Positions 1 through 64,000 of a stretch of 64,000 nucleotides of DNA are shown here, piece by piece. Made by a program: the position numbers and the translations under genes. Each line of letters begins with the position of its first letter. Positions within the stretch are counted from its first letter, which is position 1. The notes under the pieces are model-generated. The model saw only the letters and a list, made by a program, of their open reading frames with translations, was not told where the DNA came from and searched no databases. The stretch comes from an uncultured Lachnospiraceae bacterium (lineage in GTDB: Bacteria; Bacillota; Clostridia; Christensenellales; UBA1242), in assembly GCA_964631405.1 (NCBI GenBank), contig CAZVYB010000001.1, forward strand, positions 4,435 through 68,434, given 5' to 3'.

Positions 1-638
1 GCGTTGACCTTTTGATAGGCGTCAAAGATATGGAGAAGGAGGAGTTTTTGGCAGAAATTGACCTTTTGGCAGGCCTTGGCATAACACATATTTCAACATA
101 TATGTTGCAGGTGGAGAGGGGGACGCCTCTTGCCAAAATGACCGAAAGAGAGAAAATCTTGCCCGATGATGACGAATGCATTGATGTTTACAACGCCACC
201 GCAAAAAGACTGAAACAACATGGCTTTGGGCAATATGAGGTGTCGAACTTTGCCAAAGGGGGGCGAGAGTGCAGACATAATCAAAAATATTGGACGGGCG
301 AGGACTATATCGGTTTTGGGTTGTCCGCCCATTCGTATATAGATGGCACAAGATGGGCAAATTCGGGAATTTTTGCCCATTATTATGCTGGCAAACCTGC
401 CATGAAGGAAGAATTGACGAAGGAGCAACGCATCACCGAACATATTATGCTTGGGCTCAGATGCAACAGCGGGGTGAACAAACAATATCTTGTCACGCTT
501 GGCTATGATATCGAAAAATGCAAAGACCTTGCCATATTTATTGAACGAGGGGTTATCAAAGAGGAGGGCGATAGGCTTTTTCTTAATCCCGAATATTATG
601 GCGTAAACAATTTTGTGATTGTTCAACTTTTGCCATAA
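1..638 (+). CDS. hemW: HemN/HemW-family radical SAM protein, C-terminal part (5' end outside window)
   Basis: Frame open to window edge, stop TAA 636-638; HemN_C-like motif RHNQKYWTGEDYIGFGLSAHSY. Confidence 0.7.
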   Translation, partial: VDLLIGVKDMEKEEFLAEIDLLAGLGITHISTYMLQVERGTPLAKMTEREKILPDDDECIDVYNATAKRLKQHGFGQYEVSNFAKGGRECRHNQKYWTGEDYIGFGLSAHSYIDGTRWANSGIFAHYYAGKPAMKEELTKEQRITEHIMLGLRCNSGVNKQYLVTLGYDIEKCKDLAIFIERGVIKEEGDRLFLNPEYYGVNNFVIVQLLP

Positions 639-662
639 ATTTGAAAAAACTTCAAAAAACAC

Positions 663-691
663 TTGCAATATTTTGCGTAGTATGCTAATAT
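663..691 (+). promoter_or_regulatory. Sigma-A-type promoter upstream of ylxM-ffh
   Basis: TTGCAA (663-668), 17-nt spacer, TAATAT (686-691); followed by 7-bp hairpin GTAAAGC/GCTTTAC at 697-716. Confidence 0.45.
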
Positions 692-726
692 ATGGTGTAA
701 AGCAAAAATGCTTTACAAAAATCATT

Positions 727-1017
727 ATGAAAGTTGAAGAAAAAGTTGCATATATCAAACTTTTTGATGCGTATGGCTCACTTCTAAGCGAGGGGCAACA
801 GGAGATTATGGCGTATTATATCAATTTTGATTTCACCGTAACCGAAATTGCCGAAAACTTGGGGGTGTCTAGGCAGGCAGTCAAAGACAGCGTCAGCAAG
901 GCACAAAAAAAACTGCAAGAGTTTGAGGAAAAACTTTCATTTGTCAAAAAAACAGATTTGCTGAATGAAGAAATCAAAAAACTCAAATCACAACTTTCAA
1001 AAAAGAGGGAGCAGTAA
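727..1017 (+). CDS. ylxM: YlxM-family small HTH protein (SRP-operon associated)
   Basis: Position immediately upstream of ffh with TAATG overlap; HTH-like TEIAENLGVSRQAVKDSV; ATG 727 preferred over ORF-track start 619. Confidence 0.75.
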   Translation: MKVEEKVAYIKLFDAYGSLLSEGQQEIMAYYINFDFTVTEIAENLGVSRQAVKDSVSKAQKKLQEFEEKLSFVKKTDLLNEEIKKLKSQLSKKREQ

Positions 1018-2330
1018 TGGCACTATTTTCATCACTATCAGAAAAATTTAACCATATATTCTCCAAACTGACCAAACGAGGCAGACTTACTGAACTTGAA
1101 ATCAAAGAGGCAATGCGTGAGGTAAGAATTGCACTTTTGGAAGCCGATGTCAACTATATGGTGGCAAAAGACTTTGTCAAATCGGTGTCTGAAAAGGCGG
1201 TGGGCGACGAGGTGCTTAAAAGCCTAACTCCTGCCCAACAGGTGATAAAGATTGTAAAGGACGAACTTACAACCCTTATGTCCTCAAACAATCAAAAACT
1301 TGCAATTTCACCAGCACCACCTTCGGTGTATATGCTTTGCGGACTTCAAGGTGCGGGCAAAACGACAATGTGTGCAAAACTGGCGTCACACATCAAAAAG
1401 ACGGGGAAAAGGGTTCTCCTTGTTGCCTGCGATATTTATAGGCCTGCCGCAATCAATCAACTTCAAGTTGTAGGCAAACAGGCAAATGTTGAGGTGTTTG
1501 AGCGTGGTACACAAAACCCAGTAAAAACGGCGAAAGAGGCAATTGCCCACGCAAAAAAACAGGGCTTTGATGTGGTGATAATTGACACTGCGGGCAGACT
1601 TCATATCAATGAAGAGTTGATGGCGGAACTACGCAATATCAAAGCAGAGGTCAAGCCTTGCGAGATTTTGCTCACCGTTGACGCAATGACAGGGCAGGAC
1701 GCAGTGACGGTTGCCGAAAGTTTCAATAAAGAACTTGACATAACAGGCGTCATACTCACAAAACTTGATGGTGATACAAGAGGTGGCTCAGCACTTTCAA
1801 TCAAGGCAATCACAGGCAAGCCAATCAAATTCACGGGCGTAGGCGAAAAGATAGGTGACATAGAACCATTCTATCCAGACCGCATAGCCAGCAGAATTTT
1901 GGGTATGGGCGATGTGCTTTCACTTATTGAAAAGGCACAAGAGGCGGTCAGTGAAGAGCAAGCGAAAGAAATGGAAAAGAAATTTCGCGAAAATTCATTC
2001 ACCTTTGATGACTATCTTATGCAACTAGAAAGCATCAAAAAAATGGGAAATCTAAAAGATGTTTTGGGCATGATTCCCGGGCTTGGCAATAAACTGAAAA
2101 ATATTGATATTGATGAGGGGCAACTTGCAGTCAATAAGGCAATCATTCAGTCTATGACGCCAGCCGAAAGACGAAACCCAGAAATCATCAAAGCAAGTCG
2201 CAGACAGCGAATTGCAAAGGGAAGCGGGACATCAATCCAACAGGTCAACGCACTACTGAAACAGTTTGAACAGTCGAAGGAAATGTTCAAGCAGATGCGA
2301 AGCGGGAAATTTAAAAAGATGTTCGGTTAA
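1017..2330 (+). CDS. ffh: Signal recognition particle protein Ffh (SRP54)
   Basis: GTPase motifs GLQGAGKTT, DTAGR, TKLDGD; Met-rich C-terminal M domain; conserved ylxM-ffh-rpsP context. Confidence 0.97.
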   Translation: MALFSSLSEKFNHIFSKLTKRGRLTELEIKEAMREVRIALLEADVNYMVAKDFVKSVSEKAVGDEVLKSLTPAQQVIKIVKDELTTLMSSNNQKLAISPAPPSVYMLCGLQGAGKTTMCAKLASHIKKTGKRVLLVACDIYRPAAINQLQVVGKQANVEVFERGTQNPVKTAKEAIAHAKKQGFDVVIIDTAGRLHINEELMAELRNIKAEVKPCEILLTVDAMTGQDAVTVAESFNKELDITGVILTKLDGDTRGGSALSIKAITGKPIKFTGVGEKIGDIEPFYPDRIASRILGMGDVLSLIEKAQEAVSEEQAKEMEKKFRENSFTFDDYLMQLESIKKMGNLKDVLGMIPGLGNKLKNIDIDEGQLAVNKAIIQSMTPAERRNPEIIKASRRQRIAKGSGTSIQQVNALLKQFEQSKEMFKQMRSGKFKKMFG

Positions 2331-2385
2331 TGACGGTATATCATTGCAAAGCAATTTAATATACAAAATAATATAGGAGGAAAAC

Positions 2386-2634
2386 ATGGCAGTTAAAATC
2401 AGACTTACAAGAATGGGAGATAAGAAAGCACCATTTTATAGAGTGATTGTTGCAGATTCTCGTGCACCAAGAGATGGCAAATTTATTGACATCATCGGCA
2501 CATACAATCCACTTACAAACCCTGCTGAAATCAAGATTGACAACGAGAAGGCAAAAACTTGGCTCAAAAACGGCGCAACTCCAACAGAAACAGCAAAACA
2601 ACTTCTTGTAAAAAGTGGCGTTATTGAAAAATAA
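2386..2634 (+). CDS. rpsP: 30S ribosomal protein S16
   Basis: [12 protein letters not shown]-terminus typical of S16; GGAGG RBS upstream; conserved position after ffh. Confidence 0.95.
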
Positions 2635-2643
2635 GGAGAGGAC

Positions 2644-2874
2644 ATGAAAGATATTGTTGAATATATCGTAAAAAGCCTTGTTATAGAAAAGGACAGCGTC
2701 CGTGTTGAGGAAAGCGAAGAAAATGGGGAAACAATCCTTCATGTTTTTGTCGCCGAAGACGATATGGGACGAGTGATTGGCAAAGGCGGAAAGGTTGCTT
2801 CAAGCATCAGAGCAATCATCAAGTCAATTTCTTCAAGACAAAACAAAAAGGTGTTTGTCAAGTTTGGAGAATAA
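2644..2874 (+). CDS. khpA: KH-domain RNA-binding protein (KhpA/YlqC family)
   Basis: 76 aa, KH core GRVIGKGGKVASSIRAI; conserved position between rpsP and rimM. Confidence 0.85.
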   Translation: MKDIVEYIVKSLVIEKDSVRVEESEENGETILHVFVAEDDMGRVIGKGGKVASSIRAIIKSISSRQNKKVFVKFGE

Positions 2875-2875
2875 T

Positions 2876-3361
2876 TTGCTGGAAATCGCAAAAATCGTAA
2901 AACCGCAGGGGATAAAAGGAGAGGTCAAAGCCATTCCTTCAACCAATGTGGTTGAGGTCTTTTCAGGACTTCAAGAATGCCTTGTCGGGAAGAGAACTAT
3001 GCATATCCAGCATATTGCTTTCAGACAGGGCTTTTTGTATATCAAGTTCAAAGAGGTTAATACTCGAAATGATGCAGAACTTGAAAGAGGAAATGCGATT
3101 TTGATTGACCGCTCACTTCTTGCAGAGGCAAAGGAAGATGACGAATTTTTTGTTGAAGAACTGATTGGCATGGTGGTCTATGACGACGCTGGCGAAATGG
3201 TGGGACAGATAATCAATGTCCTCAATTATGGTGCAAGCGATATTTTAGTGTTTGAGAAGGAACATAGAATTTCCGAGGCCCCATATGTGCAAGATGTTTT
3301 CTATCGTGAGGGCGATAAACTTGTTGCAAGGGCGGATAAACTGAAAGAGGTTTTGATATGA
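2876..3361 (+). CDS. rimM: 16S rRNA processing protein RimM
   Basis: N-terminus LLEIAKIVKPQGIKGEVKA typical of RimM; TTG 2876 with GGAGA 5 nt upstream chosen, since the ORF-track start 2777 overlaps khpA; stop overlaps trmD start (ATGA). Confidence 0.85.
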   Translation: MLEIAKIVKPQGIKGEVKAIPSTNVVEVFSGLQECLVGKRTMHIQHIAFRQGFLYIKFKEVNTRNDAELERGNAILIDRSLLAEAKEDDEFFVEELIGMVVYDDAGEMVGQIINVLNYGASDILVFEKEHRISEAPYVQDVFYREGDKLVARADKLKEVLI

Positions 3362-4020
3362 AAATTGATATTTTGACCCTCTTCCCAGAAAGTTTTTCAT
3401 ACCTGAATTCAAGCATTTTGAAGAGGGCACAAGATAGCGGAAAACTTGAAATCAATTTGATTGATATTCGAGAATTTTCAAAAAATAAACATAAAAAATG
3501 TGATGACCAACCTTTTGGCGGTGGTGCGGGTATGCTTATGACTCCACAGCCAATTTATGACGCCGTCAAAAGCGTACAGAAAGAAAACTCACATATCGTT
3601 TTTCCAAGCCCAAGCGGTCAAAATCTCTCCCCAACAATCGCACAAGAACTTGCAAAGAAGGAGCACCTTATTTTCATTTGCGGACACTATGAAGGCATAG
3701 ACCAACGAGTGCTAGACCTTTTGTCACCTCAGGAAATTTCTGTAGGCGACTATGTTTTGACGGGGGGAGAACTGCCAAGCATGGTGATAATTGACTGCCT
3801 TTCAAGATTTATAGACGGGGTGATTTCAAAGGAGAGTTTGACAGAGGAAAGTTTTTCGGCTGGCAATTTGGAATATCCTCAATATACAAGACCTCAGGTT
3901 TTTGAAGGACTGCCAGTTCCAGAAGTTTTGCTTTCTGGCAATCATGCCCAAATTGCAAAGTGGCGTGCCGAAGAGAGCGAAAAAAGGACAAAATCTCGTC
4001 GCCCAGATTTAATAAAATAG
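3358..4020 (+). CDS. trmD: tRNA (guanine37-N1)-methyltransferase TrmD
   Basis: MKIDILTLFPE start, GGGAGMLM and GHYEGIDQRV motifs of TrmD/SPOUT. Confidence 0.95.
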   Translation: MKIDILTLFPESFSYLNSSILKRAQDSGKLEINLIDIREFSKNKHKKCDDQPFGGGAGMLMTPQPIYDAVKSVQKENSHIVFPSPSGQNLSPTIAQELAKKEHLIFICGHYEGIDQRVLDLLSPQEISVGDYVLTGGELPSMVIIDCLSRFIDGVISKESLTEESFSAGNLEYPQYTRPQVFEGLPVPEVLLSGNHAQIAKWRAEESEKRTKSRRPDLIK

Positions 4021-4099
4021 ATTTTTTGCCCCCAAAAACAAAAAAACGGGGGGATTTGTCAAAATAAAAAAAAACAAAGAGAAAATAAAGGAGGGATTT

Positions 4100-4915
4100 A
4101 TGAAACTGAATTGGTTTCCCGGGCATATGAAAAAAACACTTGCAGAAATTCGCACAAAACTTGCCAATATTGATGTGGTGATTTATGTGCTTGACTCTCG
4201 TGCACCAATTTCTTCAATAAACCCAAGCCTTGATAGACTTTCACAAAATAAACCCGTCCTTTATGTGTTTAATAAACTTGACCTTGCCGATGAAAAAAGG
4301 GTGAGAGAACTTGCGGGGGCATATCGAGGAGAGAAAAAAGATTATGTCCTTCTCAATAGCACCATGTCTGGGGCAAGCAAGATAATAAGACAAAAACTTG
4401 CCTCTCTTGCAAAAGAGAAGATTGAAAAGTTTTTGAAAAAGGGGATAAAAACAGTTGTTCGAGCAATTGTTGTAGGTGTTCCAAACTCTGGCAAAAGCAC
4501 CCTTGTCAACAACCTTTGCGGAAAGGCAAAGGCTGTGACGGGCAATCGTGCTGGCGTAACAAAAATGACCCAATGGGTGTCAATTGGCGATAATATTGAA
4601 ATTTGCGATACGCCCGGAACTTTGTATCCAAATCTTGAAGAGCAGGAAATCGCAAAAAAACTGCTTTTTATCGGAAGTATCAAAGATGAAATCGTGGCGG
4701 ATACGGCAGAACTTGCCGAGGAACTTATCAAACTGCTTGAAAAAATCAAGCCAAATGTTTGCAAAGAAAGATATGGTGAAAACCTGTCACTTGACGCAAT
4801 TGCAAAAAAGAGGGGCTTTGTTGTAAGCGGTGGAGAACTTGATATATATCGCACAGCAAACGCCGTGATTGACGATTTTAGAAAGGGGCGTCTTGGGAAA
4901 ATCACCCTTGACTAA
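4100..4915 (+). CDS. rbgA: Ribosome biogenesis GTPase A (YlqF/RbgA)
   Basis: NWFPGHMKK N-terminus; circularly permuted GTPase order NKLDL (G4) before GVPNSGKST (G1) and DTPG (G3). Confidence 0.9.
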   Translation: MKLNWFPGHMKKTLAEIRTKLANIDVVIYVLDSRAPISSINPSLDRLSQNKPVLYVFNKLDLADEKRVRELAGAYRGEKKDYVLLNSTMSGASKIIRQKLASLAKEKIEKFLKKGIKTVVRAIVVGVPNSGKSTLVNNLCGKAKAVTGNRAGVTKMTQWVSIGDNIEICDTPGTLYPNLEEQEIAKKLLFIGSIKDEIVADTAELAEELIKLLEKIKPNVCKERYGENLSLDAIAKKRGFVVSGGELDIYRTANAVIDDFRKGRLGKITLD

Positions 4916-4921
4916 AAAAAT

Positions 4922-5266
4922 ATGAAAGAATTTAACAAAACCAAAGGAATGCTTGGAGAAATCAAGGCAACCGATTTTTTAAAGAAGAAAAAATACAAAA
5001 TTTTGCAAGAAAACTATACAAACAAAATTGGGGAGATTGACATCATTGCCCAAAAGGACAAAACACTTGTTTTTGTTGAGGTAAAAGCCCGCTCGACTGC
5101 GAAGTTTGGCAGACCATGCGAGGCGGTAAACGCAAGAAAACAAAAACAAATACGCAATGTCGCCCTTGTTTATCTTATCCAACATAAAATCAAAGACACC
5201 CCAGTTCGTTTTGATGTGATTGAAGTGCTTGGCGACGACATTAACCATATTGAAAATGCTTTTTAA
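4922..5266 (+). CDS. yraN: YraN-family (UPF0102) endonuclease-like protein
   Basis: 114 aa; pattern GEIDIIAQKDKTLVFVEVKARS and RFDVIEV typical of the family. Confidence 0.8.
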   Translation: MKEFNKTKGMLGEIKATDFLKKKKYKILQENYTNKIGEIDIIAQKDKTLVFVEVKARSTAKFGRPCEAVNARKQKQIRNVALVYLIQHKIKDTPVRFDVIEVLGDDINHIENAF

Positions 5267-5319
5267 AAAATATGTATATCACAAATCCTTTTTGTCAACA
5301 ATTCTCATAAGGAGAAAAA

Positions 5320-5808
5320 ATGAAGAAGGGATTTTTTGTTTGCTTGCTTGCCGTTTGTCTGTGCCTCTTGTGGGGGTGCGAAAATGCGACAGAACTAAGG
5401 ACTGTATATTTCAACGAAATCACATCGACAGGAAGCGAAAATTATGGAGTGAGGGTGACATTTGCAAGCGATAGCAGACTTGACGGCAAGGGGGTTGATA
5501 TTCAAATAAAATTCAGCAAAATAGGCACAATAACCTTGTGGCAGGAAAATCAAGAGAAATTTGACTATCAAATTGCCGATTATGACGAATGGTTTTCTCT
5601 TACTTCAATCTTTTCAGAGGAAAACCAAGAAAAATTTGTCACTTATGAAAATGTGGTATCAAAAACATATTTGTTTTCAAGCGAAGAAAAAATTGAGGTG
5701 ACATTGCGTGCTGTCGCAGGCGATATTCAAGAAAATGCATACAAAACGGGAGAAATTTTGCTTGATGCAACCCCAATTTCAAATCAATTTATACTAAAAA
5801 TCAAATAA
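5320..5808 (+). CDS. Putative lipoprotein, unknown function
   Basis: Signal peptide MKKGFFVCLLAVCLCLLWGC with lipobox-like LWGC; RBS AGGAGAAAA upstream. Confidence 0.6.
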   Translation: MKKGFFVCLLAVCLCLLWGCENATELRTVYFNEITSTGSENYGVRVTFASDSRLDGKGVDIQIKFSKIGTITLWQENQEKFDYQIADYDEWFSLTSIFSEENQEKFVTYENVVSKTYLFSSEEKIEVTLRAVAGDIQENAYKTGEILLDATPISNQFILKIK

Positions 5809-5835
5809 AAGCACAAAAACGCTTTTATTTTTTTT
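5807..5835 (+). terminator. Rho-independent terminator after lipoprotein gene
   Basis: AAAAGC/GCTTTT hairpin followed by T-run 5828-5835. Confidence 0.5.
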
Positions 5836-5867
5836 GCGTTTATAGTAAAATATAAATAGAGGTTTTT

Positions 5868-6521
5868 ATGCTTAAAGTAAATAATTTGTTTTTGAGATAT
5901 ACAAGAGAGTTCTATGCACTTTATGATATCAATATTGATGTTGCCGACAATGAAAAGGTTGCTTTTGTTGGTCAGGACGAAAGCGGAAAGACAAGCCTTC
6001 TTCGCATTATCGCAAAACTTGAAAAAATGACAAAGGGAGAGGTTTTTGTCCGAGATATTCCAATTGATAAACTTGATTATAAAACAGATATAAGTGCAGG
6101 CTATGTGCCAGCAACACCTGTATTTTTGGAGAAAAAATCGGTTTATGAAAACTTTAAATATATCTTGAAAGGGTGGAACCTCACAAGCACAGAAATTGAA
6201 AATAAAATCAATGATGTGATAATTGAATATTCACTTGAAAAAATCAAGGACACCAAAATCAAAGACCTTTCAATTGAAGAAAAATACGTGCTTTCCCTTA
6301 TAAGACTGACTTTTAGAGAACTTGACCTGCTTCTTGTTGACAACATTTTTGATAAACTCAGCCCGCCAATTTTGGAAGTTGTCATATCACTTATCAAAAC
6401 TCTTGCAACAAAGAAAACAACGCTTATTGTTGCAACCTCGAAAGAAGAAATTGCCGATAAACTTTGCAAACGCAAAATATACTTCAAATATGGCTCAATC
6501 GTAAAAAGCCTTGACCAATAA
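5868..6521 (+). CDS. Orphan ABC-type ATPase with degenerate catalytic motifs
   Basis: Walker A GQDESGKT present. Signature is LSIEEK instead of LSGGQ. Walker B LLLVDN lacks the catalytic Glu. The H-loop His is replaced (ATSK). No permease gene adjacent. Confidence 0.75.
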   Translation: MLKVNNLFLRYTREFYALYDINIDVADNEKVAFVGQDESGKTSLLRIIAKLEKMTKGEVFVRDIPIDKLDYKTDISAGYVPATPVFLEKKSVYENFKYILKGWNLTSTEIENKINDVIIEYSLEKIKDTKIKDLSIEEKYVLSLIRLTFRELDLLLVDNIFDKLSPPILEVVISLIKTLATKKTTLIVATSKEEIADKLCKRKIYFKYGSIVKSLDQ

Positions 6522-6572
6522 TCAAAAGCCCGCCCTCATAATGCCCTTTTGGCAGACGAGTGCGGACTTTTT

Positions 6573-6869
6573 TCATAGCAATATTTCTTCGTCTGGCGGG
6601 GCATCGCTATTTGAAGATACAGAGGAAGTAGGCTTTTTTGAAAGCCCTTCCATTATGCCAGAAAGAGGATTGCCCCCTTTGCCAAGAAGGGAAAGAAGAA
6701 GGGGAAGTACGCCATTCATGTCGCCAGTTTGACCTACTGGCCCCATGCTCTGAGAAAAAGCCTCTTTGGGATAACTTGACATTGAGGGATTGTCAAAAGA
6801 GGGGGTTTGCTTGGGCTGATTTTGGCTATACATCATTTTTAAAAGCATTTCAATCATAGAATTATCCAT
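6573..6869 (-). CDS. Hypothetical small Ser/Pro/Met/Gly-rich protein
   Basis: 98-aa ORF with genome-typical codon choice (many CTT Leu); no clear SD, so coding status uncertain; preferred over two overlapping + strand ORFs. Confidence 0.45.
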   Translation of the reverse strand: MDNSMIEMLLKMMYSQNQPKQTPSFDNPSMSSYPKEAFSQSMGPVGQTGDMNGVLPLLLSLLGKGGNPLSGIMEGLSKKPTSSVSSNSDAPPDEEILL

Positions 6870-6961
6870 ATAAATTTATATTCGCAATCCAAGAAAATGT
6901 TGCATGAAGAAAAAGTGAAACATTTGCTCCAATCTTCATATATTGAAAGGAGAGGTGAAAA

Positions 6962-7231
6962 ATGGCAAGACTTTCGCAGTTTCAAGGGAAAGAAAACAAG
7001 GAAAACGCACAAAAGCAGGCAACAGAGGGGGATATAAAGGCAAAATTTGACCAGTACAAAAATATGTCACAGGAGGAATTGAATGATACCCTTTTTCAAG
7101 AAGTGGCACGACAAAAGCAGGCTGGGACTTTTGACTATGAGGGACTGTCACGCATGGTGGGCAGTTTGAAGGGGGCATTGCCCCCGCAGGACTATGAGAA
7201 TATAAAAAGGCTTCTCGATGGTTTAAGATGA
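6962..7231 (+). CDS. Hypothetical 89-aa protein, translationally coupled to the S8 protease
   Basis: Strong RBS AAAGGAGAGG upstream; stop overlaps next start (ATGA at 7228). Confidence 0.65.
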   Translation: MARLSQFQGKENKENAQKQATEGDIKAKFDQYKNMSQEELNDTLFQEVARQKQAGTFDYEGLSRMVGSLKGALPPQDYENIKRLLDGLR

Positions 7232-8373
7232 ACAAAAACAAGATAGACAGCCAACTTTGCTATATGGTCAGCCTGCTTGACGAAGACAAAAGGTGGGAGT
7301 GTATTGTGCAGACGCATGATTTTTTGCGTACAAAAAATATACTTTTACATAACAATATCAGAATTTTAAATGAATATTTATTCATAAAAGCCTTTCGAGT
7401 CAAAGCCACAAGAGGTCAACTTTCAGCCCTTTCTCATATGGCTCAGGTGAAATATATTTCATCGCTTGCCCGTGTTTCTGCCCAAATGAATGTAGCAAGA
7501 GAAATTTTGGGGATTGAGAGATTGCACCTTTCTGGCGAAGGCGTTAATGTTGCATTTATTGATACCGGAATTGCCAAACATTGTGATTTTTGCTTGGGTG
7601 AAAACCGAATAATATTTTTTAAAGATTTTATTGGTGACAAAAATTCTCCATATGACGACAATGGTCACGGAACATTTGTTGCAGGTGTTTGTGCGGGCAG
7701 TGGGGCAATGTCGGGAGGTCGATTTGCGGGCGTTGCTCCACGATGTAAAATAATCTCACTAAAAGCACTAAATGGCAAGGGTGAAGCGTCGGCTGATAAG
7801 ATTTTGGACGCCATGGCATGGGTGTATGAAAACCAAAAACAATACAATATCAAGGTGGTTTGTATGAGTTTTGGCAGTGAGCCACTCGGGTATAATGACC
7901 CTATTATGAAGGGTGCAGAAATTTTATGGCAGGAGGGGATTGTTGTGGTTGCTGCCGCTGGCAATAGCGGGCCAGATTATGCGACAATCAAAAGCCCGGG
8001 GGTGTCGGGCAAAATAATCACAGTTGGTGGTTTTAATGACAATCGAATAAACGGGAAAGAATATTGTGAAAACTTTTTTGAGATTGCAGATTTTTCATCA
8101 CGAGGACCAGCCTTTCAAAGATTTAAGCCAGATATTGTCGCTCCATCGGTGGATATAATTTCTTGCGACAAAAAAGGTGGATACACCACGCTTAGCGGAA
8201 CATCTGTTGCAACGCCAATGATAGCGGGCGAGGTTGCACTGATCTTTCAAAAATATCCAAACATCTCTCCACAAGAGGTGAAGCGTGCAATTTTGTCGTC
8301 GGCAAAACATATCACATATAATAAAAATTTTGAAGGCTTCGGCTATCCTCAAATTGATAAAATATTGAAATAA
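7228..8373 (+). CDS. Subtilisin-like serine protease (peptidase S8), no signal peptide
   Basis: Catalytic triad contexts FIDTGI (Asp), NGHGTFVAG (His), SGTSVATP (Ser); N-terminal ~90 aa propeptide-like region; no hydrophobic leader. Confidence 0.9.
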   Translation: MNKNKIDSQLCYMVSLLDEDKRWECIVQTHDFLRTKNILLHNNIRILNEYLFIKAFRVKATRGQLSALSHMAQVKYISSLARVSAQMNVAREILGIERLHLSGEGVNVAFIDTGIAKHCDFCLGENRIIFFKDFIGDKNSPYDDNGHGTFVAGVCAGSGAMSGGRFAGVAPRCKIISLKALNGKGEASADKILDAMAWVYENQKQYNIKVVCMSFGSEPLGYNDPIMKGAEILWQEGIVVVAAAGNSGPDYATIKSPGVSGKIITVGGFNDNRINGKEYCENFFEIADFSSRGPAFQRFKPDIVAPSVDIISCDKKGGYTTLSGTSVATPMIAGEVALIFQKYPNISPQEVKRAILSSAKHITYNKNFEGFGYPQIDKILK

Positions 8374-8402
8374 TATAATCAAAAATTTTATTTTAAAATC
8401 AT

Positions 8403-8434
8403 AAAAAAAGGGAAGGCTCGCCTTCCTATTTTTT
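8403..8434. terminator. Bidirectional terminator between S8 protease and murG
   Basis: GGAAGGC/GCCTTCC hairpin flanked by A-run and T-run. Confidence 0.7.
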
Positions 8435-9499
8435 AAGTTCTATATCTTTGATGATTGAAATAATTTTCTCGCAAGCATTGAAATTCCCACTTTTTTCCAT
8501 GTTTTTTATAAAAATTTTGTCATTTTTCACTAAATTTTCAAGTTTTTCCATAAAAATGTCATTTGAAAATTCTTCCTCTTCCAAAATTTCTCCATAACCT
8601 AGGTTGTGATATAATTTAGCATTTTCAATTTGGTCGCCACGAGAGCAGGCTTTTGAAAGGGGGATTAAAAGCATGGGGATTTTAAGTGTGCGAAACTCGT
8701 TGATTGCACCAGACCCGGCACGGGAAATCACAACATCAGCCAAAGATAAAAAGTCGCCAATGTTGTCAGCATATTCCACTTGAACATAACGAGGCTTTTC
8801 CAGTTTTTGCGTTTTGCCCTTTCCTGTGATATGAATGACATTGTATTTTTCAAGCAATAAATCAATGTTTTGGGTCACCTTGTCATTGATAAATTTCGCC
8901 CCACTTGACCCGCCAACAACAAGAATTGTTTTTCTTTTTCCGTCAAGGCTGGCAGTGAAAGAAAGATTGTTTTTGTTTCCTTTCAATACAGCCTTTCTTA
9001 TAGGTTGACCTGTGTAAATACATTTGCCAGAGATGTGGGCGGTTTCTTCAAAAGCCACACACATTTTGTCGCAATATCTTAATATAATTTTGTTTGCAAG
9101 CCCCATTGAAAGGTCGCTTTCGTGACTGACAACTGGGATATTTAATTTTCGACCTGCGACCACAACAGGCAGAGCAACAAACCCGCCTTTGGAGAAAATT
9201 GCAACGGGGCTTATTTTTTGCAAAATCTTTTTTGCCTGTCTGACAGCCTTTAAAAATTTATATGGAATTAAAAGGTTCTTTGGGGTGAGTTTTCTCACTA
9301 ATTTTACGGCGTCAATTTGGTGAAAGGTGATGTCTTTTTCCTTTTCAATAATCTCCTTTTCCATTCCGCTTCCGCCAATAAAATGCACATCATATTCTTT
9401 TCCAAGATATTCTCTGAGTGCAAGGGCGGGATAAATATGCCCGGCAGTTCCACCGCCAGTCAAAACAATTTTCTTTTTGTTGTCAAGCAAATCTTTCAT
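8426..9499 (-). CDS. murG: Undecaprenyldiphospho-muramoylpentapeptide beta-N-acetylglucosaminyltransferase MurG
   Basis: GGGTAGHIYPALAL N-terminal motif; GT28 architecture; start at MKDLL (9499) with AGAGAGG RBS rather than 9526. Confidence 0.92.
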   Translation of the reverse strand: MKDLLDNKKKIVLTGGGTAGHIYPALALREYLGKEYDVHFIGGSGMEKEIIEKEKDITFHQIDAVKLVRKLTPKNLLIPYKFLKAVRQAKKILQKISPVAIFSKGGFVALPVVVAGRKLNIPVVSHESDLSMGLANKIILRYCDKMCVAFEETAHISGKCIYTGQPIRKAVLKGNKNNLSFTASLDGKRKTILVVGGSSGAKFINDKVTQNIDLLLEKYNVIHITGKGKTQKLEKPRYVQVEYADNIGDFLSLADVVISRAGSGAINEFRTLKIPMLLIPLSKACSRGDQIENAKLYHNLGYGEILEEEEFSNDIFMEKLENLVKNDKIFIKNMEKSGNFNACEKIISIIKDIELKK

Positions 9500-9679
9500 A
9501 AAACCTCTCTTGCTTATTATATGCAAATATATTTAATTTATATGAGGGGTTTTATTAGATTTTTGCTCCCGCTGTTGGGTGTTTATAAATATAAAGCATT
9601 ATGAATAAATATGCAAAATTGTCTATAATTATAAATTTTTAAATTTGGCAATAAATTGCTTGAAAATGGCGGAATTTAA

Positions 9680-9708
9680 TTGTTTAAATTGGCAAAATAT
9701 GATATAAT
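9680..9708 (+). promoter_or_regulatory. Sigma-A-type promoter for the topoisomerase operon
   Basis: TTGTTT, 17-nt spacer, TATAAT (9703-9708) with TGn extended -10. Confidence 0.5.
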
Positions 9709-9739
9709 GACAAAAACATAACTAAGACAAGGAGATTTC

Positions 9740-11692
9740 ATGGCTGGAAAGAATTATGACGCAAAAGATATAGTTGTTTTGGAAGGGCTTGATGCTGTTA
9801 GGCTTCGTCCGGGTATGTATATCGGCACGACGGGTTCAAAAGGTATGCACCATATTTTGTGGGAAATTGTCGACAACGCAATTGACGAAATTTCAAACGG
9901 ATTTGGCGATACAATCACAATCACCCTCAATAAGGACGGTTCGGCGACGGTTGAGGATAATGGAAGGGGCATTCCTGTTGACCAACACCCAACATTGCAC
10001 AAATCGGGCGTTGAAGTTGTTTATACAACCTTGCACGCTGGCGGGAAATTCAACACAGAAAACTATAAATTTTCGGGCGGACTTCACGGCGTAGGTGCGT
10101 CGGTGACAAACGCTCTTTCAAAATTTTGCAATGTCACCGTTTACAAAAATGGAAAGGAATATTTCATTGGTTTTCATTCTTATACTGATGAAAACGGAAA
10201 GACACATAGTGGTGTGCCTGTTGAGCCTCTCAAAATGGTGGGCAAGACGAATAAAAGCGGTACAAAAGTGACCTTCCTTCCTGACAGCGAAATGTTTGGG
10301 AACATCAAATTTAGTTTTGACACCATTTGCAATCGTGCAAGAGAACTTGCCTTTTTAAATAAGGGATTGAAAATCGTCCTTAAAGACGACATCAATGACA
10401 GGGAAGAGAATTTTCATTATGAAGGTGGTATAAGCGACTTTGCCGAATATTTGGTTGAGGGCAAAAGCAAACTCTTTTCAAAACCAATTTTCTTCCATGC
10501 AGAGGACAAAAACTTTGACCTTGAAGTGGCAATCATATATACAGACAGTTACACCGAAAATTGCTTTTCATTTGTAAACAACATTCCAACCATAGAGGGC
10601 GGGACTCATGAAACGGGCTTTAAAACGGCATATACAAAGGTGCTGAACGATTATGCCCGAAACAACAACTTTTTAAAGGAAAAAGAACCAAACTTTTTGG
10701 GCGAGGATTTTCGTGAAGGCATCACCATTGTTTTAAATGTCAAGATGAACAATGTTCAATTTGAGGGACAAACAAAGACAAAACTTGGCAATCCAGAGGC
10801 AAAAACGCTGGTTGAAAACCTGTCTATGCGAGAACTTGCTCTTGTTTTTGCCAATAAGAAAAACACAGCCATTGCCGAAATCATTATGGGCAAGGCGAAA
10901 GGTGCTGCCAAAGTGAGAGAGGCGGCAAAGAAGGCGAAGGAACTTACCCGTGCCAAAAACTCAGCAGAAAATTTCAACTTGGTGGGCAAACTTGCCGCTG
11001 CAACCAGCCGAAAGAGTGAAGAGTGTGAACTTTTTATTGTAGAGGGTGATTCTGCGGGTGGCTCGGCAAAACAGGGTAGAAATCGAAAATTTCAGGCAAT
11101 TTTGCCACTTCGAGGCAAACCTCTTAACGCAGAGAAAAAACGCATTGACCAAGTGCTTGCAAACGAGGAGATAAGGACAATCATTTCCGCCCTCAATACC
11201 GGCATTGGCGAGGATATTGACCTGTCGTCGCTGAGGTATCACAAAGTGATAATCCTAAGCGATGCCGACCAAGACGGTGCACACATCAGGGCGATTCTTT
11301 TGACATTCTTTTTCAGGTATATGCGAGAACTTATCAATGCCGGTCATGTTTATATAGGCCTTCCACCACTTTATAAAGTCTATAAAAAAGACTATGAAGA
11401 GTATGTTTATAGCGATGCAGAACTGCCAGACGCAATCGCAAGGGCGGGGCGGGGGTATAACCTTCAACGATATAAAGGTCTTGGTGAAATGAACCCTGAC
11501 CAATTGAAAGATACCACAATGGACCCTGCAAAACGCAACCTTATTCAGGTGACAATTGAGGACGCTACTGAGGCAGAACGCATGGTATCAACACTTATGG
11601 GTGACGATATTGATGCGAGAAAGAGATATATAAACGAACACGCAAACTTTGACCGTGAAGACTATTTTATGAAAAACTATAAAAGGGTGTAA
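9740..11692 (+). CDS. parE: DNA topoisomerase (ATP-hydrolysing) subunit B, GyrB/ParE family; ParE-like by partner and context
   Basis: GHKL ATPase and Toprim motifs VLEGLDAVRLRPGMYIG, EGDSAGGSAKQGR, ILSDADQDGAHI. Subtype is inferred from the ParC-like A subunit downstream and the absence of dnaA/dnaN/recF context. Confidence 0.85.
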   Translation: MAGKNYDAKDIVVLEGLDAVRLRPGMYIGTTGSKGMHHILWEIVDNAIDEISNGFGDTITITLNKDGSATVEDNGRGIPVDQHPTLHKSGVEVVYTTLHAGGKFNTENYKFSGGLHGVGASVTNALSKFCNVTVYKNGKEYFIGFHSYTDENGKTHSGVPVEPLKMVGKTNKSGTKVTFLPDSEMFGNIKFSFDTICNRARELAFLNKGLKIVLKDDINDREENFHYEGGISDFAEYLVEGKSKLFSKPIFFHAEDKNFDLEVAIIYTDSYTENCFSFVNNIPTIEGGTHETGFKTAYTKVLNDYARNNNFLKEKEPNFLGEDFREGITIVLNVKMNNVQFEGQTKTKLGNPEAKTLVENLSMRELALVFANKKNTAIAEIIMGKAKGAAKVREAAKKAKELTRAKNSAENFNLVGKLAAATSRKSEECELFIVEGDSAGGSAKQGRNRKFQAILPLRGKPLNAEKKRIDQVLANEEIRTIISALNTGIGEDIDLSSLRYHKVIILSDADQDGAHIRAILLTFFFRYMRELINAGHVYIGLPPLYKVYKKDYEEYVYSDAELPDAIARAGRGYNLQRYKGLGEMNPDQLKDTTMDPAKRNLIQVTIEDATEAERMVSTLMGDDIDARKRYINEHANFDREDYFMKNYKRV

Positions 11693-11745
11693 AGGGCGTC
11701 GCACCAAAATCGACCTGCACCCGATTTTGACGCTCCGCTTACAAC
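11693..11745 (+). repeat. 53-nt bulged-hairpin motif, copy A (starts 1 nt after parE stop)
   Basis: Outer stem GCGTC/GACGC, bulge GCACC, inner stem AAAATCG/CGATTTT, loop ACCTGCACC, tail CCGCTTACAAC. Aligns without gaps to 15959-16011. Confidence 0.6.
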
Positions 11746-11801
11746 TGAATTTTAAAGAAATTTAACGATAATAAGTGCATAACTGCACAATTGGAGAAGA
11801 T

Positions 11802-14306
11802 ATGAAGGAAAACAACTACGAGCAATCAAAGATGGACTATGGCGAAGAGGGAAGCCTAAGCGAAGAACTTGCGACCATTGAAGGCGAAACATCTCAAACA
11901 AAGGGCAAAGGTGGCGGACAGAAAGGGATTATATATAAGTCCATGAGCGAGGTGCTTCATGAATCTATGATTCCATATACCGAAAGCGTGGTGCTTGACC
12001 GTGCTCTGCCTCGTGTTGAGGACGGCCTTAAACCTGTGCAAAGAAGAATTTTGTTTTCAATGCTTGACCTATCGGTGACACCGGATAAACCTCACAGAAA
12101 AAGTGCGAGAATTGTGGGGGATTGCCTTGGTAAATATCACCCTCACGGCGACAGCTCGGTTTATGATGCAATGTGCCGTATGTCACAAGAATGGGTGCTG
12201 AGAGCCCCACTTGTCGACGGACATGGAAACTTTGGCTCTGTTGACGGCGACCCACCAGCGGCTATGCGATACACGGAGGCTCGCCTCACCCCACTTGCAA
12301 TGGAACTTATGCGTGACCTTGAAAAGGACACTGTGCGTTGGAGTTTGAACTTTGACGACACGCTGAAAGAACCAGAGATGTTCCCGGGAAGATTTCCAAA
12401 CCTGCTTATCAATGGTGCGTCAGGAATTGCGGTTGGCGTTGCGACAAATATCCCACCACACAACATTGGCGAAACTATTGATGGAGTTGTGGCTTACATC
12501 AACAATCCAAACCTTAAAATTGAAGAACTGACAAAAATAATCAAAGCCCCAGACTTTCCAACGGGGGGGATAATCATTTCCAAAGATGACGGACTTATGC
12601 AGGCATACAAAACTGGCAAAGGAAAGATTGTCATTCGTGCAAGAGTTGGCATTGAGAAGTCGGGGGATCGTACATCACTTGTGATAACAGAAATCCCATA
12701 TCAAGTGAACAAGGCACTTCTCCTCCAAAAAATTGCCGAAGCCAAGGAGGCAAACAAGGAAAAACTTGCTGGCATCACAGAAATTCGTGACGAGTCGGAT
12801 AGCCACGGCATGAGGGCTGTGATAAAACTGAAAAAAGACGCCAACCCTCAAAAAATTCTTGAATTTTTGTTTAAGTCAACAAACTTGCAAATTTCTTTTG
12901 GTATCAATATGGTTGCAATCGCAGATGGCAAACCAAAACTTTTAAATCTGCTTGAAATTGTGTCATATTATGCCCAATATCAGCGTGAAATCATTGTAAA
13001 ACGCACAAAATATGACCTCAATGAGGCAAAAGAGAGGGCTCATATTGTTGAAGGATTGTTGGTTGCAATCAAGAATATTGACGAGGTTATAAAGATAATC
13101 AAAAAATCTGCCTCTGTCAGCGAAGCCAAACAAAAATTGAAGGAAAAATTTGCCCTCAGTGACCGCCAAGTGCAGGCAATTATGGATATGAAACTGTCCC
13201 GCCTTGTGCATCTGGAAGTCAATAAACTTGAAGAGGAACTTAAAGAATTGAAGGCCAAAATCGCCGAATATGAGGCAATTCTTGCCTCTAAAAAGGCACA
13301 ATTTGATATCGTTAAGAAAGAACTTTTGGAAATCAAAAAGGGGTATAGTTCTCCAAGAAAGTCAAGCATCAATGGCGACGAAAATATCAAACTTATTGAC
13401 CTTGATAAAGAAGAGGAAGAGCCAACAAAGAACTTTATTTTCGCCATATCCGCTGGAAATACAGTGAAAAAGGTCACAACCAAAAACTATTCAATGTCAC
13501 AAAAGACAATTGGTGAAAACACTACAATCACCGATATACCAAAAGAAGTCCAAACAATTGTCTCAAACGAAAATGTACTGATTTTTACAAGTTATGGCAA
13601 TGTCATCAAACTCCCAGCCAAGGATATAAAAGAATGTAAGTGGCGTGATAAAGGACTTGCACTTCTTGCTCTTGACAAAAATGCAGGACTAAATGAAATG
13701 CCTGTCGCAATTATGAAAACCCCTGAAAAGGGAAGCGAAATCATTTTTATGACAAAACAGGGCATGACGAAAAAGAGCCTAGGCGAGGAACTTGTCCTTT
13801 CAAAATCATTCTATCAAGTTTGCAAACTTGGTGAGGGGGACGAGGTGCTTGCCGTGGAAGTTGCCAAGAAAGGGAAAAGCCTTCTTTTCCTTACAAAAGG
13901 CGGTATGTCACTGAATTTCGAGCAGGCAGAAGTGCCACTTCAGGGTAGAATTTCTGGGGGTGTAAAGGGCATCAATCTTGACGAGGGGGACGAGGTTGTT
14001 TTCGCGTCACAACTTGATTTCTCTCATGTGATTGTCGTCACTGAGAATGGATATATCAAAAAACTTTCAACCACCCAATTCCCACTTTCTCCAAGATATC
14101 GCAAGGGGCTTAAATATGTCAATTTCGCCAAAAACGCAAGGGCAGTCACCTATGCGTGCAGTGCAGAAGGAGAAACAACTCTTGCAGTTGACTTTGGTCT
14201 GAAAATCTTGCCACTTGACACCTCAAAAATCCCAGAAAGCGAAAGACTTACAAGCGGAAACGAGATTATCAAGAAAAACTTTTTTACAATCAATAAAATG
14301 ATTTAG
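11802..14306 (+). CDS. parC: DNA topoisomerase (ATP-hydrolysing) subunit A, ParC-like
   Basis: Active-site [21 protein letters not shown] (Gln as in ParC; GyrA usually has His). No GyrA-box (QRRGGKG-like) seen in the C-terminal domain. ATG 11802 with GGAGAAGA RBS preferred over GTG 11775. Confidence 0.8.
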
Positions 14307-14350
14307 ATTTGCGGAATTTTTCACAAAAATCAAATCAATATTTGAAAAAG

Positions 14351-14377
14351 ACTTGAAGAAAACTTCAAGTTTTTTTT
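14351..14377 (+). terminator. Rho-independent terminator after parC
   Basis: ACTTGAAG/CTTCAAGT 8-bp stem, loop AAAA, T7 run. Confidence 0.85.
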
Positions 14378-14516
14378 GCATTTTCTATACGGACAGGACA
14401 TATACATATCTCGAAATGCACCCAACCGACAAATTTCAACCGAAAACTCCCATTTTTGGCATTTTTCTTCTTTGCGAGGACAAAAGGGTGCTATATCATT
14501 AAAAGCGAGGTTTGTT

Positions 14517-15281
14517 ATGCCTATTTGTGCAATCAAAGCGAGAACAATCAAAATTATTGTGGCGGTGCTTATCATTGCTGTTTTGCTTATTGTGCCAATC
14601 GAGGGAAGTGCCTCGGCACAAGTATGGTTTGGCAAAACAGGACGCCTCGTGCCAATTTATGATGTGGCAACAGAGGAAAAGCAGGTGGCAATTTCCTTTG
14701 ATGCCGCATGGGGTGCGGACAAAACTGAAGAGATTTTGCAGGTGCTAAAAGAGTACAACGCAACCGCAACCTTCTTTCTTGTTGGCTTTTGGGTAGATAA
14801 ATATCCAGACATGGTGAAGAAAATTGATGAGGCGGGCATGGAGATTGGCACTCATTCAAACACTCACCCCGATATGGCAAAACTTGACGAGGACACGATA
14901 AGACAAGAACTTACGCTTTCTATGCAAAAAATCACCGATTTGATAAATAAGGACATCAAGGTTTTTCGCCCACCATATGGCTCATATAACAACACTTTGC
15001 TCAACACCTGCACAGACCTTGGACTTACCGCCATTCAATGGAATGTTGATAGCCTTGACTGGAAGGGGCTTTCAGCAGGTGAGGTGACAAACAGGGTGAT
15101 GCAAAAGACCAAAAACGGCTCGATAATTTTGATGCATAACAACGCCGACCATGTGATTGACTCAACAAGGCTGTCACTTGACTGGCTTACCAAAAGTGGG
15201 TATAAGGTGACAAGCGTGGGCGAACTTATCTATGACGGCGACTACTATATTGACGCAAACGGCACACAACACAAAAAATGA
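14517..15281 (+). CDS. Polysaccharide deacetylase (NodB homology domain), membrane-anchored
   Basis: N-terminal TM IKIIVAVLIIAVLLIV; motifs FDAAWG and THSNTHPDM, LMHNN; ATG 14517 with GCGAGG RBS preferred over 14376. Confidence 0.85.
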   Translation: MPICAIKARTIKIIVAVLIIAVLLIVPIEGSASAQVWFGKTGRLVPIYDVATEEKQVAISFDAAWGADKTEEILQVLKEYNATATFFLVGFWVDKYPDMVKKIDEAGMEIGTHSNTHPDMAKLDEDTIRQELTLSMQKITDLINKDIKVFRPPYGSYNNTLLNTCTDLGLTAIQWNVDSLDWKGLSAGEVTNRVMQKTKNGSIILMHNNADHVIDSTRLSLDWLTKSGYKVTSVGELIYDGDYYIDANGTQHKK

Positions 15282-15292
15282 AAGGAGAAAAT

Positions 15293-15958
15293 ATGAATAG
15301 TACAACGATAGTTGCAAAGCCCAATAATAGGGGGCAAATCAGCGGAATTATTTGCGAAAAACCAACCAAACAATTTGAGGTTGAAGGAGAAGGCTTTTAT
15401 GAGGGCTTCTTGTCTGTGGAACGCCTCTCTCAAACCAACGACATTTTGCCTTTTACCATTTCAGAAAAACTAATGAAGGCATATGATGTCAGCCTTGAAA
15501 GGGGAGAGAAAGTCAAATTCACAGGAGAACTTCGCTCCTATAATAAGGTGATTGAAGGAAAAAGCCGTTTGATTTTGTCCTTCTTTGTCAAAGAAGTTTC
15601 ACATATGCAAGAGGAGGCAGAAAACATTCTTTCACTTGTCGGCTTTATCTGCAAAACGCCTGTATACCGCACAACCCCATTCAATCGCCAAATTTGTGAT
15701 GTGCTTTTGGCTGTCAATCGCCCAAACTTCAATAAGTCTGATTATATCCCGTGCATAATGTGGGGAAGAAATGCAAAGTTTATTCAAAACCAACCAGTAG
15801 GCACAAAAGTCAACTTGACAGGCAGAATACAATCACGCAAATATCGAAAAGAGATTGCAGAAGGTCAGTTTGAAGAACGCACCGCCTATGAAGTGTCTTG
15901 TCAAAGCGTTGAAATCGCACAAAAAGAGGAGTCATCTTCCTCTCTTGACCTTGCATAA
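15293..15958 (+). CDS. SSB-like protein with two tandem OB folds
   Basis: Second half aligns by eye to bacterial SSB (LAVNRPN..DYIPCIMWGRNA..GTKVNLTGRIQSRKY). First half has the same pattern (LSVERLS..DILPF..GEKVKFTGELRSYN). No acidic DDDxPF tip. ATG 15293 follows AAAGGAGAA. Confidence 0.7.
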   Translation: MNSTTIVAKPNNRGQISGIICEKPTKQFEVEGEGFYEGFLSVERLSQTNDILPFTISEKLMKAYDVSLERGEKVKFTGELRSYNKVIEGKSRLILSFFVKEVSHMQEEAENILSLVGFICKTPVYRTTPFNRQICDVLLAVNRPNFNKSDYIPCIMWGRNAKFIQNQPVGTKVNLTGRIQSRKYRKEIAEGQFEERTAYEVSCQSVEIAQKEESSSSLDLA

Positions 15959-16011
15959 AACGCCTCGCACCTGCGTTGACCGTCGACCAACGCAGAGGCT
16001 CGGCTCACAAC
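15959..16011 (+). repeat. 53-nt bulged-hairpin motif, copy B (starts 1 nt after SSB-like stop)
   Basis: Outer stem GCCTC/GAGGC, bulge GCACC, inner stem TGCGTTG/CAACGCA, loop ACCGTCGAC, tail CGGCTCACAAC; 33/53 identical to copy A with compensatory stem changes. Confidence 0.6.
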
Positions 16012-16029
16012 CTATGCATTTAATTTAAT

Positions 16030-16195
16030 TAATAAAAAGCCCCTTCTGGGAGGGGCTGTCGGCATAGCCGACTGGGGGAGAATGCAACATTGTGAAGAGC
16101 CTTCCCTTGGGGGAAGGTGGCAAGGCTACAACAAAAAGTGCAAACGGCACTCGTCCAGTGTAAGGCTGCGGAAGTAGAACGCAAAAATAGTAAAC
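16030..16195. ncRNA. Candidate small structured RNA (family and strand unresolved)
   Basis: GC-rich island in an AT-rich gap between convergent genes. Four perfect local hairpins at 16039-56, 16058-72, 16100-17 and 16137-51. Terminator-like hairpins with U-runs are available at both ends. The minus-strand reading exposes C-rich tracts (CUCCCCCA, CCCAGA). Confidence 0.3.
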
Positions 16196-16226
16196 AAAAA
16201 GACTTGAATTTTTCAAGCCTTTTTTT
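16192..16226. terminator. Bidirectional terminator at 3' end of XRE gene
   Basis: CTTGAA/TTCAAG hairpin (16203-16217) flanked by A-run and T7 run. Confidence 0.7.
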
Positions 16227-16438
16227 CATTCTTCCAAACCCGCTAAATAGTCAAGGCTTACATTAAAATATTCTGCCAAAACAAGCAAGGCGTCAAGCGT
16301 TGGACTTCTTTTGCCCAATTCCCAAAAACCAATGGCAGAAGGGGAAACAAACCCCTTCAATTCTTTGGCAAGTTGTGCTTGACTTAAATTTTTCTCCATT
16401 CTTAATTCTTTTATTCGTTCAGGGAATTTATTTTTCAT
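16226..16438 (-). CDS. XRE-family HTH transcriptional regulator (70 aa)
   Basis: IKELRMEKNLSQAQLAKEL...SAIGFWELGKRSPTLDALLVLAEYFNVSLDYL is a classic Cro/C1-type HTH; start at MKNKF (16438). Confidence 0.9.
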   Translation of the reverse strand: MKNKFPERIKELRMEKNLSQAQLAKELKGFVSPSAIGFWELGKRSPTLDALLVLAEYFNVSLDYLAGLEE

Positions 16439-16464
16439 GAAAGTTCCTTTTTTAGGATTATAAA

Positions 16465-16510
16465 CAATAGTGGTTAAAACTCTTGACATAACCACTATTG
16501 TGGTTATATA
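16465..16510. promoter_or_regulatory. Divergent promoter/operator region with three GTGGTTA half-sites
   Basis: + strand TTGACA (16483-88), 16 nt, TATATA (16505-10). 20-bp palindrome ATAACCAC-TATT-GTGGTTAT (16488-16507) lies between -35 and -10. A 12-bp inverted repeat CAATAGTGGTTA (16465-76) / TAACCACTATTG (16489-16500) is also present. A minus-strand TATAAT sits at 16461-16456. Confidence 0.6.
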
Positions 16511-16529
16511 GTTTAAATGTGGAGAAAAG

Positions 16530-16737
16530 ATGGGGAATTATACGATAAAAGCAAAAAAGATTATAGAAGAATATTTAAAAAAATGAAATTTCAAAAAGCA
16601 GGTTTTGTCGTCTTTGCAAAATATCCGTTCGAGAGTTTAAGCATTTGTTTGATTATCGTCACTCAGTCAATAATGACACTTTTTATAAAATCGCACAAAC
16701 AATGAAGTTGAGGTTGAACAATTGTTTGTTGGTATAA
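16530..16737 (+). pseudogene. Small Cro-like HTH gene interrupted by a +1 frame change at an A7 run
   Basis: ATG 16530 (RBS GGAGAAAAG) gives MGNYTIKAKKIIEEYLKK then TGA at 16584. The next frame from 16585 reads EISKSRFCRLCKISVREFKHLFDYRHSVNNDTFYKIAQTMKLRLNNCLLV (HTH-like) to TAA 16735-37. The junction is AAAAAAA at 16577-83. Confidence 0.35.
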
Positions 16738-16794
16738 AAGAAGATTGTTTAGAAATGATTAAAAATTTGCAATTAGGATTAAAAGTTGATTTTT

Positions 16795-17583
16795 CTAAAG
16801 TTCAAACCCTTTCAAAAATTCAAAATAAATCTTCAAAACTTCCAAATAGCGATATTTGAGAAGGGAGGAATATGTTTGACCTGTGCTGATTGCCTCTCCG
16901 GTGCAAAGTTTTTGGCTGACTTTTGCCATATTTTCAAGCATTGCATCAATGTCGGCAAGAGGTGAGGAAATCACACTTGGAAATATGGTTGAGAAGTCGG
17001 CATATACGCCAGCAAGGGTGTTGTGGGCGGAGTTGACGGCAAGTTTTGCAGAAATTTCATTATAAACGCCGGTGTCAAGACTTATGGCGATGTCATATAT
17101 AGAAAGGTAAAAATTGATGCCTGCCGACAGAGCCTTTCCAAGCGACTTTTTCTCTTCTGCCGAAAAATTGCCAGAAATGGTGATGCTATCAAATTTTACC
17201 GATATGATTTCGCTTTCAAGATTTTGGGTTTGCTTGATACTGCTTTGCACAAGAGAAGCATCATTTTTGTTTGAATAGGCACTTGAAACTACATAAAAAT
17301 ATCCATCAATTTCCCAAACAAACCCGCCAGCACCAATTTTGCGATAGTCTGGTGCGAGGGCTTCTGCCTCACTTTTGACCTGAGATTTTGCGAGAGATAA
17401 AAAATACAAATCTTCACTTTGGGAGGAAATGTCGCCAGTTGTTGCCCCAGAGGGGATAATCATGTCGGCGAGGAAATTTGCCAGCAATAGACATACAATC
17501 AAAGAGATAGCCCCAGCAACAGCGAAAAAAGTTTTTTTGCCTTTTTTAAAAATTTTTGTCATAACAGATTGATTTTCTCCCAT
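16795..17583 (-). CDS. Membrane-anchored protein, possible SPOR-like domain; start uncertain
   Basis: TM FFAVAGAISLIVCLLLANFL. Segment YFLSLAKSQVKSEAEALA..GAGGFVWEIDGYFYVVSSAY resembles the SPOR pattern. ORF-track start 17694 would overlap the groES promoter, so an internal Met (17583 or 17562) is preferred. Confidence 0.5.
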   Translation of the reverse strand: MGENQSVMTKIFKKGKKTFFAVAGAISLIVCLLLANFLADMIIPSGATTGDISSQSEDLYFLSLAKSQVKSEAEALAPDYRKIGAGGFVWEIDGYFYVVSSAYSNKNDASLVQSSIKQTQNLESEIISVKFDSITISGNFSAEEKKSLGKALSAGINFYLSIYDIAISLDTGVYNEISAKLAVNSAHNTLAGVYADFSTIFPSVISSPLADIDAMLENMAKVSQKLCTGEAISTGQTYSSLLKYRYLEVLKIYFEFLKGFEL

Positions 17584-17662
17584 ATCATGCGTTATCAATG
17601 TAGTGTATGACAAAATTATGCAGGCTATGAGCAAAAACACCCAAAATTCGCCCAAAAAAAAT

Positions 17663-17691
17663 TTGGAGTTTTGCTTGTAAAGGTGTATAAT
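17663..17691 (+). promoter_or_regulatory. Putative groESL promoter
   Basis: TTGGAG, 17-nt spacer, TATAAT (17686-91); no CIRCE inverted repeat seen nearby. Confidence 0.45.
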
Positions 17692-17717
17692 CAAATCAAG
17701 AAAAGTAGGAGGAATTT

Positions 17718-18002
17718 ATGAATATAAAACCATTGTTTGATAGAGTCGTTTTGTCACCACTTGAAAATGAAAGCGAAACCAAAAGCGGAATTTTGCTTCC
17801 AACCTCAGCCCAAGAGAAATCTCAACTTGCTCTTGTTGTCGCTGTTGGAAATGGTCAAGATTTTGAAGGCAAGAAAACCGAAATGCAGGTCAAAGTTGGC
17901 GATAAAGTGCTTTACGGCAAATATACAGGCACAGAAATCACAGTTGAAGAAAAGAAATATGTTGTCATTCGCCAAACGGATATCTTGGCGGTGATTGATT
18001 AG
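17718..18002 (+). CDS. groES: Co-chaperonin GroES
   Basis: MNIKPLFDRVV...GILLP... typical Cpn10; AGGAGG RBS; directly upstream of groEL. Confidence 0.97.
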   Translation: MNIKPLFDRVVLSPLENESETKSGILLPTSAQEKSQLALVVAVGNGQDFEGKKTEMQVKVGDKVLYGKYTGTEITVEEKKYVVIRQTDILAVID

Positions 18003-19631
<1,629 letters not shown>

Positions 19632-19647
19632 AAAATGATATTTTAAA

Positions 19648-19711
19648 AACAGCGGAAATTTCCGCTGTTGCATTTACCGACAAAAAAATGTGAAGTTTCA
19701 CATTTTTTTTT
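19648..19711. terminator. Two hairpins between convergent groEL and SDR genes
   Basis: Palindrome AACAGCGGAAA/TTTCCGCTGTT (19648-69), then ATGTGAA/TTCACAT hairpin flanked by A7 and T9 runs (19682-19711), usable on both strands. Confidence 0.8.
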
Positions 19712-19753
19712 GTTTTTTGCTGTTTTTTTTTGCATTTTTTCTTAAATTTTTGT

Positions 19754-20551
19754 TTATTTTTTCTTTGCTTTGTCACGATAAAACATTTTTGTCAGCACTT
19801 TCAAAACGAGAGAGCGAGGGAAAAACTTTTGGGCTTGATACAAAAATTTATTGCGAAAACTCATGATGTATTGAGGCTTCAATTTCTTTTTATTAACAAT
19901 TTTGACAATGATTTTTGTAGCCTTTTCAATTGGCATACGCTTGTCCTCTCGCTCTGTGATTTTGTTGAGGGAAAGACTTGGTGCATCGCCATATTTTTCA
20001 TTTGTCGCATATGTGTTGACACGATTTTTTGTGAAATTTGTTTTCACCTCACATGGACAGATTGCGGTAGATTGGATTTTTGTTTTGCATAGTTCCATAC
20101 GCAGACAATCACTGAGCATTGAAACAGCCGATTTGCTTGAACAATAATATGACCTAAACGGGATAGGGAAGAGTGCACAAATGGAACTGATGTTGATGAT
20201 TTTGCCCTCGTTTTTCATAAGTGGCAATGCACACTGAATTGCATTTATGACGCCCATCACATTGACATCATACTGAAGGTTGACTTTGCTGTTTTCAATA
20301 AGTTCAATTGTGCCATAAACGCCAAGCCCTGCACATGGGATAAGAATGTCGATTTTGTCCATTTTGGTTGCAATTTGCTCAAACACCTTTTTCATTTCCT
20401 CAAAGTTTGCCACATCGCAGTTGAAGTCGTCGTCTGAGAGACTGATACCTAAAACATTGTCGCCATTTTGAAGAAAGTGGTTTTTAAGAGCCTGTCCGAT
20501 ACCGCTTGACGCACCAGTGATAATAATATTTCTTTTTGTTTGCTTTTTCAT
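19754..20551 (-). CDS. Short-chain dehydrogenase/reductase (SDR) family oxidoreductase
   Basis: TGASSGIGQAL cofactor motif and YCSSK (YxxxK) active site; start MKKQ (20551) preceded by GAGGAG. Confidence 0.9.
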   Translation of the reverse strand: MKKQTKRNIIITGASSGIGQALKNHFLQNGDNVLGISLSDDDFNCDVANFEEMKKVFEQIATKMDKIDILIPCAGLGVYGTIELIENSKVNLQYDVNVMGVINAIQCALPLMKNEGKIINISSICALFPIPFRSYYCSSKSAVSMLSDCLRMELCKTKIQSTAICPCEVKTNFTKNRVNTYATNEKYGDAPSLSLNKITEREDKRMPIEKATKIIVKIVNKKKLKPQYIMSFRNKFLYQAQKFFPRSLVLKVLTKMFYRDKAKKK

Positions 20552-20612
20552 AAAACTCCTCATAATAATTCGTAAATAAGTATATAATATTTTAGTAAAA
20601 GAGGCAAATGAT

Positions 20613-20641
20613 TTGACAGATTTTTCTAAATGTGCTATTAT
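20613..20641 (+). promoter_or_regulatory. Sigma-A-type promoter for SHOCT membrane protein gene
   Basis: TTGACA, 17-nt spacer, TATTAT with TGc extended -10. Confidence 0.55.
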
Positions 20642-20667
20642 GCCTTTAAGAATTCAAGGAGGGGGCA

Positions 20668-21150
20668 ATGAACAAAACAAAGAAATATTTGATTATTGTA
20701 GCAATTATTTTCAGTTTTTTGGATATTTGCAAACAGATTTATGATATTGTCGAATATTTTTCCACTGCACCACAAAGCAGAACCCCAGTATTTTATGTGA
20801 TTTTGGATTTTTTGACCATTGCCGAATGCCTAGCCGTTGCAATCCTTTTGATAATTGCAATTTGGAAGAATGGTGCGTTGTTTAGATATCGATATGGCTA
20901 TTATATGACAGCCCTCATGTTGTCTATTGTTATCAATTTGTTTTCTGTGACTTCAATTTTGCTTATTGTCACAATGTTTATCAGCGATTGGGTTTGGCAA
21001 AAGCCATCAACTCAACAGGCGGACGATGTGGTGATTGATGCCGAGATTGTTAAGACAAGAGAAGAGCAAATTCAAGAACTTAGAAAAAAGCGTGATAACG
21101 GAGAGATAAGCGAGGAGGAATTTGAGAAAAACCTGCTTGAAATTTTGTAA
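20668..21150 (+). CDS. Membrane protein with C-terminal SHOCT-like motif
   Basis: Three to four TM helices, then LRKKRDNGEISEEEFEKNLLEIL resembling the SHOCT short C-terminal domain. Confidence 0.6.
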   Translation: MNKTKKYLIIVAIIFSFLDICKQIYDIVEYFSTAPQSRTPVFYVILDFLTIAECLAVAILLIIAIWKNGALFRYRYGYYMTALMLSIVINLFSVTSILLIVTMFISDWVWQKPSTQQADDVVIDAEIVKTREEQIQELRKKRDNGEISEEEFEKNLLEIL

Positions 21151-21177
21151 AAACTGCCTATTTGGCGGTTTTTTTTA
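21151..21177 (+). terminator. Rho-independent terminator
   Basis: CTGCC/GGCGG hairpin followed by T8 run. Confidence 0.65.
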
Positions 21178-21272
21178 TTTTAAAAAATTATTTTTGATAT
21201 TTTTTTGATATTTTTTTCTTATTTAATCAAAATAATTTTAGTTATTCCAAATAAATTTAAGTATCTATTTAT

Positions 21273-21300
21273 TTGACTATTTTTTATTTATTGATATAAT
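21273..21300 (+). promoter_or_regulatory. Promoter of the 1551-aa surface peptidase gene
   Basis: TTGACT, 16-nt spacer, TGaTATAAT extended -10 (21292-21300), in a very AT-rich region with TTTTTGATATTTTT direct repeats. Confidence 0.55.
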
Positions 21301-21322
21301 TAAAAGTGAGGAATTTTTTATT

Positions 21323-24300
21323 ATGTTGCGAAAGAAAAATCTATCATATATATTTTTGTCAATAATTGCAGTTCTTCTGTCTTGCACAGGACTTTTTATT
21401 GGTGACAATGATTTGTTGTCGACCGAACAATTTGAAGAAAAGGGTTTTATTGCTGACGCATATAGCAGTTATAGCGAATTGTATTATAGTTACACCGATT
21501 TTTCAAGCGACTATGATGGCTCAACTCTTCCAGCAGAATATTGCCTGCGTGACGAATATATGCTTTATACACAACAACAGGCATCGCAGGGGCTTTGTTG
21601 GGCATTTGGCTCTCAAACTGCACTTTCTACTACAATTATGAAGGCAACGGGGGAGTGGCTAGATTTTTCTGAATCTTGGATTTCAATTGCCCTTACATAC
21701 GCATTAAACTATGAGGGCTTTTCCGACTACGCAAACACACTGAGCGGAAGTTATCTTCCCGGCGGTGGCGGATATTATTGCAGTGTAGATTTGATTGCAA
21801 GAAAGTATGGGCTGGTACTTGAACAAGATTGTGGATTTGAGGATAGTTCTTTCCTTACAAAAGAAAATACACAAGAGTTTTATGAGTTTTACTCAAAATA
21901 TGCAAACACAAACATTATGGACAATATTGAAGGCGGAAGGTTTTTGCTTTATAACAACTATGCGTCCACTGCTAAAACAAAAATTATAAACTCAATGAAA
22001 CAACACATTCTCAATAATGGTGCAATTGAAGCGGGAATGTATTGGGAAGATTATGTTGATGAAATATACAATGGCGAGGCTATCACATACAAAATTCCAA
22101 GCACAACAGCAAACGCAGGGCACCTTGTCACTTTGATTGGCTGGGACGATAATTTTTCGGTGACATATGAAGGCACTGCGTATACTGGTGCATGGATTGC
22201 ACTTAATAGTTGGGGCGACGACCTTGGTTATGACGGGATTACATATCTTCTTTATGATGATACAGATTTCAACTCTGCCTTTTTCGGCTGGAAGTATACA
22301 GAGGACACAACTCAAGATACATACTTTCTTACAACAATGAATGACGCCACAACAGGCGATTATACCACTGATAAAGTTGGTGCATACTATGGTGATTTTT
22401 CGGCAGAGGAGGGGCAAACCCTTCAACAAAATATCTTTTATAATGTTGATGATGTGACCCTCGTTTATGACTATACAATAAGCACAAACACCCAAATTTC
22501 TTCAACCAAGGTTATAAAATCAGACGGCGAAGATGTGACAAGAAATTTTGATATTGATGTCACATCAAACCAAATCACATATACAGCAAGCGATGTGGCT
22601 GTTGGCTCATACAAAATAGTCACAATCGTTTCAAACGCCACAACGGGAGAAACAAAAGAATATCTCAACGCTTTTTATGTCACCGATGGTATGGAAATAG
22701 GATATGGCTATTTGTACACAGCAAATACCACAGTTTCAAATCAAGGCAGATTTCAAAATTTCAATTCCCTTTATACGGGAAGTAAAGATTTTTATTATGC
22801 AACAACCAACACATCTGGCAATTTCTATATGTTTATCATAAAGGCGTCATATAGCGATATTCTTAGGGCTGTGCCAAGCAGTGGAATTTCTATTTATGAC
22901 GCAGGCGACTATTATCAACTTTACATTCAATACAATTTTTCCTCTTCTACAATAAACCATTTTACAATCACATTTTATAACTCTCAAAACAAGTCCAGCG
23001 TAATGAATTTTTATATTCAAAAAACGGTGTCTGGAAACGCATACCCAAATCTGCTGATTGAAACAAATGGCGGTACGCTGAACGGGGAGGAACTTAAAAG
23101 ACTTGTCGTTTCTCAGTCATCGGGCGGAAAAGTCCCAACCCCAACACGAGAGGGCTATGACTTTAAGGGCTGGTATTATAGCGACGACTTCACATCGGCA
23201 AACAAACTTTCACAAACTGATGGCGAATATTACATTGACTATGACAAAATCATCAACTACTCATCTTCAACGGTTGACTGGCAGTCGGCATTCAATTCAT
23301 ACTATGACCATGCCGAAGTTGTTTTTCTTTACGCCGATTGGGAGGTTTCAAAATACACCATCACAGCATCAGTTGAAGGTGGCGGGTCAATTTCTCCAAG
23401 CGGAGATGTTGAGGTAGAATATGGTCAAAACCAAACTTTCACATTCTTGGCAAACGCAGGCAATGCAATTTCTTCAATATATGTTGACGGGGTGGAACTT
23501 ACCGGCACAACACTTACAAATGCAATCGCAAACGGATACACATTTGAAAATGTCACCCAAAACCATACAATCAAACTTGTTTGTACGGCAAATTCATATT
23601 CAATCACTGCATCATGCTCGGTGGGTGGCTCAATTTCTCCAAGCGGACATATCACAATCACAGAAGGCTTATCTCAAACCTTCACCTTCTCTCCAAACGA
23701 AGGATATTATCTTAGCGGAGTGACAGTTGATGGCACAGCACTCGACGCAACCGCACTTGCAGATGCTTTGGCAAATGGTTACACATTCCAAAATGTGAGC
23801 CAAAACCATGAAATCGAGGCAACTTTTGCCATTCAAACATTCACAATCACGGCAAGCAAGTCGGGAAGCGGTACAATTTCGCCAATCGGTGCAAAAACAC
23901 TCAATTATGGAGGAATGCAAAAATACACCTTCACTCCAAACGAAGGTCAAAAGGTTGTTTCTATAATTATCGACGGCGAAGAACTTACAGGCGATGCATA
24001 TATAGAGGCGTACAATAATGGATACTATATTTTTGAAAATGTCACAGAAAACCACACAATTACTGTGCATTTTGCGACAATATATTTCCAAATCGTTATC
24101 ACCCATAACGAAGGCGGTACAGTTTCGCCAGACGGCAATGTTTCAGTTGCTTATGGCGAAAGCCAAACAATCACAATCACACCAAATGAAGGCTATATGG
24201 TTTCAAAAATTGTTGTGAATGGCATTGAAACCACACCAACAAACAGAGTTTCATTCTCAAATGTGACTTCACATAAAACTCTTGATATCACATTTGATAC

Positions 24301-25978
24301 AATAAAATTTGCAATCAACGCTTCGTCAACAGGCAATGGCACAATCTCGCCGGAGGGTAGCGTGATGGTCGTTCAAGGCGAAAGCCAAGCTTTCACATTC
24401 TCTGCGGGAGAGGGGTATCATATTGCAAGCATAATTGTTGATGGCATTGCTCTTGAAGGCGAAGAAATGGCAGAGGCGTTTACAAACGGATACACCTTCA
24501 CAAATGTTCAAGGCATACACAGCATAAAAGCAGTTTACGAAATTGACACATTTGCAATTTCAGTTGTGGCAACAGGAAACGGCACAATTTCTCCGGCAGG
24601 GGAACAGATTGTCAACTATGGGCAAAACAAGACTTTCTCATTCACTCCAAACGAGGGCTACAAAATAAAAGAAATCATAGTTGACGGACAAAACATGGGT
24701 GTTCTTACATCATATACTTTTGAAAATGTCAAAGAAACCCACTCAATTGAGGCGATATTTGAAAGAATATATTTCACACTGACAATTGTCAGCAATGAAG
24801 GGGGTATAGTCACTCCAAACGGCAATGTTCAAATAGGCTATGGCGACAGCCAAATAATAACAATCACCCCAAATGAACATTTCAATATTGATAAAATCCT
24901 TCTCGACGGAAGCGAAGTTGAAATTTCAAACACGGTCACACTTACAGATGTCAAAAAAGACTATAACTTGCAAATAAAATTTATTGAAATTTTTACTATT
25001 ACATCGGTTGTTGTTGGCGAAGGGACAACCACTCCAACAACCGAAGTCTTGGAAGGTGGACAACTGAAAATTGAATTTTTCCCAGCCGAAGGATACAAAG
25101 TCAAAAATGTAGAAATTGACGGAGTAAGCGTTGGTGCGGTTGAATTTTACATTTTCATTGATGTAAACTCATCTCACACAATCACAGTGGAATTTGCAAT
25201 TAAAACATTTACCATATCACTCAGCGTTGACGGCAAGGGAGAGGCAAAATGTACAGAAACCCTTACCTCAGTAAAATATGGCAGTGAAAGGACAATCACT
25301 ATCACGCCAAACGCTGGCTGGAAAGTGTATAAGGTGTATGTCGACGGAATTGCTCAAACACTTAAAGATGACACATTGACACTTCTCTCAATCACCGAAG
25401 ATATGACAGTTCAAGTGATATTTGAAAGAGGTGAAGATTCAAGCCAAGTAGACGGAACAATGATTGCAATCATTGTCGTAGGTGTTGTGATTGTAGGACT
25501 TTTGGTTGTGCTTATAATGAAAAAGGGCAAAAAACCACCTAAAAATGGGGACAAAAAAGAGGTGAAACCTCAGACATCTAAAAACGCAACTCCAAAACAA
25601 GAACAAAAACAGGAACAGGTGGCGGAAAAAACTGCCGAGATGAAGACGGTTCAGCAAAAACCTCAACAATCAAAAGAGATAGCAACCGAACAAAGACCTC
25701 AGGCAGAGCAAACTGTAACAAAAACAGAACAAAAAACAACTGAAAATTTACAGCAAACAATTCAAAAAACAGAGGAAAAGCCTCAACAATTTGCAACAGA
25801 GCCGAAGAAAATCCCAACTCCACCACAACGACCAATTCCGCCAAGACCACCAGTGCCACCAACAAGACCAATCCCTCCAAAACCACCAGTTCAACCACAA
25901 AGCGGGACGGTCAATCAAAAGGCACTAGAAAGGGCACAGGCCTTCAAAAAGTCAAATGGAGAAAACAAACAAGGCTAA
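21323..25978 (+). CDS. Giant surface protein: papain-like C1 peptidase + Listeria-Bacteroides repeat + 9 InlB-B-type repeats + TM + Pro/Gln-rich tail
   Basis: N-terminal signal with LLSC lipobox-like site. C1 catalytic contexts QGLCWAFGS (Cys), NAGHLVTLIGWDDN (His), ALNSWG (Asn). REGYDFKGWYY...LYADW matches the Flg_new type. TM IAIIVVGVVIVGLLVVLIM then KKGKK. Tail ends PPQRPIPPRPPVPPTRPIPPKPPVQP. Confidence 0.85.
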   Translation: MLRKKNLSYIFLSIIAVLLSCTGLFIGDNDLLSTEQFEEKGFIADAYSSYSELYYSYTDFSSDYDGSTLPAEYCLRDEYMLYTQQQASQGLCWAFGSQTALSTTIMKATGEWLDFSESWISIALTYALNYEGFSDYANTLSGSYLPGGGGYYCSVDLIARKYGLVLEQDCGFEDSSFLTKENTQEFYEFYSKYANTNIMDNIEGGRFLLYNNYASTAKTKIINSMKQHILNNGAIEAGMYWEDYVDEIYNGEAITYKIPSTTANAGHLVTLIGWDDNFSVTYEGTAYTGAWIALNSWGDDLGYDGITYLLYDDTDFNSAFFGWKYTEDTTQDTYFLTTMNDATTGDYTTDKVGAYYGDFSAEEGQTLQQNIFYNVDDVTLVYDYTISTNTQISSTKVIKSDGEDVTRNFDIDVTSNQITYTASDVAVGSYKIVTIVSNATTGETKEYLNAFYVTDGMEIGYGYLYTANTTVSNQGRFQNFNSLYTGSKDFYYATTNTSGNFYMFIIKASYSDILRAVPSSGISIYDAGDYYQLYIQYNFSSSTINHFTITFYNSQNKSSVMNFYIQKTVSGNAYPNLLIETNGGTLNGEELKRLVVSQSSGGKVPTPTREGYDFKGWYYSDDFTSANKLSQTDGEYYIDYDKIINYSSSTVDWQSAFNSYYDHAEVVFLYADWEVSKYTITASVEGGGSISPSGDVEVEYGQNQTFTFLANAGNAISSIYVDGVELTGTTLTNAIANGYTFENVTQNHTIKLVCTANSYSITASCSVGGSISPSGHITITEGLSQTFTFSPNEGYYLSGVTVDGTALDATALADALANGYTFQNVSQNHEIEATFAIQTFTITASKSGSGTISPIGAKTLNYGGMQKYTFTPNEGQKVVSIIIDGEELTGDAYIEAYNNGYYIFENVTENHTITVHFATIYFQIVITHNEGGTVSPDGNVSVAYGESQTITITPNEGYMVSKIVVNGIETTPTNRVSFSNVTSHKTLDITFDTIKFAINASSTGNGTISPEGSVMVVQGESQAFTFSAGEGYHIASIIVDGIALEGEEMAEAFTNGYTFTNVQGIHSIKAVYEIDTFAISVVATGNGTISPAGEQIVNYGQNKTFSFTPNEGYKIKEIIVDGQNMGVLTSYTFENVKETHSIEAIFERIYFTLTIVSNEGGIVTPNGNVQIGYGDSQIITITPNEHFNIDKILLDGSEVEISNTVTLTDVKKDYNLQIKFIEIFTITSVVVGEGTTTPTTEVLEGGQLKIEFFPAEGYKVKNVEIDGVSVGAVEFYIFIDVNSSHTITVEFAIKTFTISLSVDGKGEAKCTETLTSVKYGSERTITITPNAGWKVYKVYVDGIAQTLKDDTLTLLSITEDMTVQVIFERGEDSSQVDGTMIAIIVVGVVIVGLLVVLIMKKGKKPPKNGDKKEVKPQTSKNATPKQEQKQEQVAEKTAEMKTVQQKPQQSKEIATEQRPQAEQTVTKTEQKTTENLQQTIQKTEEKPQQFATEPKKIPTPPQRPIPPRPPVPPTRPIPPKPPVQPQSGTVNQKALERAQAFKKSNGENKQG
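23351..25430 (+). repeat. Nine in-frame ~72-84-aa domain repeats (InlB B-repeat-like) inside the 1551-aa gene
   Basis: Recurrent pattern F/YTITAS..G.GTISP.G...V.YG.SQTFTFTPNEGY.....VDG.......YTFENV...H.I...F read nine times in the translation. Confidence 0.75.
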
Positions 25979-25982
25979 AAAG

Positions 25983-26026
25983 AAGACTTCAAAATAACCC
26001 GTAGGGTTAAAATGAAGTCTTTTTTC
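25983..26026. terminator. Compound hairpin terminator overlapping the 3' end of tadA
   Basis: AAGACTTCA/TGAAGTCTT outer stem with inner AACCC/GGGTT, followed by T-run; sits between convergent genes. Confidence 0.8.
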
Positions 26027-26462
26027 TTTTTTCTTTAAAAAAATTTGAAAGCATTTGAGAAATCTCGCCTTGGTATCTCCCGTCAAAACAAATTTCGCAT
26101 TTGTGGTTAAGCCGATTGCTTGTCAAAATTGCCTCACACAAATTATCGCCAGATGTTTTTTCTTTTGCCCCATAAACAACCCTTTCAAGCCTTGCATTTG
26201 CGATTGCTCCCGCACACATGGGGCATGGCTCCAATGTCACATACAGTTCACACCCATCAAGCCTCCATGATTTCAGTTTTTTGCAAGCCCTTTCAATTGC
26301 AATCACTTCTGCGTGCATAAGTGCATTTTGCTTTTTCTCACGACGGTTGTAGCCACGAGAAATTATCCTTCCGCTTTTGACAACGACAGCCCCAATTGGC
26401 ACTTCATTTTTTTTGAGAGCCTTGCCAGCAAGGTCTAGTGCTTCTTTCATAAAATCTATCAT
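26007..26462 (-). CDS. tadA: tRNA-specific adenosine deaminase TadA
   Basis: CDA zinc motifs HAEVIAI and PCPMCAGA; start at MIDFMKEAL (26462). Confidence 0.92.
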   Translation of the reverse strand: MIDFMKEALDLAGKALKKNEVPIGAVVVKSGRIISRGYNRREKKQNALMHAEVIAIERACKKLKSWRLDGCELYVTLEPCPMCAGAIANARLERVVYGAKEKTSGDNLCEAILTSNRLNHKCEICFDGRYQGEISQMLSNFFKEKRKKTSF

Positions 26463-26553
26463 AAAATAATTGTAATATGATTTTTGCAAAATGTAAAGCC
26501 GTTGCTTGCGAAAAAAAAATAATTGTTGTATAATTTACCTATAAAAAGGACAA

Positions 26554-27513
26554 ATGATGGAAAAACGAGAATTTTATAGAAACGATGATAGCGGGAAAAT
26601 GTTTTTGATTTGCCTTCTTGCACCATTTTTGATGGCACTTTTGTTTTCAATGATTGCGGGCAAAATTGCCGAGGTTCAGGGCGTTGAGGCAGGAGAGATA
26701 ACATCAAGCCTCGCATACACAATCATATATTCACTCTGCACCTGCGTGCTTTACCTTGCAATCTTCTTTATATATAATAAGTTTGCAAAGGTTTCTTTCA
26801 AGGCTGTCAATTTAAAGTTTAAAATGCCGTGGAGAACATACCTCATTTTGATTGCCGTGGGCATAATTTCACTCTTTGGCATCAACTATTTTATTGGTGC
26901 GACAGACAACTTTCTTTCTCTAATAGGTTTTCCTGTTCAAGAGGGTTTGCCTCTGGTAAATCCAACAACATTCCCACTATATTTGCTTGCAATTTTGCTT
27001 ATGGCGGTCATTCCTGCCATTTGTGAGGAACTTTTGTTTAGGGGGGTAATTTTACAGGGACTTCGCTCCCGCTTTGGCGACTGGGCAAGCATAGCACTTT
27101 CCGCCTTGATGTTTGCACTTATGCATGGCAATTTGCAACAATTTGTCTATCCTTTCATTTTAGGTGGAATAATGGGCTGGCTGGTGCTTAGGACAGGCTC
27201 GCTTGTTTCCTCAATGCTTGTGCATTTTATCAACAACTTTTTGGTTGTCACTTTTGCATTTATTCAAAATTTGACAGGCTTTTCACTGGCACTGCCAAAC
27301 ACATGGTGGTTCTATTTGATTGCTTTTGGACTGCTTTTTGTCACATTCGGGGTGCTTTGGCTTATAGAAAAGTTCTATTTTAAGAGAAAAAGTGCGAAAG
27401 ATGTTGAAAGGACTTCACAAAAGACATCAATTTATGTATACTTGTCCTTAGGTATAAGTGCCTTTATGCTGACAATTGTCACAATTTTGCAGTTTGTGTC
27501 AAACGCGGTATAA
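26554..27513 (+). CDS. CPBP-family (CAAX/Abi) intramembrane metalloprotease
   Basis: Multi-TM; motifs CEELLFRG, FALMHG, HFINN. Confidence 0.85.
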   Translation: MMEKREFYRNDDSGKMFLICLLAPFLMALLFSMIAGKIAEVQGVEAGEITSSLAYTIIYSLCTCVLYLAIFFIYNKFAKVSFKAVNLKFKMPWRTYLILIAVGIISLFGINYFIGATDNFLSLIGFPVQEGLPLVNPTTFPLYLLAILLMAVIPAICEELLFRGVILQGLRSRFGDWASIALSALMFALMHGNLQQFVYPFILGGIMGWLVLRTGSLVSSMLVHFINNFLVVTFAFIQNLTGFSLALPNTWWFYLIAFGLLFVTFGVLWLIEKFYFKRKSAKDVERTSQKTSIYVYLSLGISAFMLTIVTILQFVSNAV

Positions 27514-27586
27514 ATACCCTCAAAATCATACCCCAAAAGGTTATCGAAAGAGGAAAAAATCAGTATACTATTTCAAGAGGTTTTCA

Positions 27587-28738
27587 ATGGATTATAGAAA
27601 TAATTTGACCCGAAAGGTCATGTATGTTTATCTTCCCATAGTCATTTTATTTGCGACAATAAGGACACTGTCCGCATTTGGCGTATTTTCTTTCATGGGT
27701 GATACGGCAGAATATGTGTTCACAATAATCATTCAAATAGGACTTATGTTTTCGGTGGGGCTGTTTGGATTTGCCCTTATCTCCAAGAATAAGGTCAAAC
27801 AGGTTTTCAAATTTTATGGTTTTAGAAGGATAAATTGGAAGGCAATTCTCATTTCAATCGCAATCGGACTTGTTGTGTATTTCCTAAATATTTTTGTATC
27901 AACATTCTTCAACGCCTTTCTTTCGATTTTTGGTTATTCTTCTTCTGGCGGTTCTACTGTGACATCATACCCAACATGGCTTTTCTTTGTCAACATTCTT
28001 ATGACAGCCATTTTGCCTGCCATTTGCGAGGAAACTGCACATCGAGGACTTCTTCTTAAAGGACTTTCTCCACTTGGGCAGAAGAGGGCAATTATAATTT
28101 CATCTGTGTTGTTTGGGCTTTTGCATTTGAATATAGAACAAATGTTTTACGCCACACTGATTGGTTTTTTGCTTGGATATATTTCCACAATTTGCGAGAA
28201 TATTTATCCTGCAATGATAATTCACTTTATGAACAACTTTATGTCGGTGTTTATGAACTTTTCAAGCGTGCGAAAACTCGGTCCTGAAATCCTTTTCACA
28301 TACCTCAATAAATGGCTTCAAAGCAATTTCATTTTGGCGATTTTGTTTATGGTGGTGCTAAGCGTGCTTCTCTTCTTCCTCTTAAAATTCCTTGTTAAAC
28401 TGCTTTTCAAGGTGACAACGGTCAAACGGGTAAATCAACTTCAAAACGAGATTTTAAAGGAACTTACAAAAGAGGCATACATCAAAGATGCACAGGCTGT
28501 TGCCGAAGGGAAAGAGATTGACCCGACCGACGAAAACCATACAATTCCATTTGAGAAGTTTGACGAAATGTATCGCAAACACAACGACAAAATAGGCTAT
28601 ACTAGCGAGATAGACGAAAAGATTTTGGCAGAGAAGGGTGAATTCAAATTCAACAAAATCACAAAAACCATGCTTATCACAACCCTCGTGATTGTGTCAG
28701 TCATCACACTTTTCACCTTCATTTGGGGCATATTATGA
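27587..28738 (+). CDS. CPBP-family intramembrane metalloprotease with long C-terminal extension
   Basis: Motifs CEETAHRGLL, FGLLHL, HFMNN. Extra ~130 aa with a charged segment and a final TM. ATG 27587 (RBS AAGAGG) preferred over 27476. Confidence 0.85.
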   Translation: MDYRNNLTRKVMYVYLPIVILFATIRTLSAFGVFSFMGDTAEYVFTIIIQIGLMFSVGLFGFALISKNKVKQVFKFYGFRRINWKAILISIAIGLVVYFLNIFVSTFFNAFLSIFGYSSSGGSTVTSYPTWLFFVNILMTAILPAICEETAHRGLLLKGLSPLGQKRAIIISSVLFGLLHLNIEQMFYATLIGFLLGYISTICENIYPAMIIHFMNNFMSVFMNFSSVRKLGPEILFTYLNKWLQSNFILAILFMVVLSVLLFFLLKFLVKLLFKVTTVKRVNQLQNEILKELTKEAYIKDAQAVAEGKEIDPTDENHTIPFEKFDEMYRKHNDKIGYTSEIDEKILAEKGEFKFNKITKTMLITTLVIVSVITLFTFIWGIL

Positions 28739-29202
28739 TTTCAATCAATGTGATAGCCGTTGGCAATTTGAAGGAAAAATTTTGGCGTGACGCTTCGGCG
28801 GAATATCAAAAACGCCTTTCAAAATTTTGCAAACTCAGCATTGTGGAACTGCCAGAACAGAATAAATACGATGATGAGAAAAAGATTTTGCAGGCTGAGG
28901 GACAATTGATTTTAAAGACGGTCAAAGAGCGAGGCGGAAAAACATATTTGCTTGCAATTGACGGACGGGAATATTCAAGCGAGGCACTTTCTCAAACTCT
29001 TACCGCTGACACATTAAAAACAAGCACAATCAATTTTGTGATTGGCGGGTCATACGGCACAAGCGAAGAGGTGCAAAATACTATCAAAGACAAGTTATCC
29101 TTTGGCAGGGCAACATACCCGCATAACCTCGCAAGAATTATTTTGCTAGAACAGGTGTACCGCTCATTTATGCTTGCAGGTGGCGGAAAATATCATAAAT
29201 AA
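28735..29202 (+). CDS. rlmH: 23S rRNA (pseudouridine1915-N3)-methyltransferase RlmH
   Basis: MISINVIAVGNLKEKFW.. and C-terminal HNLARIILLEQVYR typical of SPOUT RlmH; ATGA overlap with upstream gene. Confidence 0.92.
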   Translation: MISINVIAVGNLKEKFWRDASAEYQKRLSKFCKLSIVELPEQNKYDDEKKILQAEGQLILKTVKERGGKTYLLAIDGREYSSEALSQTLTADTLKTSTINFVIGGSYGTSEEVQNTIKDKLSFGRATYPHNLARIILLEQVYRSFMLAGGGKYHK

Positions 29203-29206
29203 AACT

Positions 29207-29275
29207 AAAAACACATTAAGAAAAAATTTTCCTTAAACAAATTTTTAAGGAAAACTTAAATCTTAGTGTGTTTTT
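29207..29275. terminator. Long compound hairpin between convergent rlmH and DUF378 genes
   Basis: AAAAACACATTAAG pairs with CTTAGTGTGTTTTT (one G-U); inner TTCCTTAAA/TTTAAGGAA hairpin. Confidence 0.65.
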
Positions 29276-29374
29276 ATTTGAAGAAGGGTTTTTATAAAAG
29301 ATTGAAAAAGAGTAACGAAAATAAACACCCACCGAATATAATAATAAGACACAAAAGAGAGAAGTTTTTACTCA

Positions 29375-29797
29375 TTATTCAACCTCGCTGTCGTCAAAAT
29401 GCTCGTCAAAAAGAGGTCTAGGGGAGTGGCTTCGCTCGTCGTGCATTTCACTATAAGACTGATGCTCATAGTGACGGGAAGGACGCTCGTTTGGCACAAA
29501 TTCCTGCCCACTTTCAATGTTTGCATGGGCGGGTTCACTTTTATTTGCCATTTTGCCGATGTTTTTGGCAAGGTCTTTTTTGTTTCGGCGTGAAAAAACG
29601 GCAATTGTGCCCCTGCCCTTAAACATTTTAAAAATCAAAAAGGCACAGGCTATGCCGAAGATAATATAAATGATTCGAGAGAAAACACTTGCTTGATATC
29701 CAAATATGCCCGCAATAAAATCATATTGAAGTAGACCGATTGTAAGCCAGTTGATAGAACCGAGGACGGTGAGCAAAAATGCGATAATTGTCAACAT
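29375..29797 (-). CDS. DUF378-family small membrane protein with ~80-aa charged C-terminal extension
   Basis: LLTVLGSINWLTIGLLQYDFIAGIFG..FSRIIYIIFGIACAFLIF matches the DUF378 pattern; start at MLTII (29797). Confidence 0.75.
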   Translation of the reverse strand: MLTIIAFLLTVLGSINWLTIGLLQYDFIAGIFGYQASVFSRIIYIIFGIACAFLIFKMFKGRGTIAVFSRRNKKDLAKNIGKMANKSEPAHANIESGQEFVPNERPSRHYEHQSYSEMHDERSHSPRPLFDEHFDDSEVE

Positions 29798-29851
29798 AAA
29801 CAACCTCCAAGGTTGTTGTGTGCAAACAACGCAAAAAAAATGCAAAAATGT

Positions 29852-29880
29852 TTGACATATTTAAAAAAAATGTATATAAT
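29852..29880 (+). promoter_or_regulatory. Consensus sigma-A promoter for greA
   Basis: TTGACA, 17-nt spacer, TATAAT (29875-80). Confidence 0.65.
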
Positions 29881-29914
29881 ATGTGCTTGAATAGCAAAAA
29901 GGAGATTTACAGAA

Positions 29915-30385
29915 ATGACACATTTTTTAACAGCCGAAGGCAAAAAACAACTTCAAGAAAAACTCAACTACTATAAGTCAACCCGCAGGGTAGAGGCGAG
30001 TGAAAAAATCGCAATTGCTAGAGAGTTTGGTGACCTTTCTGAAAACTCAGAATATGACGCAGCCAAAGAGGAACAGGCTCAGATTGAGGCAGAAATCCGA
30101 GAAATGGAGGATATCCTTCTCAACTGCCAAATCATTGAGAGCAAGGCAGACGAAGGCGTTGTAAATATCGGTTCAACTGTCAAGGTTTATGACGAAGAAT
30201 TTGATGAGGAGTTGGAACTCAAAATTCTTGGCTCAACCGAAAGCAACCCACTTGCAGGCATCATCAGCAACAACTCACCACTTGGCATGGCACTTATTGG
30301 CAGAAAGATTGGCGAAAGGGTGTGCGTCAAGACCGAGGCGGGAGAACTTTCATACAAAATCGTGGACATTAAACAAAATATTTAA
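29915..30385 (+). CDS. greA: Transcription elongation factor GreA
   Basis: 156 aa; FGDLSENSEYDAAKEEQ coiled-coil motif and C-terminal globular domain. Confidence 0.95.
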   Translation: MTHFLTAEGKKQLQEKLNYYKSTRRVEASEKIAIAREFGDLSENSEYDAAKEEQAQIEAEIREMEDILLNCQIIESKADEGVVNIGSTVKVYDEEFDEELELKILGSTESNPLAGIISNNSPLGMALIGRKIGERVCVKTEAGELSYKIVDIKQNI

Positions 30386-30396
30386 GTTTTTATAGA

Positions 30397-30433
30397 AATT
30401 TGGCAGACTTTCTCTTGCCAAATTCTATTTTTT
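30397..30433 (+). terminator. Rho-independent terminator after greA
   Basis: AATTTGGCA/TGCCAAATT 9-bp stem followed by T-run. Confidence 0.8.
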
Positions 30434-30491
30434 ATTGTATAATTTTAATGAAGTCTTTTGAAAGAAAATTTTTGTAAACGGAAAAACCAAT

Positions 30492-31421
30492 ATGATGTTT
30501 AAAAATTCAATAAAACTTTTGTGTGCAAACTTTGCCGAGGTGTGGAAACTGCTTGTTTACCACATTCTTTCCATCGGTTTTTGCATAGGTCTTCTTGCCA
30601 TTTTTCATGGTGAGTTTTGGGACTATGCGACTATGGCGTATGAACAGGCTGGGCTTGCAAGCGTATTTGGTAGCGGGACATTTTATGGCGGTGCAGGGCT
30701 TGCCTCGTCAATCACCAAATTTGCAAACTTCTGCATATACTTTTTCCAAATAATGTTTTCTTCAAACGCATGGCTTGGCGTCTATTTTATCTTTGTCGTA
30801 CTCTTTCTTTTTCCACTTCTTATGAATATAGGCAAAGTTGTCACTTGTGAACTTATGTATGGCTATATGTCGGCTTGCCAAAAACAGTCATTCACAGGTA
30901 CATTCATCAAAACAATCAAGTCATCACTTGCGTATTCTTCACTTAAAGTGATATACGCAATTCCATTCAACGCACTCATTTTGCTTTCAATGTGGGGATT
31001 GACAAGAATTGACAATAAGGTTTTTGATTATATCATGCCATTTTTGATTGTGATTGTCCCAGCCCTTTTTATGGCAATCAAATCACTTTTCAATGCTGGT
31101 TGGGCACCAGCGAAGGTGGTGTATAACCAAAACATTTTCCGGTCATACAAGATAGGAATGAGGGCAGTTTGGCGAAAAGGGGAAAAGGTCTTTTCGACAG
31201 CATTTGTTCTTTACCTTTTGGCAATCGTCCTTTCTGTTGTACTTGGACTTTACTCATTGATAATCATTTTGCCAATCGTGTCACCACTTGTGCATATTTT
31301 TGAAATGGTTTCATTCTTCACCAGTCAAGGCATGAGATTTTATGTTGACGGCGACACCATTTTCTCGCCAAAGAGATTGGAAGAGAATGATAAGATAGAA
31401 GACGCAAAATACATTTTGTAA
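30492..31421 (+). CDS. Polytopic membrane protein, unknown function
   Basis: 309-aa ORF with about six hydrophobic helices; no recognisable motif. Confidence 0.6.
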   Translation: MMFKNSIKLLCANFAEVWKLLVYHILSIGFCIGLLAIFHGEFWDYATMAYEQAGLASVFGSGTFYGGAGLASSITKFANFCIYFFQIMFSSNAWLGVYFIFVVLFLFPLLMNIGKVVTCELMYGYMSACQKQSFTGTFIKTIKSSLAYSSLKVIYAIPFNALILLSMWGLTRIDNKVFDYIMPFLIVIVPALFMAIKSLFNAGWAPAKVVYNQNIFRSYKIGMRAVWRKGEKVFSTAFVLYLLAIVLSVVLGLYSLIIILPIVSPLVHIFEMVSFFTSQGMRFYVDGDTIFSPKRLEENDKIEDAKYIL

Positions 31422-31520
31422 AAGTTTATAAGGGAAACCTTAAAATTGATTTAAAATAAAAAAAACACAAAAAAGAGTTCCTTTCGGGACATTTTTTGTG
31501 CTATAAAAAAGGAGAAATTT

Positions 31521-33179
31521 GTGAATAATAATAAACTTAAAATCACCTTTTTGGGCGGTGTAGGCGAAATTGGGAAAAACATGACAGCCCTTGAATATAA
31601 TGACGAAATAATCATTATTGATGCAGGACTTACATTCCCGGGCGAGGAACTCCCGGGCGTTGACCTCGTTATTCCAGATATGACATATTTGGTTGAGAAT
31701 AAGGATAAAATCAAAGCCCTTCTTCTTACTCATGGACATGAGGACCATATTGGAGCAGTTCCTTTTCTTTTGGAACAAATAAGCGTGCCAGTTTATGGCT
31801 CACGCCTCACCCTTGCCCTTGTTGAAAACAAAATGAAAGAGCACCCAAAGACAAAATTCAAAGGCATTGCAGTAAAACCAAGAAATGTGCTTAAACTTGG
31901 CTCTTTCGCAATAGAATTTGTCAAAGTCAGCCACTCAATCGCAGGAGCACTTGCTCTTTCAATCACCACACCAGTGGGCACAATTGTTCATACCGGCGAC
32001 TTCAAAATTGATTATGAGCCTATCGACGGCGAAATGACCGACCTTTCAAGACTTGGTGAAATTGGACGCAAAGGCGTTCAACTTCTGCTTTGCGAAAGCA
32101 CCAATGTTTGCCGAAAGGGCTATTCTATGAGTGAGAAATCGGTTGGTAGAGCCCTTGATGAGATAATCAAGTCACACGCCAATAATCGCATTATCGTGGC
32201 AACTTTTGCGTCAAATATCCATCGTATGCAACAGATTATGGATATCGCAGAAAAGTATAACAGAAAAATCGCATTCACCGGCAGAAGTATGGTGAATGTC
32301 AGCGAAGTTGCCCTGAAACTTGGAGAACTTAAATTTAACAGAGAAAATATCGTTGATATTGAAAAAGTTGACAAAATGGACGATAAAGAGGTGCTTATCA
32401 TGACCACGGGCAGTCAAGGTGAGCCTATGAGTGCCTTGACAAGAATGGCATCTGGCGAATTTAAAAACCTCAAAATTCGTCAAAATGACCTTGTAATTTT
32501 GTCTGCATCACCAATTCCGGGCAATGAAAAGAATGTGTATAATGTGATAAACGCACTATATAAACTTGGAGCAGATGTCATTTATGACGAACTTGCTGAT
32601 GTTCACACCTCAGGTCACGCCTGCCAAGAGGAGTTGAAACTTATGCACAGCCTCGTGAAACCAAAATTCTTTATCCCTGTGCATGGCGAATATAGACATA
32701 TGAAAACTCATAAAGAACTTGCAGTGACCCTTGGCATGGAAAAACGCAATGTGCTTATCGCAAGCATTGGTATGCAGGTGGAACTTGGTGCAAACTCTCT
32801 TAAAGAAACTGGCTATGTCAAAGCGGGACAACGCCTTGTTGACGGTTATGGCATTGGCGATATGGATAGCAATGTACTTCGAGAAAGAAAACAACTTTCT
32901 GAGGACGGAATTTGCGTAGTTTGCGTTAATATCAACAATATTGAAGGGGAAATCACAGGCGAGCCATTTATTATCACCCGTGGCGTGGTGTATGCTGATG
33001 AACAAGAAAGTTTTGTTCAAGACGCAAAAGCAACAATCATTGCCTCACTGAAAGAAAGCGACCTCCGAGGGGCAGAACCATCAATGATAAGGGCGTCACT
33101 TCGCCGTAATGTGTCAAACTTCATCTTCCGTCGTACAAAACGCCGTCCAATGATTTTGACAATTGTCACTCTTGACTAA
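31521..33179 (+). CDS. rnj: Ribonuclease J (metallo-beta-lactamase/beta-CASP)
   Basis: LLLTHGHEDHIGAVPFL motif II, SGHACQEELKLM, beta-CASP order; GTG start with GGAGAAA RBS. Confidence 0.93.
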   Translation: MNNNKLKITFLGGVGEIGKNMTALEYNDEIIIIDAGLTFPGEELPGVDLVIPDMTYLVENKDKIKALLLTHGHEDHIGAVPFLLEQISVPVYGSRLTLALVENKMKEHPKTKFKGIAVKPRNVLKLGSFAIEFVKVSHSIAGALALSITTPVGTIVHTGDFKIDYEPIDGEMTDLSRLGEIGRKGVQLLLCESTNVCRKGYSMSEKSVGRALDEIIKSHANNRIIVATFASNIHRMQQIMDIAEKYNRKIAFTGRSMVNVSEVALKLGELKFNRENIVDIEKVDKMDDKEVLIMTTGSQGEPMSALTRMASGEFKNLKIRQNDLVILSASPIPGNEKNVYNVINALYKLGADVIYDELADVHTSGHACQEELKLMHSLVKPKFFIPVHGEYRHMKTHKELAVTLGMEKRNVLIASIGMQVELGANSLKETGYVKAGQRLVDGYGIGDMDSNVLRERKQLSEDGICVVCVNINNIEGEITGEPFIITRGVVYADEQESFVQDAKATIIASLKESDLRGAEPSMIRASLRRNVSNFIFRRTKRRPMILTIVTLD

Positions 33180-33189
33180 GGCGGGACTT

Positions 33190-33801
33190 ATGAAAGAAAC
33201 TTTTGCCCCAATTATTGAGGCAGTTCGTAAAAAAGCAATAGAAAATCATGTGCCAATCGTAAGAAAAAACACCCTTGAAAGACTGCTGAACATCTGTCAA
33301 GAGAGAAATGCGAAAAGGGTGCTTGAAATCGGAACGGCAACGGGGTATTCGGCACTGAATATGCTTGCCCTAGAAAATGACTTGCACCTTACCACAATTG
33401 AAAAGGAAGAGGCAAGATATGCCGAAGCGAAAGAGAATTTCGCAATGGCAGATGCAACCGAAAGGGTAAGCCAAATTCTTGGCGACGCAGGCGAAGAAAT
33501 CCAGAACCTTTGCAAAGAGGGACAGACATTTGACCTTGTTTTTCTCGACGGACCAAAGGGACAATATTCAAGATACCTTCCAATAATCTTAGATTTATTG
33601 ACAGACGGCGGAGTTCTCTTTGCCGATAATATTTTGCTTGGCGGACTTTTAAAGGACGACGGGCTTGTGACACACAAAAATCGCACTATGGTGAGAAATA
33701 TGAGGGATTTTTTAGAAAAAATACAAAATCACCCAAACATTACTAGCAAAATTTATGAAATTGATGACGGCTTTGCAGTTTGTGAAGTCAAAAAACCTTA
33801 A
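33190..33801 (+). CDS. Class I SAM-dependent O-methyltransferase (family 3, YrrM/TrmR-like)
   Basis: VLEIGTATGYSAL SAM motif, FDLVFLDGPKGQY; start at MKETF (33190). Confidence 0.75.
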   Translation: MKETFAPIIEAVRKKAIENHVPIVRKNTLERLLNICQERNAKRVLEIGTATGYSALNMLALENDLHLTTIEKEEARYAEAKENFAMADATERVSQILGDAGEEIQNLCKEGQTFDLVFLDGPKGQYSRYLPIILDLLTDGGVLFADNILLGGLLKDDGLVTHKNRTMVRNMRDFLEKIQNHPNITSKIYEIDDGFAVCEVKKP

Positions 33802-33862
33802 AAATGACAGAAATTGCACTTTCTGTTGTTTTTTTTATCTCTTTTTGTTACAATATAATCGT

Positions 33863-34420
33863 ATGGAATTTGAAAGCGATATCATAAGATTTTTGCAAAC
33901 AAACGCAAGCACTGGCTGGATAACATTTTTTCAAATAGTCACTCTTTTGGGCAGTTATCTAGGGCTTTTTGTTACCTTTATAATCGTGTTTGTAAGGGAT
34001 AAAAAACTCAGCGTCGCACTGCTTGCCACATTTGCCATTGCAAGCGTTATCAATCATTTTTTAAAGGCACTTATAGGTAGGGCAAGACCCTTCGACACAT
34101 ATGAAGATATTGCCAATTATGGGGGTGAGGACGGGCTAAGTATGCCGTCAGGACATAGCGTATGTGCGGGGATATTCGCCACATTTTTGGTGTATAACCT
34201 CTTTAAAACAAGCAAAGATGCTTTAACAAGGACGCTTGGTACGACCGCATACGGCTCAATTATGGTGCTGATTGCCTTTTCACGAATGGTGCTAGGCGTG
34301 CATTATCTCACAGACATCATAGTTGGCATGATTTTAGGAATAACATTTGCCATTGTCGGAATAATTGTGTATAATGTTTGCATGAAAAAATTTGCAGGAG
34401 AAAGACCTTGCAGGGAATAG
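33863..34420 (+). CDS. PAP2-family phosphatase (membrane)
   Basis: Three PAP2 motifs: KALIGRARP, PSGHS, SRMVLGVHYLTD; start position uncertain. Confidence 0.8.
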   Translation: MEFESDIIRFLQTNASTGWITFFQIVTLLGSYLGLFVTFIIVFVRDKKLSVALLATFAIASVINHFLKALIGRARPFDTYEDIANYGGEDGLSMPSGHSVCAGIFATFLVYNLFKTSKDALTRTLGTTAYGSIMVLIAFSRMVLGVHYLTDIIVGMILGITFAIVGIIVYNVCMKKFAGERPCRE

Positions 34421-34428
34421 GAGAACAA

Positions 34429-34878
34429 ATGAAAGAAATTTTTTCTGTTGTGACAAAAAATGAAAAAGAAACAATGCTTGTAGGAGAAAAAATTGCAGGC
34501 ATCATACAAAAAGGCACTGTGATAACCCTTGTTGGCGACCTTGGTGCGGGCAAAACTCATTTTGTCAAGGGCTTTGCTGTGGGAATGGGGAGCGATAACC
34601 TTGTAACCAGCCCTACATTCACACTGCTTAATGTGTATGAACGCGGAAAGATGCCAATATACCATTTTGATATGTATAGGTTGTCCTCAAAAGAAGAGGG
34701 GGAAGAACTGGGCTTTAATGAATACTTTGACCTGTCCTCACTTGACGGCGTAAGCATTGTTGAGTGGCCACAACAGGTTGAAGGAATGATTGATGTAAAT
34801 CACTATGAAGTCAAAATTGAAAAGGTGGACGATAGCACCAGAAAAATCACCCTTTCATATGTTGAGGTGACAAAATGA
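34429..34878 (+). CDS. tsaE: tRNA t6A37 biosynthesis ATPase TsaE
   Basis: GDLGAGKTHFVKG Walker A, HFDMYRL motif; start MKEIF after GGAGAA. Confidence 0.9.
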   Translation: MKEIFSVVTKNEKETMLVGEKIAGIIQKGTVITLVGDLGAGKTHFVKGFAVGMGSDNLVTSPTFTLLNVYERGKMPIYHFDMYRLSSKEEGEELGFNEYFDLSSLDGVSIVEWPQQVEGMIDVNHYEVKIEKVDDSTRKITLSYVEVTK

Positions 34879-35501
34879 TAGCAATCTCGACAGCCTGCAA
34901 AGAGGCATTGATAGCAATTGAAATAGATGGCAAACAACACACCACAAGCCTGCCATCAAACTGTAAACATTCAGAAAATATGCTTTTTGCCATAGATAAA
35001 ATGCTTGACGAAATGGGGGAGGAATTTGCAAAAAATCAGCAACTTGCAGTTGTGATTGGGCCGGGTTCTTTCACAGGAATACGAATTGGCGTATCCCTCA
35101 TAAAAGGACTGCTTGCGGGCGACGAAGAAAAAAAAGTTTTGCCCCTCACAACCTTTGACCTTATGGCATATAGTTATATTAAAAAATTTGCTCCACAAGA
35201 AGAATTTGCCTGCATAATAAATGGACTAAGCGGATACTATTTTGTGTGTAGATATTCCAGCGACGGACAAAAACTTGGCGGGGAGGAAATGCTGACGGAG
35301 AAACAACTGCCCTGCCTGCCACTTATAGGGCTTGAAGAGGAGGGAATTGGACAATTCCAAGTCCGCCCAACAGCAGAAGATTTGCTTGCCCTTGCAAAAG
35401 AGAATTATGAAAATGGTGGGGCAAAAAGGGCACAAGAAATCTGTCCTTTATATCTAAGAAAAAGCCAAGCAGAAGCCAGCCTTGACGGGAGAAAATGTTG
35501 A
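34875..35501 (+). CDS. tsaB: tRNA t6A37 biosynthesis protein TsaB (YeaZ)
   Basis: ATGA overlap with tsaE; GPGSFTGIRIG motif. Confidence 0.88.
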   Translation: MIAISTACKEALIAIEIDGKQHTTSLPSNCKHSENMLFAIDKMLDEMGEEFAKNQQLAVVIGPGSFTGIRIGVSLIKGLLAGDEEKKVLPLTTFDLMAYSYIKKFAPQEEFACIINGLSGYYFVCRYSSDGQKLGGEEMLTEKQLPCLPLIGLEEEGIGQFQVRPTAEDLLALAKENYENGGAKRAQEICPLYLRKSQAEASLDGRKC

Positions 35502-35554
35502 TAAAAACCCCTTTAAAGAAGGTGTAAAAAAATAAAAAATGTATGGCAAATCGC

Positions 35555-35583
35555 TCGACATTTCATAGGATAAAGGGTATAAT
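35555..35583 (+). promoter_or_regulatory. Promoter of zinc-ribbon/acidic-tail gene
   Basis: TCGACA, 17-nt spacer, TATAAT (35578-83). Confidence 0.5.
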
Positions 35584-35620
35584 GTGAGTGTTGATAAAAA
35601 GACAAAAATAAGGAGAAATT

Positions 35621-36121
35621 ATGAAAAAACCTGTGTATATCAGATGCCCAAGATGTGAACTTAATTATATCCAAAAAAAGGATAAATTTTGCTCAGTTTG
35701 TAAGGCTGAGATGGAGGCAAAAAAGGACTATGTTGACGACATTGATTTGGAACTTTGCCCAATCTGCAAAACCAACTATATCCAACCTGACGAAATCATG
35801 TGTGCAAGTTGTTTGAAGGAACATCGAAGCGACGAGGACGGGGAACTTGCTGACGATTGGGACGAATATATGACACGAGAGGACGAGGACGACGAAATGA
35901 CCCTTGACGATGAGATGGGTGAAATGGCATCTGTCAACGACCTTACAAAATCAAGTATGCTTGATGACGACGAAATTGCACCAGACATTGACTTTGAGGA
36001 CGAGGACGGCATAGACTTTGACGACGAAGAATTTGATGACGAGGACGACGAAGATGATGACGACGATTTCGACGACGAAGACGATGACGACGATTTTGAT
36101 TATGACGATGACGAGGACTAG
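35621..36121 (+). CDS. Double zinc-ribbon protein with extreme poly-Asp/Glu C-terminal tail
   Basis: Two CxxC-x13-14-CxxC units (CPRC..CSVC and CPIC..CASC), each followed by NYIQ; 34 of the last 42 residues are Asp/Glu, interspersed with Phe/Tyr. Confidence 0.75.
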   Translation: MKKPVYIRCPRCELNYIQKKDKFCSVCKAEMEAKKDYVDDIDLELCPICKTNYIQPDEIMCASCLKEHRSDEDGELADDWDEYMTREDEDDEMTLDDEMGEMASVNDLTKSSMLDDDEIAPDIDFEDEDGIDFDDEEFDDEDDEDDDDDFDDEDDDDDFDYDDDED

Positions 36122-36154
36122 TCGCCCACATAGATAAACATAACCAATGAAAAA

Positions 36155-36186
36155 CCACATACAAACCCCATGTATGTGGCTTTTTT
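36155..36186 (+). terminator. Rho-independent terminator after acidic-tail gene
   Basis: CCACATACA/TGTATGTGG 9-bp stem, T6 run. Confidence 0.9.
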
Positions 36187-36233
36187 ATACACAAATTCTT
36201 TTTCTTTTATAATTTACTTTCCGATAAAATAGG

Positions 36234-36266
36234 GGAGAAAAAAAGACGCTTCAAAAAGCGTCTTTT
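36234..36266 (-). terminator. Rho-independent terminator after the 1110-aa gene
   Basis: GACGCTT/AAGCGTC stem; T7 run on the minus strand. Confidence 0.85.
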
Positions 36267-36269
36267 TGG

Positions 36270-39200
36270 TTATTCTTCAATTGAAGAGTTTTTGCGTTCT
36301 GCTTTGTATTGCTCTTTGGCAATTTTCTTTTCGGCAGAGAATTTTGCCTCTTCTTCCATAACAATTTTATTTTCAATTGAAAGGAGATATTCGGCAGTCA
36401 TAACATTATCAATTTTCTCTTTGATGATGTTGATTTTTTCGTTTATTCTTGCAACAGAAGAGTTGTATTTTTTGAATGCCTTTTCCATCTCACGAGTGAG
36501 TTTTCCGTTTGATGTATTTCTGCTTTCTCTTACAAATTCTTTGTGCTTCATTTCAAGTTCTGCCCTGTCATTTTCAAGCATTTTCTTTGCATTTTGAAGG
36601 TCTGCAACCTCTTTGTCACGACGCTTCTTTGCCTCAGCCATCACAACATCGTGGTCAAGACTAAGTTTTCTATCGTAATTTTCTTTTTTAAGTTTGTTGA
36701 TTTTTTTGATTTTGATTTTTCTCAATGCAAAGCCAATGATTGCAATTATAAGTGCAACGCCCATAATGATAGAAGGTATCAAAAGCCAAGCAGAATCGTC
36801 GCTTTCTGAAGTTGTATCTTCGGTGTCTTCCTCTTCTTCCTCAGCCTGTTCACTTTGCACTGTTGTGAAAGTTGTCTTTTCATAAGTTGGAAGCAGGTTT
36901 GCAGAAGCATATTCGTCACTGTTTGATGCCTCGATGTTGAAGTTTGTCAAAAGGGCAGTGCCTGTTGTTTGGTCACAATCAGAGATAAGAGAGAATATGA
37001 AGTTTGCCTCAGTTTCTGTTTCGCATTTGAAATATATGGTGTATGATTTAAGCGTTCCGTCAGTCACAATGTTTTTGATTGCGTCAAAGCCGTCCATTGA
37101 AATTGAAACGCCGTATCCACAATCGTGCTCGTCACTGCCGGCATCTTTTGCCTCGTCGTTGAAGATTGTTGCAAGGTCAAAGGTGAGTTTATAGTAAGAA
37201 TCAGATGCAAAATCAAATTTGTATTTTGAAGAGAGCGAAGCCTTGCTTGCCACTTTGGTTGAAAGTACAAGGAAGTTTGATTTGTCGTTTGTCAAGCCGT
37301 AAGGGTTGTCCTCTCCATTTACGATACCGCCCTCAGCACCAGCCTCACTGCCTTGATATCCATTGTCATATATTTCGTCAACTGCAAAATTGAAAGCAGG
37401 GGAGGAGGTCAATTCGTTTGAAATTTTTCCGTTTGTTTCAAGAGAGAGGAAATAGTCGCTACAATCGGCATTGAATTTGCTTGAAGCGAAGGTTTCTTCG
37501 TCGGCTTCGCTGATTGCAAAGTTGTCAAGATAAACAAGCCCGCCAACCTTTTTGCCTTCTTCATTTTCGCCAAGGTGAACAACAACTTGAATGTCGTGCG
37601 TCACCATCTCGGCGGTGTGAAGATAGATTTCCATTTTGTCCCAATTGTCAAGACTTGAAATGCCATCTTGTGAGAAAAGGGTGATTCCATTTTCGTCAAT
37701 GATTTCCACTTTGATTGAAGAAGGGTTTAAACTTCCAAACAATTGGTTGTAATAGTCGAAAGAAATTTTATAGTAAGAGTTTTTTGCAAGAGAATAAACA
37801 GAAGAAGTCAAAGATTGGTATGAGTTTTGTCTATTGAACATCATATAAACATTGTTTGTTATGGCATTGGTGCTTGATTTAGGAGAAATTCCAGCCCAGT
37901 CGTATTTCCCTGAATACATAGATTTGTACTCGTCGTCTTTGCCAATGTAAATTACTCCACTTTCGTTGTACTGCTCCTTCTCAATTGCCTTTGTCCAATC
38001 ATTTGCGGTGAGAGGGTAGGCATCTTTTGCATCAGAATACTCAGTGCTGTTGAAATATGGGTTTGAGAAACCAGTTGAAGAACCACTGTATGACTTCAAT
38101 TCCAATTTGTCAGTCGCATTTGAAAATTCTTCTGTACCAACAATTTCAACTTCAATGTTGTCGACAACAACACAGCCATATGCATTTGAGGTTGCGTCTC
38201 CAAGCCAAAGTTCTAAATTGACAGAGGTGTTGAAAAGGTCATAGCCTCTTACAAAAAATTCAATTGTTTGATAGTCGTTTGTCCAGTCATTGTCTGTGTT
38301 TGAGGTGTACCCACTTGTTTTTTGGCTGTTAAGTTCATAGAAGATGTCGCTATCCTCGTCACCACTAAACTCAGTAGGGTAGAGCGAATATATGCTTTCA
38401 TTTTCACTTACTTGCACATAGAAAGAGCCCTCTTTCATGCCGGCAACCTTCATTTTCATTGAAATTTTGTATGCTGTGTGAGCCTTGATTTCAATGTTTT
38501 GTGATTTGATACCAATGTGGTTTGTGTAACTTGAATTTGAGGTGGTATATAGCACCAAAGATTTGTCGTTGTTAAAACTAAGGTCATCGCCAACATAGTC
38601 GAAGCCGGTAAGATTTTTAAAGCCCTCCTCTTCTGCGGAAGAAATGGTTTTGGCGAAGCCGTTTACATTGCTGATTGTTTCCCACCCAGTCAAGCCATCT
38701 TCAAAATCAAAGTTGTAAGTGTCGTGATTTGAGATATAGTTTGGAAGGGTTTTAAGCCCGCTTACAAGAAAAACTGTGTTGTTATTTAGTGATTGATAGT
38801 TATCGGTAAAATCATAACCATGCTTTGAAGCAATGTCATAGAAAAGATTTTCGCTATATTTTTCAATGTGGCAGTCGTCGAAGAAAACCGCACCTTGACT
38901 TTTTGCACCATTTGCCGAGCCAAGATATAGGTCGATAGTCACAGTTTGCTCTGTATCGCCAGTTGCAATAAAGAAGTAATAGTCTGTCCAACTGCTTGGC
39001 GAGATGTTTTCGACACCAACTTGCATGGTCTTACCGTCAAGGTCAACAAGTCCAGAAATATATATTGATGCATTCACATAGTCGTCGCCGTTAAGCATTG
39101 TGAGGGCAGAGACCTTGAAAGAGTAGTAAGAATTTTTTGCCAAAGATACAGAAGTTGAACGATAGCCCTTTTTGGCGTCGATATGATGTTGCTCATTATT

Positions 39201-39602
39201 TGCCTTTGAGTTTATCATCAAGATGCGGGTGTCGCTGGTATCTTTGCACTCAGGGTTTGCATTGAGCATATAGGTATCTTTATATTTAGAGAAGGTTGCA
39301 GTTTCGCCATCGCCTTCACTCATTTGCCCACTGCCCACATCAATAATCATGCCAGTCGCACGACTTTCACTTTCAATAGCACTCCAAGAAGAGAGAGTGC
39401 CACTTGAATAAGGCTTGCTTCCAGTTTGAAAGGAGTCGTTTTCAAGAGAAACTTCTTCGTTGTGAGAAGTCGCATAAGAAAGAGCCTCTGCCTTTTTGCT
39501 GAGTGCAGAAGAGGATAGAGAAATCCCCCCAAAGAGTGCCACAGGGAAGAGCAGAACGGCAGATAATTTTAAACATTTAGAGTTGGTTTTAATTTTAGTC
39601 AT
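36270..39602 (-). CDS. Large type I membrane-anchored surface protein with four CBM/jelly-roll-like units and a Lys/Glu-rich coiled-coil cytoplasmic tail
   Basis: Signal peptide. Four units each end in a (V/L)x(F/L)D(D/N)..IE strand (VFFDDCHIEKY, VVVDNIEVEIV, VYLDNFAISEA, LLTNFNIEAS). Acidic linker EEEEEDTEDTTSESDD. TM WLLIPSIIMGVALIIAIIGFAL. ~150-aa charged tail. Confidence 0.8.
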   Translation of the reverse strand: MTKIKTNSKCLKLSAVLLFPVALFGGISLSSSALSKKAEALSYATSHNEEVSLENDSFQTGSKPYSSGTLSSWSAIESESRATGMIIDVGSGQMSEGDGETATFSKYKDTYMLNANPECKDTSDTRILMINSKANNEQHHIDAKKGYRSTSVSLAKNSYYSFKVSALTMLNGDDYVNASIYISGLVDLDGKTMQVGVENISPSSWTDYYFFIATGDTEQTVTIDLYLGSANGAKSQGAVFFDDCHIEKYSENLFYDIASKHGYDFTDNYQSLNNNTVFLVSGLKTLPNYISNHDTYNFDFEDGLTGWETISNVNGFAKTISSAEEEGFKNLTGFDYVGDDLSFNNDKSLVLYTTSNSSYTNHIGIKSQNIEIKAHTAYKISMKMKVAGMKEGSFYVQVSENESIYSLYPTEFSGDEDSDIFYELNSQKTSGYTSNTDNDWTNDYQTIEFFVRGYDLFNTSVNLELWLGDATSNAYGCVVVDNIEVEIVGTEEFSNATDKLELKSYSGSSTGFSNPYFNSTEYSDAKDAYPLTANDWTKAIEKEQYNESGVIYIGKDDEYKSMYSGKYDWAGISPKSSTNAITNNVYMMFNRQNSYQSLTSSVYSLAKNSYYKISFDYYNQLFGSLNPSSIKVEIIDENGITLFSQDGISSLDNWDKMEIYLHTAEMVTHDIQVVVHLGENEEGKKVGGLVYLDNFAISEADEETFASSKFNADCSDYFLSLETNGKISNELTSSPAFNFAVDEIYDNGYQGSEAGAEGGIVNGEDNPYGLTNDKSNFLVLSTKVASKASLSSKYKFDFASDSYYKLTFDLATIFNDEAKDAGSDEHDCGYGVSISMDGFDAIKNIVTDGTLKSYTIYFKCETETEANFIFSLISDCDQTTGTALLTNFNIEASNSDEYASANLLPTYEKTTFTTVQSEQAEEEEEDTEDTTSESDDSAWLLIPSIIMGVALIIAIIGFALRKIKIKKINKLKKENYDRKLSLDHDVVMAEAKKRRDKEVADLQNAKKMLENDRAELEMKHKEFVRESRNTSNGKLTREMEKAFKKYNSSVARINEKINIIKEKIDNVMTAEYLLSIENKIVMEEEAKFSAEKKIAKEQYKAERKNSSIEE

Positions 39603-39630
39603 AGTTCACCTTTTAAATACTTACCTTTGT

Positions 39631-39659
39631 AGTATACAACATTTCGTCCAAACAATCAA
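39631..39659 (-). promoter_or_regulatory. Promoter of the 1110-aa surface protein gene
   Basis: Minus strand TTGATT (39659-54), 17-nt spacer, TATACT (39636-31); RBS AAAGGTG before the ATG. Confidence 0.5.
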
Positions 39660-39807
39660 ACAAATTTTGGCATTTAATGATAATAATTGCACAGAATTTT
39701 CAATTTTTTTGTGCTTAGTAATTAAATTGGAAGAAATTGCAGATAATATGTTGCGAAAATAAAATAAGTCAATACTCGACAAAAGTAGACAAAAGGGTGA
39801 TAAAAAC

Positions 39808-40227
39808 ATGAAAAAATCAAAAAAAAGTGTAAAAAACAATAAAAAACAAGGAGAAAAGGGGAAATCTTTTTCAAAAAAACAAAAACTTTTGCTCCTTCTT
39901 TCTGGCGGAGTGATAGGACTGCTTAACGGTTTTTTCGGAGGTGGAGGGGGCATGATTTGCGTGCCAATTTTGCAAAAGGTGCTTTCACTTGACGCAAAAC
40001 GCTCTCATGCAACGGCAATTGCGGTGATTTTTCCACTCAGTTTGATTTCAGCATTCGTTTATGTCATAAATGGCTACATATCCTCTTTCCCTTTGCTGAC
40101 AATTGGGCTTGGCGTGGTGGCGGGGGGAATAACGGGTGCGTTTGCCCTTAAATTTTTGCCCCCTAAAATTATAAGACTGATTTTCGCAATGGTGATGTTT
40201 GTGGGAGGGCTTAGGCTTATCATATGA
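39808..40227 (+). CDS. TSUP (TauE/SafE) family transporter, N-terminal-type half (4 TM)
   Basis: Lys-rich N-terminus, then LLNGFFGGGGGMICVPIL glycine motif; about four TM helices. Confidence 0.75.
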   Translation: MKKSKKSVKNNKKQGEKGKSFSKKQKLLLLLSGGVIGLLNGFFGGGGGMICVPILQKVLSLDAKRSHATAIAVIFPLSLISAFVYVINGYISSFPLLTIGLGVVAGGITGAFALKFLPPKIIRLIFAMVMFVGGLRLII

Positions 40228-40622
40228 ACATATTTATAACAATCATTATATATGCACTGCTAGGCTTTGCCTCTGGGATATTTGGCGGACTTGGTATGGG
40301 TGGCGGTACACTTTTGATACCACTGTTAAATATCGCACTGGGACTTGACCAAAAACTTTGTCAGGGGATAAACTTGGTGTCTTTTTTGGTGATGGCACTT
40401 TTTTCGCTGATAATACATTTTAAAAACGGGTATGTTCAGACGAGAGGGATTTTTTATATCATTGTCAGCGGACTTGTTTTCTCTCTTGCAGGGGCGTTTC
40501 TTGCGGGTTGTTTGCCAAGCAAGACGCTAAAAGTTGCATTCGGGGTGTTTTTGTGCATATTGTCAGTGGTGCAGATTATCCAAGCACTCTTTAAGAAGAA
40601 GGGAGATAAAAAACAAAAATAA
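40224..40622 (+). CDS. TSUP (TauE/SafE) family transporter, second half (4 TM)
   Basis: ATGA overlap with previous gene; IFGGLGMGGGTLLIPLL glycine motif; about four TM helices. Confidence 0.75.
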   Translation: MNIFITIIIYALLGFASGIFGGLGMGGGTLLIPLLNIALGLDQKLCQGINLVSFLVMALFSLIIHFKNGYVQTRGIFYIIVSGLVFSLAGAFLAGCLPSKTLKVAFGVFLCILSVVQIIQALFKKKGDKKQK

Positions 40623-40627
40623 ATAGG

Positions 40628-40668
40628 TCATTGCATATTGGGGGATAAGTTTTTTGCAATGATTTTTT
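40628..40668 (+). terminator. Terminator after TSUP pair
   Basis: TCATTGCA/TGCAATGA 8-bp stem (19-nt loop) followed by T6. Confidence 0.55.
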
Positions 40669-40750
40669 AATTTGTATATTTTAAAAGTTGATTTTTTTGA
40701 TTTTTATAAAACAATTTCTTGCTTTTGGGATATGATTTTTTATTTTTTAG

Positions 40751-40779
40751 TTTACAACGCCGTCAAAATATGCTAAAAT
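40751..40779 (+). promoter_or_regulatory. Promoter of ferredoxin / Ppx-like operon
   Basis: TTTACA, 17-nt spacer, TAAAAT with TGc extended -10. Confidence 0.5.
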
Positions 40780-40798
40780 ACAGCCAATGGAGGAATAC

Positions 40799-40972
40799 AT
40801 GATAGATAAGAAAAAATGCATCAGTTGCGGAACTTGCGTTGCAATTTGCCCAGTGGGAGCAATCGGTTTTGATGGCGACGGTAAGGCTGTTGTAGATAGG
40901 AAGAAATGTATTCGTTGTGGGGCTTGCGTGGCAAGTTGCCCGGTAGAAGCAATCAAATTGGAGGATAAATAG
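40799..40972 (+). CDS. 2x[4Fe-4S] ferredoxin
   Basis: Two CxxCxxCxxxCP clusters (CISCGTCVAICP, CIRCGACVASCP); ATG 40799 follows GGAGGA, so it is preferred over 40787. Confidence 0.9.
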   Translation: MIDKKKCISCGTCVAICPVGAIGFDGDGKAVVDRKKCIRCGACVASCPVEAIKLEDK

Positions 40973-42457
40973 ATGGAGAAAGTTGCGATTATTGACCTTA
41001 GCGAAACCTCGCTTGACCTGACTATATACAAGGTTTCTGGAGGAAAGAGTGAACTTGCCTTGACAGAAAATCAATCTTTTGCCATCGGAAAGGAAATCAC
41101 GAGGGAGGAACTTTTAAGCCCTCAATTGAAAAATTCAATCATTGAAATTTTAAAGGTATATCGCAAAATGATTGAAGCATACGATGTGCAGAAAATCATA
41201 CCAGTTGTGACAGGATATATCACTAAAGCGAGAAATTATCGCGGATTTTTGGACGAGATATACAATAATACAGGACTCAGTTTTACAATTGTCAGCGAAG
41301 AAGAACGCATGAAACACCTTTTCGCCTCCGTCATTGGAACAATTGATTGTACAAAGGGTATGTTTATTGAAGTTGGTGCATACACGACAAATATTGTCAA
41401 ATTCAATAGACGCACAGTGCTTGAAAACATTTCATTGCCATACGGCTCATACAATGCAGGGGAAATTGACGAAAACCTTGACACAGTTGTGAAAACAATC
41501 AAAAAACAAATCAATCCAAAGGGCTTTACCGATGAGGCTGATGATGACTATAAAATCGTAGGTGTTGGCAAGGCGTTTGTTAGTATGGGAAAACTTGCAA
41601 AGAAGATTGAAAGATATCCACTTGATGTCGATAACGCATATGTTGTTGGCAGGGAAATTCTTGATAAAACATTCACCTTCATAAAGGGGTTGGAACTTGA
41701 TAAGATAAGAAAAATCAAAGGAATTGATGACGAGGACGCACCACAAATCGCATCGGGAATGGCAATTATAAAGGCGATTTACGAGGCACTTAAAATACAA
41801 TCGGTGATTGTTTCAAACGCCGACCTTGAATATGGGGTGCTTTCAAACAATGTGCTTTCACTTTCAGCTGATAGATTTAATGATGTGCTTGCCTGCTCGC
41901 TTGAAAGTTATTTTGAGTTTAATAAAAACGAATTTTCAAATAACGATAATGTATACAATATGGCAATTGTGCTTTTCAAACAATTGAAAGTTATGCACAA
42001 ACTTTCAAGATACTATGTAAAACCGCTTCGAATTGCGGCATTTATGTATGATAGTGGAAAGTGTATCAATCAAGAAAACTTTGCAAAACATGGCTTTGAA
42101 AAAATTGTATATTCGGGATTGAAAGGGGTTGGACATAAAGAACTTCTGCTTGCTGGCTTTGTATGCGTATGCCAAAAACTTGATAACTTCTCACTCAATG
42201 AATGGATAAAATATAAGGACATTTTGGGAGATGAAGAACTTGAAGCGGTAAGAAAACTCGGCGTCATTTTGGGACTTGCCGTTGCACTTAACGCATCAAG
42301 AAAACCAATTGTACAAGATGTTATGTGCGACATTCTTGGGGACTCAATCATAATGAAGACGGTTGTCACTGGTGACGCTGGATATGAACTGCTTGAAGGC
42401 ATGAAAGTTGCCTCAGATTATAAAAAAGTATATAAAAAGAGCCTTCAAATTATTTAA
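40973..42457 (+). CDS. Ppx/GppA-family (ASKHA + HD-like) protein with degenerate catalytic motifs
   Basis: Collinear with exopolyphosphatase: IIDLSETS (vs DLGSNS), TGYITKARN..FTIVSEEERM, IEVGAYTT (vs DIGGGST), C-terminal FMYDSGK (vs LHDIGK). Start abuts the ferredoxin stop. Confidence 0.65.
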   Translation: MEKVAIIDLSETSLDLTIYKVSGGKSELALTENQSFAIGKEITREELLSPQLKNSIIEILKVYRKMIEAYDVQKIIPVVTGYITKARNYRGFLDEIYNNTGLSFTIVSEEERMKHLFASVIGTIDCTKGMFIEVGAYTTNIVKFNRRTVLENISLPYGSYNAGEIDENLDTVVKTIKKQINPKGFTDEADDDYKIVGVGKAFVSMGKLAKKIERYPLDVDNAYVVGREILDKTFTFIKGLELDKIRKIKGIDDEDAPQIASGMAIIKAIYEALKIQSVIVSNADLEYGVLSNNVLSLSADRFNDVLACSLESYFEFNKNEFSNNDNVYNMAIVLFKQLKVMHKLSRYYVKPLRIAAFMYDSGKCINQENFAKHGFEKIVYSGLKGVGHKELLLAGFVCVCQKLDNFSLNEWIKYKDILGDEELEAVRKLGVILGLAVALNASRKPIVQDVMCDILGDSIIMKTVVTGDAGYELLEGMKVASDYKKVYKKSLQII

Positions 42458-42474
42458 ATTTTAAATTATGAAAA

Positions 42475-42527
42475 GACGCCCATAGCCCAACTTGCCTGTT
42501 TGAGCCGAGTTTGGGCGGGGCGTTTTT
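42475..42527 (+). terminator. Terminator after Ppx-like gene
   Basis: ACGCCC/GGGCGT outer stem with inner CCCAA/TTGGG, T5 run. Confidence 0.7.
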
Positions 42528-42585
42528 GATAAATTTAAGTATATAATTGTAGAGATTTGACTAATCTATGATAGAGGAGAAAAAA

Positions 42586-43920
42586 ATGAAGAACACATGG
42601 GCAAAACTGACAATTTCAATGATTTTGGTGCTGGTGGTATCATTTTTAGGCACACATTTTCTTGTGCCACTGCTGAATAGAAAATCATATTCACAAACCG
42701 CTTGCTTAACAGACCAAATCACAGAAAGTATGGATATTTATGACATCGCAAAACTATATAGGGATAACCTTGCCACAGTCGCAGTCACAGTGCAGGGGAA
42801 TAATAATGTGGACGGATACACATACACCTCACTTGGAAGCGGTGTTTGCGTTGCTTCAAACGGATATGAAACAACAGACCTTGAAACAAACATTGTTGCA
42901 AGCACGGGCAGTTATGTTGCCACAAACTATCATGTGATTGACATGATGCTTTCAAATGATTTTTCGGGCACATCACTTAAAATCATCACAGAGGAGGAGG
43001 TTGAATATTCGGCACAACTGCTTTGGCATAGCAAAGACCTTGACCTTGCCCTTATTTATACAGACAAAAACCTAGATTATGTCAAAATGCAAGACAGGGT
43101 GATTTTCTGCACAGAAGAGGATAAACTAGACTATGAACCTGCATTCACAATTGGCACACCGCTGGAGTTGTCATACCTTAACCGCCTTACAATTGGCTCA
43201 ATTGCAAGCAATAACACAATGATAATGCCAAGTGCTGAGTATATTTATCCATATACTTCTGGTGGAGAACTTAAATATTCAAACTACTATTCATACGCTC
43301 ATAGCGACGAGGTTATTGTTATGAGCAACACTTATGAAGATGTTGTTGATATTTCAATTGGCATCACAAGCGGAAACTCAGGTGGCGGTTGCTTTGATAG
43401 TAATGGCGTACTTGTGGGACTTACAACGCTGGGGCTAGACGCAAGCGTAACAGCAGGAAATCAAATGAATGGCATTGTTCCAATTTACCCAATCATTGAG
43501 GTTCTTGATAGGGTGATTGCAAACAAGGAACAAAACGCAAACTACTCAATCCATACACTTGAAAGCCTTGACATAGTGGGCATTGATGCATATGAGGCAT
43601 ACTACTGCTCACTTTTCCAAGAGGAAGAGGGGGTTGCTTACTATTTTATCGACGGAAATTTCTTTTCAACAAGCCAGTATGCAAACGCCTTCAATTTTTC
43701 TTCAACTGGATATTATATTTTGAAAAATAACGGAAGCGTGTCAAACCTTACAGCAGGAAAAACCATAACAGGTTGCACCATAAATGGCGAAACAAACTTT
43801 GAAATTGTTGATAGAAATGACCTCATTTATGCACTCTTACAGATAAGAGATGGCGATAATGTGACTTTCACAAGCACAAACATTTTGGGATATTCAAGTT
43901 ATACACAAGTTCAGTTTTAA
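42586..43920 (+). CDS. Membrane-anchored trypsin-like (S1) serine protease
   Basis: N-terminal TM; His ATNYHVI, Asp DLDLALIY, Ser GNSGGGCF; ATG 42586 preceded by AGAGGAG. Confidence 0.8.
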   Translation: MKNTWAKLTISMILVLVVSFLGTHFLVPLLNRKSYSQTACLTDQITESMDIYDIAKLYRDNLATVAVTVQGNNNVDGYTYTSLGSGVCVASNGYETTDLETNIVASTGSYVATNYHVIDMMLSNDFSGTSLKIITEEEVEYSAQLLWHSKDLDLALIYTDKNLDYVKMQDRVIFCTEEDKLDYEPAFTIGTPLELSYLNRLTIGSIASNNTMIMPSAEYIYPYTSGGELKYSNYYSYAHSDEVIVMSNTYEDVVDISIGITSGNSGGGCFDSNGVLVGLTTLGLDASVTAGNQMNGIVPIYPIIEVLDRVIANKEQNANYSIHTLESLDIVGIDAYEAYYCSLFQEEEGVAYYFIDGNFFSTSQYANAFNFSSTGYYILKNNGSVSNLTAGKTITGCTINGETNFEIVDRNDLIYALLQIRDGDNVTFTSTNILGYSSYTQVQF

Positions 43921-43938
43921 TTTGCGAAGGAGGAATGT

Positions 43939-44940
43939 ATGAATAAGATAAGATATGCCATAGAAATAGGCGGTTCGTACACAAAAATATATGTCAAAGA
44001 CGAGGGCTTTGCACTTTGCGAACCAACCCTTATTTCAGCAGAGCCAACCCCACAGGGCTATCAAATTGTGGGCAAGGGCATAGATGCCAAAAATATGATG
44101 GGCAAAACCCATGATGGCGTTGAAGTTTTCAGCCCAATTTCCAATGGCGAGATAATCAATTATGAATATTTGAAAGAACTTCTTTCATATTTCCTCGCAA
44201 AGGTGGATTTTAGGAAGAATAAAGACTCTTGCATCGTGCTTATAAACTGCGGGCTTAGCGGAGAGGAAAAACAAAACTTTTTGCATCTTTTCCATGATGT
44301 AGGCTTTCGTGAAGTGCATCTTGTGCCGACGGTACTTTGCACCTGCATAGGGACTGGCAAAAACATTTCTTCAACCAAGACAAACATGATGGTCAATGTT
44401 GGTGGTGCAAATACAGATATCGCCGTTGTGAATATGAACTGCATTGTCAAGGGGGCGACACTTGGACTTGGCGGAAGGGCGGTTGATGTTGCCATCGCAA
44501 ACCAAATCGCATACAATCACGGTATTGTTGTGGGACTTGGTACAATTGAAAGACTTAAAATTCAGGTGGGAAGCCTATACCAAAATGATACACTTAATAT
44601 GGAGATTACAGGCATTGATGTTGAAAGCAAAGTTCCTCGCTCATACATCATCTCTTCAAATGACCTTTTGCCGGTGCTAGAACCATTTTTTGAGGAAATC
44701 ATCAGGGCAATAGATGTCACAATCACCTCATTGCCACCAGAACTTTCAACAGACATCATCAATAACGGTGTACTTTTTGCTGGCGGAATGAGCAAAATTG
44801 CAGGACTTGAAAACTTTTTGAGAAGAAATTTCAGATACCCATTCAAGATTGTTGATGACGCAGAAAATGTATCAATTTTAGGTGCGGGAAAACTTCTTGA
44901 CGACCCAGAACTGCTTGAAACAATCATTCAAAATGCATAA
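43939..44940 (+). CDS. mreB: MreB/Mbl-family actin-like protein (divergent)
   Basis: Collinear with MreB: IEIGGSYTKIYV, NVGGANTDIAVV, LFAGGMSKIAGLENFL; no mreC/mreD downstream. Confidence 0.75.
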   Translation: MNKIRYAIEIGGSYTKIYVKDEGFALCEPTLISAEPTPQGYQIVGKGIDAKNMMGKTHDGVEVFSPISNGEIINYEYLKELLSYFLAKVDFRKNKDSCIVLINCGLSGEEKQNFLHLFHDVGFREVHLVPTVLCTCIGTGKNISSTKTNMMVNVGGANTDIAVVNMNCIVKGATLGLGGRAVDVAIANQIAYNHGIVVGLGTIERLKIQVGSLYQNDTLNMEITGIDVESKVPRSYIISSNDLLPVLEPFFEEIIRAIDVTITSLPPELSTDIINNGVLFAGGMSKIAGLENFLRRNFRYPFKIVDDAENVSILGAGKLLDDPELLETIIQNA

Positions 44941-44959
44941 CTGACCAAATTTGACAATA

Positions 44960-44992
44960 AAGGGAGGAAAACGACAAGCCTTCCCTTTTTTT
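44960..44992 (+). terminator. Terminator after mreB-like gene
   Basis: AGGGAGG/CCTTCCCT stem followed by T7. Confidence 0.7.
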
Positions 44993-45035
44993 GTTACACC
45001 ATTTTTTGGTACAATGAAAGGCAGAAGGGGGCATT

Positions 45036-45827
45036 ATGGCAAGAAAAATTGTTATGACAAGCGGAAAGGGAGGGGTTGGAAAAACCACAGTGTGTGCAAA
45101 CCTTGGCACAAACCTTGCAAAACTAGGCTTTCGAGTCGCCCTTTTTGACGCCGATATAGGACTTAATAATCTTGATGTGGTTATGGGTATTGAAGGACAG
45201 GTGGTGTTTGATATAACAGATGTGGTTATGGGCAGATGCCGTGCAAAACAGGCACTGGTTCAGGTCAAAAACCTTTCTTCACTTTATGTTATGCCCTCAT
45301 CTCACGCATACCATAAATCAAATGTTCAGGGAGAGAACATCAAAAATGTCATGGAACAACTTGACAGCAGTTTTGACTATATTTTGATAGATTGCCCGGC
45401 GGGGGTGGAAGCGGGCTTTCATAGGGCGGTTTATTCGGCAAATGAGGCACTTGTGGTTGTCACACCACACCTTTCATCAATTCGTGACGCAGACAAGGTG
45501 CTTGGTATTTTGGAGGAATATGACCTGTCAAACAAAAGCCTTGTCATAAATCGCATGAGGGGGGATATGCTACTAAACGGCGATATTATGACAATAGAAA
45601 ACATAGTAGAAGCACTCGGGTTGCCTCTCGTAGGCGTCATTCCAGAAGACGATATGGTTTGCTCTTCTTGTTCGGTTGGCGGACGATTGCAATCGGGGGA
45701 GAGCCAAAGGGCGTTCACACTGCTTAGCGAAAATATCCATAACGGCTCGAAAAAGATTTTTGATTGCACATATAAATATCGCGGACTTATGGGCTATCTA
45801 AAACGAAATATCAAAAAGAGGGTATAA
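45036..45827 (+). CDS. minD: Septum site-determining ATPase MinD
   Basis: Deviant Walker A SGKGGVGKTT, DADIGLNNLD, IDCPAG; C-terminal amphipathic helix GLMGYLKRNIKKRV. Confidence 0.92.
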   Translation: MARKIVMTSGKGGVGKTTVCANLGTNLAKLGFRVALFDADIGLNNLDVVMGIEGQVVFDITDVVMGRCRAKQALVQVKNLSSLYVMPSSHAYHKSNVQGENIKNVMEQLDSSFDYILIDCPAGVEAGFHRAVYSANEALVVVTPHLSSIRDADKVLGILEEYDLSNKSLVINRMRGDMLLNGDIMTIENIVEALGLPLVGVIPEDDMVCSSCSVGGRLQSGESQRAFTLLSENIHNGSKKIFDCTYKYRGLMGYLKRNIKKRV

Positions 45828-45829
45828 AT

Positions 45830-46057
45830 ATGGACTATCAAATAAAACAGCGTATGCAATACATTTTAGACGAGGATAAAATGCAAGACCCACAAAGGGT
45901 GTGCAAACTTTTGGAAGAGGACTTAAAAAGCGTGATTGAAAACTACCTTTCTCTCAGCGAAGATATAAAAGTGAGGTATAAAAAAGAAAACAATAAAAAA
46001 ATCTTTTTTGTAGAAATTCAAGCCCAAAGAATAAAGCCTTTCGGTTATGTCCCATAA
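45830..46057 (+). CDS. minE: MinE-like topological specificity factor (short N-terminus)
   Basis: Position directly after minD; QRMQYILDEDK and LEEDLKSVIENYLSLSEDIKV resemble the MinE core; the usual N-terminal membrane-targeting segment is not evident. Confidence 0.6.
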   Translation: MDYQIKQRMQYILDEDKMQDPQRVCKLLEEDLKSVIENYLSLSEDIKVRYKKENNKKIFFVEIQAQRIKPFGYVP

Positions 46058-46110
46058 AATTTGAAGAACAAAGTTGGTTTTAATTGAAACCAAAAAAGAA
46101 TAAAACGCAA

Positions 46111-46146
46111 AAAAACTCTTATGTTTCCATAAGAGTTTTCTTGTTT
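46111..46146. terminator. Bidirectional terminator between minE and the 2540-aa gene
   Basis: ACTCTTATG/CATAAGAGT 9-bp stem flanked by A-run and T-run. Confidence 0.85.
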
Positions 46147-49100
46147 TTAGTAAGTTCCCCAAGTTGGATACAAAGTTGCATTTCCAGCCACGGTGTAAGA
46201 AGTCAGTATTGTATAATTATCATTTGAAACACCGTTGGATATGTTTTTCACACCTTCGGTATTCCAAGTAAGCACCTTAAAGTTATAAGTTCCAGTAATT
46301 CTCATTGCTTGGTATGTGTATACGCAGGTTGAAGTGTATGCAGAAGGGTCAAAAGTTGTGCCTTCCAGAAGGGTGAGTGCGGAAACTGCTGTTGGTGCAG
46401 TTTTGCAAACAATTTTTCCCGTCCAAGCATTGTTGTTGTCCATCCATTCGTCACATTTTGTCCAACCAACATTGAATGTGATTGTGTAGTATTTCTTTGT
46501 TTCAACCGTCCAAACGGCTACGATAGAAAGGTCGCTGTTTGGCATCACGCTAGGCACTTCGCCAAGATTGCTATTTACAAGATATCCGACAAATGTATAA
46601 GTGATTTTTCTTGTTGTGCCGTCATCGTCATAGTATGTGCTTTGACTTGGCAGAGTAAGAGTCGCACCCTGCCATACCTTTTCGCTTGTGTCTTGCACCG
46701 TACCATAAGTTGACTTATAAGCGAGGGTGTATTGATTGCGGATATGCAAAGCAAGGTCGCCCTCAGGCATAGTGAAGTCGCCTTCGTAAAGGGTGGTGTA
46801 GTTGGCTTCTAAATAGAATTTGGTTGTGTCGTTCACTTTTGAAAGCCCAGAAAGGTCAATTGAATTGCCGGCAAGGATATATTTTGTGTAAATCACACTG
46901 CCGTTGTCATAAAGTTGAAGCATATGTGCCTCTTCGACATCGGCGACCTCCCATTTTGCATAGAGCGTCATGTCGGCACTTGGCATTGTGTAAGTTGTAA
47001 ATTCAGTTGTAAGGGTCTCGTCAGTATACCAGCCATCAAAGGTATAGATTGTCACAGAAGTTTCCGCCACTTCTTCTTTGATTGAAAGCGATGGAAGGGT
47101 GATGTTGCTTCCTTCAAGCCCTTTGATAGGTTCAATTGTTTCACTTGAATTTGTTACAAACGAGATAGTTCGATAATATTTTACATATTCATACCATTTT
47201 GCGTACAAAGTTTTGTCGCCTTTTGGAATGGTGTTGCCGGTAAACTCAGTGCCTTCGTCGAAGGTTGAAGTTGTATACCAACCTACAAATATTTTTGTCA
47301 CCTGCATTACGCCGTCATCAGTTTGCATTGGAGAAAGGGAAGGAAGGCTGAATTCTGTGCCATAAGCCCCAGAAATATCTTGCACTGTTTCGCCACCATT
47401 TTCTTCAAAGGTGATAGTGTAGATAATTTCACTTGCCTTTGACCAAGACCCGTTGCTTGCCTCCCATTCAGCGTCAAAGGCGTATTGATAGCCATTGACA
47501 TAGTCATAAAGTTTGCTCATATCAACAGCCTTGCCCCAGTCAACAAGCATGGTATCATCAGTTGAAAGAGTAAGTTCAAATACACTTGCAAGAGGCATAA
47601 ACATTTCAAGCCCAAGACTTTGAATGATAGATTCTCCCTCCTCATCAACCCCAAGACCAAGGTCAAGGGTGAGGGTATCAAGAAGTTCATTGTTTGCAAT
47701 TTCAGCCATGTTTAAAATGACTTCAAAGTTTTCTCCGTCCACAATAGTAAGACTGTTGACGGTGTTGTTAAGGTTGATAGGTTCTTCACGGTTCATTGCC
47801 TTTGAGAAAGAGTCTTCAATTGCAGACATGATGCTGTCGGAGAACCCAAGGGCATATTGGAAATAGTACATCGGATTTGCAAGCAGAGTTTCAACGGTGA
47901 TTTTGGTGCATTTTTCATAAGTTCTTGCGTCCCAACCAAAGAGTTGGTTGACAAGTTCTGTTCGGTAGATGTAAACAGCCCCGTCTTTCATATAGATTGT
48001 CACATATCTGCCTTTTCCGCCGTTTGTGTCACCAGTTTTATATGGTACATCGTTGTTAAGACCCACCACAACAGGGATTTCGCCCATAGTCATAAGCATT
48101 TCAATGTCGCCGTTGTTGTCCTTGATTTGAATATCAAAAGGAATGTTCCAAGAGATGTCAATTCCAATCAAAGTACCCACAACATCAAAACTGCCTGCGA
48201 TGTGGAAGTCTTTTTGCTTAGCCATGTTCAGGAAAGCCTCAACAAGGTCAAGCACATCGTCGAGAGAGGTGTAGATTGAGTTATCAATCACAGGGATTTC
48301 GCCTGTCACCGCACCGCCAATAATCATTCCACTTGCGTCTGTGGTTGCAAAATCAATTTGTGTTGCACCATTTATGATGGTGATAGTAATTCCACCAACG
48401 CCAATTTCAAGCCCGTTTTCAAGTTGGGTGAGGTGAGAGATAAGCACTGATGTGCTATTTGGGTTTATCACATCAAATATTGTGTCAATGATAGATGTTG
48501 TATCAATAATGTCTGCAATTTCAAATGTTATGTCCGCTTTTTCAAGCAGATTTTCAAGTGTTGCAGGCAGTGTTTCAAAGTCTGCTACAAGTTTGATAGA
48601 AGTTGCAAACTCAATATACACCTTTCCGCCATAGTACATGATTTTTACATTTGCACCTTGAATAACGGTGTTAAACTCAGCGTAAATGTCATTGATATCT
48701 GCTTTGTTTACATAATAGTCAACAACAATTGGTTCACTAAGCCCGATGTTCAAAGTTACGCTTCCACTGATTGCTTCGCTGTTTATGATATCAATAGCAT
48801 TTTCAATGGTAGGAAGAAGAGAAACCAGTTCAACGTAAGTGTCTTCGCTGACAGAAAGTGCAATGTCCTCAAATCCGATAAGTTCGCAATTTACATCAAA
48901 ACCACTTCCAATAAATGAGATATTTGAAAGAACTTTGTCGGTAAGAGTAAGCGAAATGTTGCCAATTTCCTTAATTGAAATTGTTGTGATATTGCCATCG
49001 ACCATAACTCCATCAAAGAATGAAAGGTCAAAAGCACTAAGGTCAATTACAAGCCCCAGTTCTTTGAGTTTTGCAAGAGGCTCTTTGCTGTTTTCTGTTT

Positions 49101-52100
49101 CGATGATAGAGTTTACAATTTGGGTAAGAGGAATTTCAATTCCAAACTTGTTTGCAAGCAAACTTTCAATTTTGTCAATGTCGCTTACGGCGAACTTAGC
49201 GTAGATGTTGCCAAGTTCAAGGTAAGCAACTTCGCCTTTGACGATGACATTGAAAGAAACATCATTTGCAAGAACACAAACCTTGATTTCTTTGTTTGCA
49301 ATGTCAAGGAAGAGTTTGCCGGAAGCAGAAGTTTGATTGTATTCAATTTCAAAGTCAAGCCCGATAAGCCCAGATTTAAGATAGTTGAGGGCACCTTCCG
49401 CAAGGTCAATGAACCCTTTGTTGATTGCCTTGCCGGCAATTGCAAGTATATTTTCAATGGTGTTGTATTCACTTTCAACAATTTCCATTCGCTCAATGCT
49501 GATGTCCCCACCAATGATAGAGATGTTTGCCGAATATTTGTCATACCCCATAGCCAATGAAAGTGCAGTAGAGCCATTTTCAATTGAAAGGGTGATGTTA
49601 TTCAAGATTTCAATGTCAAAGCCATTTGTAGTTTCAACAAAACCAGTTACAAGGAAAGGTTTTTCTTCATCGAAGAGAATTGCAAGGACAGCCCCGATAG
49701 CAGTTTGGATAGCCTCGCCACTATCTGGAATAGAATACCCAATCTCAGCAACAAAGTCACTGATAGCAGTAGGGAGATTGTCGATAGCAGAAACCAACTT
49801 GAATGTGTCAGCAAAGTTAATGAATACTTTTCCGTCAGCGTAAACGATAGAGATATTTCCGCCGTAGATAGAAGTAGAAAATTCAGCGTAGATGTCATTT
49901 GCATCTTTCTTGTCAACCACATAGTCAATGACAAGGTCGAAGCCGTCAATATTTGCCTCAATTTGTCCGCTGATAGTGTTTGAAGAAAGAATATCAATAG
50001 CATTTTCAAGCGTAGGGAAGAGTTTTGCAATGTCAACATATCTGTCCTCATTTGCAGAGAGAGCAAAGTCTTTAAAACCAACAAGGTCAACACTTGCAGT
50101 AATGCCATTTCCAACAAAGCCGATGTTTGAAAGAACTTTGTCGGTAAGGGTAAGAGAGATTTCTCCAACACCTTCAACAGGGATAGTAGTTGTGTTGCCA
50201 TCAACGACAATGCTGTCGAAGAAGCCAAGGTCAATGCTAGAAAGATTGATAATGATGCCAAGTTCGGCAAGTTTTGCAAGCGGAGCAGAAGAATTTTGGA
50301 TATCTTCAATTTCCTGCATAATTTCACTGATAGGAATTTCAATTCCAAACTTGTTTGCAAGCAAACTTTCAATCTTGTCAATGTCGCTTACGGCGAACTT
50401 AGCGTAGATGTTGCCAAGTTCAAGGTAAGCAACTTCGCCTTTGACGATGACATTGAAAGAAACATCATTTGCAAGAACACAAACCTTGATTTCTTTGTTT
50501 GCAATGTCAAGGAAGAGTTTGCCGGAAGCAGAAGTTTGATTGTATTCAATTTCAAAGTCAAGCCCGATAAGCCCAGATTTAAGATAGTTGAGGGCACCTT
50601 CCGCAAGGTCAATGAACCCTTTGTTGATTGCCTTGCCGGCAATTGCAAGTATATTTTCAATGGTGTTGTATTCACTTTCAACAATTTCCATTCGCTCAAT
50701 GCTGATGTCCCCACCAATGATAGAGATGTTTGCCGAATATTTGTCATACCCCATAGCCAATGAAAGTGCAGTAGAGCCATTTTCAATTGAAAGGGTGATG
50801 TTATTCAAGATTTCAATGTCAAAGCCATTTGTAGTTTCAACAAAACCAGTTACAAGGAAAGGTTTTTCTTCATCGAAGAGAATTGCAAGGACAGCCCCGA
50901 TAGCAGTTTGGATAGCCTCGCCACTATCTGGAATAGAATACCCAATCTCAGCAACAAAGTCACTGATAGCAGTAGGGAGATTGTCGATAGCAGAAACCAA
51001 CTTGAATGTGTCAGCAAAGTTAATGAATACTTTTCCGTCAGCGTAAACGATAGAGATATTTCCGCCGTAGATAGAAGTAGAAAATTCAGCGTAGATGTCA
51101 TTTGCATCTTTCTTGTCAACCACATAGTCAATGACAAGGTCGAAGCCGTCAATATTTGCCTCAATTTGTCCGCTGATAGTGTTTGAAGAAAGAATATCAA
51201 TAGCATTTTCAAGCGTAGGGAAGAGTTTTGCAATGTCAACATATCTGTCCTCATTTGCAGAGAGAGCAAAGTCTTTAAAACCAACAAGGTCAACACTTGC
51301 AGTAATGCCATTTCCAACAAAGCCGATGTTTGAAAGAACTTTGTCGGTAAGGGTAAGAGAGATTTCTCCAACACCTTCAACAGGGATAGTAGTTGTGTTG
51401 CCATCAACGACAATGCTGTCGAAGAAGCCAAGGTCAATTTTGCTAAGGTCAATCACAAGGCCAAGCCCGGCAAGAGTTGCGAAAGGGGTGTTGCTATTGA
51501 TGTTGTCGATAATTTCAACAACCATGCCAAGAGGAAGGTCGATGCCAAAACGGTCACTTAAAATTCTCTCAACTTCGACAAGGTCGCTGATGTGGAATTG
51601 AGCAAAAATGTTCGCAAATTCAAGATATACTGCTTTGTTTTGAGCGAGAATGCCCACTTCTTGCCCCTCAATATCAAGGACAAGTTTAAGAGATTTGTTC
51701 TTGAGGTTGAGTGCAAGGCTTCCGCAAAGAGGAGAGCCATTTATTTCAACTGCGAAATCAAAAGCCATATTCCCTTGAAGGGCATAGTTAATAATGCCTT
51801 CGGTTGCCCCAAGAAGCCCCGATTTAAAATATGCTTCTGTAAGATATAACATATCTTTAAATTGAGCAAACCTGCCCGCATTTTCAATGATAGGCATTTG
51901 CACGACTTGTTCACTGCCAAGAACTGACAGGTTGATTGCAAAGTCGCCATTTCCTGTTGAAATAAGGATTTTCTTTTCACTGTTTTGGGCGATAATTTCT
52001 AGACCTTCACTTGAAAGGATAAATCCGTCAGCTGTTTGCTCCAAACCTGTGAAAAGGGTATTGCCTCTGTTTACCAAAAGCCCGAGCCCGGCAAAGATTT

Positions 52101-53769
52101 GGGAGAGAGAGGAAAGTTCAACATCAAGTTCCAGTTCTGCCAAAAAGTCGTTAAGGTCATTTTGAAGGGTTGTCATATCAATAACGACCAAAGATTGCTC
52201 TGCAAAAGAGATGAAAACTTGGTTGTCAAGAAGTTCAATTTTAAGTTGCCCGCCAAGAATGTCGCCCCAGATAGAGCCGTACATCTCGCCAGCAATATTG
52301 AAAGAATATTCAAGAGGAATAGAAATTCCGCCAATTTCAAATATAATTTCGCCAGATAGGGTAGGAGATTGAAGGATAGAAATTGCATTTTCTGCCGTTG
52401 GGAGGAGAAGTGCAAGGTCGATGTAGTTTTCTTTTTTCATTGAAAGAGCATATTCTTTAAAGTCTTTTGTTTTCAAAACTGCACTGATGTCATGCCCGCT
52501 GTATGCAATTTTTGCAAGTTCGCCATTGTCAAGGGTGGTGATTCCAAAATCGCCAATTTCACGAAGGGTGAAAGCAGTCAAATTGCCCTTTGCAACAACA
52601 CTTTCAAGGATTGAAAGGTCGATGTCGCTAGGCGAAATGTTTATGTCAAAACTATTCATAATCGAAGCAATGTCACCATTTTTAAGTGCTTGCAAGATTT
52701 CGGTGATGGTGTCGAGTGGCACACTTATATCAAAATAGGTTTCAAGAATTTGATTTATTTGTTCAAATTCGCTGAGAGCAAAACTAGCAAAAATATTGCC
52801 ATATTCTATATATATAATGTTGTCAATTGCGAATAAACTCAATTTTTCGCCAAAAAGGTCAATGGTCGCCATTGAGGAAAGTCCCACAAGGTCGGCGTAT
52901 AAAGAGCCGTCAAGTTTATTGCCCATAAAATCAAAGTCAAAGTCAAAAGCAATGCCATCGTTGTTCATAAAACTAAGCACACTTTCGGCAGAGGCCAGAA
53001 GGTTTCCAACTTTGATATATTCGCTTTCAATCCTTTCTTCAATTTCAACAAACTCAGGGTAGGTGATTTTTGAAGAGAGGGAAAGGGAAGAGTTGTCGCC
53101 AAAAGCAATTTCAGGCAAAGCCATTTCTTGCACGCAATAGTCGAGGTCGCAGACGAGGTTGAGTTTGCCTACAACTGGCACATCAATCACGAGAGTGATT
53201 TCCTTGTCGCCCTTTTCTTCAGTGAAGTTTGTCAAAAATCCCAAAATCATTTCAGGGGATAAAGAAGAAAGGTCAAGCGAGCCAAGTTCAGGGACTTCAA
53301 TGTCAAGGATTTTCATGATTGACATGATAGGCTCAATGATAGTTGCCGTGTCAAGGGCAAGTCGCCCGCCAAACATATCAAAGAATGCAACGCCGTTTTG
53401 ATAGGAAAAATCAATGTTATATATCGTTGACGCTCTCGAAAGCCCAGCCTCGGCGATTTTGATAGAGCCGTCAAGAGCGAGATTTTCAAAACCGTTTGAA
53501 GTGTCCATTTCCATCGCGACATCTATTATATAGTTGTCACTGCCGGAGGATATGCCTGCCGAAAGGTTGATTTGCATTGCGTCCTCATTTGCAATGTTTT
53601 CATAAATGCTGGTCAGTTGCTCAGGGAGAGGCTCACTTTGACTGCCATTCATAGCATTTTGCATATTAGAAGCATTGTTCATGGAGATTGTGATAGCACC
53701 ATAAGCAGAGCCTATGGACATAACCATAAACAATAATGTATAGGATAGATATTTAAAAAACTTTCTCAT
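46147..53769 (-). CDS. 2540-aa secreted giant protein: signal peptide, ~5 tandem ~401-aa modules of unrecognised type, unique central domain, C-terminal Listeria-Bacteroides (Flg_new-type) repeats
   Basis: Uninterrupted 7.6-kb ORF. Signal MRKFFKYLSYTLLFMVMSIGSAYG/A. RBS AAGGAGA. Recurrent module landmarks (Y.E.GNI.A.F..S....I..L) and (ENAI.IL.S.T.SG). C-terminal FVGWYT..LYAKW and FDGWYT..LYAKW repeats. Confidence 0.9.
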   Translation of the reverse strand: MRKFFKYLSYTLLFMVMSIGSAYGAITISMNNASNMQNAMNGSQSEPLPEQLTSIYENIANEDAMQINLSAGISSGSDNYIIDVAMEMDTSNGFENLALDGSIKIAEAGLSRASTIYNIDFSYQNGVAFFDMFGGRLALDTATIIEPIMSIMKILDIEVPELGSLDLSSLSPEMILGFLTNFTEEKGDKEITLVIDVPVVGKLNLVCDLDYCVQEMALPEIAFGDNSSLSLSSKITYPEFVEIEERIESEYIKVGNLLASAESVLSFMNNDGIAFDFDFDFMGNKLDGSLYADLVGLSSMATIDLFGEKLSLFAIDNIIYIEYGNIFASFALSEFEQINQILETYFDISVPLDTITEILQALKNGDIASIMNSFDINISPSDIDLSILESVVAKGNLTAFTLREIGDFGITTLDNGELAKIAYSGHDISAVLKTKDFKEYALSMKKENYIDLALLLPTAENAISILQSPTLSGEIIFEIGGISIPLEYSFNIAGEMYGSIWGDILGGQLKIELLDNQVFISFAEQSLVVIDMTTLQNDLNDFLAELELDVELSSLSQIFAGLGLLVNRGNTLFTGLEQTADGFILSSEGLEIIAQNSEKKILISTGNGDFAINLSVLGSEQVVQMPIIENAGRFAQFKDMLYLTEAYFKSGLLGATEGIINYALQGNMAFDFAVEINGSPLCGSLALNLKNKSLKLVLDIEGQEVGILAQNKAVYLEFANIFAQFHISDLVEVERILSDRFGIDLPLGMVVEIIDNINSNTPFATLAGLGLVIDLSKIDLGFFDSIVVDGNTTTIPVEGVGEISLTLTDKVLSNIGFVGNGITASVDLVGFKDFALSANEDRYVDIAKLFPTLENAIDILSSNTISGQIEANIDGFDLVIDYVVDKKDANDIYAEFSTSIYGGNISIVYADGKVFINFADTFKLVSAIDNLPTAISDFVAEIGYSIPDSGEAIQTAIGAVLAILFDEEKPFLVTGFVETTNGFDIEILNNITLSIENGSTALSLAMGYDKYSANISIIGGDISIERMEIVESEYNTIENILAIAGKAINKGFIDLAEGALNYLKSGLIGLDFEIEYNQTSASGKLFLDIANKEIKVCVLANDVSFNVIVKGEVAYLELGNIYAKFAVSDIDKIESLLANKFGIEIPISEIMQEIEDIQNSSAPLAKLAELGIIINLSSIDLGFFDSIVVDGNTTTIPVEGVGEISLTLTDKVLSNIGFVGNGITASVDLVGFKDFALSANEDRYVDIAKLFPTLENAIDILSSNTISGQIEANIDGFDLVIDYVVDKKDANDIYAEFSTSIYGGNISIVYADGKVFINFADTFKLVSAIDNLPTAISDFVAEIGYSIPDSGEAIQTAIGAVLAILFDEEKPFLVTGFVETTNGFDIEILNNITLSIENGSTALSLAMGYDKYSANISIIGGDISIERMEIVESEYNTIENILAIAGKAINKGFIDLAEGALNYLKSGLIGLDFEIEYNQTSASGKLFLDIANKEIKVCVLANDVSFNVIVKGEVAYLELGNIYAKFAVSDIDKIESLLANKFGIEIPLTQIVNSIIETENSKEPLAKLKELGLVIDLSAFDLSFFDGVMVDGNITTISIKEIGNISLTLTDKVLSNISFIGSGFDVNCELIGFEDIALSVSEDTYVELVSLLPTIENAIDIINSEAISGSVTLNIGLSEPIVVDYYVNKADINDIYAEFNTVIQGANVKIMYYGGKVYIEFATSIKLVADFETLPATLENLLEKADITFEIADIIDTTSIIDTIFDVINPNSTSVLISHLTQLENGLEIGVGGITITIINGATQIDFATTDASGMIIGGAVTGEIPVIDNSIYTSLDDVLDLVEAFLNMAKQKDFHIAGSFDVVGTLIGIDISWNIPFDIQIKDNNGDIEMLMTMGEIPVVVGLNNDVPYKTGDTNGGKGRYVTIYMKDGAVYIYRTELVNQLFGWDARTYEKCTKITVETLLANPMYYFQYALGFSDSIMSAIEDSFSKAMNREEPINLNNTVNSLTIVDGENFEVILNMAEIANNELLDTLTLDLGLGVDEEGESIIQSLGLEMFMPLASVFELTLSTDDTMLVDWGKAVDMSKLYDYVNGYQYAFDAEWEASNGSWSKASEIIYTITFEENGGETVQDISGAYGTEFSLPSLSPMQTDDGVMQVTKIFVGWYTTSTFDEGTEFTGNTIPKGDKTLYAKWYEYVKYYRTISFVTNSSETIEPIKGLEGSNITLPSLSIKEEVAETSVTIYTFDGWYTDETLTTEFTTYTMPSADMTLYAKWEVADVEEAHMLQLYDNGSVIYTKYILAGNSIDLSGLSKVNDTTKFYLEANYTTLYEGDFTMPEGDLALHIRNQYTLAYKSTYGTVQDTSEKVWQGATLTLPSQSTYYDDDGTTRKITYTFVGYLVNSNLGEVPSVMPNSDLSIVAVWTVETKKYYTITFNVGWTKCDEWMDNNNAWTGKIVCKTAPTAVSALTLLEGTTFDPSAYTSTCVYTYQAMRITGTYNFKVLTWNTEGVKNISNGVSNDNYTILTSYTVAGNATLYPTWGTY
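47800..52960 (-). repeat. In-frame tandem array of ~1203-bp (401-aa) coding modules, variably diverged
   Basis: Period 1203 bp, deduced from duplicated alternative-frame ORFs in the track (for example 49185-49583 vs 50388-50786) and from reading the protein; the outer modules are clearly diverged. Confidence 0.75.
49129..51438 (-). repeat. Two adjacent modules identical over 1107 bp (49129-50235 and 50332-51438), 1 mismatch
   Basis: Direct comparison of sequence lines. Identity starts at AGGAATTTCAAT (49129/50332) and ends at AAGGTCAAT (50235/51438). The single difference is T/C at 49171/50374. The 96-bp junctions are diverged. Confidence 0.9.
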
Positions 53770-53784
53770 ACTTATCTCCTTTTG

Positions 53785-55197
53785 TTAGGCAATTTCTGGT
53801 AGGGCAGGAAGTTCTACGGGTTCATTTACAGTAAAATCAATATTGATAGTACCTGTGATAGTAGGACTTACGCCGATTTTTACCGCTTTATAAACTTCCA
53901 CAATGTCCATTTTGACAAGTTGCCAGTCGGGCGTAATTGTAAATGTTGTTTGCAGAGATTTAAACTCTGGATAACTTGAAAGCCCGCCAGTTCTTTGTAC
54001 CTGCTTGATGTAATTAAGCACGGCTTTGATTGTGTCAAGTTGAAGGGTGAAAACATAGTTGCCGTCGCCGTCCACAGTGATTTCACTTGAAGAAACAACG
54101 GTTTCTTCGCAAATAAGGTATGGTTGAATGTCGTTCACACGCACACCATTCAAAACACTATGCTCGTCAGTTGAATAAGTGTTGTTGTATGCCCAGTCTG
54201 CGGAACGATTTCCTTCAAGAATCTCGCCTTTGTAAGATTTAATACTATTTCCGCCCTTAGCGAGCACATCACACACTGCCACATCTCCAACCATTCCTGT
54301 TGTGTCAGGGCTTATGCTGACAAATGAATATTTTTCGCCGTCAAACTTTTTCTCACTATACATAAATTGGTCAACCACAAGCCCAAAAGTGTTTGCGGAA
54401 ATATTTCCAGTGCCGATAACACTATAAGAATTTGCATTTGCAATGTTGTATTGTGCAAGGACGAAATTGTCAACAGGCGATAGGTCGGCAGGGGTTTTGC
54501 CCATACCTTGGGCATAAGATACCCAATTGACCGCATCGCTCAAATCAATGCCTTCAAAATTGCGGGTGAGGGTGTCGTCAATGCTTTGGATATAGTCCTC
54601 AGGATTTCCCGCTTGTGAATAGTCAACATTTGATTTAAGGTTGTAGTTGAAATACCAAACGCCAAGCCCACTGCCCGTGAAGATGCCAAGCACCGACAAA
54701 ACTCCTATGACCTTCAATTTGTGCTTGAAGGTGGTTTTCTTATACTCTGCCTTTTTTGCTTCCTTCCTTGCCCGCCTTTCTTCTTTCTCACTCAAAACCT
54801 TTGATTTTTTGATTTCAGAAGCCGAAGAGGCGTCTTTCTTCCTATTTGCAAGGGGAACAGCCTTTGTCACGAAAACTTTTGATGATAAGTCCTCGTCCTC
54901 TTCAATTTCTTGCTCTTTCCCTTTGTTATAAAGGTGCTCAGCCATTGTAACTTCAATTTCTTTTAAGGTTTCTTCGCTGACCACATTTTCATCTTTATTC
55001 ATTGCCTTTTTTGCGGTGCTTTTGCCGGTATTTGTCCTCTGGCTTGTCTTGCTTTCCTCTTTTGCCTCTGCAAGGTATTCGTTCAACCCTTCGTCTGTTT
55101 TTTCCTCAACAAAAAGTGGCGTCCAAACTGACACCTCTCGTTTAGGTTTTTGTGTATTATTCAAAGCACTTCTCGTGCCCGTTCTTTTTTTAGCCAT
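53785..55197 (-). CDS. 470-aa type II membrane protein co-transcribed with the giant gene
   Basis: Lys/Glu-rich ~160-aa N-terminal region, single TM VIGVLSVLGIFTGSGLGVWYF, ~290-aa C-terminal domain with no recognisable motif; only 15 nt separate it from the giant gene. Confidence 0.8.
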   Translation of the reverse strand: MAKKRTGTRSALNNTQKPKREVSVWTPLFVEEKTDEGLNEYLAEAKEESKTSQRTNTGKSTAKKAMNKDENVVSEETLKEIEVTMAEHLYNKGKEQEIEEDEDLSSKVFVTKAVPLANRKKDASSASEIKKSKVLSEKEERRARKEAKKAEYKKTTFKHKLKVIGVLSVLGIFTGSGLGVWYFNYNLKSNVDYSQAGNPEDYIQSIDDTLTRNFEGIDLSDAVNWVSYAQGMGKTPADLSPVDNFVLAQYNIANANSYSVIGTGNISANTFGLVVDQFMYSEKKFDGEKYSFVSISPDTTGMVGDVAVCDVLAKGGNSIKSYKGEILEGNRSADWAYNNTYSTDEHSVLNGVRVNDIQPYLICEETVVSSSEITVDGDGNYVFTLQLDTIKAVLNYIKQVQRTGGLSSYPEFKSLQTTFTITPDWQLVKMDIVEVYKAVKIGVSPTITGTINIDFTVNEPVELPALPEIA

Positions 55198-55492
55198 GTA
55201 TCATGTTCTCCTATCAAAAGGGGACATATGCACACATTTGCTTTTGACATATTCAGTTGTATATATGCTTCACACCGCACTGGTGTGAAAAATTATCGTA
55301 AAAATTTAAGGAGCGTCAAAAGGTGACATATAAGTTTGAAATTGAGGGAGGGCTTTTGCAAGCCTGTCCCGATATCCCCTTAAAGTTAAAATTCAATATG
55401 TAGTCGACTGAAATTTGTTTGGTAAAACGAAGTTTGTTTGCCTTGTCCCAAAAGCCAAAAATTAAACTTTGCGAAGGACATATTTCTCAGTC
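55198..55492 (-). promoter_or_regulatory. ~295-nt 5' leader of the giant-protein operon (candidate cis-regulatory RNA)
   Basis: Distance from the consensus promoter to ATG 55197. Contains the perfect hairpin TTCACACC/GGTGTGAA (55269-89) and GGCTT/AAGCC. AAGGGGA (leader) can pair with UCCCCUU just 5' of the AGGAGA RBS. Confidence 0.45.
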
Positions 55493-55498
55493 AAGATT

Positions 55499-55527
55499 AT
55501 TATATAATAAATAAAGGCGTTTGTCAA
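55499..55527 (-). promoter_or_regulatory. Perfect consensus sigma-A promoter of the giant-protein operon
   Basis: Minus strand TTGACA (55527-22), exactly 17 nt, TATAAT (55504-55499); T9A9 tract at 55531-48 immediately upstream. Confidence 0.75.
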
Positions 55528-55632
55528 CTCTTTTTTTTTAAAAAAAAACTTTATTTAAAAACGATAAAATTTAAAAGAGGATATTTATGTATAAAAATTT
55601 ATAAAAATGAATAAATATTCATTCAAAATCAC

Positions 55633-55661
55633 TTGCACTAAGTATTTATGTATGTTATAAT
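55633..55661 (+). promoter_or_regulatory. Promoter of the 221-aa hypothetical gene
   Basis: TTGCAC, 17-nt spacer, TATAAT (55656-61); palindrome AATGAATA-aa-TATTCATT at 55606-23 just upstream. Confidence 0.55.
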
Positions 55662-55685
55662 AATAAAAAACAACGGGGGATACAT

Positions 55686-56351
55686 ATGAAGATTGCCGAA
55701 ACAATGAGAGAAGAATTTAAAGAAAGGGTGCTTGATGATATGACAGGCGAAATTGACCAAGAGGCATCTTGGGCAATCTTGAATGGTCTTGTGATTTCAT
55801 ACCTAAAAGCCAATAAAATTTACAGTAAAGATAGAGAAGAGAAACTTAATGTCGCCATCAAAAAGGTTATTATGTCACTTCCAAAATACCGCTTTGCTTG
55901 TGATGTCTATGACACAGAAGAGAAGGCAGAGGAGTATTTTGCCCTCTGCCCACAAGAAATTGTTGCAGGACTTTCTTATGAAGATATTTGCGAAGAAAAG
56001 GTGATGGAAATTGCCGATAAAGTCGTTGAATTTTCTGCTGAAAATGGCGTTGTTGAAGGCGGAAAGATGTCAATACCAGATAGAGGAATTTCAAAGGCAA
56101 GCATGGAGGAGTTCAAGTCTGCCAAAAATGCGGTTATGGGCAATATTGTTGCCATAAAAAATAGCGAAATTGAAAGTGCATACTCAATCGCACTTGACTA
56201 TTTCTTGAACTTTGCCAAAAAGGCTGTAAATGACGAGGTGAGATTTCATTCGGCAAACTCGCAGTATATCGTAAAATTTTATTCAAACATTCTTCATTCA
56301 AAACAAAAGGAAGGGGCAGAAGAGGAAGACGGGACAGAAAACTTTGCTTAG
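55686..56351 (+). CDS. Hypothetical acidic cytoplasmic protein (221 aa)
   Basis: Clean ORF with GGGGGA RBS; no TM and no motif recognised. Confidence 0.6.
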   Translation: MKIAETMREEFKERVLDDMTGEIDQEASWAILNGLVISYLKANKIYSKDREEKLNVAIKKVIMSLPKYRFACDVYDTEEKAEEYFALCPQEIVAGLSYEDICEEKVMEIADKVVEFSAENGVVEGGKMSIPDRGISKASMEEFKSAKNAVMGNIVAIKNSEIESAYSIALDYFLNFAKKAVNDEVRFHSANSQYIVKFYSNILHSKQKEGAEEEDGTENFA

Positions 56352-56429
56352 TATTTTGAAGATTATAAAAGAAAAGGCAATTGCTTGCAAAGGTTGTGAA
56401 AAATTTTTCAAATAATCATGCAAAAATGC

Positions 56430-56458
56430 TTGACAAATGAGATTAAGTTATATAAAAT
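56430..56458 (+). promoter_or_regulatory. Promoter upstream of rplM-rpsI
   Basis: TTGACA (56430-35), 17-nt spacer, TAAAAT (56453-58). Confidence 0.55.
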
Positions 56459-56628
56459 AAAAAGCGTCTTAATTTGAGGCGTTTTTTGTTTTGCTTAAAG
56501 CCCCGCAAAAGAAAATGCTGATAGACAAAAGTTAAATTCTGGCAAAACCTATGCTCATGAATAGGCAGGCGTGCAGATGATTTCAACGGCATTTGTGCGA
56601 TATTGACGGAAAGATTTTTGGAGGAATA
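56459..56628 (+). promoter_or_regulatory. Long structured 5' UTR of rplM-rpsI (possible L13-type ribosomal protein leader)
   Basis: ~165 nt between promoter and ATG. Hairpin plus T6 run at 56464-88. Further hairpins TTTTGC/GCAAAA and CCTAT/ATAGG. An L13 leader is known in low-GC Gram-positives, but I cannot verify a match by eye. Confidence 0.3.
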
Positions 56629-57072
56629 ATGAAAACATATATGGCAAAACCAGCGGACATTGAAAGAAAATGGTTCGTTGTAGACGCAGCAGGCGTGCCT
56701 CTTGGAAGAGTAGCAAGCCAAGTTGCAGACATTTTGACAGGAAAAAATAAAACAATCTATACACCACATGTAGACTGCGGAGATTTCGTTGTGGTAATCA
56801 ATTCTGATAAGGCAGTCCTTACAGGAAAAAAACTTACTGACAAAAAACTTAGATGGCATACAGGCTATGTTGGCGGACTTAAAGAAGTTGACTATGGCAC
56901 ACTTATGCAAAAGGATTCACCAAAGGCAGTTCACACTGCTGTAAAAGGAATGCTTCCTAAGACAACACTTGGCAGAAAGCAAATCACAAGACTTCATATC
57001 TATAAAGATGAGGCTCATAAACACGAGGCTCAAAAACCAGAAAAAGTTGAAGTAAAAGGAGCAAGAAACTAA
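56629..57072 (+). CDS. rplM: 50S ribosomal protein L13
   Basis: [20 protein letters not shown] typical L13 N-terminus; GGAGGA RBS; start 56629 rather than 56593. Confidence 0.95.
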
Positions 57073-57479
57073 TGGCAGAGAAAAAGACAAAGCCAGCACA
57101 AATTATTTCAACTGGCAGAAGAAAGAAATCAATTGCAAGAGTAAGACTTTTTGCAGGTGAGGGACAAAACCTTGTAAATGGCAGAGATATGGGCGAGTAT
57201 CTTCAAAGAGATACACTCCTTTTGGTTGCAGAACAACCATTTGAAGTATCAGGCACAAAGGGCAAATATCATGCAATCGTTCGTGTGACTGGTGGCGGAA
57301 TTTCTGGTCAAGCAGGTGCAATTTGCCACGGTATCGCTCGTGCTCTTGTAAAGGCTGATGAACAACTCAAACCAGAAATCAAGAAAGCAGGACTTCTCAC
57401 AAGAGATTCAAGAATGAAGGAAAGAAAGAAGTACGGTTTGAAGAAGGCAAGAAAGTCATCACAATTCTCAAAGAGATAA
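57072..57479 (+). CDS. rpsI: 30S ribosomal protein S9
   Basis: C-terminal [25 protein letters not shown] typical of S9; overlaps the rplM stop. Confidence 0.95.
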
Positions 57480-57493
57480 TCAGATTTTCAAAA

Positions 57494-57518
57494 GAAGGTG
57501 CAATATCGCACCTTTTTT
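57494..57518 (+). terminator. Rho-independent terminator after rpsI
   Basis: AAGGTGC/GCACCTT stem followed by T6. Confidence 0.9.
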
Positions 57519-57593
57519 GCTTCATAAAATAAATACATTCAAATCCCTTTTGAAAAACAAGTGAGTGTGGTATAATTAGTTGAAGAGGAAAAT

Positions 57594-58529
57594 ATGGACA
57601 AAATTTATGATATTTTAATAATTGGTGGTGGCAGTGCAGGCATAACCGCAGGCATATACGCAAAGCGTGCGGGACGAGATGTTGCTGTTATAGAAAAATA
57701 TGCCCTTGGCGGTCAATTGAATGTGATTGGCAAGATTGAAAACTATACCGGTTTTGACCAAATTGAGGGGTATGACCTTGCTCAGAAATTTTCCAACCAT
57801 GCAAAATCGCAACTTTTAGACATCATACAAGAGGAGGCAACAGCGGTTGACCTTGCAGGAGAAATCAAAAAGGTGACAACGCCTCAGGGAGAGCACTTTG
57901 CATATGCGGTGATATTTGCCATGGGCAGTTTTTCACGAGAACTTGGGATTGAGGGAGAAGGTCAATTTAAGGGGCGTGGAGTTAGTTATTGTGCCATTTG
58001 CGACGGCAACTTTTTCAAAGGAAAAAGGGTTGCAGTTGTTGGCTCTGGCGACTCTGCATTTGCTGACGCAAGGTATCTGGCTGGCATTTGCAAAGAGGTC
58101 TACATTTTGACCAAAGACAATCTAAAATTGCATAATTATGCAGAAAACGAGTTTGTTGACGACCAAAATGTGACCATTATACGAGGGGGGTATTCGCAAA
58201 AAATTGAAGGACAAGAAACAGTCCAAAAACTTGTGTACAAACAAGGCGAAACCTTGAAACAACTTGATGTTGAGGGCGTGTTTGTCGCAATCGGCAGAAA
58301 ACCAGAAACTGATATGCTAAAAGATGTTTTGCAACTTGATGAACGGGGATATATCCTCACCAACGAGAAGATGGAAACCTCAATTGAAGGCGTTTATGCC
58401 TGCGGTGATGTAAGACATAACGAAATCAAACAAATTTCCACAGCAGTTGGCGAGGGGGCAATAGCTGGCACACAAGCAACTAAATATGTTCTCTTGCGAC
58501 AAGCACTAGCAAGAAATCAAGGCAAATAA
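57594..58529 (+). CDS. trxB: Thioredoxin-disulfide reductase
   Basis: GGGSAGITAGIYA FAD motif, redox CAICDG, GSGDSAF NADPH motif. Confidence 0.9.
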   Translation: MDKIYDILIIGGGSAGITAGIYAKRAGRDVAVIEKYALGGQLNVIGKIENYTGFDQIEGYDLAQKFSNHAKSQLLDIIQEEATAVDLAGEIKKVTTPQGEHFAYAVIFAMGSFSRELGIEGEGQFKGRGVSYCAICDGNFFKGKRVAVVGSGDSAFADARYLAGICKEVYILTKDNLKLHNYAENEFVDDQNVTIIRGGYSQKIEGQETVQKLVYKQGETLKQLDVEGVFVAIGRKPETDMLKDVLQLDERGYILTNEKMETSIEGVYACGDVRHNEIKQISTAVGEGAIAGTQATKYVLLRQALARNQGK

Positions 58530-58554
58530 ACTTGCCCAAAATGAATAAAAAAAT

Positions 58555-58578
58555 TGACGGGGAAGCCCGTCATTTTTT
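58555..58578. terminator. Bidirectional terminator between trxB and degV-family gene
   Basis: TGACGGG/CCCGTCA stem, GAAG loop, A7 before and T6 after. Confidence 0.9.
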
Positions 58579-58625
58579 ATATACATAATTTTTTAAAATT
58601 TATAATTAAATAACTTTTATTCTCA

Positions 58626-59456
58626 TTAGTGGCACAAAATCACGCCTTTTTCAAGGGCGTAGTAAGAGCATAAGCCCTTCATTGGCATGATTTGAATTTC
58701 TTTAAAGTTGCAAGTTTTTGAAATATCTTCTTTGAGTGCCAATGCTTCACTTTCGGCTTTGCAATGAGAGATGATAAGGGTGTCCTCTGAATAGTCCTGT
58801 TTTTTCTCTTTGATAAGTTGAATAAGTTTTGAAAAAGCATTTTTGATGCCGATAATTTTTTTCAAAATTTTGATTTCGCCTTCATGAGCAATGCAGATAG
58901 GGCGAATGACTAGGGTGCTTGCGATAAGCCCGGCAATTTTGCTCATTCTGCCGTTGTTGATAAGGTTGTCGAATTTTTGAAGGATAAACCAAAGCGATTT
59001 GCTGTCACGATATTCTTCAATTTTTGCAATGATTTCTTCAAAAGAAAGCCCTTCTTGAATAAGTTTTACAAGTCTGTTTACAATCAAAACCTCTGTTCCG
59101 CAGGTCGCCTTGCTGTCAACGATGTGCACATTTTCGCCATGCTCATAAGATTGCTTTGCCACCATTGCAGAGTTGTAACAACCAGAAAGTTTTGCGGTGA
59201 TAGTCACCACAAAGGTATGTTCTGCTTTGTCAAATTCTTCCAAGAAACTTTGAGGTGCAGGGCAGGCGGAAGTTGATTTTTTTGAAGAGTGCATGGCGTC
59301 AAGCATTTCGTCGATGTTGATGTTGTCGTCATCGACAAACTCTTTGTCCCCTGCAAGAACGGTAAGAGGAATGACTTTAAAACCAATGTCAAGCCCAGCG
59401 AGATAATCATTTTTAAGGTCTGACGCACTGTCAACCAAAATTTGAAATTTGTTCAT
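58626..59456 (-). CDS. DegV-family fatty-acid-binding protein
   Basis: MNKFQILVDSASDL N-terminus and overall 276-aa DegV pattern. Confidence 0.88.
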   Translation of the reverse strand: MNKFQILVDSASDLKNDYLAGLDIGFKVIPLTVLAGDKEFVDDDNINIDEMLDAMHSSKKSTSACPAPQSFLEEFDKAEHTFVVTITAKLSGCYNSAMVAKQSYEHGENVHIVDSKATCGTEVLIVNRLVKLIQEGLSFEEIIAKIEEYRDSKSLWFILQKFDNLINNGRMSKIAGLIASTLVIRPICIAHEGEIKILKKIIGIKNAFSKLIQLIKEKKQDYSEDTLIISHCKAESEALALKEDISKTCNFKEIQIMPMKGLCSYYALEKGVILCH

Positions 59457-59638
59457 ATAATACTCCTAATAAAAATGCACCAGATACAGCCGTATTGACT
59501 TTAATCTTTATGGAAATGCTTAAAAATTTGTGCAACTTGGGTACATTATAACTTAAATTTTCTTTTTTTCAAACTAAAAAGGGCTGATTTTTTCAAAAAA
59601 AACAAATTTTTTGTCACAAATCTTCATGTTCGACAAAA

Positions 59639-60847
59639 TTATTCATGCGGACGCTCTGTTCTGTTAATAAAATCAGCCATGTTGGAGGCGAGAAAAATTT
59701 TGCCATATTTTTTGTTTATTTCTTCTTGAACGGCTGACAATCCCTTGTTCTGTTCGTCAAACATAGAAATTTGCCAAACGCTGGCACTGGATAGCGAGGA
59801 TATTTTTAAGCGAACCGCTCGAATAGGCTGGCGAAAGTCATAAATTTCACAAACTATCTTTTCGGCCTCTCGGGCAATAATCTTCACTTCATTTGTGGGG
59901 ATAATTTTTTTTGATTTATGAAAGGTTTTTAGTGTGTTGCTTTTCACTGTGACAGAAAGCGTTTGACCTTTGACTTTATGCCTTATCATTCGCCCCGCCA
60001 CCTTTTGGGCGAGAAAATGCACAACTTTGCTCACTTCGTTTTTGCTTGTGATGTCCCTTGTTGTGGTTGTGCCATTGCCAATGCTTTTTGGTGGAGGAAG
60101 TTTATAATAGTCAAGCACAGGCACAACCCTTTCGCCTAAGAGGTCGCTTTTGAGGTTTACTCCAACAATCCCCATAACAGAGCGTAGATATCCATCTTCC
60201 AACTTTACAAAGTCGCCAATCGTGTTGACGCCAATTGAAGAAAAACGCCTTTCAAGCCGTTTACCAATGCCGATGATTGAGTTTAAAGGCAGGGGATACA
60301 CCATGCTTTTAATGGCGTCACGGGGGATAAGGGTGGTGAAATCTGGTTTACGCAAATCAGACCCAAGTTTTGCAAAAATTTTGGAAAAGGACACTCCTGC
60401 CGAAACTGTCAAGTGCAATTCTTTTTTAACCCGCTCTCGAATTTCATCAGCAATCTCTTTGCCTGATTTTTTCAGATAGTTAAGAGAGTTTGTCACATCA
60501 AGCCAGCACTCATCAAGCCCAAGAGGCTCAACAAAATTTGTATAGTCAAGATATATGTTGTGCAGTGCCAAACTGACCTCTTCGTATATGTCATAGTGGG
60601 GTGGCAGACATACAAGGTCGGGACAAATTGCAAGAGCCTCACCAATCACTTGCCCAGTTTTGACACCTGCTTTTTTTGCAAGTTCATTCTTCGCAAGGAT
60701 AACGCCCGTCCTCTTTTTTGGGTTGCCCGTCACTGCGACAGGCTTGCCACGAAGTTCTGGCTTTGTCGCACATTCAACCGAGGCAAAAAAGTTGTTTGCA
60801 TCAATGTGCAAAATAACCCGCTCTTTTGTTTGATTTTCTCCCTTCAT
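59639..60847 (-). CDS. dinB: DNA polymerase IV (Y-family)
   Basis: ILHIDANNFFASVE catalytic motif, SLDECWLDVT, GIGKRLERRF HhH region. Confidence 0.92.
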   Translation of the reverse strand: MKGENQTKERVILHIDANNFFASVECATKPELRGKPVAVTGNPKKRTGVILAKNELAKKAGVKTGQVIGEALAICPDLVCLPPHYDIYEEVSLALHNIYLDYTNFVEPLGLDECWLDVTNSLNYLKKSGKEIADEIRERVKKELHLTVSAGVSFSKIFAKLGSDLRKPDFTTLIPRDAIKSMVYPLPLNSIIGIGKRLERRFSSIGVNTIGDFVKLEDGYLRSVMGIVGVNLKSDLLGERVVPVLDYYKLPPPKSIGNGTTTTRDITSKNEVSKVVHFLAQKVAGRMIRHKVKGQTLSVTVKSNTLKTFHKSKKIIPTNEVKIIAREAEKIVCEIYDFRQPIRAVRLKISSLSSASVWQISMFDEQNKGLSAVQEEINKKYGKIFLASNMADFINRTERPHE

Positions 60848-60879
60848 TTATTGTATAATGGGAAGGAAATGGGAGAAAT

Positions 60880-61833
60880 ATGCAAAAATTTACAATCAAA
60901 CAACTGAAAAACGCATATTGCGACGCAATCGGTCTTGCTCTTGACGAATTTGTGGAAATACGAGAAATAGAGGAAGAAGATTTGCTGAAAATTTTGACAA
61001 AGTCAGACCTTGAAAAAATTTGCAAATACTCAATACTTAAAAATAAACTTGCTGGCGTGGGCGAAGTTTTCATAAAAACGCCACTGCCTAAAACAATAAC
61101 GCCAATTTTGGAAGAGTGTCAAATGAGGGGACTGGAAATTCTTTCGGCAAGACTGATTGACTGTCTCACCGCTGGTGATTTAGTGGGCGGAAGGATTATG
61201 ATTGAGGTTGAAAGCCTGCTTGATTATAATGAGGACTACCTTTCAAAAATTGTGGATTTTTGTGCCACAACAGACGCCCCCTTGCTTATAAGACTGGGGC
61301 AGACGCTTGAAGAGGTTGGCAAGGTGGTCAATAAATTTGGAATTTCGCCTGCCGAAGTGTTGGAACAATATGGTTTTTTAGATAGAAAGTGCTATATTTA
61401 CGGCATGAACTTCATTGATAAAGACGACCAAAAACTGCTTAAAAAATATTCGCCGACAATAATTTTGTCGCCAAGAGATGATGGCGAGGAGGGCAGAGGT
61501 GCGATAAATTTGTATAATTTGAATTTTCATGCGTTAAAGTTTGTGTTTTCTAGTGGAAAATGCTATAATGTGGATATGTTTTTAGAGGGAAAACTCGCTA
61601 TGCAAAACACAGCAAACCTTATGTATGAGGGTGGACTTGTTGATGCAGAAGGGGTTTTAAACGCCCTTCAATGCGACCACGGCAGACTTGAACTTGACCA
61701 TGAAGAGGACTGCCCGATAAGGACAATCTTAGACAAAAAGATTGAAATTGAGGACAACCAACTAAAAACAACGCTATCAACTTTGCGGGAGGAAATCAAG
61801 AGGATAGCAAACAAGATAAAGGAGAAAATTTAA
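60880..61833 (+). CDS. Amidohydrolase-fold protein lacking the metal/catalytic residues (pseudo-enzyme candidate)
   Basis: Collinear by eye with MtaD/SsnA-type deaminases (ISPAEVLEQYGFLD..., LSPRDDGEEGRGAINLYNL, DMFLEGKLAMQ). The conserved HLSET is IRLGQT, AHCVH is IYGMN, and GTDG is SSGK. Confidence 0.45.
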   Translation: MQKFTIKQLKNAYCDAIGLALDEFVEIREIEEEDLLKILTKSDLEKICKYSILKNKLAGVGEVFIKTPLPKTITPILEECQMRGLEILSARLIDCLTAGDLVGGRIMIEVESLLDYNEDYLSKIVDFCATTDAPLLIRLGQTLEEVGKVVNKFGISPAEVLEQYGFLDRKCYIYGMNFIDKDDQKLLKKYSPTIILSPRDDGEEGRGAINLYNLNFHALKFVFSSGKCYNVDMFLEGKLAMQNTANLMYEGGLVDAEGVLNALQCDHGRLELDHEEDCPIRTILDKKIEIEDNQLKTTLSTLREEIKRIANKIKEKI

Positions 61834-63983
61834 TGGAACTACACATCACACTCGCACAAGAATTTGGGATAAAAGAGGAGTATAGCCAAAACATCATCAA
61901 TTTGCTTGATGAGGGTTGCACAATCCCATTCATTGCCAGATATAGAAAGGAAATGCACGGCACTTGCGACGACCAAACATTGCGTGCTTTTGCCGATAGA
62001 CTGAAATATCTTCGCAACTTGAATGATGAAAAGGCAAAAGTTGAAAAGACAATCACAGAACAGGGCAAATGGACGGAAGAACTTAAAATCGCCCTTGAAA
62101 ACGCAAGAACGCTGACAGAAGTTGAGGATATTTATCGCCCATATAAGCCAAAGAGAAAGACAAGGGCGTCTGTCGCAATCGCCAAGGGGCTAGAACCGCT
62201 TGCCGATATTTTGCAGGCACAATCAAAGGCATATGTCGTTATGGAAGAGGCAGAAAAGTTTGTCACCGAAGAGGTAAAAACGGCAAAAGAGGCAATTGCT
62301 GGTGCAAAGGATATTATTGCTGAGCGTATCAGCGATAGTGCCGATGTCCGAAAGGAACTTCGTGTGCTTATTGAAAATAAAGCGACTATGGAGTGTGAAC
62401 TTCAAGAGAATGAAAACAGCGGTGTGTATGAAACATATGCGGGCTTCAAACAAGAGGTGAAAAACCTGCCTAGCCACCGAATTTTGGCAATCAATCGCGG
62501 AGAGAAGGAGAAGTGCCTTAAAGTTGAAATAATCATCAACCGTGACCTTGCCCTTGGCATTATAAACAAGGAATTTAAAAAGGATAATGAAGATACAAAC
62601 GCCCTCATGGAGGAAACAATTGAGGACGCATACGACCGTCTTTTGTTCCCATCGCTTGAAAGAGAGTGCAGAAGCGATCTGACAGATAGGGCAAATGAGC
62701 AGGCAATCAAGATGTTTGAGGTCAACTTGAAACCACTTCTTATGGAAGCCCCACTTAAAAATAATATAATTTTGGGACTTGACCCGGCATATAGAACTGG
62801 TTGTAAAATTGCTGTGATTGATGTGAATGGAAATGTACTTGACACCACAGTAATTTACCCAACGCCACCACAATCAAAAACAGAAGAGTCAATCGCAAAA
62901 CTTAAAACACTGATTGATAAACATAAAGTAGACATCATTTCAATCGGCAATGGCACTGCATCAAAAGAGGCAGAAATTTTTGTTGCCGAACTTATAAAAC
63001 ATATATCTCGCCCAGTAAGTTACGCCGTAGTAAGCGAGGCGGGAGCGTCGGTTTATTCTGCATCAAAACTTGGTGCGGAGGAGTTTCCTGACTATGATGT
63101 GTCACTAAGAAGTGCGGTTTCAATTGCAAGACGCCTTCAAGACCCACTTGCCGAACTTATCAAAATTGATGTCAAATCAATTGGCGTTGGACAATATCAG
63201 CATGATATGCCACAAAATAGATTGACCGAGGTGCTGACGGGGGTTGTTGAGGACTGCGTAAACAGCGTTGGGGTAGACATCAACACAGCAAGCCCATCAC
63301 TTCTTTCATATGTGTCAGGACTTAATATGTCAATCGCAAAAAATATTGTCACTTATAGGGCAAAAGTCAAGGGCATCAAGAATAGACAAGAACTGCTTTC
63401 TGTGCCAAAACTTGGGCCAAAAGCCTATGAACAATGTGCGGGCTTCCTTCGTGTTGTAGGAGGGGAGAATATACTTGATAATACATCAGTTCACCCAGAA
63501 AGTTATGACGCAACACGAAAACTTTTAAAACTTTTTGATATGACAGAAAAAGATGTAGAGAATGGAAATATTGCATCACTTCCAAAACTTATCGACCTTA
63601 AAGGTGCGGAAAAGGTGGCAAAAGAGTGTGAAATAGGCATTCCAACCCTTGCAGACATCACAAAAGAACTGCTCAAACCGGGCAGAGATATCCGTGAAAG
63701 TATGCCAAAACCAGTGCTTCGCAGTGATGTTATCACAATGGAGGATTTGAAAGAAGGTATGATTATGTCAGGCATTGTAAGAAATGTCATTGATTTTGGT
63801 GCGTTTGTCGATATCGGTGTACACCAAGACGGACTTGTGCATATCAGCCAAATAAGCGACTCGTTTATCAAACACCCATCAGAGGCACTTAAAGTGGGAC
63901 AACGGGTTGATGTCAAGGTGCTTTCTGTTGACCTTAACAAGAAAAGAATTTCACTTACGATGAAGGGGATAGAAAAGGAGTAA
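61833..63983 (+). CDS. tex: Tex-family transcription accessory protein (S1 RNA-binding)
   Basis: 716 aa; IPFIARYRKE N-terminus, YqgF-like GLDPAYRTGCKIAVID, HhH region, C-terminal S1 domain GIVRNVIDFGAFVDIG. Confidence 0.93.
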   Translation: MELHITLAQEFGIKEEYSQNIINLLDEGCTIPFIARYRKEMHGTCDDQTLRAFADRLKYLRNLNDEKAKVEKTITEQGKWTEELKIALENARTLTEVEDIYRPYKPKRKTRASVAIAKGLEPLADILQAQSKAYVVMEEAEKFVTEEVKTAKEAIAGAKDIIAERISDSADVRKELRVLIENKATMECELQENENSGVYETYAGFKQEVKNLPSHRILAINRGEKEKCLKVEIIINRDLALGIINKEFKKDNEDTNALMEETIEDAYDRLLFPSLERECRSDLTDRANEQAIKMFEVNLKPLLMEAPLKNNIILGLDPAYRTGCKIAVIDVNGNVLDTTVIYPTPPQSKTEESIAKLKTLIDKHKVDIISIGNGTASKEAEIFVAELIKHISRPVSYAVVSEAGASVYSASKLGAEEFPDYDVSLRSAVSIARRLQDPLAELIKIDVKSIGVGQYQHDMPQNRLTEVLTGVVEDCVNSVGVDINTASPSLLSYVSGLNMSIAKNIVTYRAKVKGIKNRQELLSVPKLGPKAYEQCAGFLRVVGGENILDNTSVHPESYDATRKLLKLFDMTEKDVENGNIASLPKLIDLKGAEKVAKECEIGIPTLADITKELLKPGRDIRESMPKPVLRSDVITMEDLKEGMIMSGIVRNVIDFGAFVDIGVHQDGLVHISQISDSFIKHPSEALKVGQRVDVKVLSVDLNKKRISLTMKGIEKE

Positions 63984-64000
63984 AATCCTTTTTTGTTCTT

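Follow-up and report, generated by a model that had tools for sequence, protein, structure and literature searches.

Two 53-nt hairpin sequences in the window, i.e., the whole 64,000-nt stretch of DNA analysed here, are true members of a small, lineage-restricted family of inserted hairpins. The family is maintained by selection, and comparison of its copies showed that the selected fold is that of the minus strand, antisense to parE, to an SSB-like gene, to the leader of an LRR_5 gene, and to groEL.

Hairpin copies in the window and in related genomes

The two window copies and the genes that they follow are:

9740-11692, plus strand: parE-like ORF (type IIA topoisomerase B subunit of the gyrB/parE kind), ending in a TAA stop
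11693-11745, minus-strand fold: copy A, between the parE-like stop (11690-11692) and the parC-like ATG (11803)
15278-15958, plus strand: SSB-like ORF (PRK05813-type protein), ending in a TAA stop
15959-16011, minus-strand fold: copy B, directly 3' of the SSB-like gene (stop at 15956-15958)

A first-pass annotation of this DNA had placed the two copies at these coordinates and aligned them without gaps at 33 of 53 identical positions; both statements were borne out, and each copy does begin with the base right after a TAA stop. The copies share one plus-strand minimum-energy fold (z = -3.0 and -3.4), and their inner stems differ at five of seven pairs with complementarity kept in both. By itself, an identity of 33/53 is common, being reached by 210 direct 53-mer pairs in the window. 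Most high-identity 53-mer pairs come from two ORFs for large repeat proteins, one of 2540 aa (46147-53769, minus strand) with near-identical repeats of ~1.2 kb (49172 vs. 50375, 53/53) and one of 1551 aa (21323-25978, plus strand) with Flg_new/InlB B-repeat domains and periods of ~243 nt. When the variable stem was masked, A and B matched at 31/41 positions and were, marginally, the best pair outside the true protein-repeat regions. Since identity within the window is not rare, the status of A and B as a family rests on the copies found in relatives.

Covariance models were built from two copies (R1) and from five copies (R2). With filters off, neither model found a third copy in the 64-kb window; R2 scored copy A at 71.7 bits (E 1.6e-18) and copy B at 72.8 bits (E 7e-19). 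A weak model match at 4820-4866 (minus strand) was rejected as lying inside an ORF, and another at 42498-42524 (minus strand; R2 11.5 bits, E 0.34) as an ordinary bidirectional terminator between ORFs 40973-42457 and 42568-43920. The latter site, AACGCCCCG..CTCGGCTCAAAC, is similar to copy B in its outer parts but has no counterpart of the inner hairpin; given the context of an ordinary bidirectional terminator, this similarity is probably due to chance.

Loci of relatives (denoted by L numbers) were fetched via exact and near-exact proteins, namely GroES, ParE cluster mates, and MinD. A covariance-model search, as the first-pass annotation had proposed, was run on these loci and matched 13 further copies in four related genomes, the full copies with E = 1e-12 to 1e-18. 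The R2 total is thus 15 copies in five genomes, hereafter clade I, all on the plus strand as written and at four sites:

Site A, after parE: all five clade-I genomes (window, L009, L131, L134, and L137)
Site B, after the SSB-like gene: window, L009, L134, and L137; truncated in L131
Site C, 5' leader of the LRR_5 gene: L009, L131, L134, and L137
Site D, groEL/adh_short terminator, core only, with flanking A and T runs: L131 and L134

The fixed offset from the stop codon that had been claimed for the motif holds at site B, where the first base directly follows the stop in all four genomes; at site A the start varies from 0 to 3 nt after the stop (positions 1 to 4) across genomes, site C does not follow a stop codon, and site D is a terminator. 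A strong plus-strand promoter (TTGACA-18-TAAAAT, preceded by TG) precedes site C by ~20 nt, so sense RNA is certainly made there. The core at site D is the sole hairpin between the convergent groEL and adh_short genes in L131 and L134. This convergent junction (19632-19753 in the window), which was compared in the window, L009, L131, L134, L135, L138, L002, and L003, is a clear example of fast terminator turnover: six unrelated terminator hairpins occur across the eight loci, and they are common only within the close pairs window/L009 and L131/L134.

Nucleotide identity of parE/parC gave the clade I tree ((window, L009), (L137, (L131, L134))). Clade II (L001, L135, and L138) is ~80-82% identical to clade I over these genes, and the outgroup L002 ~75%. 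Site A is empty in L001, L135, L138, and L002, and site B in L001, L138, L002, and L003; no R2 copy was found anywhere in the L135 or L138 loci, and in L138 a terminator directly follows the SSB stop, without the motif. Since sister lineages with ~80% identical parE DNA have empty sites, the element is an insertion of ~50-80 nt on the clade I stem. Three sites were gained on that one short branch and D later, in one sub-lineage, with a stem unlike that of any neighbour. The element is thus no ancient regulator of these operons, and a conserved cis-regulator of parE-parC is not supported, the spacer of the motif-free lineages being 21-39 nt long.

All copies lie within ~9 kb, from parE to the end of groEL, at 2-4 per genome in the 43-64 kb seen. 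The window has two copies in 64 kb and none in its other 60 kb; the L131-type genome has four in 43 kb, all inside 9 kb. The minD region (~21 kb), examined in four genomes of the L131 type and in one further genome, contained no copy. Wider pattern scans gave no true match. In 185,579 species genomes, the pattern CGCACC-N6-GACC-N{14,22}-CTCNGCTNACAAC, which is stricter than the relatives' true copies, gave 4 chance matches outside the Clostridia. In metagenome contigs, the core GCNNCGCACC-N23-GASGCTCSGCT gave at least 120 matches in high-GC coding DNA, and among the matches listed none had the stem. Viral contigs and the phage and plasmid collections gave no match. A match in L005, a Pirellulales genome, was rejected as a search-pattern artefact. 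Against Rfam 15, no match at gathering score was obtained in the whole window; with cut-offs of E<=10 for 11600-16150 and E<=1 for L131 16100-17250, no family overlapped the motif.

Several rearrangements were observed between the SSB-like gene and groES. In L131 (16208-16232), copy B is cut after nt 19 and continues, across a CGCT microhomology, into what in L134 is the sequence downstream of copy C (compared with L134 16206-16258 and 16633-16700); this B/C fusion indicates that the region was rearranged by illegitimate recombination involving copies of the motif. At 16226-16530, the window has an 89-aa, RstR-like HTH repressor with operator-like repeats (AACCACTATTGTGGTT) that resembles clade-II L138 16700-17020. 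The other clade-I genomes have a 69-aa HTH protein with TTGACAATTGTCAA operators, unlike the window HTH, and a swap of this module explains why the window has neither copy C nor the LRR_5 gene. The segment 16012-16230, between copy B and the HTH gene (16226-16495, minus strand), is rich in hairpins and has three minus-strand terminator-like sites (16057-16038, 16152-16136, and 16224-16196). Its module order (AAAAAGCC..GGC hairpin, GTCG..CGAC hairpin, and a purine-rich, SD-like run) is common to the LRR_5 leaders of relatives (L009 6191-6335, L134 16686-16808, and L131 16225-16400 and 16800-17170), and the segment is what remains of a deleted LRR_5 cassette or else an insulator made of several terminators. 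A larger RNA composed of copy B and the downstream hairpins was rejected, as only the module order is common to L009 and Rfam gave no match.

The selected fold is that of the minus strand

The core segments CGCACC and GA(S)GCUC show no or almost no variation among the 15 copies. This core is conserved across lineages whose synonymous sites are ~40% diverged (third codon positions 61% identical); at these positions the window and L131 have an identity of 0.61, and L137 and L131 one of 0.76. The central stem differs at every site and also between orthologues. Its inner parts are as follows:

Site A inner stems: AAAAUCG (window and L009), CAUGUCG (L137), and CGCGCCG (L131 and L134)
Site B inner stems: UGCGUUG, UGCGCUG, and CGUGCUG

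Between orthologues, the stems at A and B have changed through compensated transitions by way of U·G intermediates. Under a plus-strand model of the type drawn in the first-pass annotation, double changes occur in 9 of 13 pairs and 94.7% of cells are paired, a level far above that of shuffled and slid controls; under the minus-strand model, double changes occur in 12 of 18 pairs. By either model, the compensatory stem change described earlier for two copies reflects a genuine repeated structure. In the outer stem, pairs 5-45 (C-G to U-A in L131 and L134) and 6-44 favour an interrupted-helix fold over an outer stem with a GCACC bulge, and among five sequences the former was 95.4% paired vs. 89.2% for the latter. 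Copy B of L134 and that of L137 differ at ~10 of 53 positions beside a flank of 32 identical nucleotides.

When the same 18 column pairs were read on both strands, 96.7% of cells were paired on the minus strand vs. 73.5% on the plus strand, and double-change pairs numbered 12 vs. 10. The RNAalifold consensus was -26.9 kcal/mol for the minus strand (18 pairs, 3-nt loop) and -19.5 kcal/mol for the plus strand (13 pairs). The minus strand was the stabler in 15/15 copies, by 2.6-10.4 kcal/mol (copy A, -19.8 vs. -13.3 kcal/mol; copy B, -23.3 vs. -20.0 kcal/mol). One-sided changes in the stem were all U·G on the minus strand and C·A on the plus strand, with none being G·U on the plus strand; this asymmetry rests on ~5 independent uncompensated changes, wobbles on the minus strand only (P about 0.03). 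Since the plus strand is G-rich (GC skew) and bears most genes, it was taken as the leading strand. A C-to-T bias is expected on the leading strand and would push against the strand asymmetry that was observed.

From base to tip, the minus-strand helix comprises three base pairs (GCS/SGC), a tandem G·A, GC and CG, a tandem G·U, C-G, six free base pairs and then G-C, a second tandem G·U, C-G, and a free 3-nt loop, i.e., U-rich-GCS-GA-GC-GU-C-N6-G-GU-C-NNN-G-GU-C-N6'-G-GU-GC-GA-SGC-U-rich. Two C-GU-C/G-GU-G modules are thereby set 10 bp apart. The non-Watson-Crick pairs are invariant in 14-15 of the 15 copies, whereas the six central pairs are exchanged through compensatory changes. In copy A, the helix spans 11696-11738 and reads GCG / GA / GC / GU / C-AAAAUC-G / GG(U)... 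on the minus strand, with loop GCA. In copy B, it spans 15962-16004 and is followed on the minus strand by GUUUUAUGC, which includes the complement of the stop codon. The parts of the two window helices that hold the wobble pairs are:

11701-11705 (GCACC) with 11729-11733 (GACGC), minus strand: lower module of copy A, with G-C, C-G, tandem G·U/U·G, and C-G
15967-15971 (GCACC) with 15995-15999 (GAGGC), minus strand: lower module of copy B, with one wobble broken (C·U)
11712-11722, minus strand: hairpin top of copy A, read on the plus strand as G ACC UGC ACC C
15978-15988, minus strand: hairpin top of copy B, read on the plus strand as G ACC GUC GAC C

The columns of the GCACC module are invariant in 15/15 copies; their wobbles on the minus strand are GU in 14 copies and UG in 15, and on the plus strand all 15 are non-pairs. 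The C·U of copy B, at pair 16-44, is the sole exception (GU:14, CU:1). At the hairpin top, the consensus G-ACC-NNN-GAC-C of the plus strand becomes G-GUC-NNN-GGU-C on the minus strand and forms G-C, G·U, U·G, and C-G below a triloop. Pair 26-34 is GU in 14 copies; pair 27-33 is UG in 12, with GG, UU, and GC once each; and pair 28-32 is CG in 12, UA in two, and UG in one. Because plus-strand position 28 of copy A (window 11720) is C and not A, its pair 27-33 is G·G and its upper wobble module is imperfect.

The conserved bulge GCACC and loop had been described as unpaired. This description belongs to the plus strand, where A·C/C·A and U·C/C·U stand opposite each other; on the minus strand the same positions are G·U/U·G wobbles and a tandem G·A. 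The hairpin is therefore strong in minus-strand RNA and weakened in the sense mRNA.

Possible polarity and recognition

The 10 nt 3' of the helix hold on average 4.8 T on the minus strand vs. 2.8 on the plus strand (13 full copies). With a tail score of -2.5 or better taken as the cut-off for a U-tract, 7 of 13 full copies qualify on the minus strand. All four B copies do so with scores of -3.2 to -4.8 (-3.22 in the window), within the top 10% to 1% of background, and site B lies downstream of the minus-strand HTH gene, a context that fits a polar-terminator reading well. At site A in the window and L009 (-2.25 and -1.95) and at site C (-1.6 to -2.2), minus-strand tails are at background level; therefore, termination is not a property of every copy. 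On the plus strand, 5 of 13 full copies reach the -2.5 grade vs. 29% of background positions; the mean score is -2.37, the tail is A-rich, and both D copies pass the cut-off (-6.28). The window copies have no U-tract on the plus strand and an A-rich tail, in agreement with the earlier view that they are not canonical sense-strand terminators, and a terminator scan called neither of them. Neither a minus-strand gene nor a convincing promoter feeding site A was found. A parC promoter in the tail of copy A was considered and rejected, as no site was called there.

In two relatives an extra minus-strand gene is convergent with parC, one for a 176-aa protein of unknown function (L009 3407-3937) and one for an acetyltransferase (L138 14549-15004); the window has no minus-strand gene convergent with parC. 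Antisense transcripts that cross parC towards copy A could originate from such a gene.

Several features call for explanation: the strict retention of G·U and G·A, which in no copy set give way to Watson-Crick pairing; the freedom of the central stem and loop; stop-codon contact at sites A, B, and D and a position just outside the promoter at site C; and the employment of the core as a real bidirectional terminator at D, a junction with its own hairpin in every lineage. We tentatively suggest, as a possible if doubtful reading, that the family consists of direction-selective RNA hairpins that block or end minus-strand transcription at gene boundaries while sense transcription passes. In minus-strand transcripts, whether from the convergent HTH and adh_short genes or from antisense read-through, a stable helix of ~20 layers would form and would abut a U-rich tract, part of which is the stop-codon complement. 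Helix and tract together might terminate or pause transcription, or yield a nuclease-resistant 3' end, at a point that the polymerase reaches shortly ahead of the upstream plus-strand gene. Sense transcription and translation would pass, since in that direction the helix has six mismatched layers and the tail is A-rich. Direction selectivity is favoured because no pair other than G·U is kept on one strand and lost on the opposite one. Such a role would account for the absence of G-C or A-U replacements of G·U, for the stop-codon contact of the element, and for the use of the core as a bidirectional terminator at D, where U and A runs flank it. A·C mispairs in terminator stems are known to cause read-through and can be evolutionarily fixed (PMC8745188).

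Background-level U-tracts at A (window and L009) and at C, the lack of an evident source of minus-strand transcripts at A, and the certain plus-strand transcription of C weigh against this reading. Moreover, a plain terminator has no need of invariant G·U and G·A tandems spaced by one helical turn, an arrangement that looks more like a protein-recognition surface. It is conceivable, but rather unlikely, that the hairpin is a protein- or nuclease-recognition element of minus-strand RNA and that termination is incidental. The two C-GU-C/G-GU-G modules, on the same helix face, and the tandem G·A would then bind a dimeric dsRNA-binding protein or an RNase III-type enzyme, which would process or stabilise the transcript. 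Recognition of this kind suits a set of non-canonical pairs that is fixed while the pairs between are free, and it suits the poor U-tracts of several copies. RNase III substrates fall in the length class of ~20 stacked layers, as does this helix. Weighing against recognition, the examined loci contain no clade-specific partner gene (only XRE-type HTH and LRR_5 genes differ), minus-strand transcription at site A is putative, and Rfam offered no match in the window or the L131 region. We know of no binding motif that matches the hairpin consensus.

The closest analogue is, by analogy and not by membership, the Tuberculosis Rho-independent terminator motif (TRIT) of Mycobacterium, likewise a lineage-restricted, terminator-like hairpin with conserved sequence and structure and a narrow stop-codon offset (Gardner et al. 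2011, PMC3152330). From comparable sequence conservation, its authors likewise suspected a dsRNA-binding factor (PMC3152330). However, TRIT has been reported only in Mycobacterium, where it has 147 dispersed copies per genome and is largely palindromic, bidirectional, and located at about position -8 inside the coding sequence (PMC3152330), whereas the present family has 2-4 copies seen in one 9-kb region, a free central stem, and strong strand asymmetry. There is no sequence relationship between the two, and the phyla differ.

Action in the sense mRNA, which had been one of the initial readings, is unlikely. The hairpin would in that case protect the upstream cistron against 3' exonucleases, mark a processing site, or tune translation termination at the stop codon, like the REP hairpins of E. 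coli operons. The plus strand is certainly transcribed at every site (parE-parC operon, SSB 3' UTR, LRR_5 leader, and groEL terminator), its fold is still significant (z about -3), and a position 0-3 nt after stop codons would be appropriate. Yet the plus-strand helix contains six invariant mismatched layers and is the less stable in 15/15 copies. Moreover, all five uncompensated changes are C·A on the plus strand and U·G on the minus strand, contrary to what a sense RNA predicts, and the C·A excess persists despite the C-to-T bias that GC skew would lead one to expect on the leading strand.

Relation to known hairpin families

A further alternative is a palindromic mobile DNA element, REP/MITE-like or derived from the ends of a single-strand transposon, with its transposase elsewhere and its hairpin read as ssDNA. 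Stem covariation would then stem from diverse master copies or template-switch correction and not from host function. We regard this as decidedly unlikely, even if the copies are insertions absent from sister lineages, three sites were gained together, and the variable parts evolve faster than the flanking spacer (site B, L134 vs. L137). DNA hairpins also tolerate G·T and sheared G·A pairs. However, the few copies lie in one 9-kb stretch in a single orientation, without inverted pairs, a GTAG head, a conserved cleavage tetranucleotide, or an in-register target duplication. The favoured strand would be the leading-strand template, in contrast to the lagging-strand template on which IS200/IS605 and REP systems rely, and template-switch correction would erase the invariant mismatches. 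As to a target-site duplication, TAAAG (site A) and TGCAT (site B) each occur twice at a distance of 63 nt, but their registers with respect to the motif differ, so at least one of these repeats is due to chance.

REP, BIME, and REPIN elements are described as short, extragenic, imperfect palindromes right after stop codons, also within operons, that are gained or lost between related genomes, in which they resemble the present family; they can stabilise mRNA or weakly terminate transcription (PMC2817692, PMC3116915, PMC3479197). REPs are further described as exceeding 100 per genome, with a conserved palindrome bearing a GTAG head, inverted pairs, and a tie to a RAYT gene. Here, no 5' GTAG/GTGG head was found, the heads on either strand varying (GTAAG, CTTAG, TGTTG, TTAAG, GTGAG, and others), and REPIN/BIME-type inverted pairs are absent, all 15 copies being single.

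IS200/IS605 ends and attC sites are also imperfect hairpins with a variable stem, in which mismatches impose the strand choice, and attC sites follow the stop codons of cassettes. The present family, by comparison, has no pair of left and right ends and no TTAC-type cleavage site: there is one hairpin per site, in place of the paired subterminal hairpins of IS200/IS605/PATE. The TTAC/TCAC tail from which a REP or IS200/IS605-like nature had been argued is confined to the window copies; elsewhere the tail reads UAAG, AACA, UUAA, UCAA, ACAA, and others. A search for a RAYT/TnpA(Y1) gene had been advised, and no transposase, integrase, or Y1/HUH gene was found, either in the scanned ORFs of the window or in the genes called at the related loci. 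Since Rfam gave no match, no transposase lies nearby, and TTAC/TCAC is unconserved, the hairpins are neither REP nor IS200/IS605-like. The tails do not contain the attC core RYYYAAC/GTTRRRY, and the flanking genes are syntenic core genes that are present also where the motif is absent.

Ordinary intrinsic terminators are resembled by site D, a textbook bidirectional terminator built on the family core, and by site B with its usable minus-strand U-tract. However, intrinsic terminators share no mutual sequence, with five unrelated hairpins at the groEL/adh_short junction of related lineages, whereas this family keeps an invariant set of non-canonical pairs, and most of its copies, unlike intrinsic terminators, lack a good U-tract on either strand. 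The features of CIRCE, boxA/nut, K-turn, attC, parS/ram, CRISPR repeats, and small ribozymes do not, to our knowledge, fit the consensus. The family is not part of REP/BIME, IS200/IS605 ends, attC, or any Rfam family.

That two ordinary hairpins or terminators merely look alike has next to no probability left: the commonness of 33/53 identity, the lack of a third window copy, and the fruitless wider scans (two with ill-chosen patterns) would suit it, but it is refuted by thirteen independent covariance-model matches in relatives (E down to 1e-18), which lie at new sites as well as orthologous ones, keep the core invariant, and show compensatory change.

Taken furthest, the hairpins might represent a new class of polar RNA hairpin that uses invariant tandem G·U and G·A for the very reason that they pair on a single strand and mismatch on its complement, that insulates genes from antisense or convergent transcription or recruits a dedicated dsRNA-binding factor, and that spreads locally by insertion at stop codons, although we consider this distinctly doubtful. 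The scope is narrow, namely one clade of uncultured Clostridia with few copies seen. One lesson concerns strand assignment: where A opposite C, or U opposite C, appears conserved and unpaired, the opposite strand should be folded. If direction selectivity is true, strand polarity would be the design behind the strictly conserved G·U and G·A pairs, with a hairpin in one direction of transcription alone, and other genomes could be searched for polar terminators or insulators by this simple sequence signature. The family would also be the second example, after TRIT, of a lineage-specific family of gene-end hairpins that hints at an RNA-binding factor.

Follow-up and report, generated by a model that had tools for sequence, protein, structure and literature searches.

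Two adjacent modules of a giant gene in the 64,000-nt stretch of DNA analysed here (the window) are identical at 1106 of 1107 nt over their bodies, and the 96-bp linker that separates these bodies is saturated at synonymous sites relative to all linkers to which it could be compared. The gene encodes a predicted secreted protein of 2540 residues built from modules of about 400 residues, of which the two concerned are called Mc and Md. We consider it probable that the identity results from recent conversion of an older extra module, Mc, by its neighbour Md, and that the linker of Mc (junction J) was left unconverted. The positions of all features are collected in Table 1.

Table 1 Features of the giant gene and its surroundings (window positions; residue numbers refer to the giant protein).
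Feature	Position	Strand	Basis or remark
Giant ORF, 2540 aa, containing both copies of the identical block	46147..53769	-	ORF and translation
Predicted signal peptide, residues 1-24, MRKFFKYLSYTLLFMVMSIGSAYG/A	53698..53769	-	Read by eye, without a predictor; conserved in homologues
Module Mb, residues 383-777	51439..52623	-	33-34% identical to Mc/Md; 62% to the orthologous Mb of P0001
Mb linker (tail), diverged, upstream of the first identical block	51439..51534	-	Linker alignment
Identical block copy 1 (Mc body, residues 778-1146)	50332..51438	-	Ancestral G (C on the + strand) at 50374
Junction J = Mc linker, residues 1147-1178	50236..50331	-	Linker alignment; non-homogenised; low-confidence helical linker in the model
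Identical block copy 2 (Md body, residues 1179-1547)	49129..50235	-	Derived synonymous A (T on the + strand) at 49171
Md linker, residues 1548-1579	49033..49128	-	73% nt identity to its orthologue, the linker in the single L001 module
Partial module Me, residues 1580-1907, module positions 1-273	48049..49032	-	Module alignment
C-terminal Listeria-Bacteroides / Flg_new repeats, about residues 2117-2540	46150..47421	-	PF09479, TIGR02543
Putative terminator, hairpin and T-run, directly after the giant gene stop	46108..46143	-	Consensus match only
470-aa gene upstream of the giant gene	53785..55197	-	Charged N-terminus, one hydrophobic segment, no Pfam match
Perfect sigma-70 consensus (TTGACA-17-TATAAT) upstream of the two-gene unit	55499..55527	-	Consensus match only

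The two copies of the block lie at an offset of 1203 nt, which is exactly 401 codons, and a single mismatch (T at 49171, C at 50374) distinguishes them. Identity calculated per 100 nt at this offset is 100% throughout the tract and drops to 50-51% in the first 100 nt flanking it on both sides. Above the upper end of the tract it declines to the chance level (about 25-30%); below the lower end, where the conserved heads of the modules align, 57-72% identity is kept over positions 48801-49100. The same pair was recovered by a repeat search, and TRF, the period limit of which is 500, is silent on it. A match of 1106 out of 1107 positions cannot be due to chance. Because the two encoded blocks are identical in protein sequence, the mismatch is synonymous (AAG/AAA, Lys). 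It sits 43 nt from the edge of the block, and the orthologous module of a relative shares the Mc base at this position, which makes the change a derived one in Md; it probably arose after the homogenising event. An earlier sequence-only reading of this DNA had reported a near-perfect duplication of 1107 bp giving an identical block of 369 aa, and had described the 96-bp junctions and the flanking modules as clearly diverged. Its coordinates, the single mismatch and the length of the block were all reproduced, and the divergence of junction and flanking modules is borne out by the module and linker comparisons below.

The giant protein consists of the signal peptide, an N-terminal cap, the array of modules of about 400 aa, a post-array region of about 250 aa and the Flg_new repeats. 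The cap ends in the last ~115 module positions, and the array comprises three full modules (Mb; Mc, residues 778-1178; Md, residues 1179-1579) and two partial ones. Apart from the Mc/Md pair, adjacent modules share 29-43% amino acid identity, and the values across the whole array are 27-45%; the heads of Me and Md are 62-72% identical at the nucleotide level. The C-terminal repeats match PF09479 with 65.7 bits (cut-off 27, E 4e-18) and TIGR02543 with 42.5 bits (cut-off 20.95). The module itself returned only noise in sequence-profile searches of Pfam, NCBIfam and PDB and is thus without a family match there. In the giant protein we saw neither an LPXTG motif nor a lipobox, nor an S-layer homology domain. 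Its description as a surface protein, which the earlier reading had also used, is suggested by the signal peptide together with the Flg_new repeats.

The modules are positional orthologues across the window protein, P0001 and P0003, and Mc and Md together are co-orthologous to one module in each of these two relatives. The protein of the closest relative, P0001 (locus L001), is exactly 401 residues shorter than that of the window once its true start, 15 codons upstream, is taken into account. Against the single L001 module the identical block shows an even nucleotide identity of 70-82% along its whole length (about 75%). The two copies, 99.9% identical, are thus far closer to each other than to the relative's orthologue, which is the pattern by which concerted evolution is recognised. 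The synonymous divergence of the block from its L001 orthologue (pS 0.54) equals that of the orthologous linker (pS 0.50), and therefore the block belongs to the Md lineage. The Mb linker of the window is 75% identical at the nucleotide level to that of the relative; this value and the one for the Md linker (73%) look normal for orthologues here, as the gene overall gives 71-77%. At rough substitution rates for bacteria, a single difference over 1107 nt would place the event between centuries and a few thousand years ago, and the split from the nearest relatives, at about 25% nucleotide divergence, is vastly older than the homogenising event.

The linkers behave quite differently from the bodies. 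J is homologous to the linkers of the other modules, lies in frame and follows the same pattern (GIEIP...PLAKL.ELG...L), yet its nucleotide identity to every other linker is only 50-57%. Estimated over no more than 32 codons and about 21 synonymous sites, its divergence from the Md, L001 and L004 linkers is saturated (pS 0.77-0.84; against the Md linker, pS 0.84 and pN 0.40), compared with pS 0.43-0.58 among these three orthologous linkers, to which J is the outgroup. A search of the window and of 22 homologues gave nothing closer to J. Two candidate origins of J were rejected. One, that J combines pieces of the Md and Mb linkers as unequal crossing-over would leave them, was discarded for lack of identical stretches; the other, adenine-specific mutagenesis of the DGR type, was discarded on inspection of the alignment, in which all types of substitution occur.

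The body thus has close to zero divergence between the two copies and belongs to the Md lineage, and the linker is older than the species split; such a mosaic is the signature of conversion or of a double exchange. The edges of the tract are sharp and its homologous flanks stand at the old divergence, as in a conversion tract. The length of the tract bears on the same question. A fresh tandem duplication must yield an identical tract of at least 1.00 period; here the tract of 1107 nt amounts to 0.92 of the 1203-nt period, which disfavours a simple recent duplication. Signatures of fresh duplication are found in relatives. The locus L005 (P0008) carries a tract of 1784 nt at an offset of 1779, or 1.00 period, with 6 mismatches, and the locus L002 (P0002) one of 1854 nt at an offset of 1197, or 1.55 periods, comprising three tandem copies with 3 mismatches. 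The earlier reading had left the choice open between a very recent duplication and gene conversion: the unconverted, saturated linker speaks for the second of these, and the shortness of the tract speaks against the first in its simple form.

A duplication could still be accommodated if unequal crossing-over or replication slippage had recently doubled one 1203-nt module in the window lineage and the linker had then been replaced by foreign or paralogous sequence, or if the duplication had arisen by recombination with a diverged incoming allele that brought J. Such a history would agree with the fact that P0001 and P0003 carry exactly one module fewer at this place, for which a gain is the most parsimonious account, and with the whole-period duplications of L005 and L002. 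We nonetheless judge it rather unlikely, as it needs two events as well as a donor in which a linker of the J type already stood between such modules, and neither the window nor the 22 homologues contain one. Moreover, J is not a chimera of its neighbours, and both edges of the tract are sharp and fall exactly at the edges of the linker.

Conversion of an old module also has points against it. Parsimony over P0001, L003 (where visible) and P0003 favours one gain over two losses. The old age of J, on the other hand, favours an ancient extra module with two subsequent losses, or the import of a module from a different lineage. Losses would be easy, because a deletion between the blocks removes J and leaves exactly the architecture of P0001. 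In addition, conversion of the RecA type needs prior similarity, and it would be hard to initiate on a body as diverged as J (57% identity); this implies either that homogenisation has been going on since the module arose, or that J has another origin.

The identity of the bodies, the mosaic of divergences, the orthology of the block and the variation of module number across relatives are observed; the recombination mechanism, its direction and its consequences are what we infer, as follows. An older extra module, Mc, and its neighbour Md would have stood next to each other in the giant protein. The donor would have been Md or a direct ancestor of it, and the first 369 codons of Mc would have been overwritten by a recent non-reciprocal homologous exchange, either gene conversion or an equivalent double exchange. 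The 96 bp of J, the own linker of Mc, would have escaped conversion and thereby kept their old divergence, and one synonymous change would then have appeared in the Md copy. The outcome, a pair of 1.1-kb direct repeats 96 bp apart, would be an efficient substrate for unequal exchange of the RecA type or for misalignment during replication. A deletion between the blocks would remove J and give a gene with two full modules as in the nearest relatives, and an expansion would add modules; either event would alter the length of the secreted protein.

The identity of the bodies might in principle be older and have been held by purifying selection on the protein, and the two protein blocks are indeed identical. 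We give this explanation practically no weight. Selection on the protein cannot hold about 250 synonymous sites when the orthologue differs at 54% of them, and nothing encoded antisense or acting as RNA was found that could constrain the DNA: the antisense and out-of-frame ORFs are without Pfam match, no Rfam match was obtained, and we saw no embedded gene or mobile element there.

An artefact, in which a single real block was duplicated by the assembler or two strain variants were stitched together in tandem, was the alternative that the earlier reading had named. Tandem repeats are a recognised cause of assembly error (PMC6868369), and no independent assembly of the exact protein was found in the public gene index. 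However, errors at repeats mostly collapse copies rather than add them (PMC6868369). J is unique and in frame and leads from the end of one block to the beginning of the next; reads that contain J would consequently have to traverse the block at least twice. A chimera of strains would require bodies that are 100% identical next to linkers that are only 57% identical. The ORF is intact across 7.6 kb, and the SNP close to the block edge is specific to one copy. Taken together, we find an artefact improbable, and if anything the true number of block copies could exceed two. Should reads confirm the pair, it would represent recombination at work in remodelling a giant protein, predicted to be secreted, of a gut bacterium that has not been cultured, and the site at which strains would be expected to differ in the length of this protein.

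Module number was compared across the family. Proteins of the family differ in length in steps of about 400 aa, and full modules number one in P0016 to P0018, two in P0001, P0003 and P0007, three in the window and P0005, four in P0004 and P0006, and five in P0002. One module of 409 aa is all that separates P0016 from P0007, which otherwise match at 100%, and P0005 and P0002 match at 99.8% outside a difference of 798 aa; such near-identical pairs may stem from the same or similar samples, and P0005, encoded on a MEGAHIT k141 contig, may owe its shorter form to assembly collapse. Near-identical tracts between modules occur in at least six other members. Recurrent gain and loss of modules by recombination is thus plausible in this family, although some of the differences in module number between assemblies could be short-read collapse. 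This is indirect support for the idea, put forward in the earlier reading, that the repeat is a substrate for expansion and contraction: module number varies from 1 to 5 in a conserved locus and the nearest relatives have the architecture expected of a deletion, with the reservation that collapse may explain a part of this variation. The same reading had proposed comparing module number in related strains or genomes, and the variation was found among relatives that are all at 73% nucleotide identity or less. For catalogues of metagenome-assembled genomes built from short reads, copy numbers and lengths given for genes of this family are probably unreliable.

The search for relatives drew on several collections. 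A scan of genomes found one relative, L003, whose contig stops 160 nt into the corresponding module; this end would also fit a break caused by the repeat. A metagenome scan found none, and neither the giant protein nor the MreB of the window had an exact match in the public gene index. The look-up of S9 returned only a 2.9-kb contig, without the giant gene, of a relative with 91.5% nucleotide identity. No genome of the same species was found by these searches, and the nearest lead is the fragmented metagenome-assembled genome GCA_053313075.1, at about 91% nucleotide identity. The relatives are gut metagenome-assembled genomes, one of them a "Clostridia bacterium" from water-deer colon and another from a human Hadza/Nepal sample. 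In a profile search of 1.84 billion representative proteins, the module was present in 303 clusters (at 50% identity), mostly of proteins of 1300-4100 aa. A literature search found nothing specific to the giant-protein family.

The fold of the module was predicted with AlphaFold2 on residues 618-1178 (1.4 modules), with 19 aligned module segments as input. The model has a mean pLDDT of 72.8 and a pTM of 0.48, values at which the arrangement of the domains relative to each other is unreliable. It shows beta meanders of 5 and 6 strands in alternation, with helical segments between them. The best Foldseek matches in PDB were LolA, RseB and MucB, with E values of 5e-6 to 1e-3, a probability of 1.0 and target TM-scores of only 0.3-0.44. 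The fold of these proteins is an antiparallel beta half-barrel that does not close, with about 11 strands and a helical plug. Each module is therefore probably made of two LolA/RseB-like half-barrels, which we take as a lead and not as membership of that family. J and its equivalents appear in the model as two short helices and the loop of lowest confidence, right after an invariant proline; as modelled, the unconverted segment is the linker between modules.

The arrangement can be compared with several systems in which repeats are remodelled by recombination. In group B Streptococcus, deletion of repeats in the alpha C protein (bca) and Rib reportedly alters size and antigenicity, as Madoff and colleagues are said to have described in 1996. 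The repeats of these proteins are many, short (246 bp) and identical, junctions included. Here too, perfect direct repeats lie in frame in a gene for a predicted secreted protein and would be substrates for deletion by recombination; unlike there, the window has one pair of 1107-bp tracts with a diverged linker between them, and a link to phenotype or host immunity is not known.

The closest described class is that of the Periscope Proteins, bacterial surface proteins of variable length whose domains repeat in tandem with high identity, among them SasG/Aap, Rib, Sgo_0707, Esp and CdrA (Whelan et al. 2021, PMC8201768), for which the high DNA identity of adjacent repeats has been proposed to allow intragenic recombination and the gain or loss of repeats (PMC8201768). 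Like these, the giant protein is multidomain, predicted to be secreted and made of tandem folded modules; the DNA identity of adjacent repeats is high, here for the Mc/Md pair only; and relatives vary in their count of full modules, from 1 to 5. It departs from them in that only two of about 4.5 modules are near-identical and the others are stable positional orthologues, in that its unit is a two-domain module of 401 aa instead of a single domain of about 80-130 aa, in that the predicted fold is LolA/RseB-like instead of Ig-like or SHIRT, and in that we saw no wall anchor, LPXTG or otherwise. Periscope Proteins are further marked by an elongated rod that carries a ligand-binding domain at its far end and by repeat numbers that vary between closely related strains, and the window gene is known from its sequence and a partial model. 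By analogy, it would work likewise in principle, and we do not claim membership of the class.

Homogenisation of repeats within genes and concerted evolution have been described for spidroin repeats (PMC3933166) and for prokaryotic paralogues (PMC6053082). The window gene resembles these cases in the excess of likeness within the genome over likeness to the orthologue, in its sharp edges and in its unconverted flanks. It differs from wider concerted evolution in that one pair of modules is concerned, the linker is excluded and the rest of the array shows no concerted evolution in this lineage. The Yersinia ruckeri invasins YrInv/YrIlm contain DNA-identical repeats of about 300 bp that were under-counted in short-read assemblies (PMC6868369). 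In both cases such repeats lie in a gene for a large secreted protein and the assembled repeat number depends on the sequencing method; YrInv/YrIlm belong however to another protein family and to a Gram-negative organism, with many short repeats.

The evolutionary pattern itself is thus classical intragenic homogenisation by conversion or unequal exchange, the mechanism of which is textbook. Wider interest may lie in the giant-protein family, with a module that has no Pfam model, a predicted LolA-like fold and a locus conserved beside cell-shape genes. Tentatively, we can imagine an undescribed and fairly large family of giant secreted proteins of gut Clostridia, each a "periscope" of variable length made of 400-aa modules with two half-barrels, with a membrane-anchored partner encoded at the same locus (rplM-rpsI to minD/mreB) and a number of modules (1 to at least 5) tuned by recombination that spares the linkers. 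If this possible reading were true, the window would have caught a freshly homogenised pair, primed for the next expansion or contraction. More speculatively still, the array might form a chain of lipid-binding domains of variable length that spans the envelope.

The surroundings of the gene are conserved as well. The order rpsI-rplM, partner gene, giant gene, small ORF, MinD-like ATPase, MreB and HtrA-like protease is kept in every relative retrieved. The 470-aa partner gene ends 16 nt before the giant gene, and a counterpart is present at the same place in all related loci.

Searches with the 401-aa module of the giant protein (gene at 46147-53769, - strand) returned no sequence match in Pfam, NCBIfam or the PDB. 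The best structural matches to its AlphaFold model (residues 618-1178) were the half-barrels of LolA, RseB and MucB, and a search with the module profile recovered 303 representative clusters whose member proteins are mostly giant. The 401-aa module appears to represent an undescribed module family.

The giant gene always has rplM-rpsI on one side. Its neighbours on the opposite side are a small ORF of about the size of MinE, an ATPase resembling MinD, MreB and an HtrA-like protease, which places it beside cell-shape and division genes. This gene order is kept in relatives with protein identity as low as ~25%. Directly upstream lies a gene encoding a 470-aa protein with a highly charged N-terminal region of ~160 aa and a single hydrophobic segment, for which no Pfam match was found; all related loci carry a counterpart of 369-452 aa at the equivalent position. 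Because a promoter consensus sequence precedes this gene and a hairpin terminator follows the giant gene, the pair looks like a two-gene operon.

Features of the giant-gene locus and mismatch clusters in relatives
Feature	Position	Strand	Basis
Flanking genes of the giant gene in the window	43939-46057 and 56593-57479	+	conserved gene order
470-aa gene upstream of the giant gene	53785-55197	-	gap to giant gene 16 nt
Perfect TTGACA-17-TATAAT consensus upstream of the 470-aa gene	55499-55527	-	consensus match
Hairpin terminator 3' of the giant gene	46108-46143	-	consensus match
Mismatch cluster, L005	gene nt 3742-3830
Mismatch cluster, L006	gene nt 2349-2577

Two related loci, L005 and L006, both contain duplicated tracts spanning a full period, and the few mismatches there are not distributed evenly along the tract but grouped at its 3' end. 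Such clustering could reflect either partial later homogenisation or a crossover inside already similar sequence. The only relative within the species-representative genome set, the MAG Clostridia bacterium RGIG8744 (L003, 10001-12490), has a contig that stops 160 nt inside the module equivalent to Mc; near-identical modules, if present in that genome, would make a short-read assembler break at this contig end. Two pairs of nearly identical genes differ in length by exactly two modules (P0005 of L010 versus P0002 of L002) and exactly one module (P0016 of L009 versus P0007 of L007), and one of the shorter versions, P0005, comes from a MEGAHIT k141 contig. These observations suggest that giant-gene lengths in MAG catalogues may often be too low.

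Elsewhere in the window, another large protein of the secreted type, 1551 aa long (21323-25978, + strand), carries a papain-family peptidase C1 domain with Flg_new and Flg_new_2 repeats. A 1110-aa ORF (36270-39602, - strand) without a Pfam match has a 1112-aa counterpart at the equivalent relative position in L001, the locus of the closest relative.
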